Assembly: GCA_035491815.1 (NCBI GenBank) | Contig: DATJKA010000047.1 | Coordinates: 12,496-76,495 of the forward strand | Source of the DNA: Gemmatimonadales bacterium | GTDB lineage: Bacteria; Gemmatimonadota; Gemmatimonadetes; Gemmatimonadales; GWC2-71-9 | Direction: 5' to 3' | DNA: 64,000 nt | Shown: positions 1 to 64,000 of the stretch, piece by piece | Numbering within the stretch: the stretch's first letter is position 1 | Layout of the letters: the number at the start of each line of letters is the position of its first letter | Notes under the pieces: generated by a model | What the model was told of the DNA's origin: nothing | The model's input: only the letters and a program-made list of their open reading frames with translations | The model's database searches: none | Translations under genes and position numbers: made by a program

Positions 1-1
1 G

Positions 2-358
2 CCGCTCACGCGTTTCCGGGACTTCCGGATGGGCGACGCGTGGGTGTGGGGCATCGTCGCGTGGCTGGGCGTACTGATCCTGCCGGTCTCGCGCGCGTTG
101 CACGTCGCCGGCACGAACCTCGGCCTCGTCGCCGCGACCTTGTACGTGCTGCGCGGTGCCGCCATCGTCGCAACGTTCGCCGAGGCGTTCGGACTGTCGG
201 CGCTCGCGCTGGTGATCGCGGCTGCGGCCGCCGCGGCGCTGGCGGTGCCATTGATCTTCATCCTGCCGGGCCTCTGTACGCTCGGCATCACCGATACGTG
301 GTACCAGTACCGCCGCCGGCTCGCGGAAGCACGCGCACGGCGGACTCACATCAACTGA
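2..358 (+). CDS. integral membrane protein, C-terminal part (5' end outside window)
   Basis: The frame is open from the window edge, with the first ATG at 29. The translation is Ala/Leu/Val/Gly-rich with several hydrophobic helices and a basic tail. It lies directly upstream of rplI, where DUF2232/YybS-type membrane proteins are often found (weak family guess). Confidence 0.45.
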   Translation, partial: PLTRFRDFRMGDAWVWGIVAWLGVLILPVSRALHVAGTNLGLVAATLYVLRGAAIVATFAEAFGLSALALVIAAAAAAALAVPLIFILPGLCTLGITDTWYQYRRRLAEARARRTHIN

Positions 359-376
359 GCAGGGCGAGGAGTCACG

Positions 377-820
377 ATGGAAATCATTCTGCGCGCGGAT
401 GTGCAGCACCTGGGCAAGGTCGGCGACGTCGTCAAGGTGAAAGACGGCTATGCCCGCAATTTTCTCCTGCCCAAGGGCTTGGCTTACCCCGCGACCGACG
501 CGAACAAGAAGAAGATCGCCTTTGAGGCCGATCGGCTGTCCAAGCAGCAAGCCGCCGAAAAGAGCGCTGCCGAGTCGGAAGCGACACGGCTCGCCGAGGT
601 GCATCTCAGCTTCGCGGTGAAGGTCGGCGAGGAAGACAAGCTCTACGGCTCGATCACCGCGAGCGACATCCAGCGCAAGCTCGAGGAGCTCGGCATCCAC
701 GTGGACAAGCGCAAGGTGGACCTGCCCGAGCCGATCCGGGAGCTCGGCGACTTCCAGGTGGGCATCAAGATCCATCCGGAGGTTCGGCCCGAGGTGCGCG
801 TTACGGTGGTGAAGGAGTAA
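377..820 (+). CDS. rplI: 50S ribosomal protein L9 (bL9)
   Basis: 147 aa. The N-terminus MEIILRADVQHLGKVGDVVKVKDGYARNFLLPKGLA is the bL9 signature. A GAGGAG SD sits 5 nt upstream of the ATG. Confidence 0.95.
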   Translation: MEIILRADVQHLGKVGDVVKVKDGYARNFLLPKGLAYPATDANKKKIAFEADRLSKQQAAEKSAAESEATRLAEVHLSFAVKVGEEDKLYGSITASDIQRKLEELGIHVDKRKVDLPEPIRELGDFQVGIKIHPEVRPEVRVTVVKE

Positions 821-888
821 CGATCGTCGCGATCGGGTACGTCGACGGGCCGCGCTTCCGCCGCTCGCTGCTGGCCGCGGCGGATTGG

Positions 889-2622
889 GTGGCGGCCGGA
901 CGCGACGAGCTGAACCGGATCAACGTCTTTCCCGTGCCCGACGGCGACACCGGCACGAACATGTGCCTGACGCTGCGCGCCGTCGCCGGCGCGCTGCGCG
1001 ATCTCGGAGACGGCGACGCACCGCTCCCCCTCCCCGACGTCGCCGAAACGATGGCGCAGGCCAGCGTGCGCGGCGCGCGCGGCAACTCCGGCATGATGCT
1101 GTCGCAATTCCTGCTCGGCTTCCGTGAAGGCATCGGCCAGCGGCTGCGCATCAGCGCCCGCGAGCTCGCCCATGCCATCAGCATCGGCTTCGAGCGGCTG
1201 CGCTCCTCGCTGGACGAGCCGATGGAAGGCACGATTCTCACCGTGGCACGCGAGGCCGCCGAAGAAGCGGGGAATGCGCGCGGCGAGTCGGACCTCCGGG
1301 TCTTCATGAGCCGCATCGTCAATCGCGCCGAGGTCGCGTTGGCGCGCACACCCGAGCTGCTCGCCGCGCTGAAAAGCGCGGGCGTCGTGGATGCCGGGGC
1401 CAAGGGGTTCGTGCGGCTGCTCGACGGCGTCAAGCGTCTCATCGACGAGGGCCACATCGCCGAAGGCGCCGTCGATCGGATGGGGGCGACGTCCAACGCC
1501 GCCGCCCTGACCGACGTCGAGTCCGACCGCGACTACCGCTACTGCACGGAGCTGATGATCCGCTCCGCGTCTCTGCCCGATGCGGCCGACGTCCGCCGCG
1601 CGCTCCGGGCGCACGGCGCTTCGATCGTCGTGCTGTCGACGGGCGACCTCCTCAAAGCCCACATTCACACCGATGCGCCGGACGCCGTCTTCGCGCTTGC
1701 CGCGAGCTGGGGCACGCTCGAATCGACCAAGGCCGACGACATGCGCGCCCAGCACCAGGCGCTGCAGACGCGCCGGCCGATCGCCTTTGTGAGCGATACC
1801 GCCTGCGACTTGCCGGACGAGCTGGTGCTCCAGTACGACGTCGGGCTCGTCCCGATGCAGCTGATCGTCGACGACCGGGCGTACCGCGACCGCCTCGAGC
1901 TTTCGCCGGGCGAGTTCTTCCGCCGCATGCGAGCCGGGTTGGACGCCAGCACTTCTCAGCCGGCGCCCCAGGCATTCACAGATGCCTACCGGGATGCCGC
2001 ACGTGCCGGCGACCACGTCATCGCCGTGGTCGTATCGAGCGCCCTGTCCGGGACACACGGTAACGCGGAAGCCGCGGCGAAGCGCTTCGACGGCAAGCGC
2101 GTCACCGTGGTCGACAGCCGCAGCGCCTCCCTGGGCGAGGGCCTCCTGGTGATACGTGGCGTAGAGCTTGCTGCAGCCGGATGGGAGCGTGAGGCGATCG
2201 TGCGCGAGCTCGAACGGGTGCGCGGGCAATCGGGAGGCTTCTTTACGGTGGACAACTTCGAGCGGCTGGTCCGCTCCGGGCGCGTGGGCCGCGGCAAGGC
2301 CTGGCTCGGGACCAAGCTCAATCTCAAGCCGGTCATGGCGCTTACTATGGAAGGCCGGATCGAGCCGGTGGGCCGAGCGCGCGGGCGCGAGGCGGCCCGG
2401 CGCCGCGTGCTCGAGCTGCTCGACAAGGCCCTGACGCCCCGTCCTCGCACCCTGCGGATGGGCGTCGCGCATGGCGACATCCCCGAATTCGCAGAAGCGT
2501 TACGGCTTGAACTCGTGTCGCGCTACCGACCCATGCAGTGTTTGGTGACCCCGATCACCCCGGTGATCGCGGCGCACGCCGGGATCGGCGCCTGGGGAGT
2601 GTTCTACCAGAATGAAGACTGA
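889..2622 (+). CDS. DhaL/DAK2-domain protein fused to a DegV domain (FakA-N plus FakB-like)
   Basis: Contains the DAK2 motif NVFPVPDGDTGTNM, a FakA/YloV-type middle domain (YRYCTELMI...KAHIHTD) and a C-terminal DegV domain (IAFVSDTACDLP, STSQPAP). GTG 889 is the first canonical start, but homology continues upstream to about 823 (see finding). Confidence 0.85.
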   Translation: MAAGRDELNRINVFPVPDGDTGTNMCLTLRAVAGALRDLGDGDAPLPLPDVAETMAQASVRGARGNSGMMLSQFLLGFREGIGQRLRISARELAHAISIGFERLRSSLDEPMEGTILTVAREAAEEAGNARGESDLRVFMSRIVNRAEVALARTPELLAALKSAGVVDAGAKGFVRLLDGVKRLIDEGHIAEGAVDRMGATSNAAALTDVESDRDYRYCTELMIRSASLPDAADVRRALRAHGASIVVLSTGDLLKAHIHTDAPDAVFALAASWGTLESTKADDMRAQHQALQTRRPIAFVSDTACDLPDELVLQYDVGLVPMQLIVDDRAYRDRLELSPGEFFRRMRAGLDASTSQPAPQAFTDAYRDAARAGDHVIAVVVSSALSGTHGNAEAAAKRFDGKRVTVVDSRSASLGEGLLVIRGVELAAAGWEREAIVRELERVRGQSGGFFTVDNFERLVRSGRVGRGKAWLGTKLNLKPVMALTMEGRIEPVGRARGREAARRRVLELLDKALTPRPRTLRMGVAHGDIPEFAEALRLELVSRYRPMQCLVTPITPVIAAHAGIGAWGVFYQNED

Positions 2623-2956
2623 GCTCTCACAGGTTGTGAACGCGTTAATGGATCGCAAGGCCGTAGATCCGGTAGTATTGGATCTACGCGGCCTGTGCTC
2701 GGCCACCGACTATTTCGTGATCGTGTCGGGCACGTCCGACGCGCATGTGCGGGGCATGGCGGATCATCTGGTCGCCGCGCTCGCGCCGGAGGGGATCGAG
2801 CCGCATCATGTGGAAGGGCTCGCGCAGGGTCGCTGGGTCTTGCTCGACTACGTTGATTTCGTGGTGCACGTGTTTCATCCGGAGCTCAGGGAGTTCTACC
2901 AGCTCGAGCGCTTGTGGGGGGACGCTCCCGTGGTCGCTGGAGACTCGAAAGGCTAG
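2612..2956 (+). CDS. rsfS: ribosome silencing factor RsfS (iojap family)
   Basis: 114 aa with KAVDPVVLDLRGLCSATDYFVIVSGTSDAHVRGMADH and DYVDFVVHVFHPELREFYQLERLW, both typical of RsfS. It overlaps the previous gene by 11 nt. Confidence 0.9.
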   Translation: MKTELSQVVNALMDRKAVDPVVLDLRGLCSATDYFVIVSGTSDAHVRGMADHLVAALAPEGIEPHHVEGLAQGRWVLLDYVDFVVHVFHPELREFYQLERLWGDAPVVAGDSKG

Positions 2957-2962
2957 GGACGT

Positions 2963-5900
2963 ATGCAACGCATGACGCGTTCGATCCTCTTCGCCGCACT
3001 CGCGCTGCTTGTGGCACCGTCGCTCTCCGCCCAGTACTTCGGGAAGAACAAAGTTCAGTACACGAACTTCAAGTTCCAGACGATTCAGACCGAACACTTC
3101 GACATCTACTACTATCCCGACGAGCGCGGCGGCGCGCTGGACGCGGCCCGCATGGCCGAGCGCGCGTACGCGCGGTTGTCGCGCATCCTGCATCACCAGT
3201 TCCAGAGTCGGAAGCCGATCATCCTGTATGCGTCGCAGTCCGACTTCCAACAGACCAACGTCGTCGATGCGGGGGGCGAAGGTCTCGGCGGCGTCACGGA
3301 GTTTTACAAGCATCGCGCCGTGATGCCCTTTACCGGCTCCTACGCCGAGTTCGAGCACGTGCTGCAGCACGAGATGGTGCACCAGTTCCAGTACGATGTG
3401 TTCAGCCGCGGCCGCCCCGGCGCCGGCGTGCAGACGCTCATGAACGTGAATCCGCCGCTCTGGTTCATGGAGGGCATGGCGGAGTATCTGTCGCTCGGCC
3501 CGATCAATCCGGAGACGGCGATGTGGCTGCGCGACGCCGCGCTCAACGGGCACTTGCCGTCCATCGAAGAGATGTCGGAAGATCCCAGCATCTTCCCCTA
3601 TCGGTTCGGTCATGGATTGTGGGCCTACATCGGTGAGAAATGGGGCGACGACGTCATCGGGGAAATCCTGCAGAGCTCGGTGAGCTCCGGTATCGACGCG
3701 GCATTCAAGCGCGCGACCGGTCGCTCGCTGGAGCAGCTCTCGGACGACTGGCGCGACGCGATCCAGACGACGTTCCTGCCGCAACTCGGGGACCACTATC
3801 GCGCGCGCCGCATTGCGCAGCCGACGCTGACGGAGCGCCGCTCCAACGGGCGGGTCTTCCTGGCCCCCGCACTGACGCCGGACGGCCGGAGCATCGCGTT
3901 CTTCGGCGACGAGGGCGGGTTCTTCATCGACCTCTGGCTCGCCGATGCCGAGACGGGACGCGTGAAGCAGCGGCTCGTGAAATCCACGCTCAACAACAAT
4001 TACGAGAGCCTGCGGTTCATCAACTCGGCCGGCGCTTTCTCGCCCGACGGGCGGTTTTTCGCGATCGCGGCAAAGCGGAAGAACCGCGACGACCTCGTGA
4101 TTCTCGACGTCAAGAACGACCGCGAGGAGCGCCGCATCCAGGTGGGCCTCTCGGGCCTGCAGACGCCGCAGTGGTCGCCGGACGGTCAGCAGCTCGTGTT
4201 CACCGGATTCCACAACGGCTTCACCGATCTCTTCATCATCAATCGCGACGGCACAGGCCTGCGGCGGCTCACCGACGACAAGTATGCCGACTTGCACCCC
4301 GCATGGTCGCCGGACGGCAAGACGATCGCCTTCGTGACCGATCGGGGCGGCGAAACCGACTTCGATCTGCTCCGCTTCGGCAATCTCCGCGTCGCGCTCT
4401 TTCATCTCGACACCGGGACGATGGAGCTGCTCGGCCACATGGAAGTCGGGAAGAACATCAACCCCGTGTGGGCACCCGACGGAAAGTCCTTGGCGTTCGT
4501 CTCCGACCGCACCGGCGTCGCGAACCTCTTCTTGTATGACTTCGCGGACGGCGAGATCTATCAGCTGACCAACATGTTCACCGGCGTGCAGGGCATCACC
4601 CCGCTGTCACCGGTGTTGAGCTGGGCGCCGCAGGCCGATCGGATGGCGTTCGTCTATTACGAGGACGGCCAGTACAGCGTGTATTCGCTGGAGAATCCGC
4701 GCTCGCTCAAGCGCGCGCCGTATCGTGGCCCGAGCACCGCTCCCGTCGTCACGCTGCTCGAGGGCGAAGCGCGCGACACGCTGCTCCCGGCGCCGACGCC
4801 CACCGGCACGGCAGCGACGGGTGGTGGCGCCGCGGTTGCGAACGCCGGTCAGTCCGCGTCGTTCTACCGGTCCGCCGGAGGCTTCCGACCGTCGGCCACC
4901 CCCGCCCCCGCCGAATCGTCGGCGGTGGCGCCGACGGTGACCGTGCGCCAGCTCCTCGACTCTGCGTCGCTCGCGTTGCCGGACACGGCAGAGTTCTCGT
5001 TCAAGCCATATCGGGTGCGCTTCACCGCCGATTACGTCGTCCGTCCGACGGTGGGTTATGAGCGCGACAACTTCGGCCGCGGTTTCTTCGGCGGCACGGC
5101 GATCGCGCTGTCCGACATCCTCGGCAACCACGCGCTCGTGCTCGCCGGATCGATCAACGGCCGCATCAGCGAAGCACAGGTCCTCGGCCTCTACGTCAAT
5201 CAGACGCATCGTCTGAGCTGGGCCGGGGGTTTCTCGCAGGATCCGTTGTACTTCTACGGCGGCAGCGACTGGTCGCGCGCCGAAGATCCGAGCAGCCCCG
5301 GCGATAGCCTCGACGTCTTCTCGACGCGCATCCGCCGCTTCGTGATCCGCGATGCGTTCGTCGAGTCGCAGTATCCGTTCAGCCGATTCAATCGCATCGA
5401 GCTGGGCTTCCACGCGGTGAACATCGCCGAAGCAACGCTCGCGCTGCAGACGCTCTACGATGCGAGCGGCAATCCCGTCGACGAGCGCCTCGTCACCGGT
5501 AGCGGACCGTCGTCGTCGTACATCCAGCCGTCGATCGCGCACGTGCACGACAACGCGTTGTTCGGCTGGGTCGGGCCGTTTACCGGCGGCCGCTCGCGGC
5601 TGTCGGTGTCACCGGCGATCGGCTCGTGGAAATTCACGGCGGGCCTCTTCGATTACCGCCGCTACCTGTTCGCTCGGCCGTTCACGCTCGCGTTCCGGGG
5701 CTTGATGTTCGGTCGCTTCGGCCGCGACGCCGATCGCTTCCCGGTGTTCCTGGGCAGCACGGAGCTCATCCGCGGCTACACGGCCGGCTCGATCCGCAAC
5801 AACGAGTGCGTCGCCGATCCGACGAATACGAACACGGCGACGTGCGCGCAGCTCGATCAGCTGATCGGCTCCAAGATCGCCGTCGGGAACGTCGAGCTTC

Positions 5901-6193
5901 GCTTCCCGCTCACCCGCAGCCTCGTGCTCGGCTTCCTGCCCGTCGGCTTCCCGCCGATCGAGGGCGCGGTGTTCTACGACATCGGAATGGCGTGGAACGA
6001 CAACAGCATCGTGAAGTGGAATCGCGGGCCGACCGAGGACCCGGAGCTCGTGCGGACGCCGCTGCGCAGCTGGGGCGGATCGATTCGCGCCAACGTCTTC
6101 GGGCTGATGATCATGCGGCTCGATTACACCAAGCCGCTCGACCGGCCCCACAAGCGGTCGTATTGGACCATTAGTTTAGGTCCGACGTTCTAA
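2963..6193 (+). CDS. secreted fusion: HExxH metallopeptidase-like domain + PD40/TolB-type beta-propeller repeats + C-terminal Omp85/surface-antigen beta-barrel
   Basis: Signal peptide MQRMTRSILFAALALLVAPSLSAQ. HEMVH motif at nt 3368-3382. Repeated PD40 motifs (TPDGRSIAF, SPDGRFFA, WSPDGQQLVF, WSPDGKTIAFVTDR, WAPDGKSLAFVSDR). The C-terminus carries LIRGYTAGS, VELRFPL, GAVFYDIGMAW, LRLDYTKPL and a terminal Phe, as in Omp85 barrels. Confidence 0.85.
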   Translation: MQRMTRSILFAALALLVAPSLSAQYFGKNKVQYTNFKFQTIQTEHFDIYYYPDERGGALDAARMAERAYARLSRILHHQFQSRKPIILYASQSDFQQTNVVDAGGEGLGGVTEFYKHRAVMPFTGSYAEFEHVLQHEMVHQFQYDVFSRGRPGAGVQTLMNVNPPLWFMEGMAEYLSLGPINPETAMWLRDAALNGHLPSIEEMSEDPSIFPYRFGHGLWAYIGEKWGDDVIGEILQSSVSSGIDAAFKRATGRSLEQLSDDWRDAIQTTFLPQLGDHYRARRIAQPTLTERRSNGRVFLAPALTPDGRSIAFFGDEGGFFIDLWLADAETGRVKQRLVKSTLNNNYESLRFINSAGAFSPDGRFFAIAAKRKNRDDLVILDVKNDREERRIQVGLSGLQTPQWSPDGQQLVFTGFHNGFTDLFIINRDGTGLRRLTDDKYADLHPAWSPDGKTIAFVTDRGGETDFDLLRFGNLRVALFHLDTGTMELLGHMEVGKNINPVWAPDGKSLAFVSDRTGVANLFLYDFADGEIYQLTNMFTGVQGITPLSPVLSWAPQADRMAFVYYEDGQYSVYSLENPRSLKRAPYRGPSTAPVVTLLEGEARDTLLPAPTPTGTAATGGGAAVANAGQSASFYRSAGGFRPSATPAPAESSAVAPTVTVRQLLDSASLALPDTAEFSFKPYRVRFTADYVVRPTVGYERDNFGRGFFGGTAIALSDILGNHALVLAGSINGRISEAQVLGLYVNQTHRLSWAGGFSQDPLYFYGGSDWSRAEDPSSPGDSLDVFSTRIRRFVIRDAFVESQYPFSRFNRIELGFHAVNIAEATLALQTLYDASGNPVDERLVTGSGPSSSYIQPSIAHVHDNALFGWVGPFTGGRSRLSVSPAIGSWKFTAGLFDYRRYLFARPFTLAFRGLMFGRFGRDADRFPVFLGSTELIRGYTAGSIRNNECVADPTNTNTATCAQLDQLIGSKIAVGNVELRFPLTRSLVLGFLPVGFPPIEGAVFYDIGMAWNDNSIVKWNRGPTEDPELVRTPLRSWGGSIRANVFGLMIMRLDYTKPLDRPHKRSYWTISLGPTF

Positions 6194-6218
6194 CTCCGCT
6201 TCGCTAAAACAGTTGCCT

Positions 6219-6255
6219 TGGCCTCGCCGGTTGTCTATCTTGTCCGGCGAGGCCA
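6219..6255 (+). terminator. perfect 12-bp stem / 13-nt loop hairpin followed by TTT (terminator or SD-sequestering hairpin)
   Basis: TGGCCTCGCCGG (6219-6230) pairs perfectly with CCGGCGAGGCCA (6244-6255), followed by TTTG. It sits 26 nt after the stop of the 1076-aa gene. The 3' arm contains the GAGG that would serve TTG 6257. Confidence 0.4.
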
Positions 6256-6256
6256 T

Positions 6257-7642
6257 TTGCCTACCACCCGCTTCCTTCTGTTCGCCGCCGTCACGCTGTG
6301 GGGCTGCGGATCCCGAGCGCCGGGAGCCGTGTCCTCTCAAGCTCAGTCGCCTCAACAAGTTAGCCAAGCACAGATCCAGGCCCGCACCCCCGGCGTAGCC
6401 ATTCGGCTGGCCGCCAAAGGCGGGACACCGATGCTCTATCGCCTCCCGCGCCTGACGGCGGTCGAGGGGGTCCTGCGCGGCAAGCTGCCCCCCGTCGAGC
6501 GGGTGGTCGGCCTGGACCCCGAGTCCGAGTTCTTGTTTGTCACGACCGCCAAGCACGAACTGCTCACGCTCGATCTCGGCAGCGGACGCGTCGACACGGT
6601 CGCGACGAACGTGCGCCAGGCGGCGCTCGGCCCCGACGGCACGCTGTACGCCGTCGACTCGCTGCGGCACGTCATCTCGCTGTCGCGCCGCACGCGATTT
6701 ACGTGGCCGCAGGCGCTGACGGCGATGCCGCGCGATCTCTTCGGCGCCGCCGATCAACATCTCGTCGGCGTCATTCCGCAGGACAAGCTCCTCGTCGCGG
6801 CGGCCGACCAACCCCCGACGGTTCATCCAATCGCGACCGGCGGTGACGTCGCGGCGTCGCGGTGGGGCGACCTCGTCGCCGTCGCCAGTGACTCCGGGGT
6901 GACGCTCTACGATCCCGTCGGCCGGCGCGAGCCGGCGTTCGTGCGGCTCGACGATGCACCGCGTGCGCTCGCGTTTTCGCCGTCGGGCCACCGCATCTAC
7001 GTCGCGCGCCGCAGCGTGCCGGGCCTCGCAGTGATCGACCGCTTCGATCGCAAGGAGCTGGACGGCGTGGCGCTCCCGGGACCCGTCGCCGCGCTCCGGC
7101 TCGATCCGCTCGGCCGCTGGCTGCTCGCGCGCCCGGCCGTGGGCGATTCGGCATGGATCGTCGATCTGCCGATCAAGCGGCACACGGGAATCATTCCGAC
7201 GGAATGGCAATCCGATCTGCCGACGGTTTCGCCCGACGGCATGCTGATCTATCGTCGCGGCAAGGACGTGATTTCCGCACGACCGGATTCGTTGAACGAC
7301 GTGGGTAAGGTCACGAACGGCGCGGCGGATCTCTGGGTGCTCACGACCTGGCTGCCGCGCGGCGTGCCGTCGAGCGTCGCCAGCACGACCGCGGCCGACA
7401 GCGCGGGCGCCGGCGCGGAAGGCCCGCTCTACGTGCAGGTCTCGACGTCGCAGAATCCGGAGTGGTCCGGCCATCTGGCCGACGATCTGACGCGCGCCGG
7501 GCTCGCCGCACGCGTGTTGCCGCCGCAACATCCCGACGACGGCTATCGCGTCGTCCTCGGTCCCTATGCGACGCGCGAGCAGGCGGAAGCAACCGGCCGG
7601 CGGCTCGGACGTCCGTTCTGGATCTACCAGCCCGGCCAGTGA
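6257..7642 (+). CDS. lipoprotein with YVTN-type beta-propeller repeats and a C-terminal SPOR domain
   Basis: A TTG 6257 start gives MPTTRFLLFAAVTLWGC, a lipobox-like LWGC; the alternative TTG 6218 would put the hairpin inside the CDS. Propeller-like motifs include GPDGTLYAVD and SPSGHRIYVARRSVPGLAVIDRF. The C-terminal LYVQVSTSQNPEWSG...YRVVLGPYATREQAEA matches the SPOR pattern. Confidence 0.7.
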   Translation: MPTTRFLLFAAVTLWGCGSRAPGAVSSQAQSPQQVSQAQIQARTPGVAIRLAAKGGTPMLYRLPRLTAVEGVLRGKLPPVERVVGLDPESEFLFVTTAKHELLTLDLGSGRVDTVATNVRQAALGPDGTLYAVDSLRHVISLSRRTRFTWPQALTAMPRDLFGAADQHLVGVIPQDKLLVAAADQPPTVHPIATGGDVAASRWGDLVAVASDSGVTLYDPVGRREPAFVRLDDAPRALAFSPSGHRIYVARRSVPGLAVIDRFDRKELDGVALPGPVAALRLDPLGRWLLARPAVGDSAWIVDLPIKRHTGIIPTEWQSDLPTVSPDGMLIYRRGKDVISARPDSLNDVGKVTNGAADLWVLTTWLPRGVPSSVASTTAADSAGAGAEGPLYVQVSTSQNPEWSGHLADDLTRAGLAARVLPPQHPDDGYRVVLGPYATREQAEATGRRLGRPFWIYQPGQ

Positions 7643-8949
7643 GCACCGTGCGCCAGCTGCCGCTCTCGCGGCTCGGTCACCTGGTGCCGCCGCTGCTTGA
7701 GGGCGCGGCGCTGGTCGCCCTCGCGCCGCTGAGCGACGATCTCGCGTGGGCCGCGAAGGCCGCGTGGGACATCGCGCGCATTGCCGCGCGCGACGGGCGG
7801 AAGGTCGCGCTTGTCGATCTCGAGCTCGAGCATCCCACGTTGCACACCGTCGTCGGACTCGCGACGACCGAAGGCATCGTGGACGCATTCGAATACGGCG
7901 TGTCGTTGACCAAGGCCGCGCATGAGGTGCACGGCGTCTTCCTGATTCCCACCGGTACGGACACCGCGAAGGCCTCGGAGTTGTACGCCCATTCGCGCTG
8001 GCGGAAGCTGCAGGCGGGATTTCGCTCCGAAGGCGCGCTGCTGCTCGTGTTCATTCGGCCCGGCGCGCTCGCGCAATTCGCGGCCGATCCCGACGGTGTC
8101 ATCGTGCTCGCGCCCGAAGGAGTGACCGGCACGCTCGCGCTGCGGCGCGACCTCCCGCTGCTCGGTGTCGTGCGCGACCGCTGGCTCCCCTCGGGGCCGC
8201 AGGCCCGCGTGTCGGTGCCGCTGCCCGCACAGCCGCTGCCGCCGCCTCGGCCCGGCTTCCCCGTGCCGATCGACGTCGAGCCGCGGCGCCGTACCGGTGT
8301 CCGGGTCGTGCTGGCGGCGGGCCTCGTCATCGCCGTGGGCCTGGGAGGATGGACCCTCTTCGCCCGAGCCAGGGAGTCGGGTGAAGTGGCCGGCGGATTC
8401 GTGGCACCGCCGGCCGCTCCGCCGACTCCCGCCGCGTCGACGTCGTCGTCTGCAGTCGCCACATCCTCCACCAACCATCACGCGCCGCCGGCCGCTTCCC
8501 TCGACACACTCGGATGGACCGTCCAGCTCGCGGCCTACGCGTCGCTCGACAAGGCGCTCGCGCAAGCAGATCAGTTGGCCGCGGATGCCGGCGTGCCGAC
8601 GCTCGTGACGCCGGTGGCGCAGAACGAGCACGGTCGCGTGTGGTATCGCGTCCTGGCCGGCTCGTACGCGACGCGGTCCGCCGCCGCCGAGGCGCGCGCC
8701 GGCTGGTGGCAGCGCGGCGTCGCGGCGGAAGGCATCGGCGATCTGCTGCAGGCGCCGTACTCGTACCACGCGGCTGCGGATGCGTCACTCGACATGCTGC
8801 GGCGCCGCGGGTTGCCCGCCGTGCGCTGGACGAACGGCGCCATTCTGATGGGCGCGTTCGAAACCCGCGATCAGGCGGCGTTGACCCAAGCCGCACTCAA
8901 GCGCGCCGGCGTGCGCGCGAACCTACTCCCTCGCATGGGGACACCATGA
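7639..8949 (+). CDS. bitopic membrane protein: degenerate MinD/BY-kinase-like P-loop domain + TM helix + two SPOR domains
   Basis: GTG 7639 overlaps the upstream TGA (GTGA). The N-domain aligns by eye to BY-kinase/MinD (KVALVDLELEHPTLHTVVGL..EGIVDAF, GVFLIPTGTD, LLLVFIRP, DGVIVLAP) but lacks a Walker A lysine. The TM helix is VRVVLAAGLVIAVGLGGWTLF. SPOR-like segments are GWTVQLAAYASLDKA...WYRVLAGSYATRSAAAEA and a second copy. The longer ORF from 7462 is an out-of-frame overlap artefact. Confidence 0.7.
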   Translation: MSTVRQLPLSRLGHLVPPLLEGAALVALAPLSDDLAWAAKAAWDIARIAARDGRKVALVDLELEHPTLHTVVGLATTEGIVDAFEYGVSLTKAAHEVHGVFLIPTGTDTAKASELYAHSRWRKLQAGFRSEGALLLVFIRPGALAQFAADPDGVIVLAPEGVTGTLALRRDLPLLGVVRDRWLPSGPQARVSVPLPAQPLPPPRPGFPVPIDVEPRRRTGVRVVLAAGLVIAVGLGGWTLFARARESGEVAGGFVAPPAAPPTPAASTSSSAVATSSTNHHAPPAASLDTLGWTVQLAAYASLDKALAQADQLAADAGVPTLVTPVAQNEHGRVWYRVLAGSYATRSAAAEARAGWWQRGVAAEGIGDLLQAPYSYHAAADASLDMLRRRGLPAVRWTNGAILMGAFETRDQAALTQAALKRAGVRANLLPRMGTP

Positions 8950-11900
8950 GACTGAGCAGGCTCGAGCTCTCGGGCTTCAAATCGTTCGCGGGATCGGTGG
9001 AGCTGCCCTTCGATCAGGGCGTCACCGCCATCGTTGGCCCGAACGGCTGCGGCAAATCGAACATCTCCGACGCGGTCCGCTGGGTGCTCGGCGAGCAGTC
9101 GCCGCGGCTGTTGCGCGGCGGCAAGATGGAAGACGTGATCTTCCAGGGCTCGACCGGCCGCCGCCCCGTCAACGTCGCGGAAGTCTCGCTCGTCTTCGAC
9201 AACTCCGACGGCACCCTGCCGATCGCGTATCAGGAAGTCGTCGTGACGCGGCGGTTGTCGCGCTCGGGCCAGAGCGATTACCTCATCAATCGCTCGCCGG
9301 TGCGGCTCCGCGACGTCCAGGATCTGCTGCGCGGGACGGGCCTGGGTGCCGACGCGGCCGTCGTGATGGAAGCCAAGATGATCGAGGCGCTGCTCTCCGA
9401 GAAAGCCGAAGAGCGGCGCGCGCTGTTCGAGGAAGCTGCCGGCATTGGGCTGTATCGCAACCGGAAAGAGAGCACCGAACGGCGTCTCGAGGAGACCGCC
9501 GCGGACCTCGCGCGGCTCGAAGACCTGGTCGCCGAAGTGCAGACGCAGGTCCGCAGTCTCGCGCGCCAGCGCGGCCGCGCCGAGCGGTACGGCAAGATGA
9601 TCGAGGAGCGCTTTGGCATCGCGATGACGCTGGTGCGGCGCGAGCTCGAAGACTTCGAGCTGTCGCTTGGCGCGTTGACCGTCCGCGCGCGCGAGCTGGC
9701 CGAGCAGCTGCCCGCTGCCCGCGCACGGCTCGAGGATGCCGAGCAGCAGCGCGAGGCGCGAGTGCAAGCGCGGCACACGGCGGAGGCGCGCCGCACCGAA
9801 GTCGAGCGCCGGCTGGCCGACGCCAAGCTCGAGGTCGGGCGATTGGAGAGCGACCTCGCCCTGGCCGCCGAACGCCTGAGCAATGCAGCGCAACGCCGCC
9901 AGACCGCGGCCGACGAGCGCGTGCAGGGTGAACGGCGCGCCGCACAGGCGGAGCGCGAGCACGCCGCGGCGGCGGCGGAACGCTCGGCCGCCGAGCGCGA
10001 TCTCGCCGCCGTGCAAACCGAGCTCGGCGCGCGCACGGGAGAGGAAGACACCGTCCGCGGGCGGCTGACCGCAGAGCGGATCGCGGTGCGGGACCTGGAG
10101 GAAGGACTGCAGCGCCGCGCCGAAACGGCCCGCGCGCTCGAGATCGAGAGCGGCGCGCTCGAGCGGGAGCGCGGCGAGCTGAAGGAGCAGCTGACCCAGG
10201 CAACGACGGAGCGCGACGCCCGCGATACGGCGGCGCGTGGAGCGGCGCGGGACGCCGAGGCGGCCGCGCAGCGCGTCCATCACGATGCCGAGGCCGCCGT
10301 CCACGCTGTCGAGGCGCTGCAGCACGCGCGCCGGCACGTGGCGGCACTGCAGGAGCAGGAGATGAGCGCGCGCTCCGCCCGCCGCCAAGCCGAAGCGGCA
10401 TTGGCACAGCTCGAGGCGCGGCGTGACGCGCTGACCGAGCTCGATCGCGAGCACGTGGGACTCGCGCCCGCGGCGCAGGCGCTACTCAAGGCGCGCGCGC
10501 AATTCGGCGACGGCGTCCTCGGCCCGCTCGCCGACTTCGTGCGCACCAGTCGTCGCGACGCGGAGCTGGCCGAGCGGCTGCTCGGTGAATGGCTGCATGC
10601 CGTGCTCGTGCGCGACGCGTCCGAGATCGACAGGATTCGGGCGTGGCACGCCGAGACGCAGCCGGGACCACTCGTGCTGCTCCCGTGCGTCCCCGGCCCG
10701 CGGCTCGGCGCCGACGGCCATCCGCTCAAGGACGAGCTGCGCGTCGATGGAGCGGCGGCCGCCTGGGTGCGCGCGCTGCTCGCCGGCCACGAAGTCCTCG
10801 CCGCGGGCGCGCTGCGGCGCGCGAATGGCGCCGTGTTCCTCGACTCCACCGCTCCGGCGGCCGGCGGCCCCCTCCAGCGCCGCGCAGAGCTCGAAGCCCT
10901 CGAGAAGGACGTGCGTGACGCGCAGAGCAATCGTGAGCGCGCCCATGCGACCGAAGAGACGACGGTGCGCGAGCTCGCCGCCGCGGAAGCGACGCTGACC
11001 GCCGCCGGCCAGGCCGCTGAGCACGCCCGCCGTGCCGAGCTCGAGGCGGGAGCCGAAAAGGGCGAAGCCGATCGCGGCCTGATCCACGCGCGCCGCGAAG
11101 CCGAGGAGTCGGCCGCGCGGGTCGAGCGGTTGACGCGGCGACTCGGCGAGGTCGAGACCCGGCTTGGCGCGTTGCAGGTCGAGCTTCAGGAGCGCGAGCT
11201 CGATCGCGTGCGCGCCGCCGAGCAGCTCGGCGCCGAGCGGGCGGGGCTCGCCGATCTCGAGGCGCAACAGGAGGCGGCCCGCGAGCAGCGCGTCCGGTGG
11301 CAGGTGGAAGCCGCGCAAGTCGAAGCGCGCCACACCGCGGCCTCCGAGCGTGCCGCGCGCGCCGACGCCGACGCGCGCGCCTCGCGCGAGCAGGCCACCG
11401 CACGGGCCGAGGAGATCGCGCGCATCGAGCGGGAATCGGCGACGCTCACCACGCAGCGCGCGCAGTGGGAAGACACGCTGCAGGAGCGGCGGCTCGCGCT
11501 GGTCGAGCTGGAGGCCGCGGCCCAGGACGCCGAAACGAACGTCGGCTTGACGGACGCCGATCTGGGCCAGGCCGAAGGCGCGCTCGATCAGGCGCGCAAG
11601 GCGCTCGCCGCCCTGGGCGAAGAGGAGCACCGGCTCAAGCTCGAGCAAACGGAGGTCGAAGGCCGTAAGCGCGGCCTGGTCGAGCGCGTCGAAACCGAGT
11701 GGCGCAAGCCGCTCGACACCCTGCTCGCCGATGCACCGGAGGTTCCCGGCGACATCGAGTGGCTGCGCCAGGAAAACGAGCGGCTGCGCGGCGCGATCGA
11801 CGCCGTCGGTCCCGTGAACGCCCTTGCCGTCGAGGAGCACGCCGAGGAGCAAAAGCGGCTCGACTTCCTGATGACCCAGCGCGACGATCTCGTGGCGGCG

Positions 11901-12413
11901 CGCAGCTCGCTCCAGCAGGCGGCGCGGGAGATCGATCAAACGGCCAAGACGCTGTTCCTCGAATCGTTCGGCAAAGTCCGCGAGCACTTCCGGTCGGTGT
12001 TCCAAACGTTGTTCGGCGGCGGTGAATGCGATGTGCGGCTCGCGAACGAGGACGAGCCGCTCGAGAGCGAGATCGAGATCCACGCCGCGCCGCGCGGCAA
12101 GCGCACCCAGCGCATTCACCTGCTGTCCTCGGGCGAGCGCACGCTGGTCGCCGTGTCGCTCCTGTTTGCCATCTTCCTCGCGAAGCCGAGCCCGTTCTGC
12201 CTGCTCGACGAGGTGGATGCGCCGCTGGACGACGCCAACGTCGGCCGCTACGTCCGGCTGCTCACGCAGTTCAAGGACTCGACACAGTTCATCGTGATCA
12301 CGCATAACCCGCGCACGATGCAGGCGGCCGACGCCGTGTACGGCGTGACGATGCAGGAGCCCGGCGTCTCGACGATCGTCGGCGTGCGGCTCGGCCAAAT
12401 GGAGACCGTCTAA
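8946..12413 (+). CDS. smc: chromosome segregation protein SMC
   Basis: [43 protein letters not shown] (Walker A head), a long Ala/Glu/Arg coiled coil, and a C-terminal [18 protein letters not shown]...[13 protein letters not shown]. ATG 8946 overlaps the upstream TGA (ATGA). The Arg-rich extension back to 8514 is rejected. Confidence 0.93.
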   Translation: [1155 protein letters not shown]

Positions 12414-12430
12414 CAGCGGAGTTGGGACTC

Positions 12431-12458
12431 GTCCCCGGTCCCTCGTCCCCCGTCCCTC
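12431..12458. repeat. tandem heptamer array (GTCCCYN)x4 immediately upstream of ATG 12461
   Basis: The sequence reads gtccccg gtccctc gtccccc gtccctc. The complementary strand is a G3+N(1-7) x4 (G-quadruplex-type) motif. It lies in the smc/S8-peptidase intergenic gap. Confidence 0.6.
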
Positions 12459-12460
12459 CT

Positions 12461-14713
12461 ATGCGACGGTTCCTCTGGCTCCTCCTGCTGCCCGCCGGGT
12501 TGGCAGCGCAACAACCCACCGTGTCCCCGCCCCTCTCACGGCTCGTGCATCGCGTGCCGGACACCACCGTGACCGTGTGGCTGTTCGCGCGCCCGCGCGT
12601 CTCGCTCGACGCCCTGAGCCGACGCCTGGCCGCCGCCGGCGCGCATGTGCGGGTCGCGAGCCGCTGGCTCCATGCCGTCAGCGCTGACGTTTCCGCGAGG
12701 ACGCTCGGCGTGCTGCTCACCGATCGCGACCTCAGGCACGTCCAGCCGCTCGGCCGATTCCGCGTACCAACGAATCGCTTGTCGGATGCAGCGCTCGTCG
12801 CGCCGTCGCCCGGCTCTGTCGCCGACTCCTGCCCTGCCGGCGGCGATCCGGTATACGGCCCGTCCGAGATGCCTTATCGCCGCCTGAATCTGCGGCCGCT
12901 GAGCGATCGCGGGCTGCGCGGCGCCGGCGTGCGCGTCGGCATCTTCGACTCGGGCTTCGACACGCAAAACGCGGCGTTCAGCGGCGTGACGATTCGGGCG
13001 CAGCACGACTTCGTGTTCAACGACAGCATCGTTCGCGACGAGGCCGGGAAGGATCAGGCCGGCGCGCAATTCCACGGTACCGCCGTGTGGTCACTGTTCG
13101 CCGGCAATCTCGCGGGTCGGCTGCGCGGGATCGCGCCCGACGCGACCTATCTCCTCGCGAAGACCGAGGACGTGCGGAGCGAAACGCGCGTCGAAGAAGA
13201 CAACTACGTTGCGGCGCTCGAGTGGGCCGATTCAATCGGGGTCGACATCGTCTCCTCGAGCCTCGCGTATCTCGTGTTCGACAACGGCTTCAGCTACGCG
13301 CCCGCGGACCTCAACGGCGACGTGGCGGTGACGACGGTGGCGGTCGACGCGGCGGCAAAGCGCGGCATCACCGTCGTGACGGCAGCAAGCAACAACGGTC
13401 CGGCGTTCCGCACGCTGTGGACCCCGGCGGACGCGGATTCCGACCTCGCGATCGGCGCCGAGGATTCGCTGGGCAACATCGCGAACTTCTCGAGCCGCGG
13501 CCCCACCGCCGACGGCCGGCTGAAGCCCGATTTCACCGCACCGGGGATCGCGGTGTGCGTGCTGACCGGCCCCGGCACGCTTCTGCGCGAAGCCGGTACG
13601 TCGTTCGCGACGCCGCTGACGGCCGCCGGCATCGTGCTCCTCAAAAGTCTGTTCCCGAGTCTCGGACCGATCGCGATCCGGCAGACGCTGCGCGCCACGG
13701 CATCGCATCGCTCCGCACCCGATTCGACGTTCGGCTGGGGCCGGCCCGATTTCGGCGCCGCGGCGTCGTTCGCCGGTCTCGTGCCGATCAGCCCCGTGAA
13801 CAGCCCGCTGAGCACCGTCACACCGACGTTCGCGTGGACCCAGGGCGCGCTGCCCTCGCCCGTGACGTTCCGGCTGCGCGTCGCAGGTGACAGCCAATTC
13901 CTATCGCTCATTGCCGACACCGTGGTGGGCTCGGCGACGAGCGCCACGCTGGCGCGGCCGCTCAAGGGAACGCGCATGTTCTGGCGCGTCGATGGACGGA
14001 GCGACGCGGGGGATACGGCCAGCACCGGCGTGGTGGGGCCGCTCGTCGTGCCGCCCTGGGCGACGATGCTCGTCTACAGCAGCCCGGCGGGCAGCGTGAC
14101 CGACACGGCGGAGCCGACGTTCCGGTGGTCGCCCATCCCGGTCGACTCTCCGCCCGGCCCGTTCACGTACGATCTCATCGTGCAGCGCGCCGCCACGAAT
14201 CTCACGGAATTCGGAATCGGCGGTCTGCGGGATACGGTCTTCACGCTGACGCAGCCGCTCGAGCGCAACACCGCCTATCACTGGTCGCTGGTCGTCCATG
14301 CCGGCGCGGACACGAGCCTGGTGAGGAGCCAGGGGTCGTTCCTGGTCGTCGACGGCGGCATGCCGACGGCGACGTTGCTCTATCAGAATTTTCCGAATCC
14401 GTTTCCCGTCCCGGGGCGCGACTCGACGTGCCTCTGGTTCGACATCGCGTCGGCCGGGCTCGTGGAGCTCGACATTCTCGATTTGCGCGGCAACCGGGTT
14501 CGGCGTTTCGTTCCGGGACCGGACTTCCCCGCGATTCTGCCGGCCGGGCGGTATGGCCGCGGCTACGCGGGCGGCTCGGGACTCTGCGATCCCCGGCTCA
14601 TGTGGGATGGGCGCGCCGATGACGGCCACCCGTTGCCTGCAGGCGTGTATCTCGCCAAGCTGAAGGCACCAGGACTGCTCGTGTTCAAGCGCATCGTCTT
14701 TCGCGGAAAGTGA
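12461..14713 (+). CDS. S8 subtilisin-family serine peptidase with a T9SS-type/FlgD-Ig-like C-terminal domain
   Basis: Signal peptide MRRFLWLLLLPAGLAAQQ. Catalytic triad contexts are GIFDSGFD (Asp), HGTAVWS (His) and GTSFATPLTAAG (Ser). The C-terminus carries LYQNFPNPFP...GVYLAKL, typical of T9SS type-A sorting / FlgD-Ig domains. The ORF could extend to 12422. Confidence 0.85.
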   Translation: MRRFLWLLLLPAGLAAQQPTVSPPLSRLVHRVPDTTVTVWLFARPRVSLDALSRRLAAAGAHVRVASRWLHAVSADVSARTLGVLLTDRDLRHVQPLGRFRVPTNRLSDAALVAPSPGSVADSCPAGGDPVYGPSEMPYRRLNLRPLSDRGLRGAGVRVGIFDSGFDTQNAAFSGVTIRAQHDFVFNDSIVRDEAGKDQAGAQFHGTAVWSLFAGNLAGRLRGIAPDATYLLAKTEDVRSETRVEEDNYVAALEWADSIGVDIVSSSLAYLVFDNGFSYAPADLNGDVAVTTVAVDAAAKRGITVVTAASNNGPAFRTLWTPADADSDLAIGAEDSLGNIANFSSRGPTADGRLKPDFTAPGIAVCVLTGPGTLLREAGTSFATPLTAAGIVLLKSLFPSLGPIAIRQTLRATASHRSAPDSTFGWGRPDFGAAASFAGLVPISPVNSPLSTVTPTFAWTQGALPSPVTFRLRVAGDSQFLSLIADTVVGSATSATLARPLKGTRMFWRVDGRSDAGDTASTGVVGPLVVPPWATMLVYSSPAGSVTDTAEPTFRWSPIPVDSPPGPFTYDLIVQRAATNLTEFGIGGLRDTVFTLTQPLERNTAYHWSLVVHAGADTSLVRSQGSFLVVDGGMPTATLLYQNFPNPFPVPGRDSTCLWFDIASAGLVELDILDLRGNRVRRFVPGPDFPAILPAGRYGRGYAGGSGLCDPRLMWDGRADDGHPLPAGVYLAKLKAPGLLVFKRIVFRGK

Positions 14714-15489
14714 GTATGGACCTCGTCACGGTCGGCACCGGAACCGTCGCTCCATCGGCAGCTCGCACCGCGCCCTGCCATTGGGTGACGCGCGGCGACC
14801 TGCGCGTGCTGCTCGACTGCGGCGCGGGCTCGCTGCATCGCCTCGCGCAGTTCGGGCTGCCGTGGCAGCACGTGACGCACGTGATCGTGACGCACTTCCA
14901 TCCCGACCATTGGGGCGAGCTGCCGATGCTGGTCTACGCCCTGAAGTACACGACCGAGCCGGCGCGCCGCGAGCCGTTCGTCATTCTCGGCCCGCCCGGC
15001 GTCGTGCAGCTCCTCCGGACGCTCGCCGAGGGTTACGGCGACTGGCTGCTCGATCCCGGTTTCCCGATCGGCATCCTCGACGTCCGCGACGGCGAGCCGT
15101 TCCCGCTGAACGCCGAGGTCAATCTCGAGACGTTCCCCGTTCCGCACACGACCGAAAGCGTCGCGGTCTCGCTGGTGGCGCCGGAAGGGCGTCTCGTCTA
15201 TACCGGCGATACCGGCCCCAGCTCTGAGCTGGCGCGGTGGGCGGCGGGCTGCGATTTGCTCTTGGCGGAGTGCTCGCTGCCGGAAGAGCGGGCCATGGAC
15301 ATCCACCTCACGCCCCAGCAAGCGGGAGACCTGGCGAAGGAGGCGGGTGCCAAGCGTCTAGTCTTGACGCACTTCTATCCCCCTGTAGAAACTTCGGACC
15401 CGGCAAAACTTGCCGGCACTCGCTTTCGCGGGCCGGTCTCGGCGGCGAAAGACGGCGACCGCTTCACCATCGGTGATGGGAGACGCTAG
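14710..15489 (+). CDS. MBL-fold metallo-hydrolase (RNase Z/BN-like)
   Basis: Motifs [24 protein letters not shown] and LVLTHF. GTG 14710 overlaps the upstream TGA; ATG 14716 is an alternative start. Confidence 0.8.
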
Positions 15490-15491
15490 TC

Positions 15492-16532
15492 GTGCTGATC
15501 GTCATGCGGCATGGAGCTTCGCGCGATGAAGTCGACAAGGTCATCTCCGTCATCGAGGAGCTGGGCTATCAGGCGCAGCTCATGCCCGGCGCGCAACGGA
15601 CGGCGGTCGGTCTCGTCGGCAACGACGGCCGCGTGGACGCCTCGCGCCTCGAAGGCCTGCCCGGCGTCGCCGAAGTCATCCATGTCTCGCAGCCCTACAA
15701 GCAGGTCAGCCGCGAGTGGAAATCCGAGAACACCCTGGTGCGGCTGCCCGGTGGCGTCACGTTTGGTGGCACCGAGGTGGTGGCGATCGCGGGGCCGTGC
15801 TCGGTGGAGAACGAGCGCCAGATCATCGAGGCGGCGCGCCAGGTAAAGGAAGCGGGGGCCGTCGTCCTCCGCGGCGGCGCGTGGAAGCCACGCAGCTCGC
15901 CCTACTCGTTCCAGGGGCTGGGCAAGCCTGGTCTCCGGCTCCTCGCCAAGGCACGCGAAGAGACCGGTCTCCTGATCTGCACCGAGGCGATGGACGAAAC
16001 GGGACTCGGCTGGGTCGCCGAGAGCGCCGACATCGTGCAGCTCGGAGCGCGCAACATGCAGAACTTCTCGCTGCTCAAGGTCGCCGGCCGCTGCGGCAAG
16101 CCGGTCCTCTTGAAGCGCGGCATCAGCGCCACGGTCCAAGAGCTGCTCCTCTCGGCCGAGTACCTCCTGGCCGAGGGCAACCACGATGTCATTCTGTGCG
16201 AGCGCGGCGTCCGCAGCTTCGACACCGCGACGCGCAATCTCTTCGACCTGACGGCGATTCCGGTGGTGCACAAGCTGTCGCACCTGCCGATCATCGCCGA
16301 TCCGTCGCACGGCACCGGCCTGCGCGACAAGGTCATTCCGATGGCGCGCGCGGCCGTGGCGGCCGGCGCCGACGGCATCATGGTCGAAGTCCATCCGAAT
16401 CCCGAAGACGCGCTCTCGGACGGCGCGCAATCGCTGTTTCCCGATCAGTTCAAGGAGCTGATGCGGGAAGTGCGGATCATCGCCGAGGCCATCGGCCGTC
16501 GGGTGGCGGAGCCGGCTGCGGTGGGAGCGTAA
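15492..16532 (+). CDS. aroF: 3-deoxy-7-phosphoheptulonate (DAHP) synthase, type I-beta with N-terminal ferredoxin-like regulatory domain
   Basis: 346 aa. The N-terminal [26 protein letters not shown] resembles Thermotoga-type DAHPS. The core carries [32 protein letters not shown] and IADPSHGTG. Confidence 0.88.
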
Positions 16533-16533
16533 G

Positions 16534-17214
16534 ATGAGCAGTCGGGCGGTTAAGCGGTTAAGCGGCTGGATGAGTCTGCTCCTGCTAACCACCCAACCGC
16601 CCCACCGCTCAACCGCCCAGGATCCTGGCCAAATCCTTGATCGCGCCTCGGCATCCTACGATACCGTGAAGACGCTCCAGGCCGACTTCATTCAAATCGT
16701 CGAGAACCCGATGCTCGGCGACCCCGACACGACGCGCGGCACGCTGTTCGAGCAGCGGCCGAGCTATTTCGCGATGCGGTTCACGGAGCCGAGGAACGAC
16801 CGCGTCGTCGCCGACGGAAAAAAGCTCTGGCTCTACACGCCCAGCACGACGCCGGGACAGGTGATTCGCTCCGACATCCCCGGGACCGGCACGACCGGCC
16901 CCAATCTGATCGGGCAATTCATCGAGCACCCGCGCGAGCGCTACAGCGCGCGCTATGTGCGCGGCGATTCACTCGTCGATGGTCCCGTGGACGTGATCAG
17001 CCTGACGCCGCGATCCGCGGCGGGGGACTTCCCCTACTCCGAAGCGACGGTGTGGATTGCGAAGCGCGACGGCCTGCTGCGGCGCGTGGACATCGTGGAG
17101 ACGTCCGGTCAGCGCCGCACGATCATCCTGCGGAACCTTTCGGTGAATCACCCGATTGCCGCCCGCGAATTCCGGTTTTCCCCGACGGGCGGATTACGGG
17201 TGGTAGATCAGTAG
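16534..17214 (+). CDS. lolA: outer-membrane lipoprotein carrier protein LolA-like
   Basis: Signal peptide ending STAQ. LQADFIQIVENPMLG...GTLFEQRPSYFAMRF...GKKLWLYTP matches the LolA family pattern. Confidence 0.75.
   Translation: MSSRAVKRLSGWMSLLLLTTQPPHRSTAQDPGQILDRASASYDTVKTLQADFIQIVENPMLGDPDTTRGTLFEQRPSYFAMRFTEPRNDRVVADGKKLWLYTPSTTPGQVIRSDIPGTGTTGPNLIGQFIEHPRERYSARYVRGDSLVDGPVDVISLTPRSAAGDFPYSEATVWIAKRDGLLRRVDIVETSGQRRTIILRNLSVNHPIAAREFRFSPTGGLRVVDQ
16544..16618 (+). repeat. imperfect inverted pair of octamer x3 arrays bracketing the LolA signal-peptide core
   Basis: gggcggtt aagcggtt aagcggct (16544-16567) faces aaccgccc caccgctc aaccgccc (16595-16618). Of 24 positions, 19 can pair, and the outer 8 bp are perfect. 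Confidence 0.6.
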
Positions 17215-18064
17215 CGAGCGCCGCCGCCACTTTCCCCGCAGTCTCTTCACTCATGCCCTGCTTTTGCGCGAGCTCGAGCGCCGCGCGCCCCAGCGCCCGG
17301 TAGAGCTTCTGGTCGTCGAGCGCGAGCGACTCGAGATGGCGCAGGATCGTCGCCGTGTCGCCGCGCATGATCGGGCCGGTGAGCGCCTCGCGCGGCTCGT
17401 GACGCGCCAGGTTCTCGAACGTGCCTTCGACCAGCGGGCGCAGCGCCGCCCACGCATCGGCGTCCGACAGCCCCGCATGGCGGAGCAGCCGCTGCGCCAC
17501 GGCCTCGACCACCACCAGATAATTCGACGCAAAGACGGCGCCGGCATGATAGACCGGCTTGGACTTCGTGGCGATGCGGAACGGCCGCATCCCGAGATCC
17601 CTGGCGATCTGCTCGCCGGTTTCCACGGCGCGCGGCATCCCTTCCACCGCGGCCCACGCTCCCTTGAGACGGGCCGGCGTCAGCTCGGGCTCGACGATCG
17701 TCTGGAGTGGATGGAAGGATCCCAATGCCGCCTGCGTCGAAACCAGCGGGCCGAGCGCCTCCTGACCTTGCGCGCCGGACAGGTGCAGGACGACGTGCCT
17801 GGCGGTGATGGCGCCCGAAGCCGCGAGCGACGACGCGAGCGGTTTGATGCCGTCGTCGCGGACGGTGAGGATGACGGTGTCGACGGTTTCGATCCAGGGG
17901 GGTAGCCCATCGCCGACGGTGAGCGTCAGCGGCGGCGGAACGACTTTTTGCTTTCGCCCGTGCAGGGAGACGTCATAGCCTGCCTGAGCCAGCGCGAGCG
18001 CGAGTCCGACTCCCGCGCGACCGGGCCCGATGAGCCCGATCGCACGGGAAGCCTGAGAACTCAC
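17123..18064 (-). CDS. Rossmann-fold NAD(P)-binding protein with DUF2520-type C-terminal domain
   Basis: IGLIGPGRAGVGLALALAQAGYDV is a dinucleotide-binding motif, and the overall layout resembles DUF2520/ProC-like oxidoreductases. The GTG start overlaps the ctp stop (GTGA). The 3' end overlaps lolA by 92 nt. Confidence 0.65.
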   Translation of the reverse strand: MSSQASRAIGLIGPGRAGVGLALALAQAGYDVSLHGRKQKVVPPPLTLTVGDGLPPWIETVDTVILTVRDDGIKPLASSLAASGAITARHVVLHLSGAQGQEALGPLVSTQAALGSFHPLQTIVEPELTPARLKGAWAAVEGMPRAVETGEQIARDLGMRPFRIATKSKPVYHAGAVFASNYLVVVEAVAQRLLRHAGLSDADAWAALRPLVEGTFENLARHEPREALTGPIMRGDTATILRHLESLALDDQKLYRALGRAALELAQKQGMSEETAGKVAAALATDLPPVIRPSGKTGIRGRQSGDSPKGSAG

Positions 18065-19701
18065 CGATTCCGCACGGGGGACGCAGCGGGTTGGGTCGCG
18101 GCGAGCGTGAGCAGATCCTGCGGCGTCTTCGCCTTGTCGGCGAGCGCCAGCGCGCGCTTCACCTGCTGGTCGTCCGCCATTCGCCGGCGGAATTCCACCG
18201 AGCGACCGAACGAATAGCGCGCGGCTTCGTAGCCGAGCTCCTGTCCGATCAGTGTGCGGGCGCCGGCGACGGCGGAGTCAGGCACGACCCCACCTTTTGC
18301 ACGGACGCGCCGCACGATCTCGTCGATCATGGCATCGGTGACGACGAAGTTCGGCGACGTGAGCCTCTTGCTCTCTTTCAGCTCGAGCGCATAGGTCGCG
18401 ATCGCGTCCCGGTACAGCGGAATCTTGTCGCCCAGCGCGCGAATGAACGTGCGCTCCGCGGTCGTGAACGTATCGGCCACGATGAAGACGTCGGGCTTGA
18501 TGCCGCCGCCGCCGTAGATCGTCCGGCCGGCGTCGGTATGGAAGACCGCCGACGAATCGATCTTGGTGGAATCCTGGCCCGGCAACCGCGGGCCGCGCTG
18601 GTCCGCGATGACCTGCGCCTCCTGCTCCGCCTCGCTGTGCGTGACGCGTTGAATCGTACGACCACTGGGCGTATACCAGCGCGCCGTCGTCAGCTTGAGG
18701 CCGGTCTCCGGCGTGAGGCGCCAGAACGATTGCACCAGACCTTTGCCGAACGTGGGCGTGCCGATCAGCACGGCGCGATCGTGGTCCTGCAGCGCGCCGG
18801 AGATGATTTCTGCGGCGCTGGCCGTCCCGCCATTCACGATCACGACGATCGGGAGCCGCGGCCATTGCTGCGCATTCTTGTCGTCGAATTCATGCGAGGA
18901 GCCGGGCGCGCGCCCGCGCGTCGCGACGATTTCCTTGCCGGGATCGAGGAACAGATCCGACACCGCGACACCCTGATCGAGCAAGCCACCGGGGTTGTTG
19001 CGCAAATCGAAGATCAGCGAGCGCATCCCCTGCTTCTCGAGCGTGTCGATCGCTTCGGAGACTTCGCGCGTCGAGTTCTCGCTCACCGGATTCAGGGAGA
19101 TGTAGCCGACGCGGTCGTCGAGCATCATCGCGATCTGGACCGAGCGAATGTGGATCGTCGCGCGCGTCAGCTTGAACGTGATCGGCTTGTCGATGCCGGG
19201 CCGGCGAATCTGCAGCTCCGCCGTCGTGCCGGCGGGTCCACGCAACGCTTTGACGGCCGAGTCCTGCTTCCAGCCTTCTGTGGACTGCCCGTTCAGCGCG
19301 ACGATGAGGTCGCCGGTCTGAACGCCGGCGCGCTCGGCCGGCGTGTCGGGTAACGGCGCGACGACGGTGATCCAGCCACCGCGCACGTCGATCTGAATGC
19401 CGAGTCCCGAATAGTTGCCGGTCGTGGCCTCGGAGAGCTGGCGGAAGTCGTCGGGCTTCAAGAAGACCGAGTAGGGATCGTGCAGCTGATCCAGCATGCC
19501 GTCGATCGCCATCTGATACAGCTGGCGCTCGTCGAGCGAATCGACGTAGTAGTCGGCGACGTGCGCCAACACGTCGTCGAACAGGCGTGCCTGCTGGTAG
19601 ACCGAGCCTTCCGGCTCCGTCTGCCGCTGCAGGAACCAGCCGCCGCTCGCGAGCGCGGCCAAGGCGACGACGGCGACCACGGACCATTTATGACGAATCA
19701 T
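18061..19701 (-). CDS. S41 C-terminal processing (tail-specific) peptidase with PDZ domain
   Basis: PDZ segment GLGIQIDVRGGWITVVAPLPDTPAERAGVQTGDLIVALNG. S41 core LIFDLRNNPGGLL, GGTASAAEIISGALQD and TFGKGLVQ. Confidence 0.9.
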   Translation of the reverse strand: MIRHKWSVVAVVALAALASGGWFLQRQTEPEGSVYQQARLFDDVLAHVADYYVDSLDERQLYQMAIDGMLDQLHDPYSVFLKPDDFRQLSEATTGNYSGLGIQIDVRGGWITVVAPLPDTPAERAGVQTGDLIVALNGQSTEGWKQDSAVKALRGPAGTTAELQIRRPGIDKPITFKLTRATIHIRSVQIAMMLDDRVGYISLNPVSENSTREVSEAIDTLEKQGMRSLIFDLRNNPGGLLDQGVAVSDLFLDPGKEIVATRGRAPGSSHEFDDKNAQQWPRLPIVVIVNGGTASAAEIISGALQDHDRAVLIGTPTFGKGLVQSFWRLTPETGLKLTTARWYTPSGRTIQRVTHSEAEQEAQVIADQRGPRLPGQDSTKIDSSAVFHTDAGRTIYGGGGIKPDVFIVADTFTTAERTFIRALGDKIPLYRDAIATYALELKESKRLTSPNFVVTDAMIDEIVRRVRAKGGVVPDSAVAGARTLIGQELGYEAARYSFGRSVEFRRRMADDQQVKRALALADKAKTPQDLLTLAATQPAASPVRNR

Positions 19702-20324
19702 TATGCGCCCCTCAGTGATAGAGCCGTTGCCGCGGCGACTTCCCGCCAGGCGGCGTCCTGGACGGCCTTCTTTGTCTGGCTGGCATCAATATGGACAATC
19801 CCGGGCCCGGATGCGCTACGGTACGCGTCACGGACCCGTGTGTGAAACGTGTCATCTTCACGCTCGATGCGGTCCTTGACCTTGCCGGCGGTCCGCTGGC
19901 GCTCCCGGCCCACCTGAAGCGGCACATCGAGGATGAGCGTCAGGTCGGGCGTCAGACCGCCGGTCGCGATACGGAGGGCCGCTTCGACGTCGGCGCGATC
20001 CAGCCCGCGACCGGCCACCTGGTACGCAATCGTCGAGAGCCCGAAGCGATCGGCGATCACGATTTGCCCGTCCGCCAACGCCGGCCGGATCACCCGCTCG
20101 ACCAGGTCCGCGCGCGCCGCGAGAAAGAGAAACAGCTCCGCACCCCACGCTCGATCATGTCGCGATTTCAAGGCCAGCTTCCGGGCCGCCTCGGCGATCG
20201 GGGTGCCGCCCGGCTCACGCACGGTGAGGACGTCGCGCCCCTCGGCTCGCAACGCCGTGCCGAGCCAGCGCACGAGCGTCGATTTGCCGGCTCCTTCGGG
20301 CCCTTCGACGACGACAAACGTCAT
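19701..20324 (-). CDS. tmk: thymidylate kinase
   Basis: FVVVEGPEGAGKSTLV (P-loop), REPGGTPIAE and DRFGLSTIAYQ. Confidence 0.92.
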   Translation of the reverse strand: MTFVVVEGPEGAGKSTLVRWLGTALRAEGRDVLTVREPGGTPIAEAARKLALKSRHDRAWGAELFLFLAARADLVERVIRPALADGQIVIADRFGLSTIAYQVAGRGLDRADVEAALRIATGGLTPDLTLILDVPLQVGRERQRTAGKVKDRIEREDDTFHTRVRDAYRSASGPGIVHIDASQTKKAVQDAAWREVAAATALSLRGA

Positions 20325-20674
20325 CCGAGGGTGATGATCGGGCTTGCCGCGCCCTTTTTGATGCCTTCGTAAATCCGGGCATTAACCCGCGCCATCAACT
20401 TCTCGAAGTTTGCCTGCGCGGCAACCATCTGCTGATACACCGAGTTTCCCTGCACGCTTTGGAGCGCCTGGTCGTACTTCTCGACCTGCTCCTTGGTCGG
20501 TTCTTTCCCTTCTTGCGCGACGCGCTCGATCTCCTGCGCCAGTCGCTCCGCTTCGGCGAGCACTTTTTGGACCGCCTGATCCTCGCGGAGCGCCTCCGTC
20601 GCGCGCCGCAACGCCTTGTATTCGTCGGTCTGACCGAGCACGCGCCCCAGATCTTCGGCCTTCTCTTCGAGCAC
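20321..20674 (-). CDS. YlbF/YmcA-like (UPF0342) helical protein
   Basis: The GTG 20674 start is preceded by AAAGGAGGA and overlaps the prmC TAG by 1 nt. The helical, Glu/Gln/Ala-rich sequence (TDEYKALRRATEAL...NSVYQQMVAAQANFEKLM) resembles the YlbF family. The longer ORF to 20743 would overlap prmC. Confidence 0.55.
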   Translation of the reverse strand: MLEEKAEDLGRVLGQTDEYKALRRATEALREDQAVQKVLAEAERLAQEIERVAQEGKEPTKEQVEKYDQALQSVQGNSVYQQMVAAQANFEKLMARVNARIYEGIKKGAASPIITLG

Positions 20675-21543
20675 TAATCCTCCTTTATAGAGAGCGCATA
20701 CCGGGGACATCCGAACACATCCTCGTGAATCTCCACCGCCCATCCATACTGATGCGCGAGGGCGCGGACTGCGTCCGCCCGCCGCTCGTCGATCTCGATC
20801 GCGAGCAAGCCGCCAGGCTCGAGCAGCCGAGCCGCACCCGCGAAGAGCCCGCGCGTGGCATCCAAGCCACTCGTGCCGCTGACCAGCGCCTCGCGGGGCT
20901 CGAAATCGCGAACCGATGCATCAAGCTGGTCGAATTCCGCCGTCGTCACGTACGGGGGATTGGAGACGATCGCCCGAAAGCGTTCCCCTTTGTCCACCAG
21001 CGGCTCGAGCAGGTTCCCTTCTCGAATCTCGACGGGTGTCTTCGGCGCGACGCGTTGCAGATTCTCACGCGCGAGCGCCACGGCCTGTGCCGAGCGTTCT
21101 ACCGCGATCACGCGCTCGAAGTTGCCTTCGACGCCGAGCGACAGCGCGACGCATCCGGAGCCGGTGCCAATGTCGGCAGCGAGTCCCCAGCTCCCGGCTC
21201 CCAGCTCCCGGCTCCCGTAGTTCAGTACGAGCTCGACGAGTCCTTCCGTCTCCGGCCGCGGAATCAGTGCGCGCGGATCGATCTTCAGATCCAACGTGCG
21301 AAATCCGACGGATCCGGCGGCGTACGCGAACGGGGCGCCGCCCCTGCGCTGCTCCACTGCTTTCCAAAACCGCGCGACGACGTCCGGTGCCGCCTCAGAC
21401 TCTCGTCGCAACCAGACCTCGGCCGGACTCACGCCCGCCGCCGCCGCCCAGAGCGCGGTAGCTTCGCCATCCGGGAGATCGCCCTCTCCCGACGCCTTGG
21501 TGAGCTCGTCGGCGATGCGGCGCAGCACACGCACCTCAGACAC
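20674..21543 (-). CDS. prmC: release-factor glutamine N5-methyltransferase PrmC/HemK
   Basis: Motifs IPRPETEGLVE, DIGTGSGCVALSL and IVSNPPYV (NPPY). It lies directly downstream of prfA. Confidence 0.9.
   Translation of the reverse strand: MSEVRVLRRIADELTKASGEGDLPDGEATALWAAAAGVSPAEVWLRRESEAAPDVVARFWKAVEQRRGGAPFAYAAGSVGFRTLDLKIDPRALIPRPETEGLVELVLNYGSRELGAGSWGLAADIGTGSGCVALSLGVEGNFERVIAVERSAQAVALARENLQRVAPKTPVEIREGNLLEPLVDKGERFRAIVSNPPYVTTAEFDQLDASVRDFEPREALVSGTSGLDATRGLFAGAARLLEPGGLLAIEIDERRADAVRALAHQYGWAVEIHEDVFGCPRYALSIKED
21189..21216. repeat. tandem heptamer array (RGCTCCC)x4, equal to an exact 14-nt tandem duplication, inside prmC
   Basis: The sequence reads agctccc ggctccc agctccc ggctccc. 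On the coding (minus) strand it is GGGAGCC/GGGAGCT x4 and encodes GSRELGAGSWG in the variable linker before the SAM-binding GTGSG motif. Confidence 0.7.
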
Positions 21544-22594
21544 CGGCGCGCTCCTTCTCCTGCGCTTCTTTCAGCGCACCGATCAGATCGTCGAGCTTGC
21601 CGTCCATCACTTCGTCGATGTTGTGCGTCGTGAAATGGATGCGATGGTCGGTGACGCGGTTCTGGGGAAAGTTGTAGGTGCGCACCTTCTGCGAGCGGTC
21701 CCCCGTGCCGACCTGCGCTCGCCGGTCACGCGCGCGCGCCGCTTCCTGCTCGGCCACCATGCGGTCGAGGAGACGCGACCGCAGAATCTCCATCGCTTTG
21801 ATTTTGTTCTGGAGCTGGGATTTTTGGTCCTGGCATTTCACTTCGAGGCCCGTCGGCAGATGCGTGACGCGGACCGCACTGTCCGTCGTGTTGACGGACT
21901 GGCCGCCCGGGCCGCCGGAGCGAAACACGTCAATGCGAAGATCTTTCTCTTCGATCTTCAGGTCGACTTCCTCGGCCTCGGGTAGGACCGCGACGGTCGC
22001 GGCAGAGGTATGGATGCGTCCCTGTTGCTCGGTGACGGGAACGCGCTGCACGCGGTGCACGCCGGATTCATAGCGCAGGGTGCCGTACGCTTTCGGCCCC
22101 CGCGCGGCGAACACCGCTTCTTTCAGACCGCCGAGCGTACCCTCGGAGAGCGACAGGATCTCGACCTTCCAACCGCGCCGCTCACAGAACCGGGTGTACA
22201 TCCGGAAGAGATCGGCGGCAAACAGCGCCGCCTCGTCGCCGCCGGTGCCGGCGCGGATTTCGACGATCGCGTCGCGGTCGTCGAACGGATCGCTGGGCGT
22301 GAGCAGCTCGTCGAGCTCGTCTTCGAGCCGCTCGAGTTGGGGGGCCAGACGCTCGACGTCGGCGCGCGCAAGCTGCGAGAGCTCGGGATCCTTGTCGCCG
22401 AGCACCTCACGGGCCTGCGCCAGCTCGCCCTCGAGACGCTCCATCCGCTGATGGGCGAGCCGAATGGCCTCGAGCTGCGCGTGCTCGCGGCCGAGCTGCT
22501 TCCGTTTGGCTGGATTCCGCGCGGTGGCGGGGTCGGCCAGCTGCCGGGCGACCTCCTCCGCCCGCGCGAGCGCTTGGCGGAGTCTGTCGTCCAC
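21536..22594 (-). CDS. prfA: peptide chain release factor 1
   Basis: Carries PAVT-class RF1 features and the GGQ motif (SGGPGGQSVNTTDSAVRVTHLPTG). GTG 22594 lies 4 nt after the rpmE stop. The longer ORF to 22720 would overlap rpmE. Confidence 0.92.
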   Translation of the reverse strand: MDDRLRQALARAEEVARQLADPATARNPAKRKQLGREHAQLEAIRLAHQRMERLEGELAQAREVLGDKDPELSQLARADVERLAPQLERLEDELDELLTPSDPFDDRDAIVEIRAGTGGDEAALFAADLFRMYTRFCERRGWKVEILSLSEGTLGGLKEAVFAARGPKAYGTLRYESGVHRVQRVPVTEQQGRIHTSAATVAVLPEAEEVDLKIEEKDLRIDVFRSGGPGGQSVNTTDSAVRVTHLPTGLEVKCQDQKSQLQNKIKAMEILRSRLLDRMVAEQEAARARDRRAQVGTGDRSQKVRTYNFPQNRVTDHRIHFTTHNIDEVMDGKLDDLIGALKEAQEKERAGV

Positions 22595-22598
22595 GACG

Positions 22599-22826
22599 TT
22601 AGCTCGTCCCGGAGGGGGCCTTGTTCCCGTACTTCTGGCGGAAGCGCTCCACGCGACCGGCGGTATCGAGCAACTTCTGCTTGCCCGTGAAGAACGGGTG
22701 GCATTTGGCGCACACTTCAACGTGGATCACGGGCGTGGTCGAGCGCGTCACGAACGTATTGCCGCACGCGCATTGCACGGTGGCCCGCTGGTATCTGGGG
22801 TGGATCCCGGGTTTCACTGCTCGCAT
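22599..22826 (-). CDS. rpmE: 50S ribosomal protein L31 (bL31)
   Basis: [51 protein letters not shown] is the bL31 signature. The upstream part of the ORF (to 22970) is a non-coding extension. Confidence 0.9.
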
Positions 22827-22860
22827 CCTTGCCTGAAAGTCGAACGGAATGAAGTGCGGA

Positions 22861-22890
22861 AATATAGCTGGCGCACGAACTTGGGGGCAA
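22861..22890 (-). promoter_or_regulatory. candidate sigma-70-type promoter for the rpmE-prfA-prmC chain
   Basis: On the minus strand the sequence is TTGCCC-N18-TATATT, about 35 nt upstream of ATG 22826. This is pattern match only. Confidence 0.3.
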
Positions 22891-22910
22891 GGCTTAGGAT
22901 TGCCGTTCGA

Positions 22911-22939
22911 TTGACACCGCCCCTGCAAGGCCGTAAGCT
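22911..22939 (+). promoter_or_regulatory. candidate sigma-70-type promoter for the Crp/Fnr-family gene
   Basis: TTGACA (22911-22916)-N17-TAAGCT (22934-22939), followed by an AAGGAGGG SD and GTG 22964. This is pattern match only. Confidence 0.35.
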
Positions 22940-22963
22940 GAGCGCGACCAAGGAGGGTCCGGC

Positions 22964-23641
22964 GTGTCACCCACAGAAGTGCTGCAAAAAGTCCCGCTGT
23001 TCAGCCAGCTCGCCGCCGCCGATCTCCAGCGCGTGGTGGAAGTTGCGCGCGACCGTGCCTATCCCAAGAACTCCGTCATCCTGTTCGAAGACGATCCCGG
23101 TGACGCGCTCTACGTCGTCGCGAAAGGCCAGGTCAAAGTCGTGCTCATCGGTGAGGACGGCCGCGAGGTCATTCTCTCCGTACTCGGCGAGGGCGAGTTC
23201 TTCGGCGAGATGGCATTGATCGACGACGAGCCGCGCTCCGCGCACGTCATCGCCATGGAAGACTCGACGCTGCTCGTGCTGCGCCGCGAAGATTTTCAGG
23301 GAATCCTCGAGCACTCGGCGGGCATCGCGCTCGCGCTCCTGCGGGAGTTGTCGCGCCGCTTGCGGCGCGTGGACGAAAAAGTCGGCAGCCTCGTCCTGCT
23401 CGACGTGCACGGCCGCGTTGCGCAGCTGCTGCTCGACCTCGCCGACGAAACAGACGGCCAGCGCATCACGCGCCGCCTGACTCATCACACCATCGCGCAG
23501 ATGATCGGCAGCTCGCGCGAGACCGTCTCGCGCACGATGCGGGAGCTCGTCGATAAGGGATTGATCGACGTCAGTCGCAAGGACATCGTGATCCGCGATC
23601 GCGGCGCCTTGGAGCAAGCAGCGGGACGTGGCGGCGCGTGA
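22964..23641 (+). CDS. Crp/Fnr-family transcriptional regulator (cNMP-binding + HTH)
   Basis: [38 protein letters not shown] (cNMP-binding domain) and a C-terminal [21 protein letters not shown]. Confidence 0.88.
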
Positions 23642-23718
23642 GGCGCGTCACGACCTGCGGGTGAGGCCCAAGCTTGTTCTACATCACTAATTGCCAGTAA
23701 CTTAGCGCGAGTTTCGGC

Positions 23719-24597
23719 GTGCCGACACGCATGGCCTACACGGTGACCTTCTGGGGGACCCGGGGGAGCATTCCGACTCCTGGAGCCGCCACCGCGCGCT
23801 ACGGCGGCAACACGCCGTGTGTGGCAGTGGAGGGCGCTGGCGGCCAACTGGTCGTGCTGGACGCCGGCACGGGGATCCGGGCCTTGGGGCTCGACCTGGT
23901 CGCGAAACAAAATGGCGCCGCGAAAGTCGAAATTCTGCTGTCGCATGCCCATTGGGACCACATTCAGGGGTTGCCGCACTTCAAACCGTTTTTCGCGCCG
24001 GGGAATACGGTGCGCATTTGGGGATCGCGCCAGGGGACGACGTCCCTCGAAGCGATCCTCCGGCAACAAATGGATCCGGCGGTGTTTCCCGTGCCGCTCG
24101 ACGCGCTGTCGGCACAGCTGACGGTGCAGCAGGTCGACACGGACGAGTTTTCGATCGGCGAATTCCGGGTGCGCACGATCAAGCTGCGGCATCCCGGTAC
24201 GACGTTGGGATTCCGGCTCACGCCCGCCACAGTTGGCGGACCGAGCATGGCATACGTGACGGACAATGAGCTGGGCGCCGGCGGTCAGTACCGTGTGGCC
24301 AAGACCTGGCGCCGCGATTTCGTGGCGTTTCTGAAAGGCGTCGATCTGCTGATTCACGACGCGATGTACACGCCCGAGGAGCTCGAGCAGCACCGTGGCT
24401 GGGGGCATTCGACGTATGAGGAAGCCGTGACCCTGGCGCAGGATGCCGGCGCGAAGCAGCTCGTGCTGTTTCACCACGAGCCCGAGCACGGCGACGAAGC
24501 AATGGACGAGCTAGTGGCGGCGGCGCGCAGGTTTGCAAAGGCGCGCGGTGGACTCGCAGTGGATGCCGCCCGGGAAGGTATGCAGGTGACCCTGTGA
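23719..24597 (+). CDS. MBL-fold metallo-hydrolase
   Basis: VTFWGTRGSIPTPG, VVLDAGTG, LLSHAHWDHIQGLPHF and LVLFHHEPEH. Confidence 0.8.
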   Translation: MPTRMAYTVTFWGTRGSIPTPGAATARYGGNTPCVAVEGAGGQLVVLDAGTGIRALGLDLVAKQNGAAKVEILLSHAHWDHIQGLPHFKPFFAPGNTVRIWGSRQGTTSLEAILRQQMDPAVFPVPLDALSAQLTVQQVDTDEFSIGEFRVRTIKLRHPGTTLGFRLTPATVGGPSMAYVTDNELGAGGQYRVAKTWRRDFVAFLKGVDLLIHDAMYTPEELEQHRGWGHSTYEEAVTLAQDAGAKQLVLFHHEPEHGDEAMDELVAAARRFAKARGGLAVDAAREGMQVTL

Positions 24598-24611
24598 CAC
24601 GAGGAGTAGCT

Positions 24612-25307
24612 ATGCGCGCGCGTGCAGTGCTGACGGTCTTCACCCTGGTTCCGGCCCTTCTGGGGGCGCAGCAGCGCGCCCAGGACACTCGGCCAGGCAT
24701 CGCCGTGTTCCCCTTCAACAACGGCGGCTCGTACGGCCAGGGCAAGGAAGACTTCGATGCCTTGGAGCGCGGCATCGCCGGGATGATGATCTCCGAGCTC
24801 GCGCAGAATCCGGCGGCGCGCGTCGTGGAGCGCCAGGAAGTACAGCGCCTCCTCGACGAGCAGAACCTCGGCACCGCCGGTCGCGTCGATCCGCAGACGG
24901 CCGCGAAAGTCGGCAAGCTCGTGGGCGCGCGCTACGCCGTGATGGGCACGTTCATCGATTTCTACGGCGACTTCCGCATCGACGTGCGGCTCGTCAACGT
25001 CGAGACGGGCGAAATCGTGAAGACGGAATCCGATAAGATGCAGCGCGATCATTTGTTCGACATGATCCGCAACATCTCGGCACAGCTGATGAAGGATGCC
25101 AACCTTCCCGCCCTGCAGCGCCAGGCATCCGACCAGCGGATGGGGCGCCAGGTGCCGACCGAGGCCCTGACCTATTACTCGCGGGCGCTGCTGTTCCATG
25201 ACCGCGGGCAGAAGGACAAAGCGATCGACATGTTCCAGCATGCGATCGACATCTTCCCGAACTACACCGAGGCGCAGGAAGGCCTGCAGCGCGAAAAGGC
25301 GTCCTAA
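24612..25307 (+). CDS. secreted protein with TolB-N/CsgG-like domain and a C-terminal TPR-like segment
   Basis: ATG 24612 is preceded by GAGGAG. Signal peptide MRARAVLTVFTLVPALLGAQQ. GIAVFPFNN...VVERQEVQRLLDEQNL...GARYAVMGTFIDFYGDFRIDVRLVNVETGEIV matches the IAVLPF-type TolB-N-like domain. Confidence 0.65.
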   Translation: MRARAVLTVFTLVPALLGAQQRAQDTRPGIAVFPFNNGGSYGQGKEDFDALERGIAGMMISELAQNPAARVVERQEVQRLLDEQNLGTAGRVDPQTAAKVGKLVGARYAVMGTFIDFYGDFRIDVRLVNVETGEIVKTESDKMQRDHLFDMIRNISAQLMKDANLPALQRQASDQRMGRQVPTEALTYYSRALLFHDRGQKDKAIDMFQHAIDIFPNYTEAQEGLQREKAS

Positions 25308-25480
25308 CGAACCCGGTCACGCGGCTCGGTAGATCGACGGCGCGCCGGCTCTCCCGCCTGGGAGCGCTGGCGCGCTTCGGCTTTGGCGCCCTGCGCGCGG
25401 CGTTCCGGCTCACCGCCGCGGGCCGCGCGGTCTCGTTCCGGATCGCGGTCACCCAGATCCGTTTCACCGCGGTCAACGCC

Positions 25481-26083
25481 ATGGGCCTCGTCGCACTGCT
25501 GTCCGGCATTCTGTCGTTTCTCGTGATCTCGCAGGCGACGCGCGAGCTGGGTCGCTTCGGCGCAACCGACTACATCGGCACCCTCATCGTCGTGGCGATC
25601 GTGCGCGAGCTCGGTCCGCTGCTCACGGCCCTCGTCGTCGTCGGCCGCTCGGGCACCGCGATCGCCGCCGAGCTCGCGACCAACCAGGTGATGGGTGAGG
25701 TGCGGGCGCTCGAGGCGATCGGCATCGACCCGAAGCAGTACCTCGTGCTGCCGCGCTTCCTCGGCTCGCTGGTGAGCGTCTTCGCGCTGCTCGTGCTGTT
25801 CGATCTCGTCGCGATCATGGCCGGGTTTGCGGCCGCGCGCTTCAACGGCCTGCCGGGCCCGCGCTATTTCCAGATCGTGCTGCAGTCCCTGAGCAGCCGC
25901 GACGTGTGGCTCACGATCTTCAAGGCCATCGCATTCGGTGCGATCGTCGGCGTCGTGCCCAGCTACTTCGGGCTGTCCGTCCGCCGCGCGTCGACCGAAA
26001 TCCCGATTGCGGCGAGTCGCGCGGTCGTCGCCGCGCTCGTGGGCGTTTTTCTTTGCTCGGCGCTGTTCGTGGCCCTGTCATGA
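25481..26083 (+). CDS. mlaE: MlaE-family ABC transporter permease (minimal extent; true start probably upstream)
   Basis: Motifs GTLIVVAIVRELGPLLTALVVVGRSGTAIAAELATNQVMGEVRALEAIGIDP and YLVLPRFLG. MlaE-like sequence continues in frame upstream to about 25310-25360 with no ATG/GTG/TTG (see finding). Confidence 0.8.
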   Translation: MGLVALLSGILSFLVISQATRELGRFGATDYIGTLIVVAIVRELGPLLTALVVVGRSGTAIAAELATNQVMGEVRALEAIGIDPKQYLVLPRFLGSLVSVFALLVLFDLVAIMAGFAAARFNGLPGPRYFQIVLQSLSSRDVWLTIFKAIAFGAIVGVVPSYFGLSVRRASTEIPIAASRAVVAALVGVFLCSALFVALS

Positions 26084-26763
26084 CCATGCCGGCACCCTTG
26101 GCGTTCGAGGCGCTGCCGATCGCGCGTCATGCGTCCGCCCCTTTTTCACTCGACGTCCCGGAACGGCGCACCGTCGCGGTGCTCGGCGATGAAGACTCGG
26201 GGATCGGGCGGCTCGGCGGCTACGCGCTTGGCCTGGAGCGCCCCGCGACGGGTCGCGCGCTGGTCTTCGGTACGGTGGTGGCGAGCTTGCCGGAGCCCGA
26301 CCGATTGGCCTTCCGCCGCCGTGTGGGATACCTTCCCGCCGGCGACGGTCTACTGCAAAATCTTTCCCTGCGTGACAATGTGGCGCTGCCGTTGCGCTTC
26401 GGCAGCGGCGCGAGCCCTCGCGACATCGAGGGCCGCGTCACCGTCATGTTGACGGCGCTGCGGCTCATGAGCGCGGCGGCGCTGCGGCCGGCCCAGGCGA
26501 ACGAAGAAGAACGGCGGCGAGCGGCACTCGCGCGAGCGATTGCGTTCGACCCGGCGCTGCTGGTGTTGGAACAGCCGTTCGACGGACTGACCGCGCGCGT
26601 GGCGTCGGAGCTGCTGGAGATCGCGCGCGGCGGCGAATCGGCGGAGGGCGCCCGCCGCACGATTTTCATCACCGGACAGGAGATCCCGCCGATCCTCCTG
26701 CGCCGGGTCGACCACGTGTACCGGCTCACGCGTGCAGGGGTGCTCGAGCTCGAGACAGTCTAA
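26080..26763 (+). CDS. MlaF-like ABC nucleotide-binding-domain protein with all catalytic motifs degenerate (pseudo-ATPase)
   Basis: ATG 26080 overlaps the mlaE TGA (ATGA). The ABC-NBD layout is recognisable (RRRVGYLPAGDGLLQNLSLRDNVALPL, RRRAALARAIAFDPALLVLEQPFDGL). Walker A reads GDEDSGIGR, the signature motif reads ANEEE, Walker B reads LLVLEQ and the H-loop reads ITGQ. Confidence 0.7.
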   Translation: MTMPAPLAFEALPIARHASAPFSLDVPERRTVAVLGDEDSGIGRLGGYALGLERPATGRALVFGTVVASLPEPDRLAFRRRVGYLPAGDGLLQNLSLRDNVALPLRFGSGASPRDIEGRVTVMLTALRLMSAAALRPAQANEEERRRAALARAIAFDPALLVLEQPFDGLTARVASELLEIARGGESAEGARRTIFITGQEIPPILLRRVDHVYRLTRAGVLELETV

Positions 26764-26786
26764 GCGGCCCGGGGGACGAGGGACGG

Positions 26787-27701
26787 GTGGAAACGCGGCA
26801 GGACTTTTACGTCGGACTCTTCATCGTCGTCACGATTGCACTCGTGATCGGCGCCCTGATCGCGACCAGCGGTTGGGGCGAGCGCCGCTACGACCTCTAC
26901 CTGCGCGTGTCGAGCGCCGACGGCATCTCTCAAGGGACTGCGGTCGTGATCGAGGGACTCGACGTCGGACAGGTGACGAGCATTTCGCCGCGCGTCGATT
27001 CGCTGACGCGCCGCATTTCGTTCGTCGCCAAGATGTCCGTGAAGGAGCGGTTCCAGGACGGCTCCAGCCTGCAGCTTCCCATCGGCACGCGCGCCGACCT
27101 CGTTCAGGCGAGCCAGATCTCGCCGGCCGTGTCGATTCGGCTGATCCTGCCCGACTCGGTCCGCGGCCATCGCGTCTACCTGCACGCGGGCGACACGCTC
27201 GATTCACACCGCAAAGGCAATGCGCTCGACGCGGTCGCGGAGGTCGCTGATCAGCTGTCGCAGCGCGTGCAGGAGATGGTGCGCACCGCAACGCAGACGC
27301 TCGTCCGCGTCCAATCCACATTGCGCGACGTCACACCCGAGGTCGAGCGCACGCTCACCGGTGTGGCGTCGACCATGGGCCGGCTCGATTCGATGGTGAA
27401 CCGTTTCTCGCAGCGCGGCCTCGCGGATTCGGTGGCGACCGCCGTGGCGAACACCAACCGCTTGCTGCTCCGCCTCGACAGTCTCGCCCGCGAGGCGCAT
27501 TCGCTCGCGACCGAGAACCGCAGCGATCTGCGCGCGACCGTCGCGAACCTCACCGAGGCGTCGCGGCAGCTCAACAACTTCGTGGATCAGATGTCGCGGC
27601 GGCCGTTCCGCGCGCTCACCGGCGTCAAGCCATTGCCGCCGCTGCAACGCGACTCCGGGCGCGCCGGGTCCGACAGCGGCCGCGTGGGAGCGAAGCCGTG
27701 A
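26787..27701 (+). CDS. mlaD: MlaD/MCE-family substrate-binding protein
   Basis: N-terminal anchor METRQDFYVGLFIVVTIALVIGALI, an MCE domain (GISQGTAVVIEGLDVGQVTSI) and a helical C-terminal region. Confidence 0.8.
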   Translation: METRQDFYVGLFIVVTIALVIGALIATSGWGERRYDLYLRVSSADGISQGTAVVIEGLDVGQVTSISPRVDSLTRRISFVAKMSVKERFQDGSSLQLPIGTRADLVQASQISPAVSIRLILPDSVRGHRVYLHAGDTLDSHRKGNALDAVAEVADQLSQRVQEMVRTATQTLVRVQSTLRDVTPEVERTLTGVASTMGRLDSMVNRFSQRGLADSVATAVANTNRLLLRLDSLAREAHSLATENRSDLRATVANLTEASRQLNNFVDQMSRRPFRALTGVKPLPPLQRDSGRAGSDSGRVGAKP

Positions 27702-29653
27702 GATACGTCCTCCTGCATCCGCCGCAGTGGCATCCCGACGCCGTGGCCCCCGCGCTCGAGACGGCGCAAGTCGAGGCGCGCGTCGTGCGCCATCTCAAAG
27801 AGCTCGTCGTCGCGGACGATCGGCCCACCGTGTTCCTGCTCGATGCCGACAGCCGCTCCGTTTTCCCCGTCGACGTGATGCGGTCGTTCGTGGACGCGGG
27901 CGGCGCCATCGTGGCGCTGGGACGCGAGGGCGAGATGGACGTGCCGGAAGGGCTGCCGACGGAATTCCTGTCCGGGTTCCTGACGCATCCCACGAGCCCG
28001 CGCCGCCTGCTCGTCGCGGTACGGGCCGGCTTCCGTGAAGCCGCGGCGCGCGCCGAGACCGCGCGGGCGCGCGGCGAGGCGGCGCAGCGCGCGCGGGAGA
28101 TCGGCGAGCTCACCCGCATCGGCGTCGCCCTCGGCACCGAGCGCGACATCAAGACGCTGCTCGACCTCATCCTCACGCAGTCGCGCCGCATCACGCAATC
28201 GGATGCCGGCAGCCTGTATCTCGTCGAAGTGAACGCGAACGGCGACAAACGGCTGCGCTTCCGGCTGGCGCAGACCTACTCCAAGCCGGAGGCCCCGTTC
28301 GTCGAGCACACGATTCCCGTGGATCGCGGCAGCCTGGCCGGCTACTGCGCCGTGACCGGCGATCCGCTCGTCATCGACGACGCCTATTTCCTGCCGCCGG
28401 ACGTCGAGTACACGATCAATCGCTCGTTCGACGAGCGCTACGGCTATCGCACGAAGTCGATGCTCGTGATCCCGATGAAGGATCACAAAGACGAGATCAT
28501 CGGCGTGCTGCAGCTCATCAACCGCAAGCGCAACTTCGAGGCCGTGCTCGCGACGCCGGCCGATGTCGACAAACAGGTCGTGCCCTACTCCAAGCGCACG
28601 GTCGAGCTCGTGACCGCGCTCGCGGGACAGGCCGCCGTCGCCATCGAGAACGGGCGGCTGTACGAAGACATCGAAAAACTGTTCGAGGGGTTCGTCCTCG
28701 CCGCGGTCCACGCGATCGAGCAGCGCGATCCCACCACCTACGGTCACTCGGGCCGCGTGGCCGGCATGACCGTCGGGCTGGCCGAAGTCGTCGATCGCGC
28801 GCCGGACGGGCCGTACCGCCTCATCAAGTTCTCGCGCGAGCAGCTCAAGGAGATTCGCTACGCCGCCCTGCTCCACGATTTCGGCAAGGTCGGCGTGCGC
28901 GAGCAAGTGCTGATCAAGGCGAAAAAGCTCTATCCCTCCGATCTCAGTCTCGTGCGGCATCGCCACGCGTTCATCCGTCGCACGGCTGAGCGCGAGTTCT
29001 GGCGCAAGCGCGCCGAATTCCTGGAGGAGAACGGCAAGCGGGGCTACGACGGCTTCATCAAGGAGCTGGAGGAAGCGCACCAGGAAGAGCTTGGGGAGCT
29101 CGATCGCTTCCTCGAGATCGTGCTGGCGGCCAACGAGCCGACGATTCTTCCCGACGGCAGCTTCGACGAGCTGAAGGTGTGGTCGAAGCGCACGTACTGC
29201 GGTCTCGACGGGAACACCGAGCCGTTCCTCTCACCCGACGAGGTGCGTTACCTCACGATTCGCAAGGGGAGCCTGGACGACGCAGAGCGGCACGAGATCG
29301 AGAGCCACGTCACGCACACGTACCAGTTCCTGCAGCGCATTCCGTGGACACGCGAGCTGCAGCAGATCCCGCTCATCGCGTACGGGCATCACGAGAAAAT
29401 GGACGGGCGCGGCTACCCGCGGCGCATCACCGCAGACGCGATTCCGATCCAGACGCGCATGATGACCATCAGCGACATCTACGACGCGCTGACGGCGCAG
29501 GATCGGCCCTACAAGCGCGCCGTGTCGAACGACCGCGCGCTCGACATCCTCACGACGGAAGTCAAAGAGGGCCAGCTCGACGCCGATCTCTTCAAGCTCT
29601 TCATCGATGCCAAGGTCTTCCAGCGGCAGCTGAACGAAGCCGACGCTACCTAG
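27698..29653 (+). CDS. GAF-domain HD-GYP phosphodiesterase with a possible receiver-like N-domain
   Basis: GTG 27698 overlaps the mlaD TGA (GTGA). GAF segment SDAGSLYLVE...MLVIPMKDHKDEIIGVLQLINR. HD motif AALLHDFGKVGV. GYP motif GHHEKMDGRGYP followed by ISDIYDALTAQDRPYK. Confidence 0.85.
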   Translation: MRYVLLHPPQWHPDAVAPALETAQVEARVVRHLKELVVADDRPTVFLLDADSRSVFPVDVMRSFVDAGGAIVALGREGEMDVPEGLPTEFLSGFLTHPTSPRRLLVAVRAGFREAAARAETARARGEAAQRAREIGELTRIGVALGTERDIKTLLDLILTQSRRITQSDAGSLYLVEVNANGDKRLRFRLAQTYSKPEAPFVEHTIPVDRGSLAGYCAVTGDPLVIDDAYFLPPDVEYTINRSFDERYGYRTKSMLVIPMKDHKDEIIGVLQLINRKRNFEAVLATPADVDKQVVPYSKRTVELVTALAGQAAVAIENGRLYEDIEKLFEGFVLAAVHAIEQRDPTTYGHSGRVAGMTVGLAEVVDRAPDGPYRLIKFSREQLKEIRYAALLHDFGKVGVREQVLIKAKKLYPSDLSLVRHRHAFIRRTAEREFWRKRAEFLEENGKRGYDGFIKELEEAHQEELGELDRFLEIVLAANEPTILPDGSFDELKVWSKRTYCGLDGNTEPFLSPDEVRYLTIRKGSLDDAERHEIESHVTHTYQFLQRIPWTRELQQIPLIAYGHHEKMDGRGYPRRITADAIPIQTRMMTISDIYDALTAQDRPYKRAVSNDRALDILTTEVKEGQLDADLFKLFIDAKVFQRQLNEADAT

Positions 29654-30006
29654 AAGAACAGCAGCTTGACCGAAATCAGCAGCAGGAATCCGCCGAACAT
29701 CCTCCGCAGCGTGACATCCGGAATCGTGACGGCGAGGCGGGCGCCGAAGTAGGCGCCGATGAGGAGCCCGCCCGCGATGATGGCCGCATACCCCCAATGC
29801 ACTTGATCGCGTTTGGCGTACTGGAGCACGCCGAGTAATCCAACGGGCAACAGCAGCGCGGCGAGCGACGTGCCGTGCGCGGTGTGCTGCTGCAGTTTCG
29901 CGATCAGCACGAGCCCCGGAATGATGACGACCGCGCCACCGACGCCGAACAGCCCCGACACGACGCCCGCGAACAGTCCCAACAACGAAATCAGAAACCA
30001 GGTCAT
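29650..30006 (-). CDS. half-size TauE/SafE (TSUP) family membrane transporter
   Basis: 118 aa with about 4 TM helices and FAGVVSGLFGVGGAVVIIPGLV, typical of the TSUP family. ATG 30006 overlaps the hyuB TGA (ATGA). Confidence 0.7.
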   Translation of the reverse strand: MTWFLISLLGLFAGVVSGLFGVGGAVVIIPGLVLIAKLQQHTAHGTSLAALLLPVGLLGVLQYAKRDQVHWGYAAIIAGGLLIGAYFGARLAVTIPDVTLRRMFGGFLLLISVKLLFF

Positions 30007-31541
30007 GTCTTTAATCCCTTTCCCCAGCCGCCACCGCCGGGAGTTTCGATGCGAAGAATGTCGCCTGTCTTCAGTCGAAGCGTGGTCTTGGAGGGAAGCG
30101 CGTTCCCGTTCAGGAGGTTGGCGCCGGCCTGGCCGGCGGAGCCCCCGCCGTTTCCGGCGGGACCATGCTTCCGCCGCTCCGTCAGCAAGGTGGTTTCCAT
30201 GGGCGCGAGCGCCTCGAACTCGCGCACCACCCCATCTCCCCCATTCCACGTCCCTCGTCCCCCGCTCCCTTTTCGGATCGCATACGTGCGCACGCGCAGG
30301 GGATGCTCGAGCTCGAGGACCTCGATCGGCGTGTTCAGCGTATTCGACATACCGACATGCACGCCGGACGGGCCATTGGCGCCCTGACTCGCACCCTGCC
30401 CGCCGCCAATGGTCTCGTAGTACGTCCAGCTCCCGGCTCCCGGCTCCTGGGCCCCACCGAAGGTGACGTTGTTCATGGTCCCCTGCCCCTGCGCCGGCAC
30501 GGCGCAACCGCCCGCGGCGAGCGCGCGGAAGACCGTGTCGGCAATGCGCTGGGACGTCTCCACATTCCCGGCCGCCACCGCACTCGGCGGCTGTGCATTG
30601 ACCAGGCAGCCCAACGGCGCGGTCACGCGAATGGCACGCGGCACGCCGCCGTTCATCGGCACGTCATCGGGCAGCAGCGTGCGCACGACGAACAGCACGG
30701 CCGAGCGCGTCACCGCCATCGGGCAGTTCACGTTGCCCGGTGCCGCACCACCCGTGCCGGTGAAATCGGCGTGGAAGACTCCGTCACGAATCGTCACCGT
30801 GACACGAATCTCGAGGTCGTCGGCGACCACGCCGTCGCCCTCCAGGTAATCGACCGCGCTCATGGCGCCTGCCGGCGTCAGACGGCTGAGCGCGGCTCTC
30901 GCCCGCCGCTCGGCGTAGTCGAGCAGCTCCTGTGCCGCCATGCGGAGCGCTTCCCAGCCATGACGCTGCGCCAGTTCCCGTAACCCGTTCGCGCCGCGTT
31001 CCACCGCAGCCCGTTGCGCCGCGAGATCGCCGCGACGCATCGCGGGTGTCCGCACGTTCGCGAGCAGCAGTTTTTCGATGTCGGGCGTGAAACGCGTCGG
31101 CGGAATCACCAGGCCTTCCTGATAGAGCTCCCGGGCTCCCGCGGGCATGCTGCCTGCCGTCATGCCCCCGATGTCGGAGTGGTGGGCGCGGACGACGCTG
31201 TAGCCGCCCACGCCGCCGTCGATATTGATCGCGCCGATCAACGTGAGATCGGGTAGATGACTGCCGCCGTGGTATGGATCGTTGAGCAGAAACAGCTCAT
31301 CAGGCCGCGGGCTCAGCGCCATCACTGCCGCGACGGCGTCGGCCAGCGCACCCAGATGCACGGGAATGTGTGCCGCCTGCGCGATCATCTCTCCATCGGC
31401 ATCGAACAATGCCGCCGAGGCATCACGGCGTTCCCGGATGTTCGGAGACAACGCGCTGTGGACAAGAACGAGCCCCATCTCCTCGGCGATCGACGCAAAT
31501 GCGTGCGACATGACTTCGAGGCCGACCGAGTCGAGTCTCAT
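30003..31541 (-). CDS. hydantoinase B/oxoprolinase family protein
   Basis: Motifs LEVMSHAFASIAEEMG, SPNIRERRDASAALFD, GTMNNVTFGG, YYETIGGGQGAS and SGGRGTWNGGDGVVREF. ATG 31541 overlaps the hyuA TGA. Confidence 0.88.
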   Translation of the reverse strand: MRLDSVGLEVMSHAFASIAEEMGLVLVHSALSPNIRERRDASAALFDADGEMIAQAAHIPVHLGALADAVAAVMALSPRPDELFLLNDPYHGGSHLPDLTLIGAINIDGGVGGYSVVRAHHSDIGGMTAGSMPAGARELYQEGLVIPPTRFTPDIEKLLLANVRTPAMRRGDLAAQRAAVERGANGLRELAQRHGWEALRMAAQELLDYAERRARAALSRLTPAGAMSAVDYLEGDGVVADDLEIRVTVTIRDGVFHADFTGTGGAAPGNVNCPMAVTRSAVLFVVRTLLPDDVPMNGGVPRAIRVTAPLGCLVNAQPPSAVAAGNVETSQRIADTVFRALAAGGCAVPAQGQGTMNNVTFGGAQEPGAGSWTYYETIGGGQGASQGANGPSGVHVGMSNTLNTPIEVLELEHPLRVRTYAIRKGSGGRGTWNGGDGVVREFEALAPMETTLLTERRKHGPAGNGGGSAGQAGANLLNGNALPSKTTLRLKTGDILRIETPGGGGWGKGLKT

Positions 31542-33499
31542 GCTCGGCTCACCATAACGGCACCGCATTCGTGCACCAGGCCGGTCCAACCCGGCTCAAT
31601 CAGCCCCGTCGCATCAGGAGCGGCGAGGATGGCGGGCCCGCTGATCCGCCGACCGGCCGGCAACTCCCCCAGTGGCCAGATGTCGGCCAAGACGATGCTG
31701 CCATCGCGCAATGTGATCTTGCGCCGTCCTGCGCTTGGCGAGCCGACGCCGGCGCGCCCTCCCCCCGCCCTGACCTGCGGCGTCCCCTCCCTCCTCAGCG
31801 CCGCCCGCTGCGCAACGACCCGCAGATTGACGATTTCCACCGCCTGCGCCGGATCGGCGTGCCCGTGCCGTTTCTCGTGCATTGCGAGAAATGCGCGCTT
31901 GAGGTCGGAGGGATCGTCCGTCGGCGCGGGAACGGTGACTTCGTAGCCCTGGCCGGCAAAGCGACAGTCGGCGAAACGAGTCAGCTCCGCACCCGTCAGC
32001 GTTTTAGCCGCCGCGCTACCCAATGGCGCGAAGCGCTCCGAGAGCGTGTGCGCGTCGAGCTCGGCGAGCGGACGGTGCAACGATGCGATTAGATCGACGC
32101 GCTCGGAGGCGGCGGCGAGACCGAACGCGCTCAGCACACCAGGGTGAGGAGGGATGACGATCCGCGACATCCCCAACTGGTCAGCAAGGCCACAGCCAAA
32201 CAGTGGCCCCGCACCACCGAACGGCAGCAAGGCCATGCCGCGCGGATCCACGCCACGCGCGACACTGACGCGCTTCAGCGCCCGGGCCATGACCGCCGTC
32301 GCCACCTCGATGATTCCCGCCACCGGGAGCGTCCCGATGGCCGTACGGGCGGCCTGGCCGTCCAGTCGCACCACCCCAGCCAGAGCGTGGTGTGGATCGA
32401 GCCAACCCAGAACGAGGCACGCGTCGGTGACGGTGGGCTCCGTGCCGCCGCGTCCGTAACACGCTGGCCCAGGTTGAGCGCCCGCGCTGCGGGGTCCGAC
32501 GCGCAGCGCGCCGCCGGCATCGATCGACGCGATGCTGCCGCCGCCCGCGCTCACGGTCTCTATCAGTATCGACGGCAGCGACACCGGAATGCCGGCAACC
32601 GTTTCGCTTCCATCGCTGATCGCGGCGCCCCCGATGATCACGCTGGCGTCGGCACTCGTTCCTCCCATGTCCAGCGTCAGCAGGTTCGCTTCCCCCACCG
32701 CTTCCCCGACCAGCCGCGCTCCCACCACACCCCCCGCCGGTCCCGAAAGAGCGAGGCTCGATGCGCGCAGCGCGGCCTGGTCCGGACTGAGCGTGCCGCC
32801 ACTCGACGTCATGATGCGAAATGATCGAACGCCGCGTTGCTCAGCCAACGCCGCCGTGCGGGAGACGTACGCCGCGACCGTCGGCCGCAGGTATGCTTCG
32901 GCGGTGGTGGTGCTCGTCCGCTCGAACTCGCGAAAGACCGGCAGGACCTCGTGACTGGCCGCCACCGGTGTTCCAGGCAACGCGGCGCGCAGCGCTGCCG
33001 CGAGTCGCTGCTCATGCTCGGGATGGCGAAACGCGAACAGCAGGGAGATCGCGACCGACTCGGGCGCCAGGGCCTGCACCGTCTTCGTGACGCGCGCGAT
33101 CTCGCGCTCCGTCAACGGCTCGATCACCCCTTCGGGGCCGTGCCGCTCTCGCACTCCGATCACGTCCGCGTGGTCGAGCAGCGGCGGCGGATGATGCTTC
33201 GCCAGGTCGTACAAGGCCGCGCGATCCTGACGGCGCAGCCACAGCAGGTCTTCGAAACCTGCCGTCGTCAGAAGCACGACGCGCGCGCCCCGACGCTCGA
33301 GCAGCGCATTGGTGGCGACGGTCGTGCCGTGGATGAGGGCGTCGATTTCCCGGCTCCCGAGCGCGTCGAGCGCGCGAACCAGTCCGACCGCGGGATCGGC
33401 GGGCGTACTGTCGACTTTGCGTATCTCCAGGGTGCCGTCCGCTCGGACGGCGACGAGATCGGTGAACGTCCCGCCGACGTCGACGCCGACGCGTGTCAT
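31538..33499 (-). CDS. hydantoinase A/oxoprolinase family protein
   Basis: Motifs MTRVGVDVGGTFTDLV, IHGTTVATNALLERRG and LLTLDMGGTSADAS. Confidence 0.88.
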   Translation of the reverse strand: MTRVGVDVGGTFTDLVAVRADGTLEIRKVDSTPADPAVGLVRALDALGSREIDALIHGTTVATNALLERRGARVVLLTTAGFEDLLWLRRQDRAALYDLAKHHPPPLLDHADVIGVRERHGPEGVIEPLTEREIARVTKTVQALAPESVAISLLFAFRHPEHEQRLAAALRAALPGTPVAASHEVLPVFREFERTSTTTAEAYLRPTVAAYVSRTAALAEQRGVRSFRIMTSSGGTLSPDQAALRASSLALSGPAGGVVGARLVGEAVGEANLLTLDMGGTSADASVIIGGAAISDGSETVAGIPVSLPSILIETVSAGGGSIASIDAGGALRVGPRSAGAQPGPACYGRGGTEPTVTDACLVLGWLDPHHALAGVVRLDGQAARTAIGTLPVAGIIEVATAVMARALKRVSVARGVDPRGMALLPFGGAGPLFGCGLADQLGMSRIVIPPHPGVLSAFGLAAASERVDLIASLHRPLAELDAHTLSERFAPLGSAAAKTLTGAELTRFADCRFAGQGYEVTVPAPTDDPSDLKRAFLAMHEKRHGHADPAQAVEIVNLRVVAQRAALRREGTPQVRAGGGRAGVGSPSAGRRKITLRDGSIVLADIWPLGELPAGRRISGPAILAAPDATGLIEPGWTGLVHECGAVMVSRA

Positions 33500-35049
33500 G
33501 GCCGCAAGCGGAGTCGGACGAGGAACGCCGTGCCGAGCAGGGTCAGCACGACGACCATAATGCCGACCCAGTCGCCGAGGCGCACGTACATGGGAACCAC
33601 GTCGCTCGTCCGCAATACGCCGATGACGGTTGCCCGCACGTTCAGTCGGGTCGCGTCGTACGCGCGCCCCAGCGGGTCCACGAGCTCGGAGATGCCCGAG
33701 TTGGCGGCGCGCGCGATCCCCATCCGCGTTTCGATGGCGCGCAGCACCAAATGGGATGCATGCTGCGCCGGCGCGCTGGTGCTGCCGAACCAGGCGTCGT
33801 TCGTCACGTTCACGAGAAAGTCCGCGCCGTGCGCGCGATAGCCGCGCGCCGCACTCTCGAAGGCCGATTCGTAGCAGATCACGACGCCGAACCGCCCCAG
33901 CGGCGACGTGTAGATGGGCGCGCCGCGTCCCGGCCGAAATGCTCCAGACCAGTGCGCGAGTCCCGGAATCGCGCGGAAGAAGGCGACGGGGACGAACGGC
34001 ACCTTCTCCGTCACGGGCACGAGATAGCGCTTCGCGTAGATCGGCGAATGCGTGCGGTCGCCGGTCGAGTCGTAGAAGAACACCGCGTTGTAGATCCGAT
34101 AGCCACGCGTCCTTCCCCCGTCCTCATCCGGCTCAGCGTTCAAGCCGCCGGTGAGGATCGGCACGTGCTGCCCCTTGGCCAGCGCGCCGATCTCGGCATC
34201 CCAGTGCGGGTGATCGATGAAGTATCCCGGCACCGCCGCCTCCGGCCAAATCAGGAGCTGCGGCCGTGGGGTGCTCGACATCACCCCGATCGACCCCGTG
34301 AGCAATGTCTGCATCGCGCTATCGGCGTGCGCGGGATTCCATTTCTCACTGAAGCCCTCATTGGGCTGCACCAGACCGACGACGCCGACATCCCGCACCG
34401 GCAGGGTCTTCACGCGCCAGAGACCGTACCCGGCGGCGAGCAAGACACTGGCCAGCACGATGGCATAGCGACGCGCGACGAACGACGCGCCACGCACGTC
34501 ACTCGCCGCTTCGACGATCGCGACGTTGCACCAGGCCAGCCAGAGCGTCACGCCGCGCGCGCCGGCGATGTCGGCCCATTGCACGAGCACCGGCGCGTCC
34601 GCGAGCGAGGTGCCGAGCCCGAGCCACGGAAAGCGAATGTCGCCGAGATGGCCGATCACCCATTCGAGCATCGTCCAGGCGACCGGAAAGACGATCCAGA
34701 GCGGCACGCCCGGCACGGCGAGCCGCAGCCGCGCGACGAACCAGAACATGACGGCCGTCAGCAGGCCGATGATCGCGATCGTGGCGAGATAGCCAAGCGC
34801 GGAGAACGGCGTGAAGTGCCAGAGCGCGACGACCATCCAGTACAGCACGAGCGCGTTGCTGACGAGGCCGTACCACCAGCCGTAGCGGAACGCCGCGCGC
34901 GCATCGCCTGCCAGGACCGCCTCGCGGACGAGGAGCACCGCCGGAACGATCGCAAAGAAAGAGACCATCGGCAGCGGGAACGGCGGATAGCTGAGCATGA
35001 GGGCGAGCGCGCCCAGCCCGACGAGGATCGCCAGCCTGCGACTGGTCAC
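33496..35049 (-). CDS. lnt: apolipoprotein N-acyltransferase
   Basis: A multi-TM N-terminal half followed by a CN-hydrolase domain (VGLVQPN, LLIWPEAAVPG, YAKRYLVPVTEKVPF, VVICYESAFE, NVTNDAWFG). GTG 35049 overlaps the upstream TGA. The ORF extension to 35955 is rejected. Confidence 0.88.
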   Translation of the reverse strand: MTSRRLAILVGLGALALMLSYPPFPLPMVSFFAIVPAVLLVREAVLAGDARAAFRYGWWYGLVSNALVLYWMVVALWHFTPFSALGYLATIAIIGLLTAVMFWFVARLRLAVPGVPLWIVFPVAWTMLEWVIGHLGDIRFPWLGLGTSLADAPVLVQWADIAGARGVTLWLAWCNVAIVEAASDVRGASFVARRYAIVLASVLLAAGYGLWRVKTLPVRDVGVVGLVQPNEGFSEKWNPAHADSAMQTLLTGSIGVMSSTPRPQLLIWPEAAVPGYFIDHPHWDAEIGALAKGQHVPILTGGLNAEPDEDGGRTRGYRIYNAVFFYDSTGDRTHSPIYAKRYLVPVTEKVPFVPVAFFRAIPGLAHWSGAFRPGRGAPIYTSPLGRFGVVICYESAFESAARGYRAHGADFLVNVTNDAWFGSTSAPAQHASHLVLRAIETRMGIARAANSGISELVDPLGRAYDATRLNVRATVIGVLRTSDVVPMYVRLGDWVGIMVVVLTLLGTAFLVRLRLRP

Positions 35050-36053
35050 AACAAGACGTCGCGCCCTTCGTCCGCCGATCGATAGATCGCGTCGAGCACG
35101 CGCTGCAGCGCGAGCTGATCGCGTGGCGGAGGCGCGTTCACGTCCCCCTTGATCACCGCAAGGAAGTACATCCACTCGGCGCGATACGACTGCGTGAACT
35201 GCGTTTCCCGGCCGGTCGCCCCGGTGGGCGTGACGTCCTGGGCCTGCCCGTGCTGCTCCTTGAAGATCCTGAGCGGCTGAATCATGGCCGAGCCGCGGCT
35301 GCCCACGATGTCGAACCAGAAGCGCTCGCCCTCGCCGAGATGCCGCCAGCTGACGTCCACCGTGATCGACACGCCGTTCTCGCACACGATGAGCACCGAG
35401 CCCATGTCCTCGACGGCGTCCTTCGCGGCGCGCATGAGATGGGCCGAAATCCGCTTGGGCGCGGCCCAGCCCGCGAGCCACATGCCGAGATCGATGAGCG
35501 GCAGGCCAAGATCGAGCACCGCGCCGCCGCCCGCCTGCTCGCGCCGGAGCCGCCAGCCCAGCATCTGGCGGCTGGGCTGGAAGGTGTACCAGCCGCTCCG
35601 CACCGCCTGCAGCGCGCCGAGGTCGCCGCCGGCGAGAAAGCCGCGCACCGCCTGCACGTCGGAGCGAAAGCGGTGGTTCATCCCGACCATGACGCGCTTG
35701 CCGTACTTGTCGCTCGCCGCGAGGACGCGCTCGATGCCCGCGACGTCGAGGGCGAGCGGCCGCTCGCACAGGACGTGCACGCCGGCCGCGAGCGCGGACG
35801 TAACGTGGATTTCGTGCAGATGGTTGGGGGTGCAGATGACCACAACGTCGACGTTCGCGTAGCGCAGGACTTCCTCGATGTCGTCGTACGTGTCCTTCAC
35901 GTCGAAGCGGCTCGCGAGTGCCTGCGCCTTGCCGACGTCGTTGTCGCAGATGCACGCGACCTCGACACCCGGCAGCCGCCGGAGCACCGGCAGGTGCGCG
36001 ACCTGCGCGATCGCGCCTGCTCCCAGCACGCCGACGCGAATGGGATCGTTCAC
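35046..36053 (-). CDS. Gfo/Idh/MocA-family oxidoreductase
   Basis: IRVGVLGAGAIAQVAHLPVLRRLPGVEVACICDND Rossmann N-terminus and a typical C-terminal alpha/beta domain. The GTG start overlaps the upstream TGA. Confidence 0.85.
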   Translation of the reverse strand: MNDPIRVGVLGAGAIAQVAHLPVLRRLPGVEVACICDNDVGKAQALASRFDVKDTYDDIEEVLRYANVDVVVICTPNHLHEIHVTSALAAGVHVLCERPLALDVAGIERVLAASDKYGKRVMVGMNHRFRSDVQAVRGFLAGGDLGALQAVRSGWYTFQPSRQMLGWRLRREQAGGGAVLDLGLPLIDLGMWLAGWAAPKRISAHLMRAAKDAVEDMGSVLIVCENGVSITVDVSWRHLGEGERFWFDIVGSRGSAMIQPLRIFKEQHGQAQDVTPTGATGRETQFTQSYRAEWMYFLAVIKGDVNAPPPRDQLALQRVLDAIYRSADEGRDVLL

Positions 36054-36751
36054 TTGGTGGTCCGGCTCCCGGCGCGCGGCTCCCGGCCCCCGCGGAACCG
36101 GTACATGATGCCGGTCCGGAGACTTGCGGTCTTCAAACCGCTCGACAGCATGCCCCGCCCGTCCACGGTGAACCGCCAGGCCGGCGACAGATTGAACTCG
36201 AAGCCGAGGGTGCCGTTGAGTCCGGCGGTGATGACGTCGAGCGCGTCGTCCACGAACGTTCCATTGATCGCCGGCCCGCTGCCGTTGCGCGCGTGTACGC
36301 TGATCCCCGTGCCGATGTAGGCGTTGATGCCGTGGCCTTGTGGAAACACGAGCTGGAAGTCGATGTCGCCGATCAGGTCACTCAGCTGAATGCGCCCCAC
36401 GCGCACCGTGTCGTCGCCCGAGGGATCGATGATGATGCTGTCGAGCCGTTGCTCGAACCGCGTGCGCGACTTTTGGTCGAACTGCGACTTGAAGTAAGAG
36501 AGTCCGAGCAGCAATCGTACGCGCGGAGCGATGCGCCCATAATCGACCCGCACGCCCCCGACGGTGGTCCCGGTCAATTCGGACGCGCCCAGGATCCCCG
36601 CATCGACCTGGAGGCCGGACAGGCGGAGATTGTCGTAGGAGAATTGATTGAGGACGCCCTGGGCGCTCAGACGGGCAGACGGGCAGACGGGCAGTGATAA
36701 AGCGACAATGAGCGCAACACGGCCCGTCCGCCCGTCCGCCCGTCCGCCCAT
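36050..36751 (-). CDS. outer-membrane beta-barrel protein (OmpW/porin-like), uncharacterised
   Basis: Signal peptide MGGRADGRTGRVALIVALSLPVCPSARLSAQ. Alternating beta-strand pattern with the aromatic beta-signal-like TGIMYRF near the C-terminus. ATG 36751 lies 1 nt after the spoIID-like TAG; the alternative ATG 36769 would overlap it. Confidence 0.65.
   Translation of the reverse strand: MGGRADGRTGRVALIVALSLPVCPSARLSAQGVLNQFSYDNLRLSGLQVDAGILGASELTGTTVGGVRVDYGRIAPRVRLLLGLSYFKSQFDQKSRTRFEQRLDSIIIDPSGDDTVRVGRIQLSDLIGDIDFQLVFPQGHGINAYIGTGISVHARNGSGPAINGTFVDDALDVITAGLNGTLGFEFNLSPAWRFTVDGRGMLSSGLKTASLRTGIMYRFRGGREPRAGSRTTK
36668..36746 (-). repeat. inverted pair of perfect octamer x3 arrays forming a 24-bp hairpin around the signal-peptide core
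   Basis: (CAGACGGG)x3 at 36668-36691 faces (CCCGTCCG)x3 at 36723-36746, separated by 31 nt. On the minus (mRNA) strand all 24 positions pair (21 Watson-Crick plus 3 G-U). On the plus strand the same 3 positions are A-C mismatches. Confidence 0.85.
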
Positions 36752-36752
36752 C

Positions 36753-38042
36753 CTAGTAGATCTTTTCAATCTTCGTTCCCGGAAAGTACGTACTCAGTAT
36801 CCTGCGGTAGTCCTGCCCGGCACGCGCCCGTCCGATCGCGCCCCACTGACACATGCCCACGCCGTGCCCCGATCCCGCGCCGGCGGCCACGAGGCGCGAT
36901 ACTTCACCGTTGGTCTTCGTGACGGTCAGCTGAACCGCAGCGCTCGCCAACATCCGGTCCGCCTCCGGCCGCAGCACCGACCGCACGTCGGGCCCCGGGA
37001 TGCGGACGTCGCCGCGCTCGAACACGATGTGGAGCTCACCGACTCTTCCCGACCGCGTCGTGCGGCTCACCGTCACGTCGGTGATCCGTTGCAGACCGTC
37101 GCCGGACATCGGCACCGTCCCGGCGAGTGTCCGCGACAATATACTGCGCAGCTTGGGACCGTCCCATTCTTCGCGCCAGCGAAATCGTGGAGAGATGTCG
37201 CAGTAATAATGACCGCCGCCCCGGTCGTCGGAAACGGGTCGCAGATAGGGACGCGTCTGCGCCGTCGCAAACGCCTCCTCGACGCCGGCGGTACTGAAGC
37301 CGCACGTCGAGTGGAAATACGCGTCGATGATCTGGCCGTCGTATTCCACCACCTCCCCGGCCGTCCGGCGCACGGCGTCCCACGCCTGCGGCGTCTCCGC
37401 CGCGACGCCGAGGTAGACCTGATCCCTGGTGTCGGCGTAGGCGTCGAACCCGAAGGCCTCCCAGCGACCGCGGTTCTTGAGTGCGAAACTCCGTGACACG
37501 ACTGCCTGAGCGAGCACCGCCGCGAGCTCGTCCGCCCGGCGTGCGCCGATCTCGGGTCCGACCACGCCGGCGACGTAGCTCTCCACGCCCACGCGATTGA
37601 CCACCGAGACGCCGCGCGCCGTTCCGGGTGAAGCCGTGACGGTGACGCGGCCGCGGTACTGACGGCCGTTGGCCACCACGAACCGGTTCTCGGTGACGTT
37701 GATGGCGGAGACGCCACGGAGCGCTTCGGTGCGGGTGCTGTCGGGCTTCACGAGCCGCAGGCGCGACGGGTCGACCGAGTCGGGCACCACGATCCAGCGC
37801 GCGCCGGCCGGAATCGCTCCCACCGCCACGCCGGTCGCGAGCTCACTGATGAACAGCTCGCCGCTCTCCGGGCCGCCGAGCGAGGCATAGGGCGCCCCGA
37901 GCGAGAGCCCGATGCGCAGCTCCGGCTCGGCGTTCGGCGCCGGCGCGCCTCCCCCGGGGGGCGGGGCGGCCGGACGCTTGCCGCAGTCGGCCGCGAGCAG
38001 GACGAGGGCGCTAGTGAGCGCGCGCTTCGCCGAGCGCCGCAT
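36753..38042 (-). CDS. SpoIID/LytB-domain protein (peptidoglycan remodelling)
   Basis: N-terminus MRRSAKRALTSALVLLAADCG. SpoIID motifs are AYFHSTCGFSTAGVEEAF and GHGVGMCQWGAIGRARAGQDYRRILSTYFPGT. The start overlaps the hemL 3' end by 32 nt. Confidence 0.82.
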   Translation of the reverse strand: MRRSAKRALTSALVLLAADCGKRPAAPPPGGGAPAPNAEPELRIGLSLGAPYASLGGPESGELFISELATGVAVGAIPAGARWIVVPDSVDPSRLRLVKPDSTRTEALRGVSAINVTENRFVVANGRQYRGRVTVTASPGTARGVSVVNRVGVESYVAGVVGPEIGARRADELAAVLAQAVVSRSFALKNRGRWEAFGFDAYADTRDQVYLGVAAETPQAWDAVRRTAGEVVEYDGQIIDAYFHSTCGFSTAGVEEAFATAQTRPYLRPVSDDRGGGHYYCDISPRFRWREEWDGPKLRSILSRTLAGTVPMSGDGLQRITDVTVSRTTRSGRVGELHIVFERGDVRIPGPDVRSVLRPEADRMLASAAVQLTVTKTNGEVSRLVAAGAGSGHGVGMCQWGAIGRARAGQDYRRILSTYFPGTKIEKIY

Positions 38043-39297
38043 CGAGCTGTGCGATCGTGAAATCGATATCGGAGTCCGAATGGGCGGCCGAGACGAACCC
38101 GGCTTCGAACGCCGACGGGGCGAGAAACACGCCGCGCGACAGCGCCGCCTTGTGCCAGCGGGCGAACAGCTTGGTATCGACCGACCGTGCTTCCGCGAAA
38201 CTGCGAACGGGACCGCCCGTGAAATACATGCCCCACATCGATCCGGCGTGTCCGACCGTGACCGGCACGCCATGCCGCACCGCCGCCGCCGACAAGCCGC
38301 CGACCAGCCGCGCCGTCTTTCGCTCGAGGTGATCGTAGAACCCGGGGCGACTCGTTTCGCGGAGCGTCGCTAACCCGGCGGCCATGGCAACGGGATTGCC
38401 GGACAATGTGCCGGCTTGGTACACCGGTCCCTCCGGCGCAATGCGCCGCATCAGGTCGGCGCGGCCGCCGTAGACGCCGACCGGGAAGCCTCCGCCGACG
38501 ATCTTGCCCAGTGTCGTGAGGTCGGGCTTCACGCCGAGGCGTTCCTGCGCGCCGCCCGGGGCGACGCGGAAGCCGGTCATCACCTCGTCGAAGATCAATA
38601 ACGCACCGTATTGGTCACAGATGTCGCGCAGCGCCGGATGAAAATCCGAATCCGGGGCAATGAAGCCCGCATTGCCGACGTACGGCTCGACGATGATCGC
38701 GGCGATCCGACCATGGTGCTCACGCAGCAGATCTGCTACGGCGCGCGCATCGTTGAATGGCGCGGTCAAGGTCAGCTTCGCGAGCTCGGCCGGCACGCCG
38801 GGACTGTCGGGCAATCCGAGCGTCGCGACGCCGGAGCCGGCTTTGACGAGAAAACTGTCTGCATGGCCGTGGTAGCAGCCTTCGAACTTCACGATCAGCT
38901 CTCGACCCGTCGCCGCGCGCGCGAGCCGCACCGCCGCCATCGTCGCCTCGGTGCCGCTGTTCACAAACCGCATCATCTCGAGATTCGGCATCCGCCGCTG
39001 AATCTCTTCGGCCAGGTCCACCTCGGCTTCGCAGGGTGCGCCATAGGTCCAGCCGCGCTCGACGGCCTGCCGCACCGCCTCGAGCACGGCCGGATGCGCG
39101 TGCCCCAGAATCAGGGGGCCCCACGAGCAGACGTAGTCGATGTAGGTGCGGCCGTCCGCGTCGGTGATGCGCGAGCCTTCGGCGTGGGCGACAAAAAAGG
39201 GCGTCCCGCCAACTGCCCGGAACGCCCGCACAGGTGAATTCACGCCGCCGGGCAACACCCGTTTCGCCCGGTCGAACAGCTCGCTCGATCCCGTCAC
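38011..39297 (-). CDS. hemL: glutamate-1-semialdehyde 2,1-aminomutase
   Basis: SSELFDRAKRVLPGGVNSPVRAFRAVGG, YIDYVCSWGPLILGHAHP, IFDEVMTGFRV and LGKIVGGGFPVG. GTG 39297 overlaps the rimO TGA. Confidence 0.93.
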   Translation of the reverse strand: MTGSSELFDRAKRVLPGGVNSPVRAFRAVGGTPFFVAHAEGSRITDADGRTYIDYVCSWGPLILGHAHPAVLEAVRQAVERGWTYGAPCEAEVDLAEEIQRRMPNLEMMRFVNSGTEATMAAVRLARAATGRELIVKFEGCYHGHADSFLVKAGSGVATLGLPDSPGVPAELAKLTLTAPFNDARAVADLLREHHGRIAAIIVEPYVGNAGFIAPDSDFHPALRDICDQYGALLIFDEVMTGFRVAPGGAQERLGVKPDLTTLGKIVGGGFPVGVYGGRADLMRRIAPEGPVYQAGTLSGNPVAMAAGLATLRETSRPGFYDHLERKTARLVGGLSAAAVRHGVPVTVGHAGSMWGMYFTGGPVRSFAEARSVDTKLFARWHKAALSRGVFLAPSAFEAGFVSAAHSDSDIDFTIAQLDAALGEARAH

Positions 39298-40574
39298 GTC
39301 AGCGCGGCCGCCTGGAAGTCGTAGTCCTCGCTCGCGGTGATGCGCGCACGCACAAAGTCTCTCGGTGCGGCCGCACCGTCGACGTATGTCACACCGTCCA
39401 CGTCGTCCGCTTGCCACTTCACGCGTCCAACGTGGCGGTCCTCCATGAGCACGTCCACCTCTCGCCCCACGAACCGCTCCAGGCGCTCGGCCGAGATCGC
39501 GCGCTGGAGCTCCATGATTTCCGCCAGACGATCCTGCTTGAGACCGTCCTCGACGTCGTCCGGATACTGCATCGCGCGCGTCCCTTCCTGCGGCGAGTAC
39601 GCGAATGCGCCCATCCGGTCGAATTGTGCCTCTTCGAGAAAGCCGACGAGCGTCCGGAAGTCTTCTTCGGTTTCGCCGGGAAATCCCACCAGGCAGGTCG
39701 TCCGGATCGCGAGGTCGGGAATCACGCCGCGCAGCCAGGCGAGCTTGTCGCGCAAGCTGCGTTGGCGCTCGGGACGGCGCATGCGCTCCAGCATGCGGTC
39801 GCTCGCGTGCTGGATCGGCATGTCGATGTAGGGCACGATCCTGGGGCTCCGGGCCATCAGCTCGACCAGGCGCTCGCTGATGCCCGCGGAATACACATAC
39901 AGCAGGCGGAACCAGGGGACGCTGGTCTCGCGCAGCAGCGCCTCGAGGAGCTCCGGCAGTTTCGGGCTCCCGAGCCCGAGATCCCGACCCCAATGGCCGA
40001 GGTCTTGGGCCACCAGGTTGATTTCTTTCGCACCTTGAGCCTCGAGCTGCTGCGCTTCCTGAATCAGCCGCGTGAGCGGCTCAGAGCGATGCTTGCCGCG
40101 CATCAACGGGATTGCGCAAAATGCGCAGGTGTGATCGCAGCCTTCGGAGATTTTGAGGTAGCGGACGTGTGACTGCTCTCCCAGGAATTGCCGCACGCCG
40201 GGATGGGAGGCGACTGGATCGTCGATCAACCCGCGCTGTGCCAGCTCCGGCACGAGGTGATGCAGCTCGGAGAAGCCGAGCATCAGGTCGACTTCAGGAA
40301 TCTCTTTCGTGAGCTCCTGTTTGTAGCGCTGGATCAAGCATCCCACCGCGACGACGGCTTTGACGCCCTGCTCCTTCAGCTTCGCCGCCTCGAGCATCGC
40401 ATCGATCGATTCCTGCTTCGCGGCGTCGATGAAGCCGCACGTGTTGACGAGGATGACGTCGGCGCTGGCCAGCTCGGGCGTGATGACGGCGCCGTGACCG
40501 ACGAGCTCGCCCACGAGCCGCTCGGAATCGACCGTCGCTTTGTCGCAGCCGAGGGAGATGACGCCCAGCTTCAT
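39294..40574 (-). CDS. rimO: ribosomal protein S12 methylthiotransferase RimO (radical SAM, MiaB family)
   Basis: MKLGVISLGCDKATVDSE, the radical-SAM cluster SEGCDHTCAFCAIP and a C-terminal TRAM-like segment. ATG 40574 overlaps the yajQ TGA. Confidence 0.85.
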   Translation of the reverse strand: MKLGVISLGCDKATVDSERLVGELVGHGAVITPELASADVILVNTCGFIDAAKQESIDAMLEAAKLKEQGVKAVVAVGCLIQRYKQELTKEIPEVDLMLGFSELHHLVPELAQRGLIDDPVASHPGVRQFLGEQSHVRYLKISEGCDHTCAFCAIPLMRGKHRSEPLTRLIQEAQQLEAQGAKEINLVAQDLGHWGRDLGLGSPKLPELLEALLRETSVPWFRLLYVYSAGISERLVELMARSPRIVPYIDMPIQHASDRMLERMRRPERQRSLRDKLAWLRGVIPDLAIRTTCLVGFPGETEEDFRTLVGFLEEAQFDRMGAFAYSPQEGTRAMQYPDDVEDGLKQDRLAEIMELQRAISAERLERFVGREVDVLMEDRHVGRVKWQADDVDGVTYVDGAAAPRDFVRARITASEDYDFQAAALT

Positions 40575-41074
40575 CCGCGGTAGTTCCCGAACCGGAGCTC
40601 CAACCCGAAGTCTTGCGACCGGAGAAACGCGATGACTTCCTGAAGCTCGTCCTTCGACGGCGCCTGCACCCGCACTTCTTCGCCCTGAATGGACGCCTGG
40701 GCCTTCTTGAACTTCTTGTCTTTGATCGCCTTCACGATCGCTTTGGCTTTTTCCTGCGGAATGCCTTGCGTGAGCTTGATCTCGCGCCGTACCGTGTCGT
40801 TCGCGGCCGGCGTGATCGCGCCGAGCTCCATGTTTTTCACCGGGACACCGCGCTTGATCATCTTCGACTGCAGCACGTCGAACAGCGCCTTCATCTTGAA
40901 ATCATCGTCGGCGACAAGCGTGAGTGTCGCCTTGGGGCGATCGAAGGCGATCGACGCCTTCGAGCCCTTAAAGTCGTAGCGTTGCGCGACTTCTTTTTGC
41001 GCTTGATTGACGGCGTTGTCGACCTCCTGGAGGTCGGCGCCGGTTGAAATATCAAACGATGCTTGGGAGGCCAT
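40571..41074 (-). CDS. yajQ: YajQ-family (UPF0234) nucleotide/cyclic-di-GMP-binding protein
   Basis: ASFDISTGADLQEVDNAVNQAQKEVAQRYDFKGS and the 167-aa length are typical of YajQ. Confidence 0.88.
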   Translation of the reverse strand: MASQASFDISTGADLQEVDNAVNQAQKEVAQRYDFKGSKASIAFDRPKATLTLVADDDFKMKALFDVLQSKMIKRGVPVKNMELGAITPAANDTVRREIKLTQGIPQEKAKAIVKAIKDKKFKKAQASIQGEEVRVQAPSKDELQEVIAFLRSQDFGLELRFGNYRG

Positions 41075-41092
41075 GGGGGTGGAAATATAGAA

Positions 41093-41147
41093 GGGAGAAG
41101 GGAGATGGGAGATGTACGGATCGAACCTCTCCCATCTCCCCTCTCCC
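41093..41147 (-). terminator. 20-bp hairpin with (GGGAGAN)x3 arms, followed on the minus strand by UUCUAUAUUU
   Basis: Arms at 41093-41112 and 41128-41147 with a 15-nt loop. The single non-Watson-Crick position is G-U on the minus-strand RNA and A-C on the plus strand. It lies between the rpoD stop (41156) and the yajQ ATG (41074). Confidence 0.55.
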
Positions 41148-41155
41148 GCTGCTGG

Positions 41156-42013
41156 TTACGAGAGGAAGCTTTCCAGCGCCCGGGCTCTTGAGACGTGCCG
41201 GAGCCTCGCCAGCGCTTTTTCCTTGAGCTGGCGGACGCGCTCACGGGTGATGCCGAGCTGCGAGCCGATCTCCTCCAGCGTCATCGGCTCCTGGCCCTCG
41301 AGCCCGAAGTAGAGCCGCAGGATGCGGGCCTCGCGCTCTTTGAGCGTGGCCAGCACCGACTCGATGGACTCGGTCAGCGCATGCTCGAAGATCTCGTCGT
41401 CGGGACCGGGATTGGTCGTATCGGGGAGATAATCCAGCAGCTTGTTGTCTTCGCCCGGGGTGAGCGGCGCGTCGAGCGACAGGTGCGCTTGCGAGATCGA
41501 CAACGTCTTCGCGACCTCCTCCTCGGAGATATCCATCCCCTCCGAGATTTCCTGCACGGTCGGCTCGCGACCGAGCTCCTGCAGCAGCGACGCGGAGCGT
41601 TTCCCGATCCGATGCAGCGTGCCGGCGCGATTCAGCGGCACGCGGACAATGCGCGACTGCTCGGCGAGCGCCTGCAGGATGGCCTGGCGGATCCACCATA
41701 CGGCGTAAGAGATGAACTTGATGCCCTTCGTCTCGTCGAACTTGTGGGCCGCGCGAATCAGGCCGAGGTTGCCCTCGTTGATCAGGTCGGAGAGCGACAC
41801 TCCCTGATTCTGATATTTCTTCGCGACGGACACGACGAACCGCAGGTTCGAGCGCACAAGCTTGTCGAGCGCCTCCGGATCCTGCTGCTTGATCCGCTGC
41901 GCGAGCGTGACTTCTTCCTCGCGGGTGATCAGCGGATATTGACTAATTTCTCGCAGATACTGATCCAGAGATCCCTCGTCAAATGATGCGCGCCTCGCCG
42001 TATTCAGTTGCAT
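41156..42013 (-). CDS. rpoD: RNA polymerase sigma-70 factor, short RpoD type as in the FCB group
   Basis: 285 aa. LDQYLREISQYPLITREEEVTLAQRI, NLRFVVSVAKKYQNQGVSLSDLINEGNLGLIRAAHKFDETKGIKFISYAVWWIRQAI and LTRERVRQLKEKALARLR closely match the approximately 287-aa Bacteroidetes RpoD as I recall it. Confidence 0.88.
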   Translation of the reverse strand: MQLNTARRASFDEGSLDQYLREISQYPLITREEEVTLAQRIKQQDPEALDKLVRSNLRFVVSVAKKYQNQGVSLSDLINEGNLGLIRAAHKFDETKGIKFISYAVWWIRQAILQALAEQSRIVRVPLNRAGTLHRIGKRSASLLQELGREPTVQEISEGMDISEEEVAKTLSISQAHLSLDAPLTPGEDNKLLDYLPDTTNPGPDDEIFEHALTESIESVLATLKEREARILRLYFGLEGQEPMTLEEIGSQLGITRERVRQLKEKALARLRHVSRARALESFLS

Positions 42014-42046
42014 GGAATGGTCACTCCTCGAGGAGGTTGCGCCACT

Positions 42047-42856
42047 CTAGCGAATCAGCGAACCGAGCCGACTCCAGCGAATGTCTTGTAGCCAGGGGAG
42101 CGGATCGCTCGTGCCCCGGTTGTAACTGAAGTACACGACGAGCGGCCGTCCCTTGACGGCAGTCTCGTCGACGAATCCCCAATAGCGCGAATCGGCCGAG
42201 TTGTCCCGATTGTCGCCCAGCACGAAAAACTTGCCGGCCGGCACGCGCAGCGGACCCCACGTATCCCGGGTCGGATGATAGCGTCGCCGCTGGTCCTCGC
42301 TGCGCCCCACGAGATACTCCCGTTGCCAGTTGAAGTCCGGGTCGAACCCGTCGTGCAACGGATCGATGCGCTGCACATACGGCTCTTCCAGCGCGCGGCC
42401 GTTCACGTACACCTGCGCCTCGCGCATCTCGACGACGTCGCCGCCCACGCCGACCACGCGCTTCACGTAGCTCAGCGTCGGATCCTTCGGGTACGCGAAC
42501 ACGATCACGTCACCGCGGCGCGGTGTGTTGAATCCCGGCAAGCGCGCGCTCGTCCCGGGGATTTGCGCGCCATACACCGCTTTATTGACGAACAAGAAAT
42601 CCCCCGCGAGCAGCGTGCGCTCCATGCTGCCCGAGGGTATCTGAAAAGCTTCGAGAAGGAAAGTGCGAATGATGAGGAACAAGACGAGCGCCATGCCCAA
42701 CGACCGCATCCAACTGTCGAACCATCGGCCTAATACTGAGCGCTGATTTGATGGAGGCGACGGGAGCCCTGGCGCGGTGGCGCTGTGGAGGGAGGAGGCG
42801 GGGGCTCCCAAGTCATGCATGTGACTTATCTTAGCAATCCAGCCCGCACGGCGCAA
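42047..42856 (-). CDS. lepB: signal peptidase I
   Basis: IPSGSMERTLLAGDFLFVNK (catalytic Ser box), GDVIVF, VKRVVGVGGD and GDNRDNSADSRYWGFV. The start is ambiguous: TTG 42856, ATG 42820 or later. Confidence 0.88.
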   Translation of the reverse strand: MRRAGWIAKISHMHDLGAPASSLHSATAPGLPSPPSNQRSVLGRWFDSWMRSLGMALVLFLIIRTFLLEAFQIPSGSMERTLLAGDFLFVNKAVYGAQIPGTSARLPGFNTPRRGDVIVFAYPKDPTLSYVKRVVGVGGDVVEMREAQVYVNGRALEEPYVQRIDPLHDGFDPDFNWQREYLVGRSEDQRRRYHPTRDTWGPLRVPAGKFFVLGDNRDNSADSRYWGFVDETAVKGRPLVVYFSYNRGTSDPLPWLQDIRWSRLGSLIR

Positions 42857-43076
42857 CAGTCACACCCCATCCGCGAGCCGCACCCCACTGCCGGACTCTC
42901 ATCCGAAACTCCGGATTGGGGTCGGCATGGCGCACACGGGCGGCGAGACATGCCACCCGCCCTTCCCGCTCGATGCGCTGCCATGTGACGGTCGTCCCCG
43001 GTAAGGCGTCGAGCGCGTCACCTTCCAGCGGCGCGCCCCCGGTGGCGAGGACGACGAGCACCGACTCGTACGGCAT
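42831..43076 (-). CDS. hypothetical small protein (81 aa)
   Basis: It fills the gap between the aldehyde dehydrogenase gene and lepB. About 27 of the first 30 codons end in G/C, which is coding-like. No recognisable motif. Confidence 0.45.
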   Translation of the reverse strand: MPYESVLVVLATGGAPLEGDALDALPGTTVTWQRIEREGRVACLAARVRHADPNPEFRMRVRQWGAARGWGVTVAPCGLDC

Positions 43077-43138
43077 GCCCGGACCATAACGAGTCGCCGC
43101 CGCCCACCATCATCATTTTGTCGCCGCCTGGATTGTTT

Positions 43139-44629
43139 CTACTCCGTATCGATCTGCGCGCGCTGCAGGGTCCCCGAGTAATCGACGTACAGCGTCTTGG
43201 TCTCGGAATAGAAGTCGTAGACTTCCCAGCCGCCCTCGCGATGCCCATTGCCGGTCTGCTTCACGCCGCCGAACGGCAGATGCGCCTCCGCGCCGATCGT
43301 CGGCGCGTTGACGTAGGTGATGCCCGTGTCGAGATCGGTCATCGCCCTGAACGCGCCGTTCACGTCGCGCGTGTAGAGCGCGCTCGACAGGCCGTACTTC
43401 ACGCCGTTGTTGATCTGGATCGCCTCGGAGAGGTCCTTGGCTTTCACGACCGCGAGCACCGGGCCGAAGATCTCTTCCTGCTCGACGCGCATTCCCGGCT
43501 TTACGCCGGTGAGGACCGTCGGCTCGTAGAACCAGCCGCACTCCAGCCGCTTGTCGCCTTGCGGAATCCTCCCGCCAAGCGCCACGCTCGCTCCCTCCTG
43601 CTTTGCGATGTCGACGTATTCGGCGACCTTCTGCCGCGCCTCCTCGTGGATCAGCGGTCCGACCTCGCTCTTCTCGTCGAGTCCGGGACCGAGCCGCAAC
43701 CGCGCGGCGCGATCGGCCACCAGCTGGACGAACTTGTCGTGGATCCTCTCGTGGAGAATGAGTCGGCTCGTCGCCGTGCAGCGCTGACCCGTCGTGCCGA
43801 ACGCGCCCCACAGCACGCCCTCGAGGGCGAGATCGAGATCGGCATCGTCCATGACGATCATCGCGTTCTTGCCGCCCATCTCAAGCGACAGGCGCTTGTG
43901 CATTCTGCCGCACGTGGCGCCGATGGCTGATCCGGTTTCCGTCGACCCGGTGAAGGAGATCACCGGAATGTCGGGATGCTCGACGAGCGCCCGGCCCACC
44001 ACCGAGCCCTGGCCGTGCACCAGCTGCACCACCTCGGGCGGAAGGCCCGCCTCCAGCAGAACCTCGACGAGCAGATGCGCCGTGTGCGGGACGTCCTCGG
44101 CCGGCTTGAAGATCACCCCGTTCCCGCAGAGCAGCGCGGGGAACATCTTCCAGGTGGGAATCGCGAGCGGGAAGTTGAACGGCGTGATCAGGCCGGCGAT
44201 GCCGATGGGCCGCCGGTAGCTCATGGCCCACTTGTTCCGCAGCTCCGACGGCACCACGCGGCCGAAGAGGCGCCGGCCCTCGGTCGCCGCGTAGAAGGCC
44301 GTATCGATGCCTTCCTGCACGTCCCCGCCCGTTTCGGCGAGCACCTTGCCCATTTCGCGCGTCATCGCGCGCGCGATCTCGGCTTTGCGCTCCACGAGCA
44401 GCTGACCCACCCGTTGCAGCACCTGGCCGCGGATCGGCGCCGGCGTCTTGGACCATTGCTGGAATCCGCGTTTGGAGGACGCAATCGCGCGCTTCAGATC
44501 GTCGGGGCCCGAGCGCGGGAAGCGGCCGATCACGTCGTTCCAGTCGGCGGGGTTGCGATTGTCGAAGTACTCGCCGGTGGACGGGGCGACCCAATCGCCG
44601 GCGATGAAGTTTTTGAATTCAGGGGCCAT
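43139..44629 (-). CDS. NAD(P)-dependent aldehyde dehydrogenase family protein
   Basis: 496 aa with FIAGDWV, FPLAIPTWKMFPALLCGNGVIFKPAE, SFTGSTETG, LEMGGKNA, GQRCTATSRLI and PFGGVKQTGNG. Confidence 0.9.
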   Translation of the reverse strand: MAPEFKNFIAGDWVAPSTGEYFDNRNPADWNDVIGRFPRSGPDDLKRAIASSKRGFQQWSKTPAPIRGQVLQRVGQLLVERKAEIARAMTREMGKVLAETGGDVQEGIDTAFYAATEGRRLFGRVVPSELRNKWAMSYRRPIGIAGLITPFNFPLAIPTWKMFPALLCGNGVIFKPAEDVPHTAHLLVEVLLEAGLPPEVVQLVHGQGSVVGRALVEHPDIPVISFTGSTETGSAIGATCGRMHKRLSLEMGGKNAMIVMDDADLDLALEGVLWGAFGTTGQRCTATSRLILHERIHDKFVQLVADRAARLRLGPGLDEKSEVGPLIHEEARQKVAEYVDIAKQEGASVALGGRIPQGDKRLECGWFYEPTVLTGVKPGMRVEQEEIFGPVLAVVKAKDLSEAIQINNGVKYGLSSALYTRDVNGAFRAMTDLDTGITYVNAPTIGAEAHLPFGGVKQTGNGHREGGWEVYDFYSETKTLYVDYSGTLQRAQIDTE

Positions 44630-44641
44630 GGTGTTCGGAAG

Positions 44642-45127
44642 TTAGGGGCAGAGGAACGGAACGGGAGTCTTGCCGAAGTAGCGCGGCAGCAGCTCGCGAC
44701 CCGCGAGCGCGAGACCCCAGATGATCAGGATGATCGAAAGCGTATGGGCGATGCCGAGCCGGCGTTTCCACGATGTCAGCGCGCTCCACACACCGGCCAC
44801 CGACACCACCGTCGCACCAACGAGATACAGGCCGAGTCTCCAGCCGCAGGCATGTGCATACGGCCACAACAGCATGCCGACGCCCAGGGCGAGGCCAAGG
44901 CCCACGCGCATCCACGTCGTGAGCCATGCGCGGCCGCGCGCCGGACCGGTATGCATCGTCGCGGCTCCGCCGGCCGCCGCACCAGCCGTGCCGGCGTGCG
45001 GCGAAACCGGCACCGTCGGAACCCCGCGGCCCAGCGACGGATCGGCGTCCGGCAGCTTCGCGAGCAGCTTGTCGACCTCGCGCATCTCGCGATCCCAGTC
45101 GCGTTCTTTCTGATCCTTCTCTTTCAC
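44642..45127 (-). CDS. hypothetical membrane protein (charged N-terminus, about 3 TM helices)
   Basis: GTG 45127 is preceded by AAGGAGG at 6-nt spacing and overlaps the activator gene TGA (GTGA). Hydrophobic segments include WMRVGLGLALGVGMLLW, LGLYLVGATVVSVAGVW and TLSIILIIWGLALAG. Confidence 0.55.
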   Translation of the reverse strand: MKEKDQKERDWDREMREVDKLLAKLPDADPSLGRGVPTVPVSPHAGTAGAAAGGAATMHTGPARGRAWLTTWMRVGLGLALGVGMLLWPYAHACGWRLGLYLVGATVVSVAGVWSALTSWKRRLGIAHTLSIILIIWGLALAGRELLPRYFGKTPVPFLCP

Positions 45128-46539
45128 CAAACACCTCCTTCACCACCGCGCGCCAATCCGTAGCGTTCGATCTTCTTGTAGAGATTGCTGCGCGGCATGT
45201 TCAAAATGCGCGCGGTCTCGGACACGTTCCAGTCGTACTGCTGCAGCTTGCTGAACAGGAACGCGCGCTCGGCCGCTTGCTTGAAGTCTTCGAAGGTTTT
45301 GGCACGCAGCCAATCCGCGTCGCCCACCGCTCCGGCGGCGGGAGCGCTCGGCGCTCGTCCGGTGCTCCCGTCTCCCTTGCCGACCAATCGCTCGACGTCA
45401 CCCGACGTGATCGTGGATCCCGACGCGAGAATGAGCAGCCGCTCGACCGCGTTCTTGAGCTCGCGAATGTTGCCCGGCCAGTCGTGCGCCGTGAGACGCT
45501 CCAGCGCGGCCGCCGCGAAGGTCTTGGCCGGCAGTCCCGCCCCTTTGGTGAGCTGCTCGGAAAAATGCTGGACGAGCTGGGCGATATCGCCGCGTCGTTC
45601 GCGCAGCGGCGGCACCTCAATCGGGATGACGTTCAAGCGATGCAGCAGGTCCTCGCGAAACCGCTCCATCGCGATTTCGCTTTCCAGGTCCTTGTTCGTC
45701 GCCGCAATCACGCGCACGTCGACCGACACGGCTTTCCCCGAGCCGACGGGCGAGATCGCGCCCTCCTGGAGCGCGCGCAGCACTTTCGCCTGCGCCGACA
45801 GGCTCATGTCGCCGACTTCGTCGAGAAACAGCGTGCCACCGTCGGCCAACTCGAACTTGCCGGCGCGGTCGGAGAAGGCCCCCGTAAAGCTGCCTTTCAC
45901 GTGACCGAACAGCTCGCTCTCGATCAGCTCGGCGGGGATCGCGGCACAGTTGACTTCGACGAACGGTCCGGAGGCGCGCGGGCTGAGCGCGTGGATCGCG
46001 CGCGCGACGAGCTCCTTCCCCGTGCCGTTCTCCCCCGTGATGAGCACGCGCGCCGGCGTCGGCGCCACCTTTTCGATCAGCGCGATGACGTTCCGGATCG
46101 GCTTGCTCGTGCCGACGATCTCGTACTGCGCCCGCACCTCCTGTTTGAGCCGGACATTTTCGTTCACCAGCACGACGTGGTGGAGCGCGTTGCGCAGCGT
46201 GAGCAGGATGCGATCGGTGTCGAGCGGCTTTTCGAGGAAGTCGTAGGCGCCGAGCTGCGTCGCTTCGACCGCGGTCTGGATGGTGCCGTGCCCGGAGATC
46301 ATCACGACCTGCGCCTGGCCATCGAGCCCGCGAATGCGCTTCAGCGTTTCGAGCCCGTCCATCCCTTCCATTTTGACGTCGAGAAACACGAGGTGCGGCC
46401 TGAATTCGGGGTAGACGCGCACCGCCTCGTGTCCGGACCCGCACGCTTGCACTTCGATTTGCTCGTACTCGAGGACCTGCTTCAGCGCTTCGCGGATGCC
46501 CTTCTCGTCGTCGACGATCAGCACGCGCCGCTTCGTCAT
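45124..46539 (-). CDS. sigma-54-dependent response regulator (NtrC/Fis family: REC + AAA+ + HTH)
   Basis: MTKRRVLIVDDEKGIREAL...FLDVKMEGMDG (receiver). VLITGENGTGKE, ESELFGHVKGSFTGA and GGTLFLDEVG (sigma-54 interaction). NVSETARILNMPRSNLYKKIERYGL (Fis HTH). The ORF extension to 47121 is rejected. Confidence 0.9.
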   Translation of the reverse strand: MTKRRVLIVDDEKGIREALKQVLEYEQIEVQACGSGHEAVRVYPEFRPHLVFLDVKMEGMDGLETLKRIRGLDGQAQVVMISGHGTIQTAVEATQLGAYDFLEKPLDTDRILLTLRNALHHVVLVNENVRLKQEVRAQYEIVGTSKPIRNVIALIEKVAPTPARVLITGENGTGKELVARAIHALSPRASGPFVEVNCAAIPAELIESELFGHVKGSFTGAFSDRAGKFELADGGTLFLDEVGDMSLSAQAKVLRALQEGAISPVGSGKAVSVDVRVIAATNKDLESEIAMERFREDLLHRLNVIPIEVPPLRERRGDIAQLVQHFSEQLTKGAGLPAKTFAAAALERLTAHDWPGNIRELKNAVERLLILASGSTITSGDVERLVGKGDGSTGRAPSAPAAGAVGDADWLRAKTFEDFKQAAERAFLFSKLQQYDWNVSETARILNMPRSNLYKKIERYGLARGGEGGVW

Positions 46540-47195
46540 GGCGATCGCCGCTTGTAGAGGACGACACCGGTGGGGTGGACCTTCACGTCGGTCACCGCCG
46601 GGTCCACCTTCACCGGGACCGCGCCGTTCGACGAAGCGCCCGCCATCTGTTTCGTGAGTTGCTTGACCAAGGGGCTGGGGATCTCGATTCCCCGCAGCGT
46701 GATCTCGGTGATGTCGTACAGCGCGGTGCCGGGCCGCCCGATCGATACCGAACCCGCCATGCGCAGCGGCTCGTGCTCGCCGAACATCCCGGCGAACGGA
46801 CCGAGCGTTCCCGGCGGCAGGGCACGCGTGTCGAGGCGGGCGTGCAGGATCAGCTTGCCCTCCTGCAGCTCGACGCGCAGCGAGTCGTACATCTTGCGGA
46901 CGTTCCAGTCGATCCCGGCGCCGATCAACGAGGCCATCTCGTTCGGCGTGAGGACGACGGAATCCGGCCCCGCGCTCGTCCGTAGATTGCCGACTTTCTT
47001 CTGCCCCGACGCGGTCGCCGCAGGCGTCGGGGCGCCGACGGCCGTATCGGCAACCGGCGGCAGCGCGGTCGAGCGTCCGAACCAGTGCGCGACCTGCGCC
47101 ATGATCGGCTCGCGGAACCACCAGGCGAGGGCGAGCACGCAGATGACGACCAGCGCGCAGCCGAGCCTGAAGACGCCTTTAAGACAACCGTTCAT
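46536..47195 (-). CDS. hypothetical N-terminally anchored protein
   Basis: ATG 47195 gives MNGCLKGVFRLGCALVVICVLALAWWF (anchor or signal). No recognisable domain. The stop overlaps the activator ATG (ATGA). Confidence 0.5.
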   Translation of the reverse strand: MNGCLKGVFRLGCALVVICVLALAWWFREPIMAQVAHWFGRSTALPPVADTAVGAPTPAATASGQKKVGNLRTSAGPDSVVLTPNEMASLIGAGIDWNVRKMYDSLRVELQEGKLILHARLDTRALPPGTLGPFAGMFGEHEPLRMAGSVSIGRPGTALYDITEITLRGIEIPSPLVKQLTKQMAGASSNGAVPVKVDPAVTDVKVHPTGVVLYKRRSP

Positions 47196-47859
47196 GGTGT
47201 TTGACCTGATACACCGGGCCGTCCTTCTGGAGCATGCTCTGCATGAGATCAACCTGGTCGATGCTCACGGTCGCAGCGAACTCCGTGCCGACGAGAATCT
47301 CCTCGAGTCCAGCGAAGTCCCGGGGGCGGGCATCGCGCGTCGCGCGCCCCAGCGTGACGTGCGGCCGAAACGCCCGCGCCTCCGTGGGAAAGCCGAGCGG
47401 CGCGAATGCCTGCTCGACCGCGTGCTGCAGCAGCTCGAGCGCCGGCTCGGGCGTCACGCCGGCCCAGAGCACGTGCGGCCGGTGATAATCGGGAAACACG
47501 CCGAAGCCCGTGACCTCGACCGTGAGCGGCCGCTCTGCACCCCGCGTGCCCGCCGCCTGCTGCAAGGCGCGCGTGAGCTCCGGCTCACGCGTGTCGTCCA
47601 CATCGCCGAGGAACTTGAGACTCAGATGAATGTTTTCGGGCCGGACCCATTTCACCGGTAACTGCTCGCGACGCCTGCGCAGCGGCGCCAGCGCTTCCCA
47701 CAGCTCCTGGCGCACCGCCTGAGGAAAGTTCAACGCGACGAATGCTCTAACAGGCTCCCCCTGCGGTAGCCGCGAGGATCGATTTCGACGTCGCCGAACC
47801 CGAGCAATCCGAGATACGCGCTGATCGTCGCGCGGCGTTCTTCGAGCCACGGAATCCAC
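47179..47859 (-). CDS. thpR: RNA 2',3'-cyclic phosphodiesterase ThpR/LigT (2H phosphoesterase); start uncertain
   Basis: RAFVALNFP, HLSLKFLG and HVTLGRA (two HxT/S motifs). This is the longest ORF. Homology begins near 47751, where no canonical start exists, and TTG 47733 is an alternative (see finding). Confidence 0.75.
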   Translation of the reverse strand: MDSVARRTPRDDQRVSRIARVRRRRNRSSRLPQGEPVRAFVALNFPQAVRQELWEALAPLRRRREQLPVKWVRPENIHLSLKFLGDVDDTREPELTRALQQAAGTRGAERPLTVEVTGFGVFPDYHRPHVLWAGVTPEPALELLQHAVEQAFAPLGFPTEARAFRPHVTLGRATRDARPRDFAGLEEILVGTEFAATVSIDQVDLMQSMLQKDGPVYQVKHHERLS

Positions 47860-48521
47860 GTCCGCTCGACCTCGAGCCGCGCCCGATCGCCGAGATGTCT
47901 CACCCGCAAGTCTCCGGTGACGCCTAATGACCGCAGATACGCTTCGCCCTGCTCGACCTGTTTCAAGCGCGACGGCGTGATGGTCAGGCCGTATTGGACG
48001 CGGCTCGACAAACAGGGCGCGGCGGGCGCATCCCAGGTTGGCAGCTCGAGCTCGCGGGATGCCGCCCTGATCTCCGCTTTGGTCATGCCGGCTTCGGCGA
48101 GCGGAGAGCGGACTCCGGCCTGGACGCCGGCCGCTTTCCCCGGCCGGTGTTCACGCAAATCGTCGGCATTCGTGCCGTCGCAAACGACCGCGAGGCCACG
48201 CTCGGCCGCCAACGGGACGAGCCGCTTCCAAAGCTCAGTCTTGCAGTAGAAGCAGCGGTTCGTCGGATTGGCGAGGTATTTCGGATCCTCGAGCTCGTGG
48301 GTATGGATCTCGATGAGCGGGATGTCGAATCGCGTCGCGATCTCCCGTGCCATCTGCCATTGGGCATCTGGGTAGGAGGCACTGCGGCCGATCGCGGCGA
48401 GCAGACGGCCTTTGCCGAGCTCCTGCCGCAGCACGACTGCGAGCAGTGCGGAATCGACCCCACCGGAATAGCCCAACAGGACAGAAGGAAAGGAGCGAAC
48501 GAGGGTTCGTAGGGCTTCCAT
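47730..48521 (-). CDS. larE: PP-loop ATP pyrophosphatase, LarE/TIGR00268 family
   Basis: LLGYSGGVDSALLAVV (PP-loop SGGxDS), NRCFYCKTELW, CDGTNADDLREHRPG and CLSSRVQYG. Confidence 0.8.
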   Translation of the reverse strand: MEALRTLVRSFPSVLLGYSGGVDSALLAVVLRQELGKGRLLAAIGRSASYPDAQWQMAREIATRFDIPLIEIHTHELEDPKYLANPTNRCFYCKTELWKRLVPLAAERGLAVVCDGTNADDLREHRPGKAAGVQAGVRSPLAEAGMTKAEIRAASRELELPTWDAPAAPCLSSRVQYGLTITPSRLKQVEQGEAYLRSLGVTGDLRVRHLGDRARLEVERTWIPWLEERRATISAYLGLLGFGDVEIDPRGYRRGSLLEHSSR

Positions 48522-48649
48522 GCGCCCGAATAGTACCCCTAGGGCTGTCCTAAACCAAGGACAATGCGGTTGGCGAAACAGGATATTCCGTAGGAAGGAA
48601 CCAGATTAGACTTACGAAGCGTTCACAGCACAACCTGGGGGCCTTCCAA

Positions 48650-49129
48650 ATGTCCGCCAAGACCGAGCTCGATACCACCGATCGACGTATCCTCCGCATC
48701 CTCGCTCAGGACGGCCGCGCGAGCTATCAGGCGGTGGCGGACGAAGTCGGCCTGTCGCGACCGGCGATCATGGAGCGCGTGAAGCGCCTCGAAGAGGCGG
48801 GATACATCCGCGGCTACCGCGTGCAACTCGATCGGGCGAAGGTCGGTTTCCCGGTCACGGCGTTCGTGGCGGTGCGGTACGGGTCGAGCGACTACGTCGG
48901 CGACGAGCCCCGCATGCGCGAGATGGAAAAGCATCCCGGCGTGCTCGAGTGCCATCACATCGCGGGCGACGACTGCTACATCCTGAAAGTCGTGGCACCC
49001 GACCTCGAGGGCGTCCAGGAAATCTTGCGGGACCTGCGCGGCCCGAATTCGCAGATGAACACGCGCACCACGATCGTGCTGTCCACACTCTTCGAGAAGG
49101 CGGGCTTCATTCCGTCGGAGCCCGACTGA
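48650..49129 (+). CDS. Lrp/AsnC-family transcriptional regulator
   Basis: LDTTDRRILRILAQDGRASYQAVADEVGLSRPAIMERVKRLEEAGYIRGY (HTH) plus a C-terminal RAM-type domain. Confidence 0.9.
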   Translation: MSAKTELDTTDRRILRILAQDGRASYQAVADEVGLSRPAIMERVKRLEEAGYIRGYRVQLDRAKVGFPVTAFVAVRYGSSDYVGDEPRMREMEKHPGVLECHHIAGDDCYILKVVAPDLEGVQEILRDLRGPNSQMNTRTTIVLSTLFEKAGFIPSEPD

Positions 49130-50076
49130 TGGCCACGCTCAAGGGCAAGGCGCTCGTCGCCTACCTGCTCGTCTGCGTCCTCTGGGGCTCGACCTATCTC
49201 GCGATCAAAGTCGGCGTCACGGAGCTGCCGCCGTTCCTGTTCGCCGGGCTGCGTTTCTTGACGGGCGGCCTCGTGCTGCTCACCATCGCCCGCGCCTTCG
49301 GTGACCCGTTCCCGAAAGAAGCGCGCGACTGGCGGACCCTCGCGATCGTCGGCGTGCTGCTGCTCGCCGGCGGCAACGCCTTTGTCGTGTGGTCGGAGCA
49401 GTTCATCGGGTCGGGGATCGCGAGCATCTTCGTCGTCACCGTCGCGATGTGGACGGCGCTGTTCGACGCGATCATCCCCGGCGGCACGGGCGACCTCACG
49501 TGGCGCATCGTCGCCGGTCTGCTGCTCGGCTTTCTCGGCACGCTGCTCCTCGTCGGTGCCACACCGGCCGAAATTCTCGCGGCCGACAAGCGCGGACCGC
49601 TGGCGTTGACGCTCGCGAGTGCGTCCTGGTCGCTCGGCACCGTCTACGCGAAGCGGCATCACACCAAGGTGAGCCCGTACATGGGCGCCGCGATTCAGAT
49701 GATCATCGGCGGCAGTCTCGTCGCGCTGGTGGGGACCGTGCTCGGTGAGTGGCCGGCCTGGCATCTCAGCACGCGCGGTATCGGCGCCATTGCCTATCTC
49801 GTGGTTTTCGGCTCGGTCGTCGGCTACAGCGCCTACTCGTACGCACTCCGTCATGCCTCGGCGACGATCGTCGGCACGTACGCGTACGTGAATCCCGTCA
49901 TCGCCGTCTTGTTGGGCTGGCTGTTGCTGCATGAATCGGTGGGGCCACGCACATTTGTCGCGATGGCCATGATCTTGACGGCCGTTGTGTGGATTCAGTT
50001 CTCGCACCGGCTGAAGCGTCCGGCCGTCGGGCCGGCCGGCCCTCCGACCGTCGAACCTGAACCGGAGATCTCATGA
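49129..50076 (+). CDS. EamA/DMT-family transporter
   Basis: ATG 49129 overlaps the lrp-family TGA by 1 nt. Ten-TM-type sequence with LLVCVLWGSTYLAIKVG and the duplicated EamA pattern. The ORF extension to 48949 is rejected. Confidence 0.85.
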   Translation: MATLKGKALVAYLLVCVLWGSTYLAIKVGVTELPPFLFAGLRFLTGGLVLLTIARAFGDPFPKEARDWRTLAIVGVLLLAGGNAFVVWSEQFIGSGIASIFVVTVAMWTALFDAIIPGGTGDLTWRIVAGLLLGFLGTLLLVGATPAEILAADKRGPLALTLASASWSLGTVYAKRHHTKVSPYMGAAIQMIIGGSLVALVGTVLGEWPAWHLSTRGIGAIAYLVVFGSVVGYSAYSYALRHASATIVGTYAYVNPVIAVLLGWLLLHESVGPRTFVAMAMILTAVVWIQFSHRLKRPAVGPAGPPTVEPEPEIS

Positions 50077-50642
50077 GCGCGGTGCTTCCTCACGACGCGG
50101 TTCTCCTGATCATCGATGTCCAGAAGGGCATGGACGTCTATGCGGCGCGCCTCAATCGCAACAACCCGGAGCTCGAGCAGAACATCGCGCGGCTGCAGGC
50201 GGCGTGGCGCAAGTCGGGGCGGCCGATCATCCACGTCCAGCATCTGTCGCGGGAGCCGAAGTCCCCGCTGCGACCCGGACAACCGGGCGTCGAGATCAAG
50301 GATGAAGTGCGGCCGCTCGTCGGCGAGCCGGTGGTGCAGAAGTCGGTGAACAGCGCGTTTATCGGCACATCGCTCGAAGCGGACCTGCGCCGCCGCGGCC
50401 TCACGACGCTCGTTCTGGTCGGCTTGCAGACCAACATGTGCGTCTCGACCACCGCGCGCATGGCGGGGAACCTCGGCTTTACGACGTTCGTCGTGTCCGA
50501 CGCGACCGCGACGTTCGACAACACCGGGCCCAACGGAACGCGGTACCCCTCAGCGCTGTTGCATGACGTCGCACTGGCGGATCTCCACGGCGAATTCGCG
50601 ACCGTGATCGATACCAACACCCTGCTGGAGCGCGCCTCATGA
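50073..50642 (+). CDS. isochorismatase-family cysteine hydrolase
   Basis: AVLLIIDVQKG, VVQKSVNSAF and LVLVGLQTNMCVSTTAR (catalytic Cys context). Confidence 0.85.
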   Translation: MSAVLPHDAVLLIIDVQKGMDVYAARLNRNNPELEQNIARLQAAWRKSGRPIIHVQHLSREPKSPLRPGQPGVEIKDEVRPLVGEPVVQKSVNSAFIGTSLEADLRRRGLTTLVLVGLQTNMCVSTTARMAGNLGFTTFVVSDATATFDNTGPNGTRYPSALLHDVALADLHGEFATVIDTNTLLERAS

Positions 50643-51004
50643 GTGTTCGCAAGGTCAATCTCGCGGAAATGTTCGGCCGATTTCAGGATCAGTGGAGCCC
50701 GAAGGTCATCGGCGAGGTGAACGACTGCCACGTGAAGCTCACCAAGCTGAAGGGCGAGTTCGTATGGCATCATCACGAGACCGAAGACGAGCTATTCCTC
50801 GTGGTGAAAGGTCGGCTGCGGATGAAGCTGCGCGGCTCGGAGCTCGTCATCGAGCCCGGTGAATTCGTCATCATTCCGCACGGCGTCGAACATTTGCCCA
50901 TCGCGGACGAGGAAACCCACGTGCTGTTGTTCGAGCCCAACTCGACTCTCAACACCGGAAACGTCCGCAATGAACGCACCGTCGCCACGCTCGACCGGCT
51001 CTAA
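50639..51004 (+). CDS. cupin-domain protein
   Basis: 121 aa with GEFVWHHHETEDELFLVVKG and GEFVIIPHGVEH, the two cupin motifs. Confidence 0.8.
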   Translation: MSVRKVNLAEMFGRFQDQWSPKVIGEVNDCHVKLTKLKGEFVWHHHETEDELFLVVKGRLRMKLRGSELVIEPGEFVIIPHGVEHLPIADEETHVLLFEPNSTLNTGNVRNERTVATLDRL

Positions 51005-51320
51005 ACCCGGAGCCCTGATCGCGCGGATCTGGCACGGCGTCACGCCGGCCGCCCGCGCCGACGAATACACCGCGTATCTCGACCAGACCGGCGTCCGCGA
51101 GTGCCGCGCGACACCCGGCAATCGCGGCGTCTACGTGCTGCGCCGCATCCAGCACGACCGCGCGCAGTTCACGTTCGTCTCGCTGTGGGAATCCTTCGAC
51201 GCGATCCGGCGCTTCGCCGGAGAGGACTATGAGAAAGCCCGCTACTTCCCGGAAGACCGCGAGTTCCTCATCGAGCTCGAACCGTTCGTCGAACACTTCG
51301 AGGTCGTCGGAGGAGATTAG
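50970..51320 (+). CDS. ABM/Dabb-fold (antibiotic biosynthesis monooxygenase-like) protein
   Basis: LIARIWHGVTPAARADEYTAYL...FTFVSLWESFDAIRRFAG matches the ABM-domain pattern. ATG 50970 is chosen, and the ORF could begin at 50859. Confidence 0.6.
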   Translation: MNAPSPRSTGSKPGALIARIWHGVTPAARADEYTAYLDQTGVRECRATPGNRGVYVLRRIQHDRAQFTFVSLWESFDAIRRFAGEDYEKARYFPEDREFLIELEPFVEHFEVVGGD

Positions 51321-51375
51321 CCTCGACCCGCCGGACGCGCGCGGTTGGGACGAGCTGCGCAAGATCGGCCACCGC

Positions 51376-52761
51376 ATGGTCGACGAGATGCTCGAATTCC
51401 TCCGGACCGCGCGCGAGCGGCCCGTCTGGCGTCCCGTGCCCCAGGACGTGCGCACGCGCCTCTCGGGACCGGCGCCCCGCACGGCCACGCCACTCGCCGA
51501 TGTCTACGAAGACTTCAAGCGCGACGTTCTCGCCTACCCCACCGGCAACATCCATCCACGCTTTTGGGGCTGGGTGATCGGCACCGGGACGCCCGACGCC
51601 ATGCTCGCCGACATGCTGGCGTCCGGGATGAACCCGCAGGTCGCCGAGTTCGACGACGCGCCCGCGGTGGTCGAGAACCAGGTCATTGCGTGGCTCGTCG
51701 AATTGCTCGGCCTCCCGCGCGAGACACACGGCCTGCTCGTCTCCGGCGGCTCGATGGCGAACTTCGTCGGGCTCGCCGTCGCGCGAAATGCGCGCGCCGG
51801 ATTCGACGTGCGGGAGCGTGGGCTGCAGAGCGGCACGACGCCGAGCCTGACCGTCTACGCATCGACCGAGACGCACTCGTCCGTGCGCAAGGCGGTCGAG
51901 CTGCTCGGCCTCGGTCACGACGCGCTGCGCAGCATTCCCGTTGCGGCCGATTACACGATCGATGTGAGCGCGCTGCGTCAGGCGCTCGCCGCTGACCGCG
52001 CCGCGGGACGCCGGCCGATCTGCATCGTCGGCAACGCCGGCACGGTCAATACCGGCGCAACCGATGACCTGCGGGCGCTCGCCGCGATTTGTCGCGAGGA
52101 GGAACTCTGGTTCCACGTCGACGGCGCGTTTGGGGCGCTCGTCGCGCTCGTGCCCGAGCTGCGTCACCTCGTCGCGGGGCTCGAGCAGGCCGATTCGGTC
52201 GCGTTCGACCTGCACAAGTGGCTGTACATGCCGTATGAGTGCGGCTGCACGCTCGTCCGCGACCAGCAGGCCCACCGCGCCACGTTCAACGTGACGCCGG
52301 CGTACCTCGCGTCGTTCGACCGCGGCATCGCCGCCGGCGGCTTCCCGTTCGCCGAGCGCGGCGTGCAGCTCTCGCGCGGCTTCCGGGCGCTGAAGGTGTG
52401 GATGTCGTTCAAGACGCACGGCGTCGATGCATTCGTGAAGCTGATCCACCAAAACGTGCGGCAGGCGCACTATCTCGCCGGGCTCGTGACCAGGCATCCG
52501 CGCCTCGAGCTGCTGGCGCCGGTGCCCATCAACGTGGTCTGCTTCCGCTACGTCGTCCCCGGCGCGAGCGATGCCGAGCTCAACGCGTTGAACATGGAGA
52601 TTCTGCTGCGCATCCAGGAGAGCGGTCTCGCGATTCCCTCGCAGACGACGCTCGGCGGGAAATTCGCGATTCGCGTGGCGATCACGAACCACCGCAGCCG
52701 GCGCGAAGATTTCGACTTGCTCGTGCGCGCGGTCGCCGAGACGGGCGCCGCCCTGCGCTAG
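51376..52761 (+). CDS. PLP-dependent group II amino-acid decarboxylase
   Basis: NIHPRFWGWV, LVSGGSMANFVGLAVAR and FDLHKWLYMPYECGCTLV (PLP-Lys context). The start is uncertain: the conserved N-terminal sequence (SLDPPDARGWDELRKIGHRMVDEM) begins at ATT 51316, ATG 51376 is the first plausible canonical start, and ATG 51229 gives an out-of-frame-looking extension. Confidence 0.8.
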   Translation: MVDEMLEFLRTARERPVWRPVPQDVRTRLSGPAPRTATPLADVYEDFKRDVLAYPTGNIHPRFWGWVIGTGTPDAMLADMLASGMNPQVAEFDDAPAVVENQVIAWLVELLGLPRETHGLLVSGGSMANFVGLAVARNARAGFDVRERGLQSGTTPSLTVYASTETHSSVRKAVELLGLGHDALRSIPVAADYTIDVSALRQALAADRAAGRRPICIVGNAGTVNTGATDDLRALAAICREEELWFHVDGAFGALVALVPELRHLVAGLEQADSVAFDLHKWLYMPYECGCTLVRDQQAHRATFNVTPAYLASFDRGIAAGGFPFAERGVQLSRGFRALKVWMSFKTHGVDAFVKLIHQNVRQAHYLAGLVTRHPRLELLAPVPINVVCFRYVVPGASDAELNALNMEILLRIQESGLAIPSQTTLGGKFAIRVAITNHRSRREDFDLLVRAVAETGAALR

Positions 52762-53687
52762 GCGTCGTCGGGCGTGCCGACGATCTTCCCCTCGATCGGG
52801 TTACTGAACGAGCGAACGGTGTGGTAGGCGAGGTCGATGTCGTCCTGTTTGCCGAACTCGGTCAGGATGTCGTCCCAAATCGCGGAAACCGTGCCGCGGC
52901 GGCGGCGCGGCTCGATCAGATAGCGAATGGTCAGCAGAATCCCTGATGCCGCGGCGCTCGTGTACACGATCGGCGTCAGCTTGCGGTAGTTGATCAGATA
53001 TTGCTGCGACGCGGCGAGCAGATCGCGCTCCGCCTCCTCCGTCAGATGCTCCGCGTGCTTGAACGCGATCTTCGTCAGGATTTCCTTCGCCTTCTGCCAG
53101 TTGCTCTCGTAGGTGATCAGCACCGGGACTTCGTTCCAGATGTACCTGAAGCCCTTGTCGTAGTTCGCGACCGGCTCGGTGAACACCATCTGGTTCGGAA
53201 TGTGAATGATCCGCCCGGTGCTCTGGTCCGCATCGACCCAGACGCCGATCTCGTTGAGCGTGAACTGGAATAGATGAATGTCGATGACGTCGCCGCGATG
53301 CTTGGCGATCTCGACGCGATCGCCGACGTCGAACGGCCGGCGCCACACGATGAACGCCCACGCCGCGAGGTTCGACAGCGGATCCTTGAGCGCGATCGCG
53401 ACCCCGGCGGAGACCAGGCCGAGGAAGGTCGCGAGCGACTTGAAGCCTTCCAGCCACTCGCGGCCGATGACCAGCACGCCGATGGCGAGCGTGAGATACG
53501 TGATCGTCTTGCGCCAGCGATAGCGGGACCACGGGTCGGTGACGCGCCGGTAGACGATCGCCAGCACGATCCGCTCGAGGGCCCACAGCACCGCGATCAC
53601 GATGATCGTGACCAGCAGGTGCATCTGCACCGCCGGGCTCAGGCCGAGGCGGTCTTGCAGCCAGTCGGTGACGTTCACGGTGGCCAA
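52758..53687 (-). CDS. MscS-family mechanosensitive ion channel
   Basis: TM helices followed by FDVGDRVEIAKHRGDVIDIHLFQFTLNEIG and IIHIPNQMVFTEPVANY. TTG 53687 (AGGAGG upstream) is preferred; ATG 53732 would overlap the divergent antiporter gene start. Confidence 0.8.
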   Translation of the reverse strand: MATVNVTDWLQDRLGLSPAVQMHLLVTIIVIAVLWALERIVLAIVYRRVTDPWSRYRWRKTITYLTLAIGVLVIGREWLEGFKSLATFLGLVSAGVAIALKDPLSNLAAWAFIVWRRPFDVGDRVEIAKHRGDVIDIHLFQFTLNEIGVWVDADQSTGRIIHIPNQMVFTEPVANYDKGFRYIWNEVPVLITYESNWQKAKEILTKIAFKHAEHLTEEAERDLLAASQQYLINYRKLTPIVYTSAAASGILLTIRYLIEPRRRRGTVSAIWDDILTEFGKQDDIDLAYHTVRSFSNPIEGKIVGTPDDA

Positions 53688-53717
53688 AGGTACGAGTCCT
53701 CCTATTTTTCGGCCACC

Positions 53718-55711
53718 GTGGAACAGCTCCACATCCTCCGCGACCTCGCCGTCATCTTCGCCGGCTCATTGCTGGTCATTCTGCTGTTCTATCGGTTGAA
53801 GCTGCCCGCGTTGCCGGGATTCATCGTCGCCGGCATCCTGCTCGGCCCGAACGCGCTCGGCTTCGTCTCGGACCCGCACGACGTCGAGAGCCTCGCCGAA
53901 GTCGGCGTCATTCTCTTGCTGTTCACGATCGGCATCGAGTTCTCGCTGAGCCGCCTCCGCGAGATGGGCCGGCAGATTCTCGCAGGCGGCATCGCGCAGA
54001 TGGGATTCACGGTGCTCGCGACGCTCGCGGCGGGCATCGCCATCCTCGGCGCGTGGCGCGTCGCGCTGTTTCTCGGCTTCCTGATCGCGTTGTCGAGCAC
54101 CGCAATCGTGCTGAAGGTGCTCACCGACTCGGGAGAGATCGACGCACCGCACGGGCGCCTCGCCACCGGCGTGCTGATCTTTCAGGACCTCTGCGTCGTT
54201 CCCATCGTGCTTGTCCTGCCCTTCCTCGCGGGAAAGGCCGAGGGGGGCATCACCGGGCTGGCGGTTGCGCTTGCGAAAGCGGCGCTCGTCGTCGTCGGCG
54301 TCCTGCTTGCTGCCCGCACCATCGTGCCGCGCGCGTTGGCCGAGATCCTCAAAACTCGCAGTCGCGAGCTGTTTCTCATCGCCGTCATTCTGATCGGCAC
54401 GCTCACCGCCCTCGCGACGGCTGCCGCCGGCGCATCACTCGCGCTGGGCGCGTTCCTGGCCGGCCTCATCATCTCTGAGTCGGACTACGGCCACCAGGCG
54501 CTCGCGGAGCTGATGCCGTTCCGTGACATCTTCATCTCGTTGTTCTTCGTGGCCGTCGGGATGCTGGTCCAGCTCGACATGATCGCGCACCACATTGCGA
54601 TCACGTTGATCGCGGTCGCAGTCATCATGGGCGGGAAGACGCTGTCGGCCGCGGTCGGCCCCGCCCTCATGGGCTACTCGGGACGCGTAGCGCTCCTCGC
54701 GGGCGTCGCCGTGTCACAGATCGGCGAGTTCTCATTCGTGCTGGCGCGGGAGGGCCGCGTCGCGGGGTTGCTCCCGGATCTGCTCTACCAGCAGTTCCTG
54801 GGCGTCGCCGTGATTACGATGCTGCTGACGCCGTTCCTGCTGCACGGCGGACCCGCAATCCTCGACCGCGTCGAGAAGCTCGTGCCACTCGACCGCCTGC
54901 TGCCGGGATTTCGGCCGCGCGGTTTCGCGCCGGTGGCCGATCCGGTAAAGGACCACGTCGTGATCGCGGGCTACGGGCTGAACGGCCGGAACCTCGCCAT
55001 CGCGCTGCGGTCGATCAACGCGCCGTATCTCATCGTCGAGCTCAACGCGCAGACGGTGCGGAAGGCACGCGCCGAGGGCGAGCCGGCGTTCTACGGCGAC
55101 GCCACGCGCGAGGAGATTCTGCGCGCGCTGGGCATCGAGCGCGCCCGGATGCTCGTGATCGCGATCTCCGATCCGGCGGCGACGCGGCGCATGGTGCGCG
55201 TCGCCCGTGAGATCAACACCAAGCTCTACATCGTCGCGCGCACCCGCTATGTCGTCGAGATCCCCGAGCTCACGCGCCTCGGCGCCAACGCCGTCATCCC
55301 CGAGGAATTCGAGACGTCGATCGAGATTTTCGCGCGCGTGCTGGCGCATTACAACGTGCCGCGCGACGAGATCGAGCGGCTGATCGGCGAAATCCGCGCC
55401 TCGCATTACCAGGCGCTTCGCCCGGGCGCGCGCCCGCGACTCACGCTCAGCGGTACGCTCGGCGCGATGCCGCAGATGCACATCGAGCGCATCATCCTGA
55501 GCGCCAACGCACCGGCCGCCGGTCAGACGCTCGCGGAAACCGCGCTGCGCTCCAAAACGGGCGCGTTGATTCTTGCCGTGCGGCGCGGCGAGAGCGATCT
55601 CGCCACTCCCGAGCCGAACTTCCGGCTCGCGGCGGGCGATGTGCTCATCGTCGTCGGGCAACCGCAACAAATCCAGGGCGCGTATCGGCTGCTGACCGGG
55701 CAAGAACCCGC

Positions 55712-55715
<4 letters not shown>
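53718..55715 (+). CDS. CPA2-family cation:proton antiporter (Kef-type) with RCK/TrkA N and C domains
   Basis: The GTG 53718 start gives MEQLHILRDLAVIFAGSLLVILLFYRLKLPALPGFIVAGILLGPNALG. RCK-N segment HVVIAGYGLNGRNLA. C-terminal TrkA-C-like segment. The ORF extension to 53274 is rejected. Confidence 0.85.
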
Positions 55716-57247
<1,532 letters not shown>

Positions 57248-57327
57248 GGACCAGGCTACGTTTATGACGGTCCCCGGGGGTAGCCAAAACGTCGCGGTCT
57301 GGAGCTAAATGACGCCATGAGCAGGGT

Positions 57328-58452
57328 ATGCGTATAGTAGGCGTGCCTTTTCGAACCTCGATCATTCCGGTAGCCGCAGTCGCGGCTCTGAGCGCGTGCG
57401 GCTCAAACCGCGGCGGCCAGGCGCCCAAGGTCCCGGTGAGCGTCGCGCGCGTCGAGAAGCGGGCCCTCCCGTACGAGCTCGACGCGACCGGCACCGTCGA
57501 GCCGATTCGCTCCGTCGATGTGCTCCCCCAGGTGACCGGCACCATCCTCCACGTGAGGTTCGCGGAGGGCGACGAAGTCGCGGCCGGTCAGGTGCTGTTC
57601 GAGATCGACCCGCGGCCCTATCGCGCCGCGCTGCAGCAAGCCGAGGGCGCGCTGCTGCGTGATCTGACCCAGGCGGAAACGGCGGCACGCGAGGCGGCGC
57701 GCTACAAGACGCTGGCCGCGACCAACACCGTCACGCAGGAAGACTACGAAGCCAAGCAGTCGACCGCCGATGCCGCCGCCGCCGCAGTCCGCTCCGACTC
57801 GGCGACGAGCGCGCTGGCACGTTTGAACCTCGAGTATGCGACCGTGCGCGCGCCGATCGGCGGCAGGACCGGCCGGCTGCTCCTGCACGAAGGCAATGTC
57901 GTGCGCGCCGGCAGCGATCCACTCGTATCGATCGTGCAGATGCGCCCCATCCTCGTCCGCTTCCCCGTTCCCGCCGTGAATCTGCCGGCGTTGCGCGCGC
58001 GGTTTGGTCAGGAGCTGATCGCGACCGCGAGCCCGGCGCGCGATTCGGCCTCGTCGATTCGCGGCGTCTTGTCGTTCGTCGACAATCAGGTCGACTCTTC
58101 GACCGGCAGCGTGCTCCTCAAGGCCCGCTTCCCCAACCGCGACGGCGAGCTCTGGCCCGGTGAGTTCGTCTCGATCACCCTGGTGCTCGGCACGCAGGCC
58201 GACGCCATCGTTGTGCCGACCCAGGCGGTGATGCAGGGACAGCAGGGCACGTACGTCTTCGTCGTGAACAACGACGGCACCGCCGCCACGCAGCCCGTGA
58301 CGGTCGAACGCACGCTCGACAGTCTCAGCGTTGTCGCCGGCGTCCCACCCGGCGCGCTGGTCGTGACCGACGGCCAGCTGCGGCTCACCCCCAACGCGAA
58401 AGTGGACATTCGCGGCGGACCGACCACAGAGACAACGCAGGGCGTGCGGTGA
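57328..58452 (+). CDS. RND efflux periplasmic adaptor (membrane fusion protein)
   Basis: Lipoprotein signal ...AAVAALSACGSN. GTVEPIRSVDVLPQVTG, FEIDPRPYRAAL and VRAPIGGRTG. Confidence 0.88.
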   Translation: MRIVGVPFRTSIIPVAAVAALSACGSNRGGQAPKVPVSVARVEKRALPYELDATGTVEPIRSVDVLPQVTGTILHVRFAEGDEVAAGQVLFEIDPRPYRAALQQAEGALLRDLTQAETAAREAARYKTLAATNTVTQEDYEAKQSTADAAAAAVRSDSATSALARLNLEYATVRAPIGGRTGRLLLHEGNVVRAGSDPLVSIVQMRPILVRFPVPAVNLPALRARFGQELIATASPARDSASSIRGVLSFVDNQVDSSTGSVLLKARFPNRDGELWPGEFVSITLVLGTQADAIVVPTQAVMQGQQGTYVFVVNNDGTAATQPVTVERTLDSLSVVAGVPPGALVVTDGQLRLTPNAKVDIRGGPTTETTQGVR

Positions 58453-61400
58453 GCATCTCCGGCCTCTTCATTCGCCGGCCCGTGGCGACGACGCTCGTCA
58501 TGTTCGGCATTCTGATGTTCGGGCTCATGGCGTATCGCCTGCTGCCGGTGAGCGATCTCCCCAACGTCGATTTCCCCACCATCACCGTGTCGGCCGGTCT
58601 GCCGGGCGCGAGCCCACAGACGATGGCCGCCGCCGTCGCGACGCCGCTCGAGAAGCAGTTCTCGACGATTGCGGGCATCGACGCGATGACGTCGTCGAGC
58701 ACATTGGGCGGCACCAACATCACGCTGCAGTTTTCGCTGTCGCGAAACATCGACGCGGCCGCGCAGGACGTGCAGGCCGCGATCTCGAAGACGCTCCGGC
58801 AGCTGCCGCCGGGAATGCAGCCGCCGTCGTACAACAAATCCAACCCCGCCGACTCGCCGATTCTCTATCTCGCCCTGACGTCCGGCACGATGGCGCTCTC
58901 GGCGCTCGACGAATACGCCGAGACATTCCTCGCGCAGCGCCTATCGACCGTCGACGGCGTCGCGCAGGTGCAGGTGTTCGGGTCGGCGAAATACGCCGTG
59001 CGGATCCAGGTCGATCCCAAGGCGCTGGCGGCCCGCGGCATTGGTTTGGACGAGGTCACCGCAGCCGTTTCGTCCGGCAATCCCAACCTGCCGACCGGCA
59101 CGCTGTGGGGACCGCAGCGTGCGTACACCGTGATGGCCGACGGCTCGATCTCCGGCGCGCCCGAGTTCCGCAAGCTGGCGGTGACCTACCAGAACGGCAC
59201 GCCGGTGCGTCTCGAAGACGTCGCTACCGTGCTGGACGACGTCCAGGATTCGCGCAACGCCAGCTGGTACGACGGCAAGCGTGCGATCGTGCTCGCGATC
59301 CAGCGCCAGCCGGGCACGAACACCGTCCAGGTCGCGGGTCGCGTGAAGGATATGGTTGCCGCTCTGGGCGCGCAGATTCCGGCCTCGGTGGAAGTGAACA
59401 CGCTGTACGACCGCTCGGTCTCGATCCGACAGTCCGTCAACGACGTCCAGCTCACACTGCTCGTCACGCTGGCGCTCGTCGTCATGGTCATCTTCCTCTT
59501 CCTCAAGAATCTGTCGGCAACGGTCATCCCGAGCCTCGCACTGCCGTTCTCGATCATCGGCACGTTCTCGGTGATGTATCTGATGGGGTACAGCCTCGAC
59601 AACCTCTCGCTCATGGCGCTGACGTTGTCGGTGGGCTTCGTGGTGGACGACGCGATCGTAATGCTCGAGAACATCGTCCGGCACATGGAAAAGGGAAAAC
59701 CGGCGATGCAGGCCGCGCTCGACGGCGCGCGCGAAATCGGCTTCACGATTCTTTCCATGACGCTGTCCCTGACCGCCGTCTTCATCCCCGTGCTGCTGAT
59801 GGGCGGCATCCTGGGCCGGCTGTTCCACGAATTCGCCGTGACGATCGGCGTCGCCATTCTCGTTTCCGGATTCGTGTCACTCACCCTCACGCCGATGCTC
59901 TGCAGCCGTTTCCTCCGGCCGCCCAAGGAAGCGAAGCACGGCCGCTTCTACGAAGCCACGGAGCGCGTGTACCAGCGGAGCCTGGCCTGGTACGAGCGCT
60001 CGCTGCGCTGGGTGATGGATCGCCGCCGGACCGCGATCTGGTTCTCCCTGGGCATTTTCGTGGCGACGGTGCTGCTCTATGGGTTCGTGCCCAAGGGGTT
60101 CATCCCGACCGAGGACCAGGGCCAGATCCAGGGCACCACCGAAACACTCGAGGGCTCGTCGTTCGAGAACATGCGCGACCACCAGCTCGCCGTCGCCGAT
60201 GTCCTGCAGCGCGATCCCAACGTCGCCCACTACATGTCGTTCATCGGTGGGGGCACCATGAACCAGGGCCGCCTGAGCATCCGCCTGAAGCCGCGTGGCG
60301 CGCGCCTCCCGGCCGACGCGGTGGTGCGCGAGCTGAACGCGAAGCTCAACGCAGTGACCGGGATCCGAACGTACCTGCAGTTACCGGCGTCCATTCGCAT
60401 CGGCGGCCGTCCAACCAAGACGCAGTATCAGTTCACCTTACAGAGCGCCGACATCGACGCGCTCTACCAGAACGCGGCCAAGCTCGAGCGCGCGTTACGC
60501 GGCGTTCCGACGCTGGCGGACGTCACCACCGACCTGCAGATCAAGAACCCGCAGGTGAGCGTGCGCATCGACCGCGATCGCGCCACGAGCCTCGGCGTCA
60601 CCGTGCAGCAAATCGAGCAGGCGCTGTACGACGCCTATGGGTCGCGTCAGGTCTCGACGATCTACACGCCGAACAATCAGTACTGGGTCATTCTCGAGCT
60701 GCTCCCCGAGTACCAGCGCGATCCCTCGGCGCTCCAGCTGCTGTATTTGCGCTCGCAAAAGGGCAACCTGGTTCCGCTGACTTCGGTTGCGTCGGCATCC
60801 AACGACATCGGCCCGCTGAGCGTGAACCACAGCGGCCAGCTGCCGTCGGTGACGCTCTCGTTCAACCTGCCGCCCGGCGTGTCGCTCGGCACCGCGGTCA
60901 ATGACGTGCAGAAGGCGGCGCGCCAGACGCTGCCGTCCACGATCAGCACCGGATTCTCGGGGACCGCGCAGGCATTTCAGTCGAGCCAGCAGGGACTCCT
61001 CTTCCTGCTGCTGCTCGCCATCGTCGTGATCTATATCGTGCTGGGGATTCTCTACGAAAGCTTCGTCCACCCGCTCACGATCTTGTCCGGCCTGCCGTTC
61101 GCGGGATTCGGCGCGCTGCTCACGCTGTTCGTTTTCCGCACCGAGCTGAGCATCTACGCGTTCGTCGGCATCATCATGCTCGTCGGCCTGGTCAAAAAGA
61201 ACGCGATCATGATGATCGATTTCGCGCTCGACGCGGAGCGGGAAGACGGCAAGTCGCCGCGCGAGGCGATCATCGAGGCGTGCAGCGTGCGATTCCGGCC
61301 GATCATGATGACGACGATGGCGGCCCTGATGGGCACCCTACCGATCGCGATCGGGCTCGGTGCCGGCGGCGAATCGCGCCGGCCGCTGGGTTTGGCGGTT

Positions 61401-61535
61401 GTCGGAGGGTTGGCGTTTTCTCAGATCATCACGCTGTACGTCACGCCCGTCGTCTACACGTACCTCGATGCGCTACAGCACCGCTTCGGCCGCCGCGCCC
61501 GGCGGCGAGTCGAGGAGCCCGCCGCCGCCGACTGA
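58449..61535 (+). CDS. RND efflux transporter permease (AcrB/MdtB/MexB family)
   Basis: 1028 aa. MSISGLFIRRPVATTLVMFGILMFG, FPTITVSAGLPGASP, VGFVVDDAIVMLENI and LVGLVKKNAIMMIDFA. It overlaps the adaptor gene by 4 nt. No outer-membrane factor gene is adjacent. Confidence 0.92.
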   Translation: MSISGLFIRRPVATTLVMFGILMFGLMAYRLLPVSDLPNVDFPTITVSAGLPGASPQTMAAAVATPLEKQFSTIAGIDAMTSSSTLGGTNITLQFSLSRNIDAAAQDVQAAISKTLRQLPPGMQPPSYNKSNPADSPILYLALTSGTMALSALDEYAETFLAQRLSTVDGVAQVQVFGSAKYAVRIQVDPKALAARGIGLDEVTAAVSSGNPNLPTGTLWGPQRAYTVMADGSISGAPEFRKLAVTYQNGTPVRLEDVATVLDDVQDSRNASWYDGKRAIVLAIQRQPGTNTVQVAGRVKDMVAALGAQIPASVEVNTLYDRSVSIRQSVNDVQLTLLVTLALVVMVIFLFLKNLSATVIPSLALPFSIIGTFSVMYLMGYSLDNLSLMALTLSVGFVVDDAIVMLENIVRHMEKGKPAMQAALDGAREIGFTILSMTLSLTAVFIPVLLMGGILGRLFHEFAVTIGVAILVSGFVSLTLTPMLCSRFLRPPKEAKHGRFYEATERVYQRSLAWYERSLRWVMDRRRTAIWFSLGIFVATVLLYGFVPKGFIPTEDQGQIQGTTETLEGSSFENMRDHQLAVADVLQRDPNVAHYMSFIGGGTMNQGRLSIRLKPRGARLPADAVVRELNAKLNAVTGIRTYLQLPASIRIGGRPTKTQYQFTLQSADIDALYQNAAKLERALRGVPTLADVTTDLQIKNPQVSVRIDRDRATSLGVTVQQIEQALYDAYGSRQVSTIYTPNNQYWVILELLPEYQRDPSALQLLYLRSQKGNLVPLTSVASASNDIGPLSVNHSGQLPSVTLSFNLPPGVSLGTAVNDVQKAARQTLPSTISTGFSGTAQAFQSSQQGLLFLLLLAIVVIYIVLGILYESFVHPLTILSGLPFAGFGALLTLFVFRTELSIYAFVGIIMLVGLVKKNAIMMIDFALDAEREDGKSPREAIIEACSVRFRPIMMTTMAALMGTLPIAIGLGAGGESRRPLGLAVVGGLAFSQIITLYVTPVVYTYLDALQHRFGRRARRRVEEPAAAD

Positions 61536-61540
61536 ACGCG

Positions 61541-63070
61541 CTACGGCGCGGAAACCGCGTTGACCCGTGCCGTCGCCGTGATGCCGGAGCCGATCACGAA
61601 GTCGAAGATCCCCGTGTGCTGCGCCTTCAGCGTCACGACCACCGCCGAATCCGCCGAATCCAGATTGACTAACTGCAATCCGGTGTTCCGCGCCGTCAGT
61701 CGGGCGCGGCCGGCGCGCAGCGCCTGCCCCAACGCATCGACGCCCGTGACGTTACCGTAGAAATCGTGAGCTTTGAGATGCAAGGTGAACGTCGTGTTCA
61801 CCGGCACGCTGATCGTCTGACCGGTCACCGGTTTGCCGTTGCGCTCGAGCACGAGCGCATCGATCGGACCGGGATCAGCATGCAGCGTGAGAATCCGTTC
61901 GACGGAGTCGATGGTCGCGAAAACGGCGGCGTCACCGGCCTTCGTCCCCAACACCACATCCAGCCGCACCTGCCCGCTCGAGTCGAGGACGGCCACTTCC
62001 GGCGTCACCTGGGCGTTGAGCGAACGGAAGCGGACGGTGTGGCCACTGGCCGCGCCACCCTGCACCGTCCGTGCCTTGAAGACCACCGGCTCGCCGAGCG
62101 ACGTGCCAACCCGGCTGTGCGGTGAGCCGACAGCACCGAATCCTGTGCTGACGCCCGACAGACCCGCAGCCGCCGCGACCTCGACGGTCACCGGCGGAAG
62201 GCCGCGCGCCAGGAGCTGTACGGTCCCGCCTCGCGGCGTCGAGCTCGACGACAACAGGAAGCTCGCGCGCCCGCCGGAGTCGGTCACGGCGGTGAGCGGC
62301 GGGCCCGATCCCGCGTTCAGGTCGACCGGCTCGCCGGAGACCGGGTAGCCGAGCGAATCGGTCACCGTGGCGGCGACGACCGCCGTGGAATCCGCGCCAC
62401 GCCCGAATGCGACGTACTCTGGGAAGACACGCAGCTGGCTGGGGCGCAACGCCCGGACGGCGTACTGGACGACCGGTTGGCCCGGGAACGTGCTGCCCCC
62501 CGCGGTGCGAATCTCGAACTGATGCGTTCCGCTGCGACCCACGCCGGGCAGGCGAAACACCGCGATTCCACTATCGTCCGTCACGGCGTTCGCGTCGCGC
62601 GCGAGTCCCAGCGACGTAGTCCCGCGCAGCGCGAGCGTAGCACGGCGCACGGGCGTTCTGCCTCGCGTCAGCTTGACGCGCACTGTGCCTGGCGCTCCAG
62701 GTGCCGTGACGACATCGGCGGGCAGCGCAACCGCCGTCATCGGCGGCTCGGCACCGCTCGTGCCGGCGCTGGACGGGCTCGACGCGACCGGTCCGCGGCG
62801 GCTGTCGCACGACGCGGCGCTGGCGATCACTTCACCGCCTGCCCCCGCGTCGCGGAGATCGGCCCAGTCGCGCTCCGTCGGATGGAAAGTCAAACAGCTC
62901 CGCCGGACGACGTCCGCCACTTCAGTTTGGGCAAACAACGGATTGGTGAGCAGCCGGATGAGCTCCGCCTTGTCGAGCGGCGGAGGCGCTTGCGTCGCCG
63001 CGCTCCGCGGCGTCGCCGCCAGGACGACCAGCGCGAGCACCCGCGAGCGCATCGCTACGGCCGCTGGCAC
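61541..63070 (-). CDS. secreted hypothetical protein with repeated Ig-like (Big-type) beta-sandwich segments
   Basis: Signal peptide MRSRVLALVVLAATPRSAATQ. A distinct approximately 90-aa N-domain is followed by several Val/Thr/Gly-rich segments of about 90 aa (e.g. GTVRVKLTRG, ATVTDSLGYPVSGEPV, AQVTPEVAVLDSSGQVRLDVVLG) resembling invasin/intimin-type Ig folds. Confidence 0.55.
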   Translation of the reverse strand: MPAAVAMRSRVLALVVLAATPRSAATQAPPPLDKAELIRLLTNPLFAQTEVADVVRRSCLTFHPTERDWADLRDAGAGGEVIASAASCDSRRGPVASSPSSAGTSGAEPPMTAVALPADVVTAPGAPGTVRVKLTRGRTPVRRATLALRGTTSLGLARDANAVTDDSGIAVFRLPGVGRSGTHQFEIRTAGGSTFPGQPVVQYAVRALRPSQLRVFPEYVAFGRGADSTAVVAATVTDSLGYPVSGEPVDLNAGSGPPLTAVTDSGGRASFLLSSSSTPRGGTVQLLARGLPPVTVEVAAAAGLSGVSTGFGAVGSPHSRVGTSLGEPVVFKARTVQGGAASGHTVRFRSLNAQVTPEVAVLDSSGQVRLDVVLGTKAGDAAVFATIDSVERILTLHADPGPIDALVLERNGKPVTGQTISVPVNTTFTLHLKAHDFYGNVTGVDALGQALRAGRARLTARNTGLQLVNLDSADSAVVVTLKAQHTGIFDFVIGSGITATARVNAVSAP

Positions 63071-63684
63071 GAGGAACGCTCGAACCGCAGTTCTACGCTG
63101 CGCACGTTGGCATACAGATCGCGATCGCGCGCGTCACGCGCCGGATCGGAACCCGCCGGCACACCCTTCCGCGCCATGTTGTAGGCGAGCCATCCGTCTT
63201 CGACCTGCTGCAGCCCGCGCGCGAGACCCGTGCACGCCATGCGGCGCGTTTCGAACATGCGCGCGCGCAGCGCAAACGCTTCGATGGCAAGCGAAAGCGT
63301 GTCGGCGCGGCGGTCGAGCGAAGAGGTGTCGCCCGCGACCACGGCACCAGCGGCCGAGACGTCGGCGTTCCGATTGCCCGACGTCGGCGCGCGCGAGCCG
63401 AGCAATCCGTAAATCGCCGTCACGAGCACGGCGCCCGCCAGGCCCGATGCGACATAGGCCGACGGCTTCGCCAGTCTATCGTACCAGTGCGCCGCCGGCG
63501 CCAAACGGGGCGGCGGGAGCGGGAGCGGGTCGTCCTCGCCATCATCGGCCGGCAGGAGAACGGGGTGATTCGGATGACTCACGGACATGCCGGCGGTGGC
63601 GGGCATACCAGCGCGCGTGACCGGCTCGTAAGGGGGCGTCCCGACGGTAGGACGCAACGAAGTAGCTGGGGTTGGTTCAGACAT
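63055..63684 (-). CDS. hypothetical bitopic membrane protein (Pro-rich N-terminus, one TM)
   Basis: ATG 63684 is preceded by GGAAGGAGGG. The TM helix is AYVASGLAGAVLVTAIYGLLG. It overlaps the downstream gene by 16 nt. The ORF extension to 63948 is rejected. Confidence 0.5.
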   Translation of the reverse strand: MSEPTPATSLRPTVGTPPYEPVTRAGMPATAGMSVSHPNHPVLLPADDGEDDPLPLPPPRLAPAAHWYDRLAKPSAYVASGLAGAVLVTAIYGLLGSRAPTSGNRNADVSAAGAVVAGDTSSLDRRADTLSLAIEAFALRARMFETRRMACTGLARGLQQVEDGWLAYNMARKGVPAGSDPARDARDRDLYANVRSVELRFERSSCQRP

Positions 63685-63832
63685 CGCATGCCCTCCTTCC
63701 GTCCAGGTGTGGGGGCAAGTCCCATACCGACTCCCGTCAGGGCTAAGCGCTGGCATGTCAGAAGGTTGGCGATCGCGTCCGCGAGCGCTGTAAGCACAGT
63801 GAAACACTTCCCGCAGCAGGTATGTTGAAGCC

Positions 63833-64000
63833 GTGAGTTCCGTCCACCTGGCCAGCGTGACCGGTCCGCGGGGCACGGACGACGTCTTCCCGTTCACCGT
63901 CCCGGCGATCCGCAGTCTTCGGTCCCTCGACTTTCCTACGAGTGTCACGTTCTTCGTCGGAGAAAACGGCTCCGGGAAGTCGACCCTGCTGGAGGGCCTG
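63833..64000 (+). CDS. P-loop ATPase, N-terminal fragment (continues beyond window)
   Basis: The GTG 63833 frame stays open to the window end. It ends in [19 protein letters not shown], a Walker A in a context typical of small stand-alone AAA/ABC-like predicted ATPases. Confidence 0.55.

Follow-up and report, generated by a model that had tools for sequence, protein, structure and literature searches.

We find that smc in the Gemmatimonadota is preceded, and overlapped at its start codon, by a gene for a predicted membrane-anchored pseudokinase, here called ORF2. Our best overall explanation, to which we assign a probability of roughly 40%, is that the two genes form the ancestral core of a conserved, tightly coupled unit in which the pseudokinase would work with the SMC machinery.

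Three overlapping genes ending in a canonical smc

The window, i.e., the whole 64-kb stretch of DNA that we analyzed, contains three consecutive plus-strand genes joined by two 4-nt overlaps in the order ORF1, ORF2, smc:

6218..7642, + strand: ORF1, 474 aa, TTG start, stop TGA at 7640-7642 (from the open reading frame and its translation)
7639..7642, + strand: GTGA start/stop overlap of ORF1 and ORF2 (read from the sequence)
7639..8949, + strand: ORF2, 436 aa, GTG start at 7639, stop TGA at 8947-8949
8946..8949, + strand: ATGA start/stop overlap of ORF2 and smc (read from the sequence)
8946..12413, + strand: smc, 1155 aa, ATG start at 8946

Both overlaps had been described in the first-pass annotation and are borne out by the sequence. 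That annotation had also preferred these starts to those of the longest open reading frames, at 7462 and 8514, and the starts of homologues agree with the choice. Its domain calls (SPOR in ORF1 and ORF2, a propeller in a predicted lipoprotein, a bitopic protein, and SMC) all hold, and ORF1 (27.3 bits) and ORF2 (52.3 bits) both exceed the 21-bit gathering threshold of the SPOR profile PF05036. Another 4-nt overlap in the window joins the S8 and MBL genes (14710-14713).

The third gene encodes a canonical chromosome-segregation SMC ATPase, scoring 868.8 bits against TIGR02168 (cut-off, 567.35) and 236 bits against SMC_N. Its translation shows the Walker A motif GPNGCGKS and the C-terminal LSSGE signature and Walker B motifs. 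The hinge (PF06470) reaches 20.1 bits, with a gathering score of 22.5, and hinge matches are stronger in homologues.

The ORF2-smc pair is conserved while its surroundings are reshuffled

An ORF2 homologue lies directly upstream of smc in every informative locus, about 95 related loci in all, which carry Gemmatimonadota labels wherever a taxon label exists. The set includes 73 GTDB species loci (with Gemmatimonadota-type labels, except for one labeled only "uncultured bacterium"), 12 lineage B metagenome loci, and L084, L086, L087, L088, L089, and L109. Across these loci, identity drops to 40-50% for SMC and to about 30-45% for ORF2. Five architectures were found: RsfS/ORF2-SMC; RsfS/tail-anchored ORF2-SMC; RsfS/ORF1-ORF2-SMC; up1076-ORF1-ORF2-SMC-(S8)-MBL; and the last of these without S8. 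Although both flanks have been repeatedly remodeled, no locus that we examined has an insertion between ORF2 and smc.

The first-pass annotation had described a triad of ORF1, ORF2, and smc and had proposed a survey of its conservation. The neighborhood is indeed kept far beyond this genome, but its core is ORF2-smc: lineages A, C, and E carry ORF1, and B and D, the Longimicrobiaceae-like and tail-anchored lineages, lack it. Coupling of a SPOR protein to smc, also claimed there, was recovered in most lineages but not in the tail-anchored one, where ORF2 consists of the cytoplasmic domain and a C-terminal transmembrane helix only and still overlaps smc by 4 nt. Because the flanks vary, ORF1 is patchy, and one lineage lacks SPOR, the constant unit is a membrane-anchored pseudokinase plus SMC, not two SPOR proteins plus SMC.

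Inherited synteny explains part of this conservation, since the loci belong to a single phylum and the pair sits inside a long syntenic housekeeping block (rpsF-rpsR-DUF2232-rplI-rsfS ... smc ... DAHP synthase-dnaX-ybaB-recR). That the entire rpsF-to-recR block is syntenic across lineages, with further tight junctions in it, favors a reading whose odds we put somewhat below even: ORF2 (and ORF1) would be septal envelope proteins like DamX, FtsN, or RlpA that are merely co-expressed with smc in a growth-linked operon and never meet SMC, the overlap only economizing on expression signals. In other phyla, smc is known to share transcripts with genes of unrelated function (rnc, ftsY), which lends this reading precedent; in rnc-smc-ftsY type operons, smc belongs to a multigene housekeeping operon whose FtsY is a SIMIBI-class NTPase at the membrane. 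Here, unlike in those operons, the partner gene is ORF2, located upstream of smc and overlapping its start codon. The repeated insertions in the flanks, none of which has broken the ORF2/smc junction, argue against co-expression alone.

The junction is maintained at a cost in codon usage

Of 80 related loci, 79 have the 4-nt ORF2/smc overlap, as do 10 of a further 12 lineage B metagenome loci (~95%). For ORF1 and ORF2, 80 of 83 related loci have a start that would produce this 4-nt overlap. Overlaps of 4 nt are the commonest class, and they occur at other junctions of Gemmatimonadales loci as well, e.g., FakA/RsfS in L109. However, among the 63 same-strand junctions of L084, L086, L088, and L089, only the ORF2/smc junctions have one (0/59 at the others). 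The overlaps are not due to chance.

The overlap forces a rare second codon (AGA, AGG, or AAR) on smc. This codon is AGA, AGG, AAG, or AAA in 83 of 85 distinct contexts; the genome-typical CGN appears only in two loci, which have a 1-nt overlap. In the window, the second smc codon, AGA, is one of only 2 AGA among 378 arginine codons in six genes. That the overlap is maintained despite this cost is a second point against mere co-expression. A Shine-Dalgarno core upstream of smc is not conserved, being found in only 16 of 85 contexts. Given the ATGA overlap and the absence of a conserved Shine-Dalgarno sequence, ribosomes that finish ORF2 most likely reinitiate on smc. Judged from sequence, the two genes are thus most likely translationally coupled, in which case synthesis of ORF2 and SMC would be joint and proportional.

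The cytoplasmic domain of ORF2 is a predicted pseudokinase

ORF2 is predicted to be a bitopic inner-membrane protein with a cytoplasmic domain, a transmembrane helix, and tandem SPOR domains:

7639..8193, + strand: cytoplasmic domain, residues 1-185, predicted BY-kinase/ParA-like P-loop-NTPase fold without a P-loop
8299..8364, + strand: predicted transmembrane helix, residues 221-242, VRVVLAAGLVIAVGLGGWTLFA, with PRRR just before it (read from the sequence)
8512..8697, + strand: SPOR domain 1 (PF05036), residues 292-353, 52.3 bits, E=7e-14
8698..8946, + strand: second, degenerate SPOR-like domain, in a region conserved across the family

The AF2 model of the cytoplasmic domain (pLDDT 84.5, pTM 0.84) has as its top Foldseek matches the kinase domains of Wzc, CapB, Etk, BceF, and VpsO (E=6e-9), with TMq of 0.72-0.75 (TM ~0.73) against 3la6, 4jmp, 3cio, 6z0p, and 6u1q. 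Soj is also among the matches, in the highest-identity group (27-28% identity). Homology to the bacterial tyrosine kinases Wzc, Etk, CapB, and CpsD extends to the level of sequence profiles, as the ORF2 family profile matches that of Wzc with E=1.4e-6. No Pfam or NCBIfam model covers the domain, whose family numbers no fewer than 995 clusters when grouped at 50% identity; the CbiA/ParA model of Pfam reaches just E=0.15, on one homologue. The P-loop NTPase assignment that the first-pass annotation had put forward for checking therefore stands for the fold, which is BY-kinase/ParA-like by Foldseek and profile, but not for a Pfam family, and the P-loop itself is absent.

None of the catalytic motifs is intact. 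In the 53-member family alignment and in the alignment to the Wzc profile, the ORF2 family has neither a Walker A motif (GxxxxGK[ST]) nor a Gly-rich loop. Wzc GVSPSIG(K)T aligns to "daaedraWa" of the ORF2 family, placing the Walker A Lys/Thr opposite W37/A38; alignments A2 and A4 show no variation at W37, and A2 none at A38, and both are consensus in the 53-member alignment A1. Walker A' (DxDxR) retains its first Asp (D60) alone, its second Asp and its Arg being absent, and reads VDLELE in the window protein. The Walker B (hhhhD) Asp is missing from the region of strand 134-138, ALLLVFIRP. The EX2RX2R oligomerization motif is absent (Wzc IEAIRSLR lies opposite a nonconserved "paseelpa"), as is the C-terminal tyrosine cluster, the domain being followed by a Pro-rich linker with no Tyr-rich tail. 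Because these motifs are gone, we consider the domain, as modeled and aligned, a pseudokinase whose fold resembles that of bacterial tyrosine kinases (Wzc/CapB) and ParA.

Such a protein has precedent. EcpK, a BY pseudokinase whose catalytic residues are likewise missing, acts as a scaffold (PMC12004946), and ORF2 may do the same. With EcpK as a precedent and the best structural and sequence matches all to kinase domains of the Wzc, CapB, Etk, BceF, and VpsO type, one could suppose that ORF2 scaffolds a system of the polysaccharide export or co-polymerase type and has nothing to do with chromosome biology. We regard this as very improbable: no PCP, Wzx, Wzy, or Wza gene occurs in any neighborhood examined, and the ring-forming EX2RX2R motif and Tyr cluster are lacking. 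Moreover, the kinase-like domain of ORF2 comes before the transmembrane helix and SPOR lies outside, an order opposite to that of Wzc, and the genomic partner of ORF2 is smc rather than a polysaccharide co-polymerase.

The same fold relates ORF2 to ParA, Soj, and MinD, SIMIBI-type alpha/beta proteins that act where membrane, division site, and chromosome meet. The resemblance to Soj/ParA and to BY-kinases suggests another route, in which the pseudokinase would bind ParB, ParA, FtsA, or FtsZ and smc would be linked only via ParB loading. In its favor, the septal BY-kinase CpsD binds ParB and influences how chromosomes segregate (PMC4574921); by analogy, ORF2 may form a link between septum and chromosome segregation. 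However, ORF2 is coupled to smc and not to parAB, and the scanned part of the window contains no par, fts, or scp genes. ORF2 also lacks the deviant Walker A motif and the ATP-sandwich dimer features that ParA partners use; KGGxxGK[ST] is absent from the window protein, the 53 aligned members, and the N-termini of 150 listed representatives. Thus, ATP-dependent dimerization and cycling on DNA or membrane are not expected, and ORF2 differs from these proteins as well in its anchoring by a true transmembrane helix. We consider this route improbable.

Membrane anchor, SPOR domains, and the predicted ORF1 lipoprotein

The hydrophobic block at residues 221-242 is conserved in position among 53 family members. 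The second SPOR-like domain, on its own, reaches 15.5 bits (E=0.023), under the 21-bit cut-off; two SPOR stretches are visible in lineage B homologues. JGI annotators name ORF2 homologues "cell division septation protein DedD." We rejected an assignment to FtsN (TIGR02223), which gives 25.9 bits against a cut-off of 107.65 and matches via the SPOR region only.

SPOR domains bind denuded septal peptidoglycan. ORF2 shares its layout of cytoplasmic N-terminus, single transmembrane helix, low-complexity periplasmic linker, and C-terminal SPOR with E. coli DamX, FtsN, and DedD, and by this analogy septal targeting would be expected. Both the layout and the DedD label fit the co-expression reading. 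Unlike those proteins, ORF2 has a 185-residue globular cytoplasmic pseudokinase domain and two SPOR domains, and none of damX, ftsN, and dedD is linked to smc or mukB in E. coli. In addition, the SPOR-less tail-anchored lineage keeps the smc overlap, which is hard to explain by a purely periplasmic or septal-peptidoglycan role. By the same token, septal targeting cannot be the universal mechanism.

ORF1 encodes a predicted lipoprotein with three recognizable parts:

6218..6307, + strand: predicted signal peptide and lipobox-like LWGC (Cys30), from 31 homologues
6395..7345, + strand: predicted YVTN-like beta-propeller, about residues 60-376 (AF2, Foldseek, and profile)
7418..7627, + strand: SPOR domain (PF05036), residues 401-463, 27.3 bits (cut-off, 21)

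Its homologues are 80-94% identical, with a consensus M at the position of the ORF1 start. The N-terminus reads RR...FLLFAAVTLWGC; among 31 homologues, L27 and C30 never vary and conservation of W28 and G29 is 90% or higher, the Trp at -2 being atypical for a lipobox. The database copy of the protein (P0150, 403 aa) begins at M72 and so drops this conserved region. The AF2 model shows repeated four-strand blades at moderate confidence (mean pLDDT, 66.6), with residues 158-211 unresolved. The YVTN propeller 1l0q is the top Foldseek match (E=6.5e-11) and is also matched by profile (E=1.6e-9); a Pfam scan found no repeat family. In the model, the SPOR domain is an RNP-like beta-alpha-beta-beta-alpha-beta unit, residues 404-470 (E404-411, H414-426, E431-434, E443-450, H453-463, E468-470). 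ORF1 resembles the outer-membrane lipoprotein RlpA in its predicted lipidation and C-terminal SPOR, and it gives a weak NCBIfam match to the SPOR end of RlpA, but it has a propeller where RlpA has a DPBB lytic-transglycosylase domain.

A possible membrane-anchored partner of SMC

These observations led us to a model in which ORF1, ORF2, and smc would be one expression unit, ORF1 being a later, lineage-specific periplasmic addition to an ancestral ORF2-smc module. The ORF2 cytoplasmic domain would derive from the bacterial tyrosine kinase/ParA fold without retaining catalysis and, being dead, would probably act as a protein-binding scaffold. A single helix would hold the protein in the inner membrane (type-II bitopic), and in most lineages the two periplasmic SPOR domains would concentrate it at the constricting septum, where their target, amidase-denuded glycan strands, would accumulate. 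The pseudokinase domain might then bind SMC/ScpAB directly, or via ParB as CpsD does in pneumococcus, and so tie or regulate chromosome organization at the membrane or the closing septum. Genomic context makes a functional link between ORF2 and SMC plausible. The domains, the missing catalytic motifs, the order of the genes, and the conserved overlaps are observations; translational coupling, a septal location, and any SMC contact are what we infer. The fully specified version, in which this BY-kinase-derived pseudoenzyme is a Gemmatimonadota SMC accessory factor, membrane anchored, usually targeted to the septum by SPOR, and docking or regulating the SMC complex, is more doubtful, and we offer it tentatively.

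Division is known to be linked to the chromosome by MatP-ZapB-ZapA with MukB, by Noc, and by SlmA. These systems embody the same concept of a bridge from division site or membrane to chromosome, with proteins unrelated to ORF2; to our knowledge, none of MatP-ZapB-ZapA, Noc, and SlmA is SPOR-anchored to peptidoglycan or translationally coupled to a condensin gene. The first-pass annotation had not recognized the arrangement as one already described, and we likewise found no description of ORF2-smc in the literature searched.

How chromosome organization is coordinated with septum closure is understood in few model species (MatP-ZapB, Noc/SlmA, FtsK, CpsD-ParB). We know of no partner of canonical SMC-ScpAB that is anchored in the membrane or to peptidoglycan, nor is one described in the literature searched. 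An overlap kept phylum-wide at a codon cost, amid reshuffled surroundings, makes ORF2 a concrete candidate for this role, and one that can be tested. The ORF2 family also adds a new case of a tyrosine pseudokinase that bacteria use for something other than polysaccharide export. Even if co-expression were the whole link, ORF2-smc would still be useful as a marker specific to the phylum and as a correction to annotation. If the proposed partnership with SMC is true, the ATGA overlap would fix the ORF2:SMC stoichiometry, and chromosome compaction or clearing would have a mechanical tie to the inner membrane and to the septum as it closes.

Layout of the ORF1-ORF2-smc genes

The window has a G+C content of 67%, and its proteins match those of MAGs labelled Gemmatimonadales. 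Three of its genes are arranged head to tail on the plus strand, each joined to the next by a start/stop overlap.

6218-7642, plus strand: ORF1, predicted lipoprotein; TGA stop at 7640-7642, overlapping the GTG at 7639
7639-8949, plus strand: ORF2, predicted bitopic membrane protein; TGA stop at 8947-8949, overlapping the ATG at 8946
8946-12413, plus strand: smc; the ATG at 8946 opens a canonical SMC N-terminus

These overlaps and start codons had been proposed in the first-pass annotation and are borne out by the homologues, whose starts coincide with the overlap positions. Starts based on the longest open reading frames (7462 for ORF2, 8514 for smc) were rejected because the added residues are Arg-rich off-frame translation. 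A scan of 2500-17500 for sigma-70 promoters and intrinsic terminators gave nothing above shuffled expectation and has no bearing on transcription units.

The window SMC protein matches TIGR02168 at 868.8 bits (cut-off, 567) and SMC_N at 236 bits. Defense-type SMC proteins (Wadjet, Lamassu) were ruled out by the equivalog status of TIGR02168 and the housekeeping context. ORF1 has a conserved N-terminus ending in LWGC, in which Cys30 is invariant among homologues. A public database copy, P0150 (403 aa, 100% identical), begins at Met72 and thereby loses the conserved predicted signal peptide and lipobox-like motif (window 6218-6430). Because residues 1-71 are conserved and the homologue consensus has M at the position of the window TTG, the TTG start at 6218 is supported. 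An AF2 model of ORF1 (pLDDT 66.6) shows repeated four-stranded blades at about residues 60-376, followed by a beta-alpha-beta-beta-alpha-beta domain. The YVTN propeller 1l0q is both its best Foldseek match and the sole significant match in a sequence-profile search of the PDB (E=1.6e-9).

SPOR domains bind amidase-processed peptidoglycan at the septum. Profile searches uphold the initial assignment of such domains to ORF1 (27.3 bits) and ORF2 (52.3 bits; cut-off, 21). ORF2 also carries a degenerate second SPOR-like repeat, which scores 15.5 bits when scanned alone, and its homologues in the Longimicrobiaceae-like lineage B have two SPOR stretches. The single hydrophobic helix of ORF2 spans residues 221-242 and is preceded by PRRR.

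ORF2 carries a predicted pseudokinase domain

The cytoplasmic domain of ORF2 (residues 1-185) matched no Pfam family, even at E=10, and the NCBIfam models for tyrosine autokinases and KGGVGR-type ATPases matched only below threshold. AF2, given a 48-sequence alignment, produced a confident alpha/beta model (pLDDT 84.5, pTM 0.84). In the PDB, this model is closest to the catalytic domains of the tyrosine kinases Wzc, CapB, Etk, BceF, and VpsO (E=6e-9, TM ~0.73), followed by Soj/ParA proteins at 27-28% identity. A profile of the ORF2 family also finds Wzc at the sequence level (E=1.4e-6). When the family is aligned with Wzc, W37-A38 stand where Wzc has the Walker A Lys-Thr pair; this Trp does not vary in two of the family alignments (A2 and A4) and is the consensus residue of the 53-member one. 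Of Walker A', just the first Asp is kept (D60), and the sequence, the family alignment, and the comparison with Wzc show neither a Walker B Asp, nor an EX2RX2R ring motif, nor a Tyr cluster. An active ParA or bacterial tyrosine kinase (BY-kinase) was thus rejected, since the catalytic motifs are missing. Taken together, the modeled fold, the homology to Wzc, and the loss of these motifs identify residues 1-185 as a predicted pseudoenzyme of the BY-kinase/ParA fold.

The domain family comprises at least 995 clusters at 50% identity (E≤1e-3), and the N-termini of the 150 representatives listed show the same degenerate P-loop region. Conservation within the pseudokinase domain is highest at W37, D60, G79, D82, F84, R120-W121, and G127-F128 (alignment blocks 37, 60, 79-84, 118-121, and 127-128). 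Since W37 and D60 align with the former nucleotide-binding motifs of Wzc (Walker A and Walker A'), their conservation suggests that the pocket may have been remodeled, not abandoned.

The pairing of ORF2 with smc extends across divergent lineages

Scanning the GTDB species genomes yielded 80 loci; one is labelled only 'uncultured bacterium', and the others have Gemmatimonadota-type labels. Wherever the contig continues, these loci keep the order up1076 (a gene for a 1076-aa protein), ORF1, ORF2, SMC, S8 peptidase, MBL hydrolase, with the S8 gene variably missing or truncated. The neighborhood is therefore not confined to the window's genome, as the first-pass annotation had allowed that it might be.

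Lineage B, which includes a protein labelled Longimicrobiaceae and one locus on a 5.78-Mb contig, has the order RsfS, ORF2 homologue, SMC (4-nt overlap), DAHP synthase, without ORF1 or up1076; SMC adjoins the ORF2 homologue in all 12 further metagenome loci of this lineage. In lineage C (L087), ORF2 and SMC follow up1076 and an ORF1-like gene. Lineage E (L109) has RsfS, ORF1, ORF2, SMC, and then DAHP synthase, with both 4-nt overlaps and without up1076, S8, or MBL. In lineage D (L088, L089), ORF2 comprises only the pseudokinase domain and, joined to it by a linker, a transmembrane helix at the C-terminus; it has no SPOR domain, yet the 4-nt overlap with smc is retained. The contig of a further locus, L090, ends right after the ORF2 homologue, so that the smc side is not visible, and a metagenome scan with the alignment of this tail-anchored group (A7) found no relatives. 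SMC identity between lineages is only 40-50%. Every taxon-labelled locus comes from a single phylum, and none of the labelled loci belongs to lineage D or E.

The ORF2/smc overlap and smc translation

The ORF2/smc overlap is 4 nt in 79 of 80 measurable loci and 1 nt in the other; 12 further lineage B junctions comprise ten 4-nt overlaps, one 1-nt overlap, and one 3-nt gap. The only three exceptions (L087 3491, L092 7542, and L107 2260-2264) are thus two 1-nt overlaps (TAGTG and TAATG), after which smc codon 2 is CGT or CGG, and the gap. A 4-nt ORF1/ORF2 overlap is possible in 80 of 83 loci; this junction was not obtained in L009, L035, and L066, likely owing to in-frame stops or frameshifts inside the tblastn hits.

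A 4-nt overlap demands an A after the ATG, and smc codon 2 in the window is AGA, a codon used for only 2 of 378 Arg residues in six genes, one of the two being this codon. Codon 2 is AGA, AGG, AAG, or AAA in 83 of 85 distinct start contexts, with the genome-typical CGN found only in the two loci with a 1-nt overlap. Of the 85 contexts, only 16 show a Shine-Dalgarno core upstream of smc. In L084, L086, L088, and L089, the ORF2/smc overlap is the sole 4-nt overlap among 63 same-strand junctions. Together, this singularity, the codon 2 bias, and the scarcity of Shine-Dalgarno cores speak for maintenance of the overlap itself, and smc may rely on reinitiation for its translation. As caveats, a few other junctions of the Gemmatimonadales block likewise have 4-nt overlaps, and the ORF2-smc pair sits within a long syntenic housekeeping region. 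The main rival explanation is co-expression only, in which ORF2 is an envelope protein akin to DamX/FtsN and makes no contact with SMC; we consider this a serious contender, somewhat short of an even chance.

Other genes of the neighborhood

Other genes of note in the window are listed below.

889-2622, plus strand: single 577-aa polypeptide with Dak2, FakA-like middle, and DegV domains
2963-6193, plus strand: up1076, 24 nt 5' of ORF1
12422-14713, plus strand: S8 subtilase, 3' of smc
14710-15489, plus strand: MBL-fold hydrolase, overlapping the S8 subtilase gene by 4 nt
16534-17214, plus strand: LolA, envelope gene
18061-19701, minus strand: CtpA-like S41/PDZ protease, envelope gene
36753-38273, minus strand: 506-aa SpoIID-domain protein, envelope gene

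FakA and FakB are usually separate; the 577-aa polypeptide looks like a fusion of these fatty-acid kinase subunits, and the same fusion occurs in L001 and L109. The up1076 protein has a weak zincin-like peptidase region at its N-terminus and an Omp85-type barrel at its C-terminus, together with beta-propeller repeats of the TolB/PD40 and Tricorn-like kinds; its gene accompanies ORF1 in Gemmatimonadales loci and L087, and lineages B, D, and E lack it. The MBL hydrolase has a weak Anti-Pycsar Apyc1-like match (25 bits; cut-off, 50), and many related species retain its gene where the S8 gene is missing or truncated. The SpoIID-domain protein may remodel peptidoglycan. In the tail-anchored lineage, ribosomal S6 and S18, separate genes in other lineages, form a single predicted gene (211-217 aa) that bears both Pfam domains.

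L088 5367-6002: S6-S18 fused gene
L089 1552-2205: S6-S18 fused gene
L090 5011-5655: S6-S18 fused gene

A possible scaffold linking the membrane to chromosome organization

We speculate that ORF2 is a scaffold, made cotranslationally with SMC, whose dead-kinase domain would contact the chromosome-organizing apparatus at the membrane; in most lineages, binding of amidase-processed peptidoglycan by its SPOR domains would gather it at the septum (see also PMC7822825). Two precedents support this mechanism: the BY pseudokinase EcpK acts as a scaffold (PMC12004946), and CpsD, a BY-kinase of the septum, was found to bind ParB and to affect segregation (PMC4574921). On evidence that is comparative and predictive throughout, we consider it the best-supported mechanism, with a probability of roughly 40%. 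The CpsD precedent also bears on a link through ParB, ParA, or FtsA instead of SMC, which we regard as unlikely; scpA, scpB, parAB, and ftsK were not found among the window proteins scanned. Another minor rival, a part for ORF2 in polysaccharide export, is very improbable given that every neighborhood examined lacks PCP, Wzx, and Wzy genes.

In the literature searched, we found no description of the ORF2-smc arrangement or of the ORF2 domain family. The component domains are of known kinds; what is new is their combination and its constant coupling to smc. The triad first proposed, two SPOR proteins plus smc, is confirmed in the window; among the lineages compared, only the ORF2-smc pair is constant. 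Judged from these comparisons, the unit under selection is the membrane-anchored pseudokinase together with SMC, to which the SPOR domains and ORF1 are lineage-specific additions.

What the first reader, a model, noticed from the sequence alone, without database searches (positions are those of the whole stretch)
26080..26763. MlaF homologue in the mla operon has lost every ATPase motif
The gene sits exactly where mlaF belongs, between mlaE and mlaD, with an ATGA overlap onto mlaE. It keeps the ABC-NBD scaffold (Q-loop region GYLPAGDGLLQNLSLRDNVALPL; D-loop region FDGL). The catalytic elements are all changed: Walker A GxxGxGK[ST] reads GDEDSGIGR (nt 26185-26211, no Lys); signature LSGGQ reads ANEEE; Walker B hhhhDE reads LLVLEQ; the H-loop His reads Gln (ITGQ). 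The frame is intact with no stops, so it looks like a maintained pseudo-ATPase rather than a decaying pseudogene. An Mla-type transporter without a functional energising subunit in cis is unusual.
Basis: partly seen in the sequence, partly recalled or inferred. Interest (0 to 1): 0.6.

Follow-up and report, generated by a model that had tools for sequence, protein, structure and literature searches.

The report
Motif-less ABC ATPase fossil in Mla operon
A lipid-transporter operon of soil Gemmatimonadota carries, where its ATP-burning motor subunit should be, a well-folded and strongly conserved copy that has lost every residue needed to bind or split ATP, so this transporter must work without its own motor or borrow one.

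Summary
ORF 26080-26763 (227 aa) lies between mlaE (ATGA overlap) and an MCE/mlaD gene. It is a real ABC nucleotide-binding domain: Pfam ABC_tran is above cut-off, the AF2 model has pLDDT 94, and TM is about 0.83 to MlaF and LolD. It has no Walker A Lys/Ser-Thr, no Q-loop Gln, no LSGGQ, no Walker B Asp-Glu, no D-loop Asp and no H-loop His.

It is not a decaying gene. The same E-NBD-D trio occurs in 71 Gemmatimonadota species genomes and 76 soil-metagenome contigs. None of the 126 full-length copies has GK[ST]. Pairwise dN/dS is 0.07-0.13, the same as for mlaE and mlaD. The replacement residues are themselves conserved: YLPAGDG, E143 and R146-R147 are invariant. The best-conserved block is the Q-loop/helical-subdomain region that docks on the permease in canonical transporters.

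No canonical NBD lies within 10 kb in any of the 71 genome loci.

Most likely this is an MlaF-derived pseudo-ATPase kept as the structural, possibly ligand-gated, cytoplasmic subunit of an MlaE-MCE lipid conduit. Energisation in trans by a paralogous MlaF could not be excluded. I found no published description. I rate it a new variant of a known kind.

The parts
26080..26763 (+). Pseudo-NBD, an MlaF-derived ABC nucleotide-binding domain of 227 aa with no catalytic motifs
   Evidence: Pfam ABC_tran 33.5 bits. NCBIfam MlaF equivalog 63 bits against a 441 cut-off. AF2 pLDDT 94.1, pTM 0.90. Foldseek TM 0.83-0.85 to LolD, MlaF and MetN. dN/dS 0.07-0.13.
26185..26211 (+). Vestigial Walker A / P-loop, GDEDSGIGR (residues 36-44)
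   Evidence: Aligns to MlaF GPSGIGKTT. None of 65 orthologues has GK[ST]. G36, S40 and G41 are conserved, D37/E38 are mostly acidic, and position 44 is variable.
26329..26349 (+). Q-loop region YLPAGDG (residues 84-90). The Gln is replaced by Ala87. This segment is the invariant core of the best-conserved block, residues 76-108.
   Evidence: Y84, P86 and A87 are found in 65 of 65 orthologues. Block conservation is shown.
26491..26520 (+). Vestigial signature motif AQANEEERRR (residues 138-147)
   Evidence: Aligns to MlaF SELSGGMARR. E143, R146 and R147 are invariant in 65 of 65 orthologues.
26557..26583 (+). Vestigial Walker B LLVLEQPFD (residues 160-168). The canonical Asp-Glu pair is replaced by Glu-Gln, and the D-loop that follows reads GLT.
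   Evidence: E164 occurs in 57 of 65 orthologues, Q165 in 52 of 65, and F167 and G169 are invariant.
26668..26682 (+). Vestigial H-loop ITGQE (residues 197-201), with Gln in place of His
   Evidence: alignment. Q200 occurs in 52 of 65 orthologues; His is present in 5 of 65.
25334..26083 (+). mlaE permease. The conserved coding sequence begins at or before 25334. The first canonical start is ATG 25481. CTG 25358 is a candidate start.
   Evidence: Pfam MlaE 174.8 bits. The frame is open upstream. tblastn aligns from residue 1-4 of the extended form in 66 loci. Start-codon survey.
26787..27701 (+). MCE/MlaD-type substrate-binding subunit of 304 aa: TM segment, MCE domain and a long helical C-terminal region
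   Evidence: Pfam MlaD 31.4 bits against a 25.1 cut-off. TIGR00996 Mce family 41 bits. Weak coiled-coil-type hits over residues 145-280. Present in 66 of 71 loci.
24594..25307 (+). Conserved upstream neighbour: a secreted CsgG/LpoB-like plus TPR protein. A functional link to the transporter is not shown.
   Evidence: Pfam CsgG 68.7 bits plus TPR. Present in 63 of 71 loci. Its start overlaps the preceding MBL-fold gene.
27698..29653 (+). Conserved downstream neighbour: a GAF plus HD(-GYP-type) protein whose start overlaps the mlaD stop. A functional link is not shown.
   Evidence: Pfam HD_5 109.7 bits and GAF 59.8 bits. Present in 60 of 71 loci. GTGA overlap at 27698-27701.

Best explanation
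The gene encodes an MlaF-derived pseudo-ATPase. It is an intact ABC nucleotide-binding-domain fold whose ATP-binding and ATP-hydrolysing residues have all been replaced, largely by conserved acidic residues. It has been kept across Gemmatimonadota as the cytoplasmic subunit of an MlaE2-(MCE)6 lipid transporter.

Shown:
- It is a folded NBD.
- It has none of the catalytic motifs.
- It is under purifying selection as strong as that on mlaE and mlaD.
- It is translationally coupled to mlaE.
- Its best-conserved surface is the Q-loop/helical-subdomain block.

Inferred:
- That block still docks on the MlaE coupling helix. The helix motif AELxxxxxxGExxALExxGIDP is retained in this MlaE.
- The protein therefore occupies both NBD sites of the MlaE dimer as a structural clamp.
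- It cannot bind nucleotide, because it has no P-loop Lys/Ser-Thr and carries Glu at the positions that face the phosphates.
- The complex therefore runs without an ATP cycle of its own. Most likely it is a facilitated, gradient-driven lipid conduit through the long-helix MCE subunit. The acidic ex-ATP pocket (invariant E143 and R146-R147) may serve as a fixed dimer latch or as a site for a cation or other ligand that gates it.
For: - Fold: Pfam PF00005 above cut-off. AF2 pLDDT 94.1, pTM 0.90. Foldseek TM 0.83-0.85 to LolD, MlaF, MetN and MceG.
- MlaF origin: the family profile's best PDB hit is A. baumannii MlaF (95.7 bits, E 2e-26, positions 19-220). The gene order E-NBD-D matches mlaEFD.
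- Motif loss. None of the 126 full-length copies has GK[ST].
- Selection: dN/dS is 0.07-0.13 for the NBD, 0.05-0.12 for MlaE and 0.05-0.14 for MlaD in close pairs. YLPAGDG, E143, R146 and R147 are invariant. The conservation maximum lies at residues 76-108.
- No cis ATPase: no ORF with both Walker A and a signature motif lies within 10 kb in any of the 71 Gemmatimonadota genome loci, or in the 64-kb window apart from a cut-off GENGSGKS gene at 63959.
- Heterodimer argument (inference from the established ABC sandwich-dimer mechanism): this subunit has lost both its Walker A/B half and its signature half. Pairing it with a canonical MlaF would therefore leave no consensus ATP site.
- Precedent for ATPase-free MCE systems: PqiAB and LetAB (my own knowledge).
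- Long MlaD forms are the majority type (PMC10665443).
Against: - No complex model or experiment shows that the protein binds MlaE. Multimer prediction was not possible.
- Gemmatimonadetes genomes hold 1-4 MlaE/MlaD sets. Two genomes have two clustered MlaF calls each (PMC10665443 Suppl. Dataset 1). A working MlaF paralogue may therefore exist in the same cells and act in trans.
- The invariant E143/R146/R147 and the conserved acidic P-loop argue that something still happens at the former ATP site, so 'purely structural' may be too little.
- All known MlaE-type systems that have been studied need ATP hydrolysis. A passive MlaE conduit has no experimental precedent.
- G. aurantiaca appears to have MlaE-MlaD pairs with consecutive accession numbers and no MlaF call. 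The NBD may therefore be dispensable or absent in some relatives. I could not check this.
Confidence: 0.5

Rival explanations
1. Energised in trans. A canonical MlaF encoded with another Mla/MCE operon of the same genome supplies ATP hydrolysis, as MceG does for several mycobacterial Mce systems. The pseudo-NBD would then act as an assembly factor, a placeholder, a competitor or one half of a heterodimer.
For: Grasekamp 2023 Suppl. Dataset 1 lists 2-4 MlaE and up to 2 clustered MlaF per Gemmatimonadetes genome. MceG is shared by Mce1 and Mce4 and also stabilises them (PMC9947336).
Against: A single mlaE gene implies a symmetric MlaE2 with two identical docking sites. The pseudo-NBD's docking block is its most conserved part, and the gene is translationally coupled to mlaE, which favours 2:2 occupancy. 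A heterodimer would have no consensus ATP site, because both the Walker half and the signature half are lost. I could not show a canonical MlaF in any genome that carries this gene. The closest canonical NBD in the representative library is from Planctomycetota.
Confidence: 0.22
2. Ligand sensor. The remodelled pocket binds something other than ATP in the canonical way, such as a divalent cation, a polyamine or another nucleotide or second messenger held in a non-P-loop mode. Binding drives NBD closure and so gates the MlaE/MCE conduit.
For: The substituted residues are conserved rather than drifting: E143 is invariant, positions 37-39 and 142-144 are acidic, and R146/R147 are invariant. A GAF plus HD(-GYP-type) gene is translationally coupled downstream in 60 of 71 loci.
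Against: No known ligand motif was recognised. A PilZ-like DxSxxG reading of the P-loop does not fit. P-loop position 44 and the H-loop position vary. The link to the GAF-HD gene may be no more than conserved synteny.
Confidence: 0.18
3. The gene has been repurposed away from transport, for example as a regulatory partner of neighbouring genes, or it is a decaying pseudogene or an annotation artefact.
For: Two genome loci (L067, L070) show the gene split across frames.
Against: dN/dS is about 0.1. The frame is intact in 126 full-length copies. The E-NBD-D order is strict. L067 also has a frame break in mlaE, which points to assembly indels.
Confidence: 0.04

Closest known systems
MlaF, the ATPase of MlaFEDB (E. 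coli 6XBD/7CGN, A. baumannii 7D06/6Z5U)
   Same: ABC NBD fold. It is the best profile match (95.7 bits). Foldseek TM is 0.84. It occupies the same operon slot next to mlaE and mlaD. It shares the ...DNVA(L/Y)PLR... and RRAALARAIA..P.L motifs.
   Different: Only 24-30% identical. All of Walker A, Q-loop Gln, signature, Walker B, D-loop and H-loop are lost. At 227 aa against 269 aa, it lacks the C-terminal 'handshake' extension. The cluster has no MlaB/STAS partner. It scores 63 bits against the 441-bit equivalog cut-off.
MceG (Mkl) with mycobacterial Mce1-4 operons
   Same: MCE-type lipid transporters whose own operon supplies no working ATPase. The NBD also matters for complex stability (PMC9947336).
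   Different: MceG is a canonical, active ATPase encoded elsewhere. Mce operons carry no NBD gene at all. Here a motif-less NBD is retained in cis.
Heterodimeric ABC transporters with one degenerate ATP site (TM287/288, PatAB, TAP, CFTR, ABCG5/G8)
   Same: Non-catalytic NBD elements are maintained by selection and have structural or allosteric roles (PMC7756269).
   Different: Those keep one consensus site, keep the Walker A Lys and still bind ATP at the degenerate site. Here a single NBD gene has lost both halves of the composite site, so no consensus site can form.
PqiABC and LetAB MCE systems
   Same: MCE tunnels that bridge the envelope and have no ABC ATPase (my own knowledge).
   Different: Their membrane partner is PqiA or LetA, not MlaE, and no NBD-fold subunit is present.
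Three-component MlaEFD with long MlaD (Veillonella parvula, Grasekamp 2023, PMC10665443)
   Same: Gene order E-F-D with overlapping stops and starts. The MlaD is long and helical. There is no MlaA, MlaB or MlaC.
   Different: The V. parvula MlaF is described there as closely resembling proteobacterial MlaF.

Membership tests
ABC transporter nucleotide-binding domain (fold, PF00005) | Sequence match above the Pfam gathering score, with the RecA-like plus helical subdomain fold | tested here: met
   33.5 bits against 25. AF2 pLDDT 94. Foldseek TM 0.83-0.85 and probability 1.00 to LolD, MlaF and MetN.
Catalytically competent ABC ATPase | Walker A GxxGxGK[ST] | tested here: not met
   The sequence is GDEDSGIGR. 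None of 126 full-length copies has GK[ST].
Catalytically competent ABC ATPase | Signature LSGGQ | tested here: not met
   The sequence is ANEEE, with E143 invariant.
Catalytically competent ABC ATPase | Walker B hhhhD-E with the catalytic Glu, plus the D-loop | tested here: not met
   The sequence is LLVLEQ followed by PFDGLT. The pair is E-Q in 52 of 65 orthologues.
Catalytically competent ABC ATPase | Q-loop Gln and H-loop His | tested here: not met
   Ala87 is found in 65 of 65 orthologues. Q200 is found in 52 of 65, and His in only 5 of 65.
Catalytically competent ABC ATPase | Measured ATP binding or hydrolysis | not testable with these tools
   Needs purified protein.
MlaF (NCBIfam NF008809 equivalog) | Score at or above the curated cut-off of 441 bits | tested here: not met
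   63.1 bits.
MlaF (NCBIfam NF008809 equivalog) | Encoded beside mlaE and mlaD | tested here: met
   ATGA overlap with mlaE, and mlaD lies 23 nt downstream. The same order is seen in 71 genome loci and 59 metagenome loci.
MlaF (NCBIfam NF008809 equivalog) | C-terminal extension that clasps the partner MlaF and binds MlaB | tested here: not met
   The protein ends about 25 residues after the H-loop. The alignment to MlaF stops at MlaF residues 218-228 of 269-273. No STAS gene is among the cluster genes scanned.
Mla/MCE ABC-type transporter (system level) | MlaE-family permease plus an MCE-domain protein | tested here: met
   PF02405 174.8 bits and PF02470 31.4 bits.
Heterodimeric ABC with one degenerate site | A second, canonical NBD partner that gives one consensus site | tested here: not met
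   No canonical NBD lies within 10 kb in the 71 genome loci or in the window. Whole genomes could not be searched.
Pseudogene | Frame disruption or relaxed selection | tested here: not met
   The frame is intact and dN/dS is 0.07-0.13.

The most novel reading that the evidence does not exclude
Across the phylum, an MlaE-type permease with its MCE tunnel works with no ATP cycle at all. A fossil NBD, whose ATP pocket has been refilled with conserved acidic and basic residues, acts as a built-in 'nucleotide-mimic' latch or a ligand gate. This would be the first natural ATP-independent member of the MlaFE (type VIII) ABC transporter class. It would also be a natural experiment on whether ATP sets the direction of Mla lipid flow.
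Probability: 0.3. Interest if true: 0.8.

Novelty: new variant of a known kind. Interest (0 to 1): 0.6.

Why it matters
- **Energetics of Mla transport.** The direction and energetics of Mla/MCE lipid transport are still disputed. A natural, conserved MlaE-MCE system whose NBD cannot use ATP would show what the permease and tunnel can do without a motor. It would also show what the NBD contributes apart from hydrolysis, such as assembly, stability or gating.
- **A rare kind of pseudoenzyme.** In this bacterial ABC subunit both halves of the composite ATP site are lost but the fold is kept. The degenerate ABC sites described so far always keep one consensus site.
- **Annotation.** Hundreds of database entries for this family are labelled 'MlaF ATPase subunit' or 'ATP-binding protein'. 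Function calls made from those annotations would be wrong.

Tried and rejected
1. **Second canonical mlaF in the same genomes.** A protein search with the closest canonical NBD in the representative library (P0150, 39% identity) returned Planctomycetota and Verrucomicrobiota proteins, not Gemmatimonadota.
2. **Mapping the family to accessions in the Grasekamp dataset.** The listing of cluster members returned only generic names and unrelated accessions. I therefore cannot say which of that paper's Gemmatimonadetes 'MlaF_Cluster' calls, or which uncalled middle genes (KPJ97200, OGU05226), are this protein.
3. **Metagenome scan with an MlaE profile, to find a sister clade with canonical MlaF.** It returned only 70-100% orthologues, all with the pseudo-NBD.
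4. **Homodimer model.** The afdb50 fold library was unavailable.
5. **PilZ-like motif.** I tried reading the P-loop remnant as DxSxxG. The spacing does not fit, so I dropped the idea.
6. **Family of origin from scores alone.** Single-sequence scores do not separate MlaF from CysA, LolD and FtsE. Only the family profile puts MlaF first, and by a modest margin.
7. **Literature.** Searches on MlaF plus Gemmatimonadetes, degenerate NBDs in MCE systems, and pseudo-ATPase ABC proteins found no description of this family.

Full report
**What is at the coordinates.** The window is 67% G+C. ORF 26080-26763 on the + strand encodes 227 aa with no internal stop. Its ATG overlaps the stop of the upstream gene in an ATGA.
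- The upstream gene is an MlaE-family permease (Pfam PF02405, 174.8 bits).
- The downstream gene, 26787-27701, is an MCE/MlaD protein. It scores 31.4 bits on PF02470 and 41 bits on the TIGR00996 Mce family, and has a long helical C-terminal part.
- The ORF itself passes Pfam ABC_tran (33.5 bits against a cut-off of 25).
- It falls far below every NCBIfam equivalog cut-off. MlaF scores 63 against 441, and CysA, FtsE and LolD score similarly.

**The motifs.** HMMER alignments to E. coli MlaF and, with the family profile, to A. baumannii MlaF give the following.

| Motif | MlaF | This protein |
|---|---|---|
| Walker A | GPSG(I/T)GKTT | GDEDSGIGR |
| Q-loop | LFQSGAL | LPAGDGL |
| Signature | LSGGM | ANEEE |
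| Walker B | (F/Y)DEPF | LEQPF |
| D-loop | GQD | GLT |
| H-loop | SHD | GQE |

The Walker A remnant has no Lys and no Ser/Thr. The two alignments place a 2-residue gap differently, but neither gives a conserved basic residue. Two motifs it counted as kept, the Q-loop Gln and the D-loop Asp, are also gone.

**It is a folded NBD.** AlphaFold2 on a 58-sequence family alignment gives pLDDT 94.1 and pTM 0.90. Foldseek against the PDB gives probability 1.00 and TM 0.83-0.85 to LolD, MlaF, MetN, FtsE and MceG. The family profile's best solved relative is A. baumannii MlaF (95.7 bits, E 2e-26, covering positions 19-220). DppD, LolD, P. aeruginosa MlaF, MetN and E. coli MlaF follow closely. Descent from MlaF is therefore the best reading, but it rests mainly on gene order.

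**It is a maintained family, not a wreck.**
- *Genome loci.* A scan of one genome per GTDB species found 71 Gemmatimonadota loci at 51-92% identity. All have the order MlaE-NBD-MlaD wherever the contig allows.
- *Metagenome loci.* A scan seeded with MlaE added 80 soil contigs, of which 76 carry the NBD. The other four end at or just after mlaE.
- *Motifs across copies.* None of the 65 + 61 full-length copies has GK[ST].
- *Conserved replacements.* The replacement residues are themselves conserved. Y84-L-P-A-G-D-G90, E143, R146, R147, F167 and G169 are invariant or nearly so. D37/E38 and E142/E144 are mostly acidic. The H-loop position is Gln in 52 of 65 copies and His in 5.
- *Selection.* Nei-Gojobori dN/dS in close pairs is 0.07-0.13 for the NBD, 0.05-0.12 for mlaE and 0.05-0.14 for mlaD.
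- *Family boundaries.* In a library of 1.8 billion 50%-identity representatives, the family is three full-length clusters plus fragments (248-202 bits). Scores then drop to generic NBDs at 127 bits or less. The family is compact and, as far as named sources show, confined to Gemmatimonadota.

**Where conservation sits.** The strongest block is residues 76-108, LAFRRRVGYLPAGDGLLQNLSLRDNVALPLRFGS. This is the Q-loop and the start of the helical subdomain. In canonical ABC transporters this region forms the groove for the permease's coupling helix (established knowledge). The MlaE here keeps the family's coupling-helix motif, AELATNQVMGEVRALEAIGIDP, matching E. coli [22 protein letters not shown] (E. 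coli sequence from memory). From this I infer, but have not shown, that the protein still docks on MlaE.

**Is there another motor?**
- No ORF with both a Walker A and a signature motif lies within 10 kb of the trio in any Gemmatimonadota genome locus.
- None lies in the 64-kb window either, apart from a truncated GENGSGKS gene at the window's end.
- Whole genomes could not be searched.
- Supplementary Dataset 1 of Grasekamp et al. 2023 (PMC10665443) lists 1-4 MlaE/MlaD per Gemmatimonadetes genome:
  - G. aurantiaca and G. phototrophica have two MlaE, two MlaD and no clustered MlaF.
  - Gemmatimonas sp. SG8_28 and RBG_16_66_8 each have two clustered MlaF calls. Each also has one E-x-D trio whose middle gene was not called.
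- I could not map these accessions onto this family.
- A paralogous MlaF-like gene in the same cell is therefore plausible for some members. Its catalytic state is unknown.
- Because this subunit lacks both the Walker half and the signature half, a heterodimer with a canonical MlaF would have no consensus ATP site. This is an inference from the sandwich-dimer mechanism.

**Mechanism.**
- Most likely (about 0.5): a dead NBD is kept as the cytoplasmic clamp of an MlaE2-MCE6 complex. The complex then moves lipid without its own ATP cycle, and the remodelled pocket acts as a fixed latch or a ligand site.
- Rivals: energisation in trans by a paralogous MlaF, as MceG does for Mce1 and Mce4 (PMC9947336; about 0.2); a ligand-gated sensor role (about 0.2); or decay or repurposing (below 0.05).
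- The ATPase-free PqiAB and LetAB systems show that MCE tunnels can work without an ABC motor (my own knowledge). No MlaE-type example is known.

**Comparison and novelty.** The protein works like, and probably descends from, MlaF. It fails every catalytic membership test and the equivalog score. It also lacks MlaF's C-terminal extension and any MlaB partner. It differs from the well-known degenerate-site ABC heterodimers, which always keep one consensus site and still bind ATP. Searches of the held literature found no description of it. I rate it a new variant of a known kind, with interest about 0.6. The loss of motifs and the selection are solid. The mechanism is open and directly testable.

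Noticed in passing
window 25202-25481 (mlaE 5' end): The conserved N-terminal ~50 aa of MlaE (STARRLSRLGALARFGFGAL..., from 25334) has no in-frame ATG, GTG or TTG before ATG 25481, yet it aligns with all orthologues. Distant orthologues start with GTG at 'V(I/T)AP...'. A second start-capable position, 'SQ[M/V/L]GALARF', is ATG, GTG or TTG in about 20 loci and is CTG (25358-25360) here and in the closest relatives. This suggests a non-canonical start, or reinitiation after the upstream TAA at 25305-25307.
   Followed up: partly
window 22964-29653: A seven-gene cluster is conserved in 56-66 of the 71 Gemmatimonadota loci: Crp-like regulator, MBL-fold hydrolase, secreted CsgG/LpoB-like plus TPR protein, MlaE, pseudo-NBD, MCE/MlaD, and a GAF plus HD(-GYP-type) protein. 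Stop and start codons overlap at 24594 and 27698. Whether the flanking genes work with the transporter is unknown.
   Followed up: partly
L067:10001-10664 (OZ252291.1, complete chromosome) and L070:10001-10638: The pseudo-NBD is split across two reading frames in these two genomes. In L067 mlaE is split as well. This is either assembly indels or real decay in those lineages.
   Followed up: no
database entries P0003, P0004, P0271 and others: JGI names members of this motif-less family 'ABC-type transporter Mla ... ATPase subunit MlaF'. NCBI names them 'ATP-binding cassette domain-containing protein'. Neither name flags the loss of the ATP site.
   Followed up: no
representative-library proteins P0253, P0215, P0255: These are other MlaF-like NBDs with partly degenerate motifs. 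P0253 has LSMAE, MDDP and SQS. P0215 has LDNP and no H-loop His. Both keep the Walker A GK[ST]. Erosion of MlaF motifs may therefore have happened more than once.
   Followed up: no
PMC10665443 Supplementary Dataset 1: Gemmatimonas aurantiaca T-27 is listed with two MlaE/MlaD pairs that have consecutive accession numbers (BAH39616/17, BAH40897/98) and no clustered MlaF. These may be MlaED pairs with no NBD gene between them.
   Followed up: no
window 26080-26763: The 227-aa protein contains no lysine at all, against 28 Arg. This is extreme even for a 67% G+C genome.
   Followed up: no
window 63959-64000: A P-loop gene ([14 protein letters not shown]) starts at the very end of the window and is cut off. 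It is the only other ABC/AAA-like Walker A of that type in the window. Its identity was not determined.
   Followed up: no
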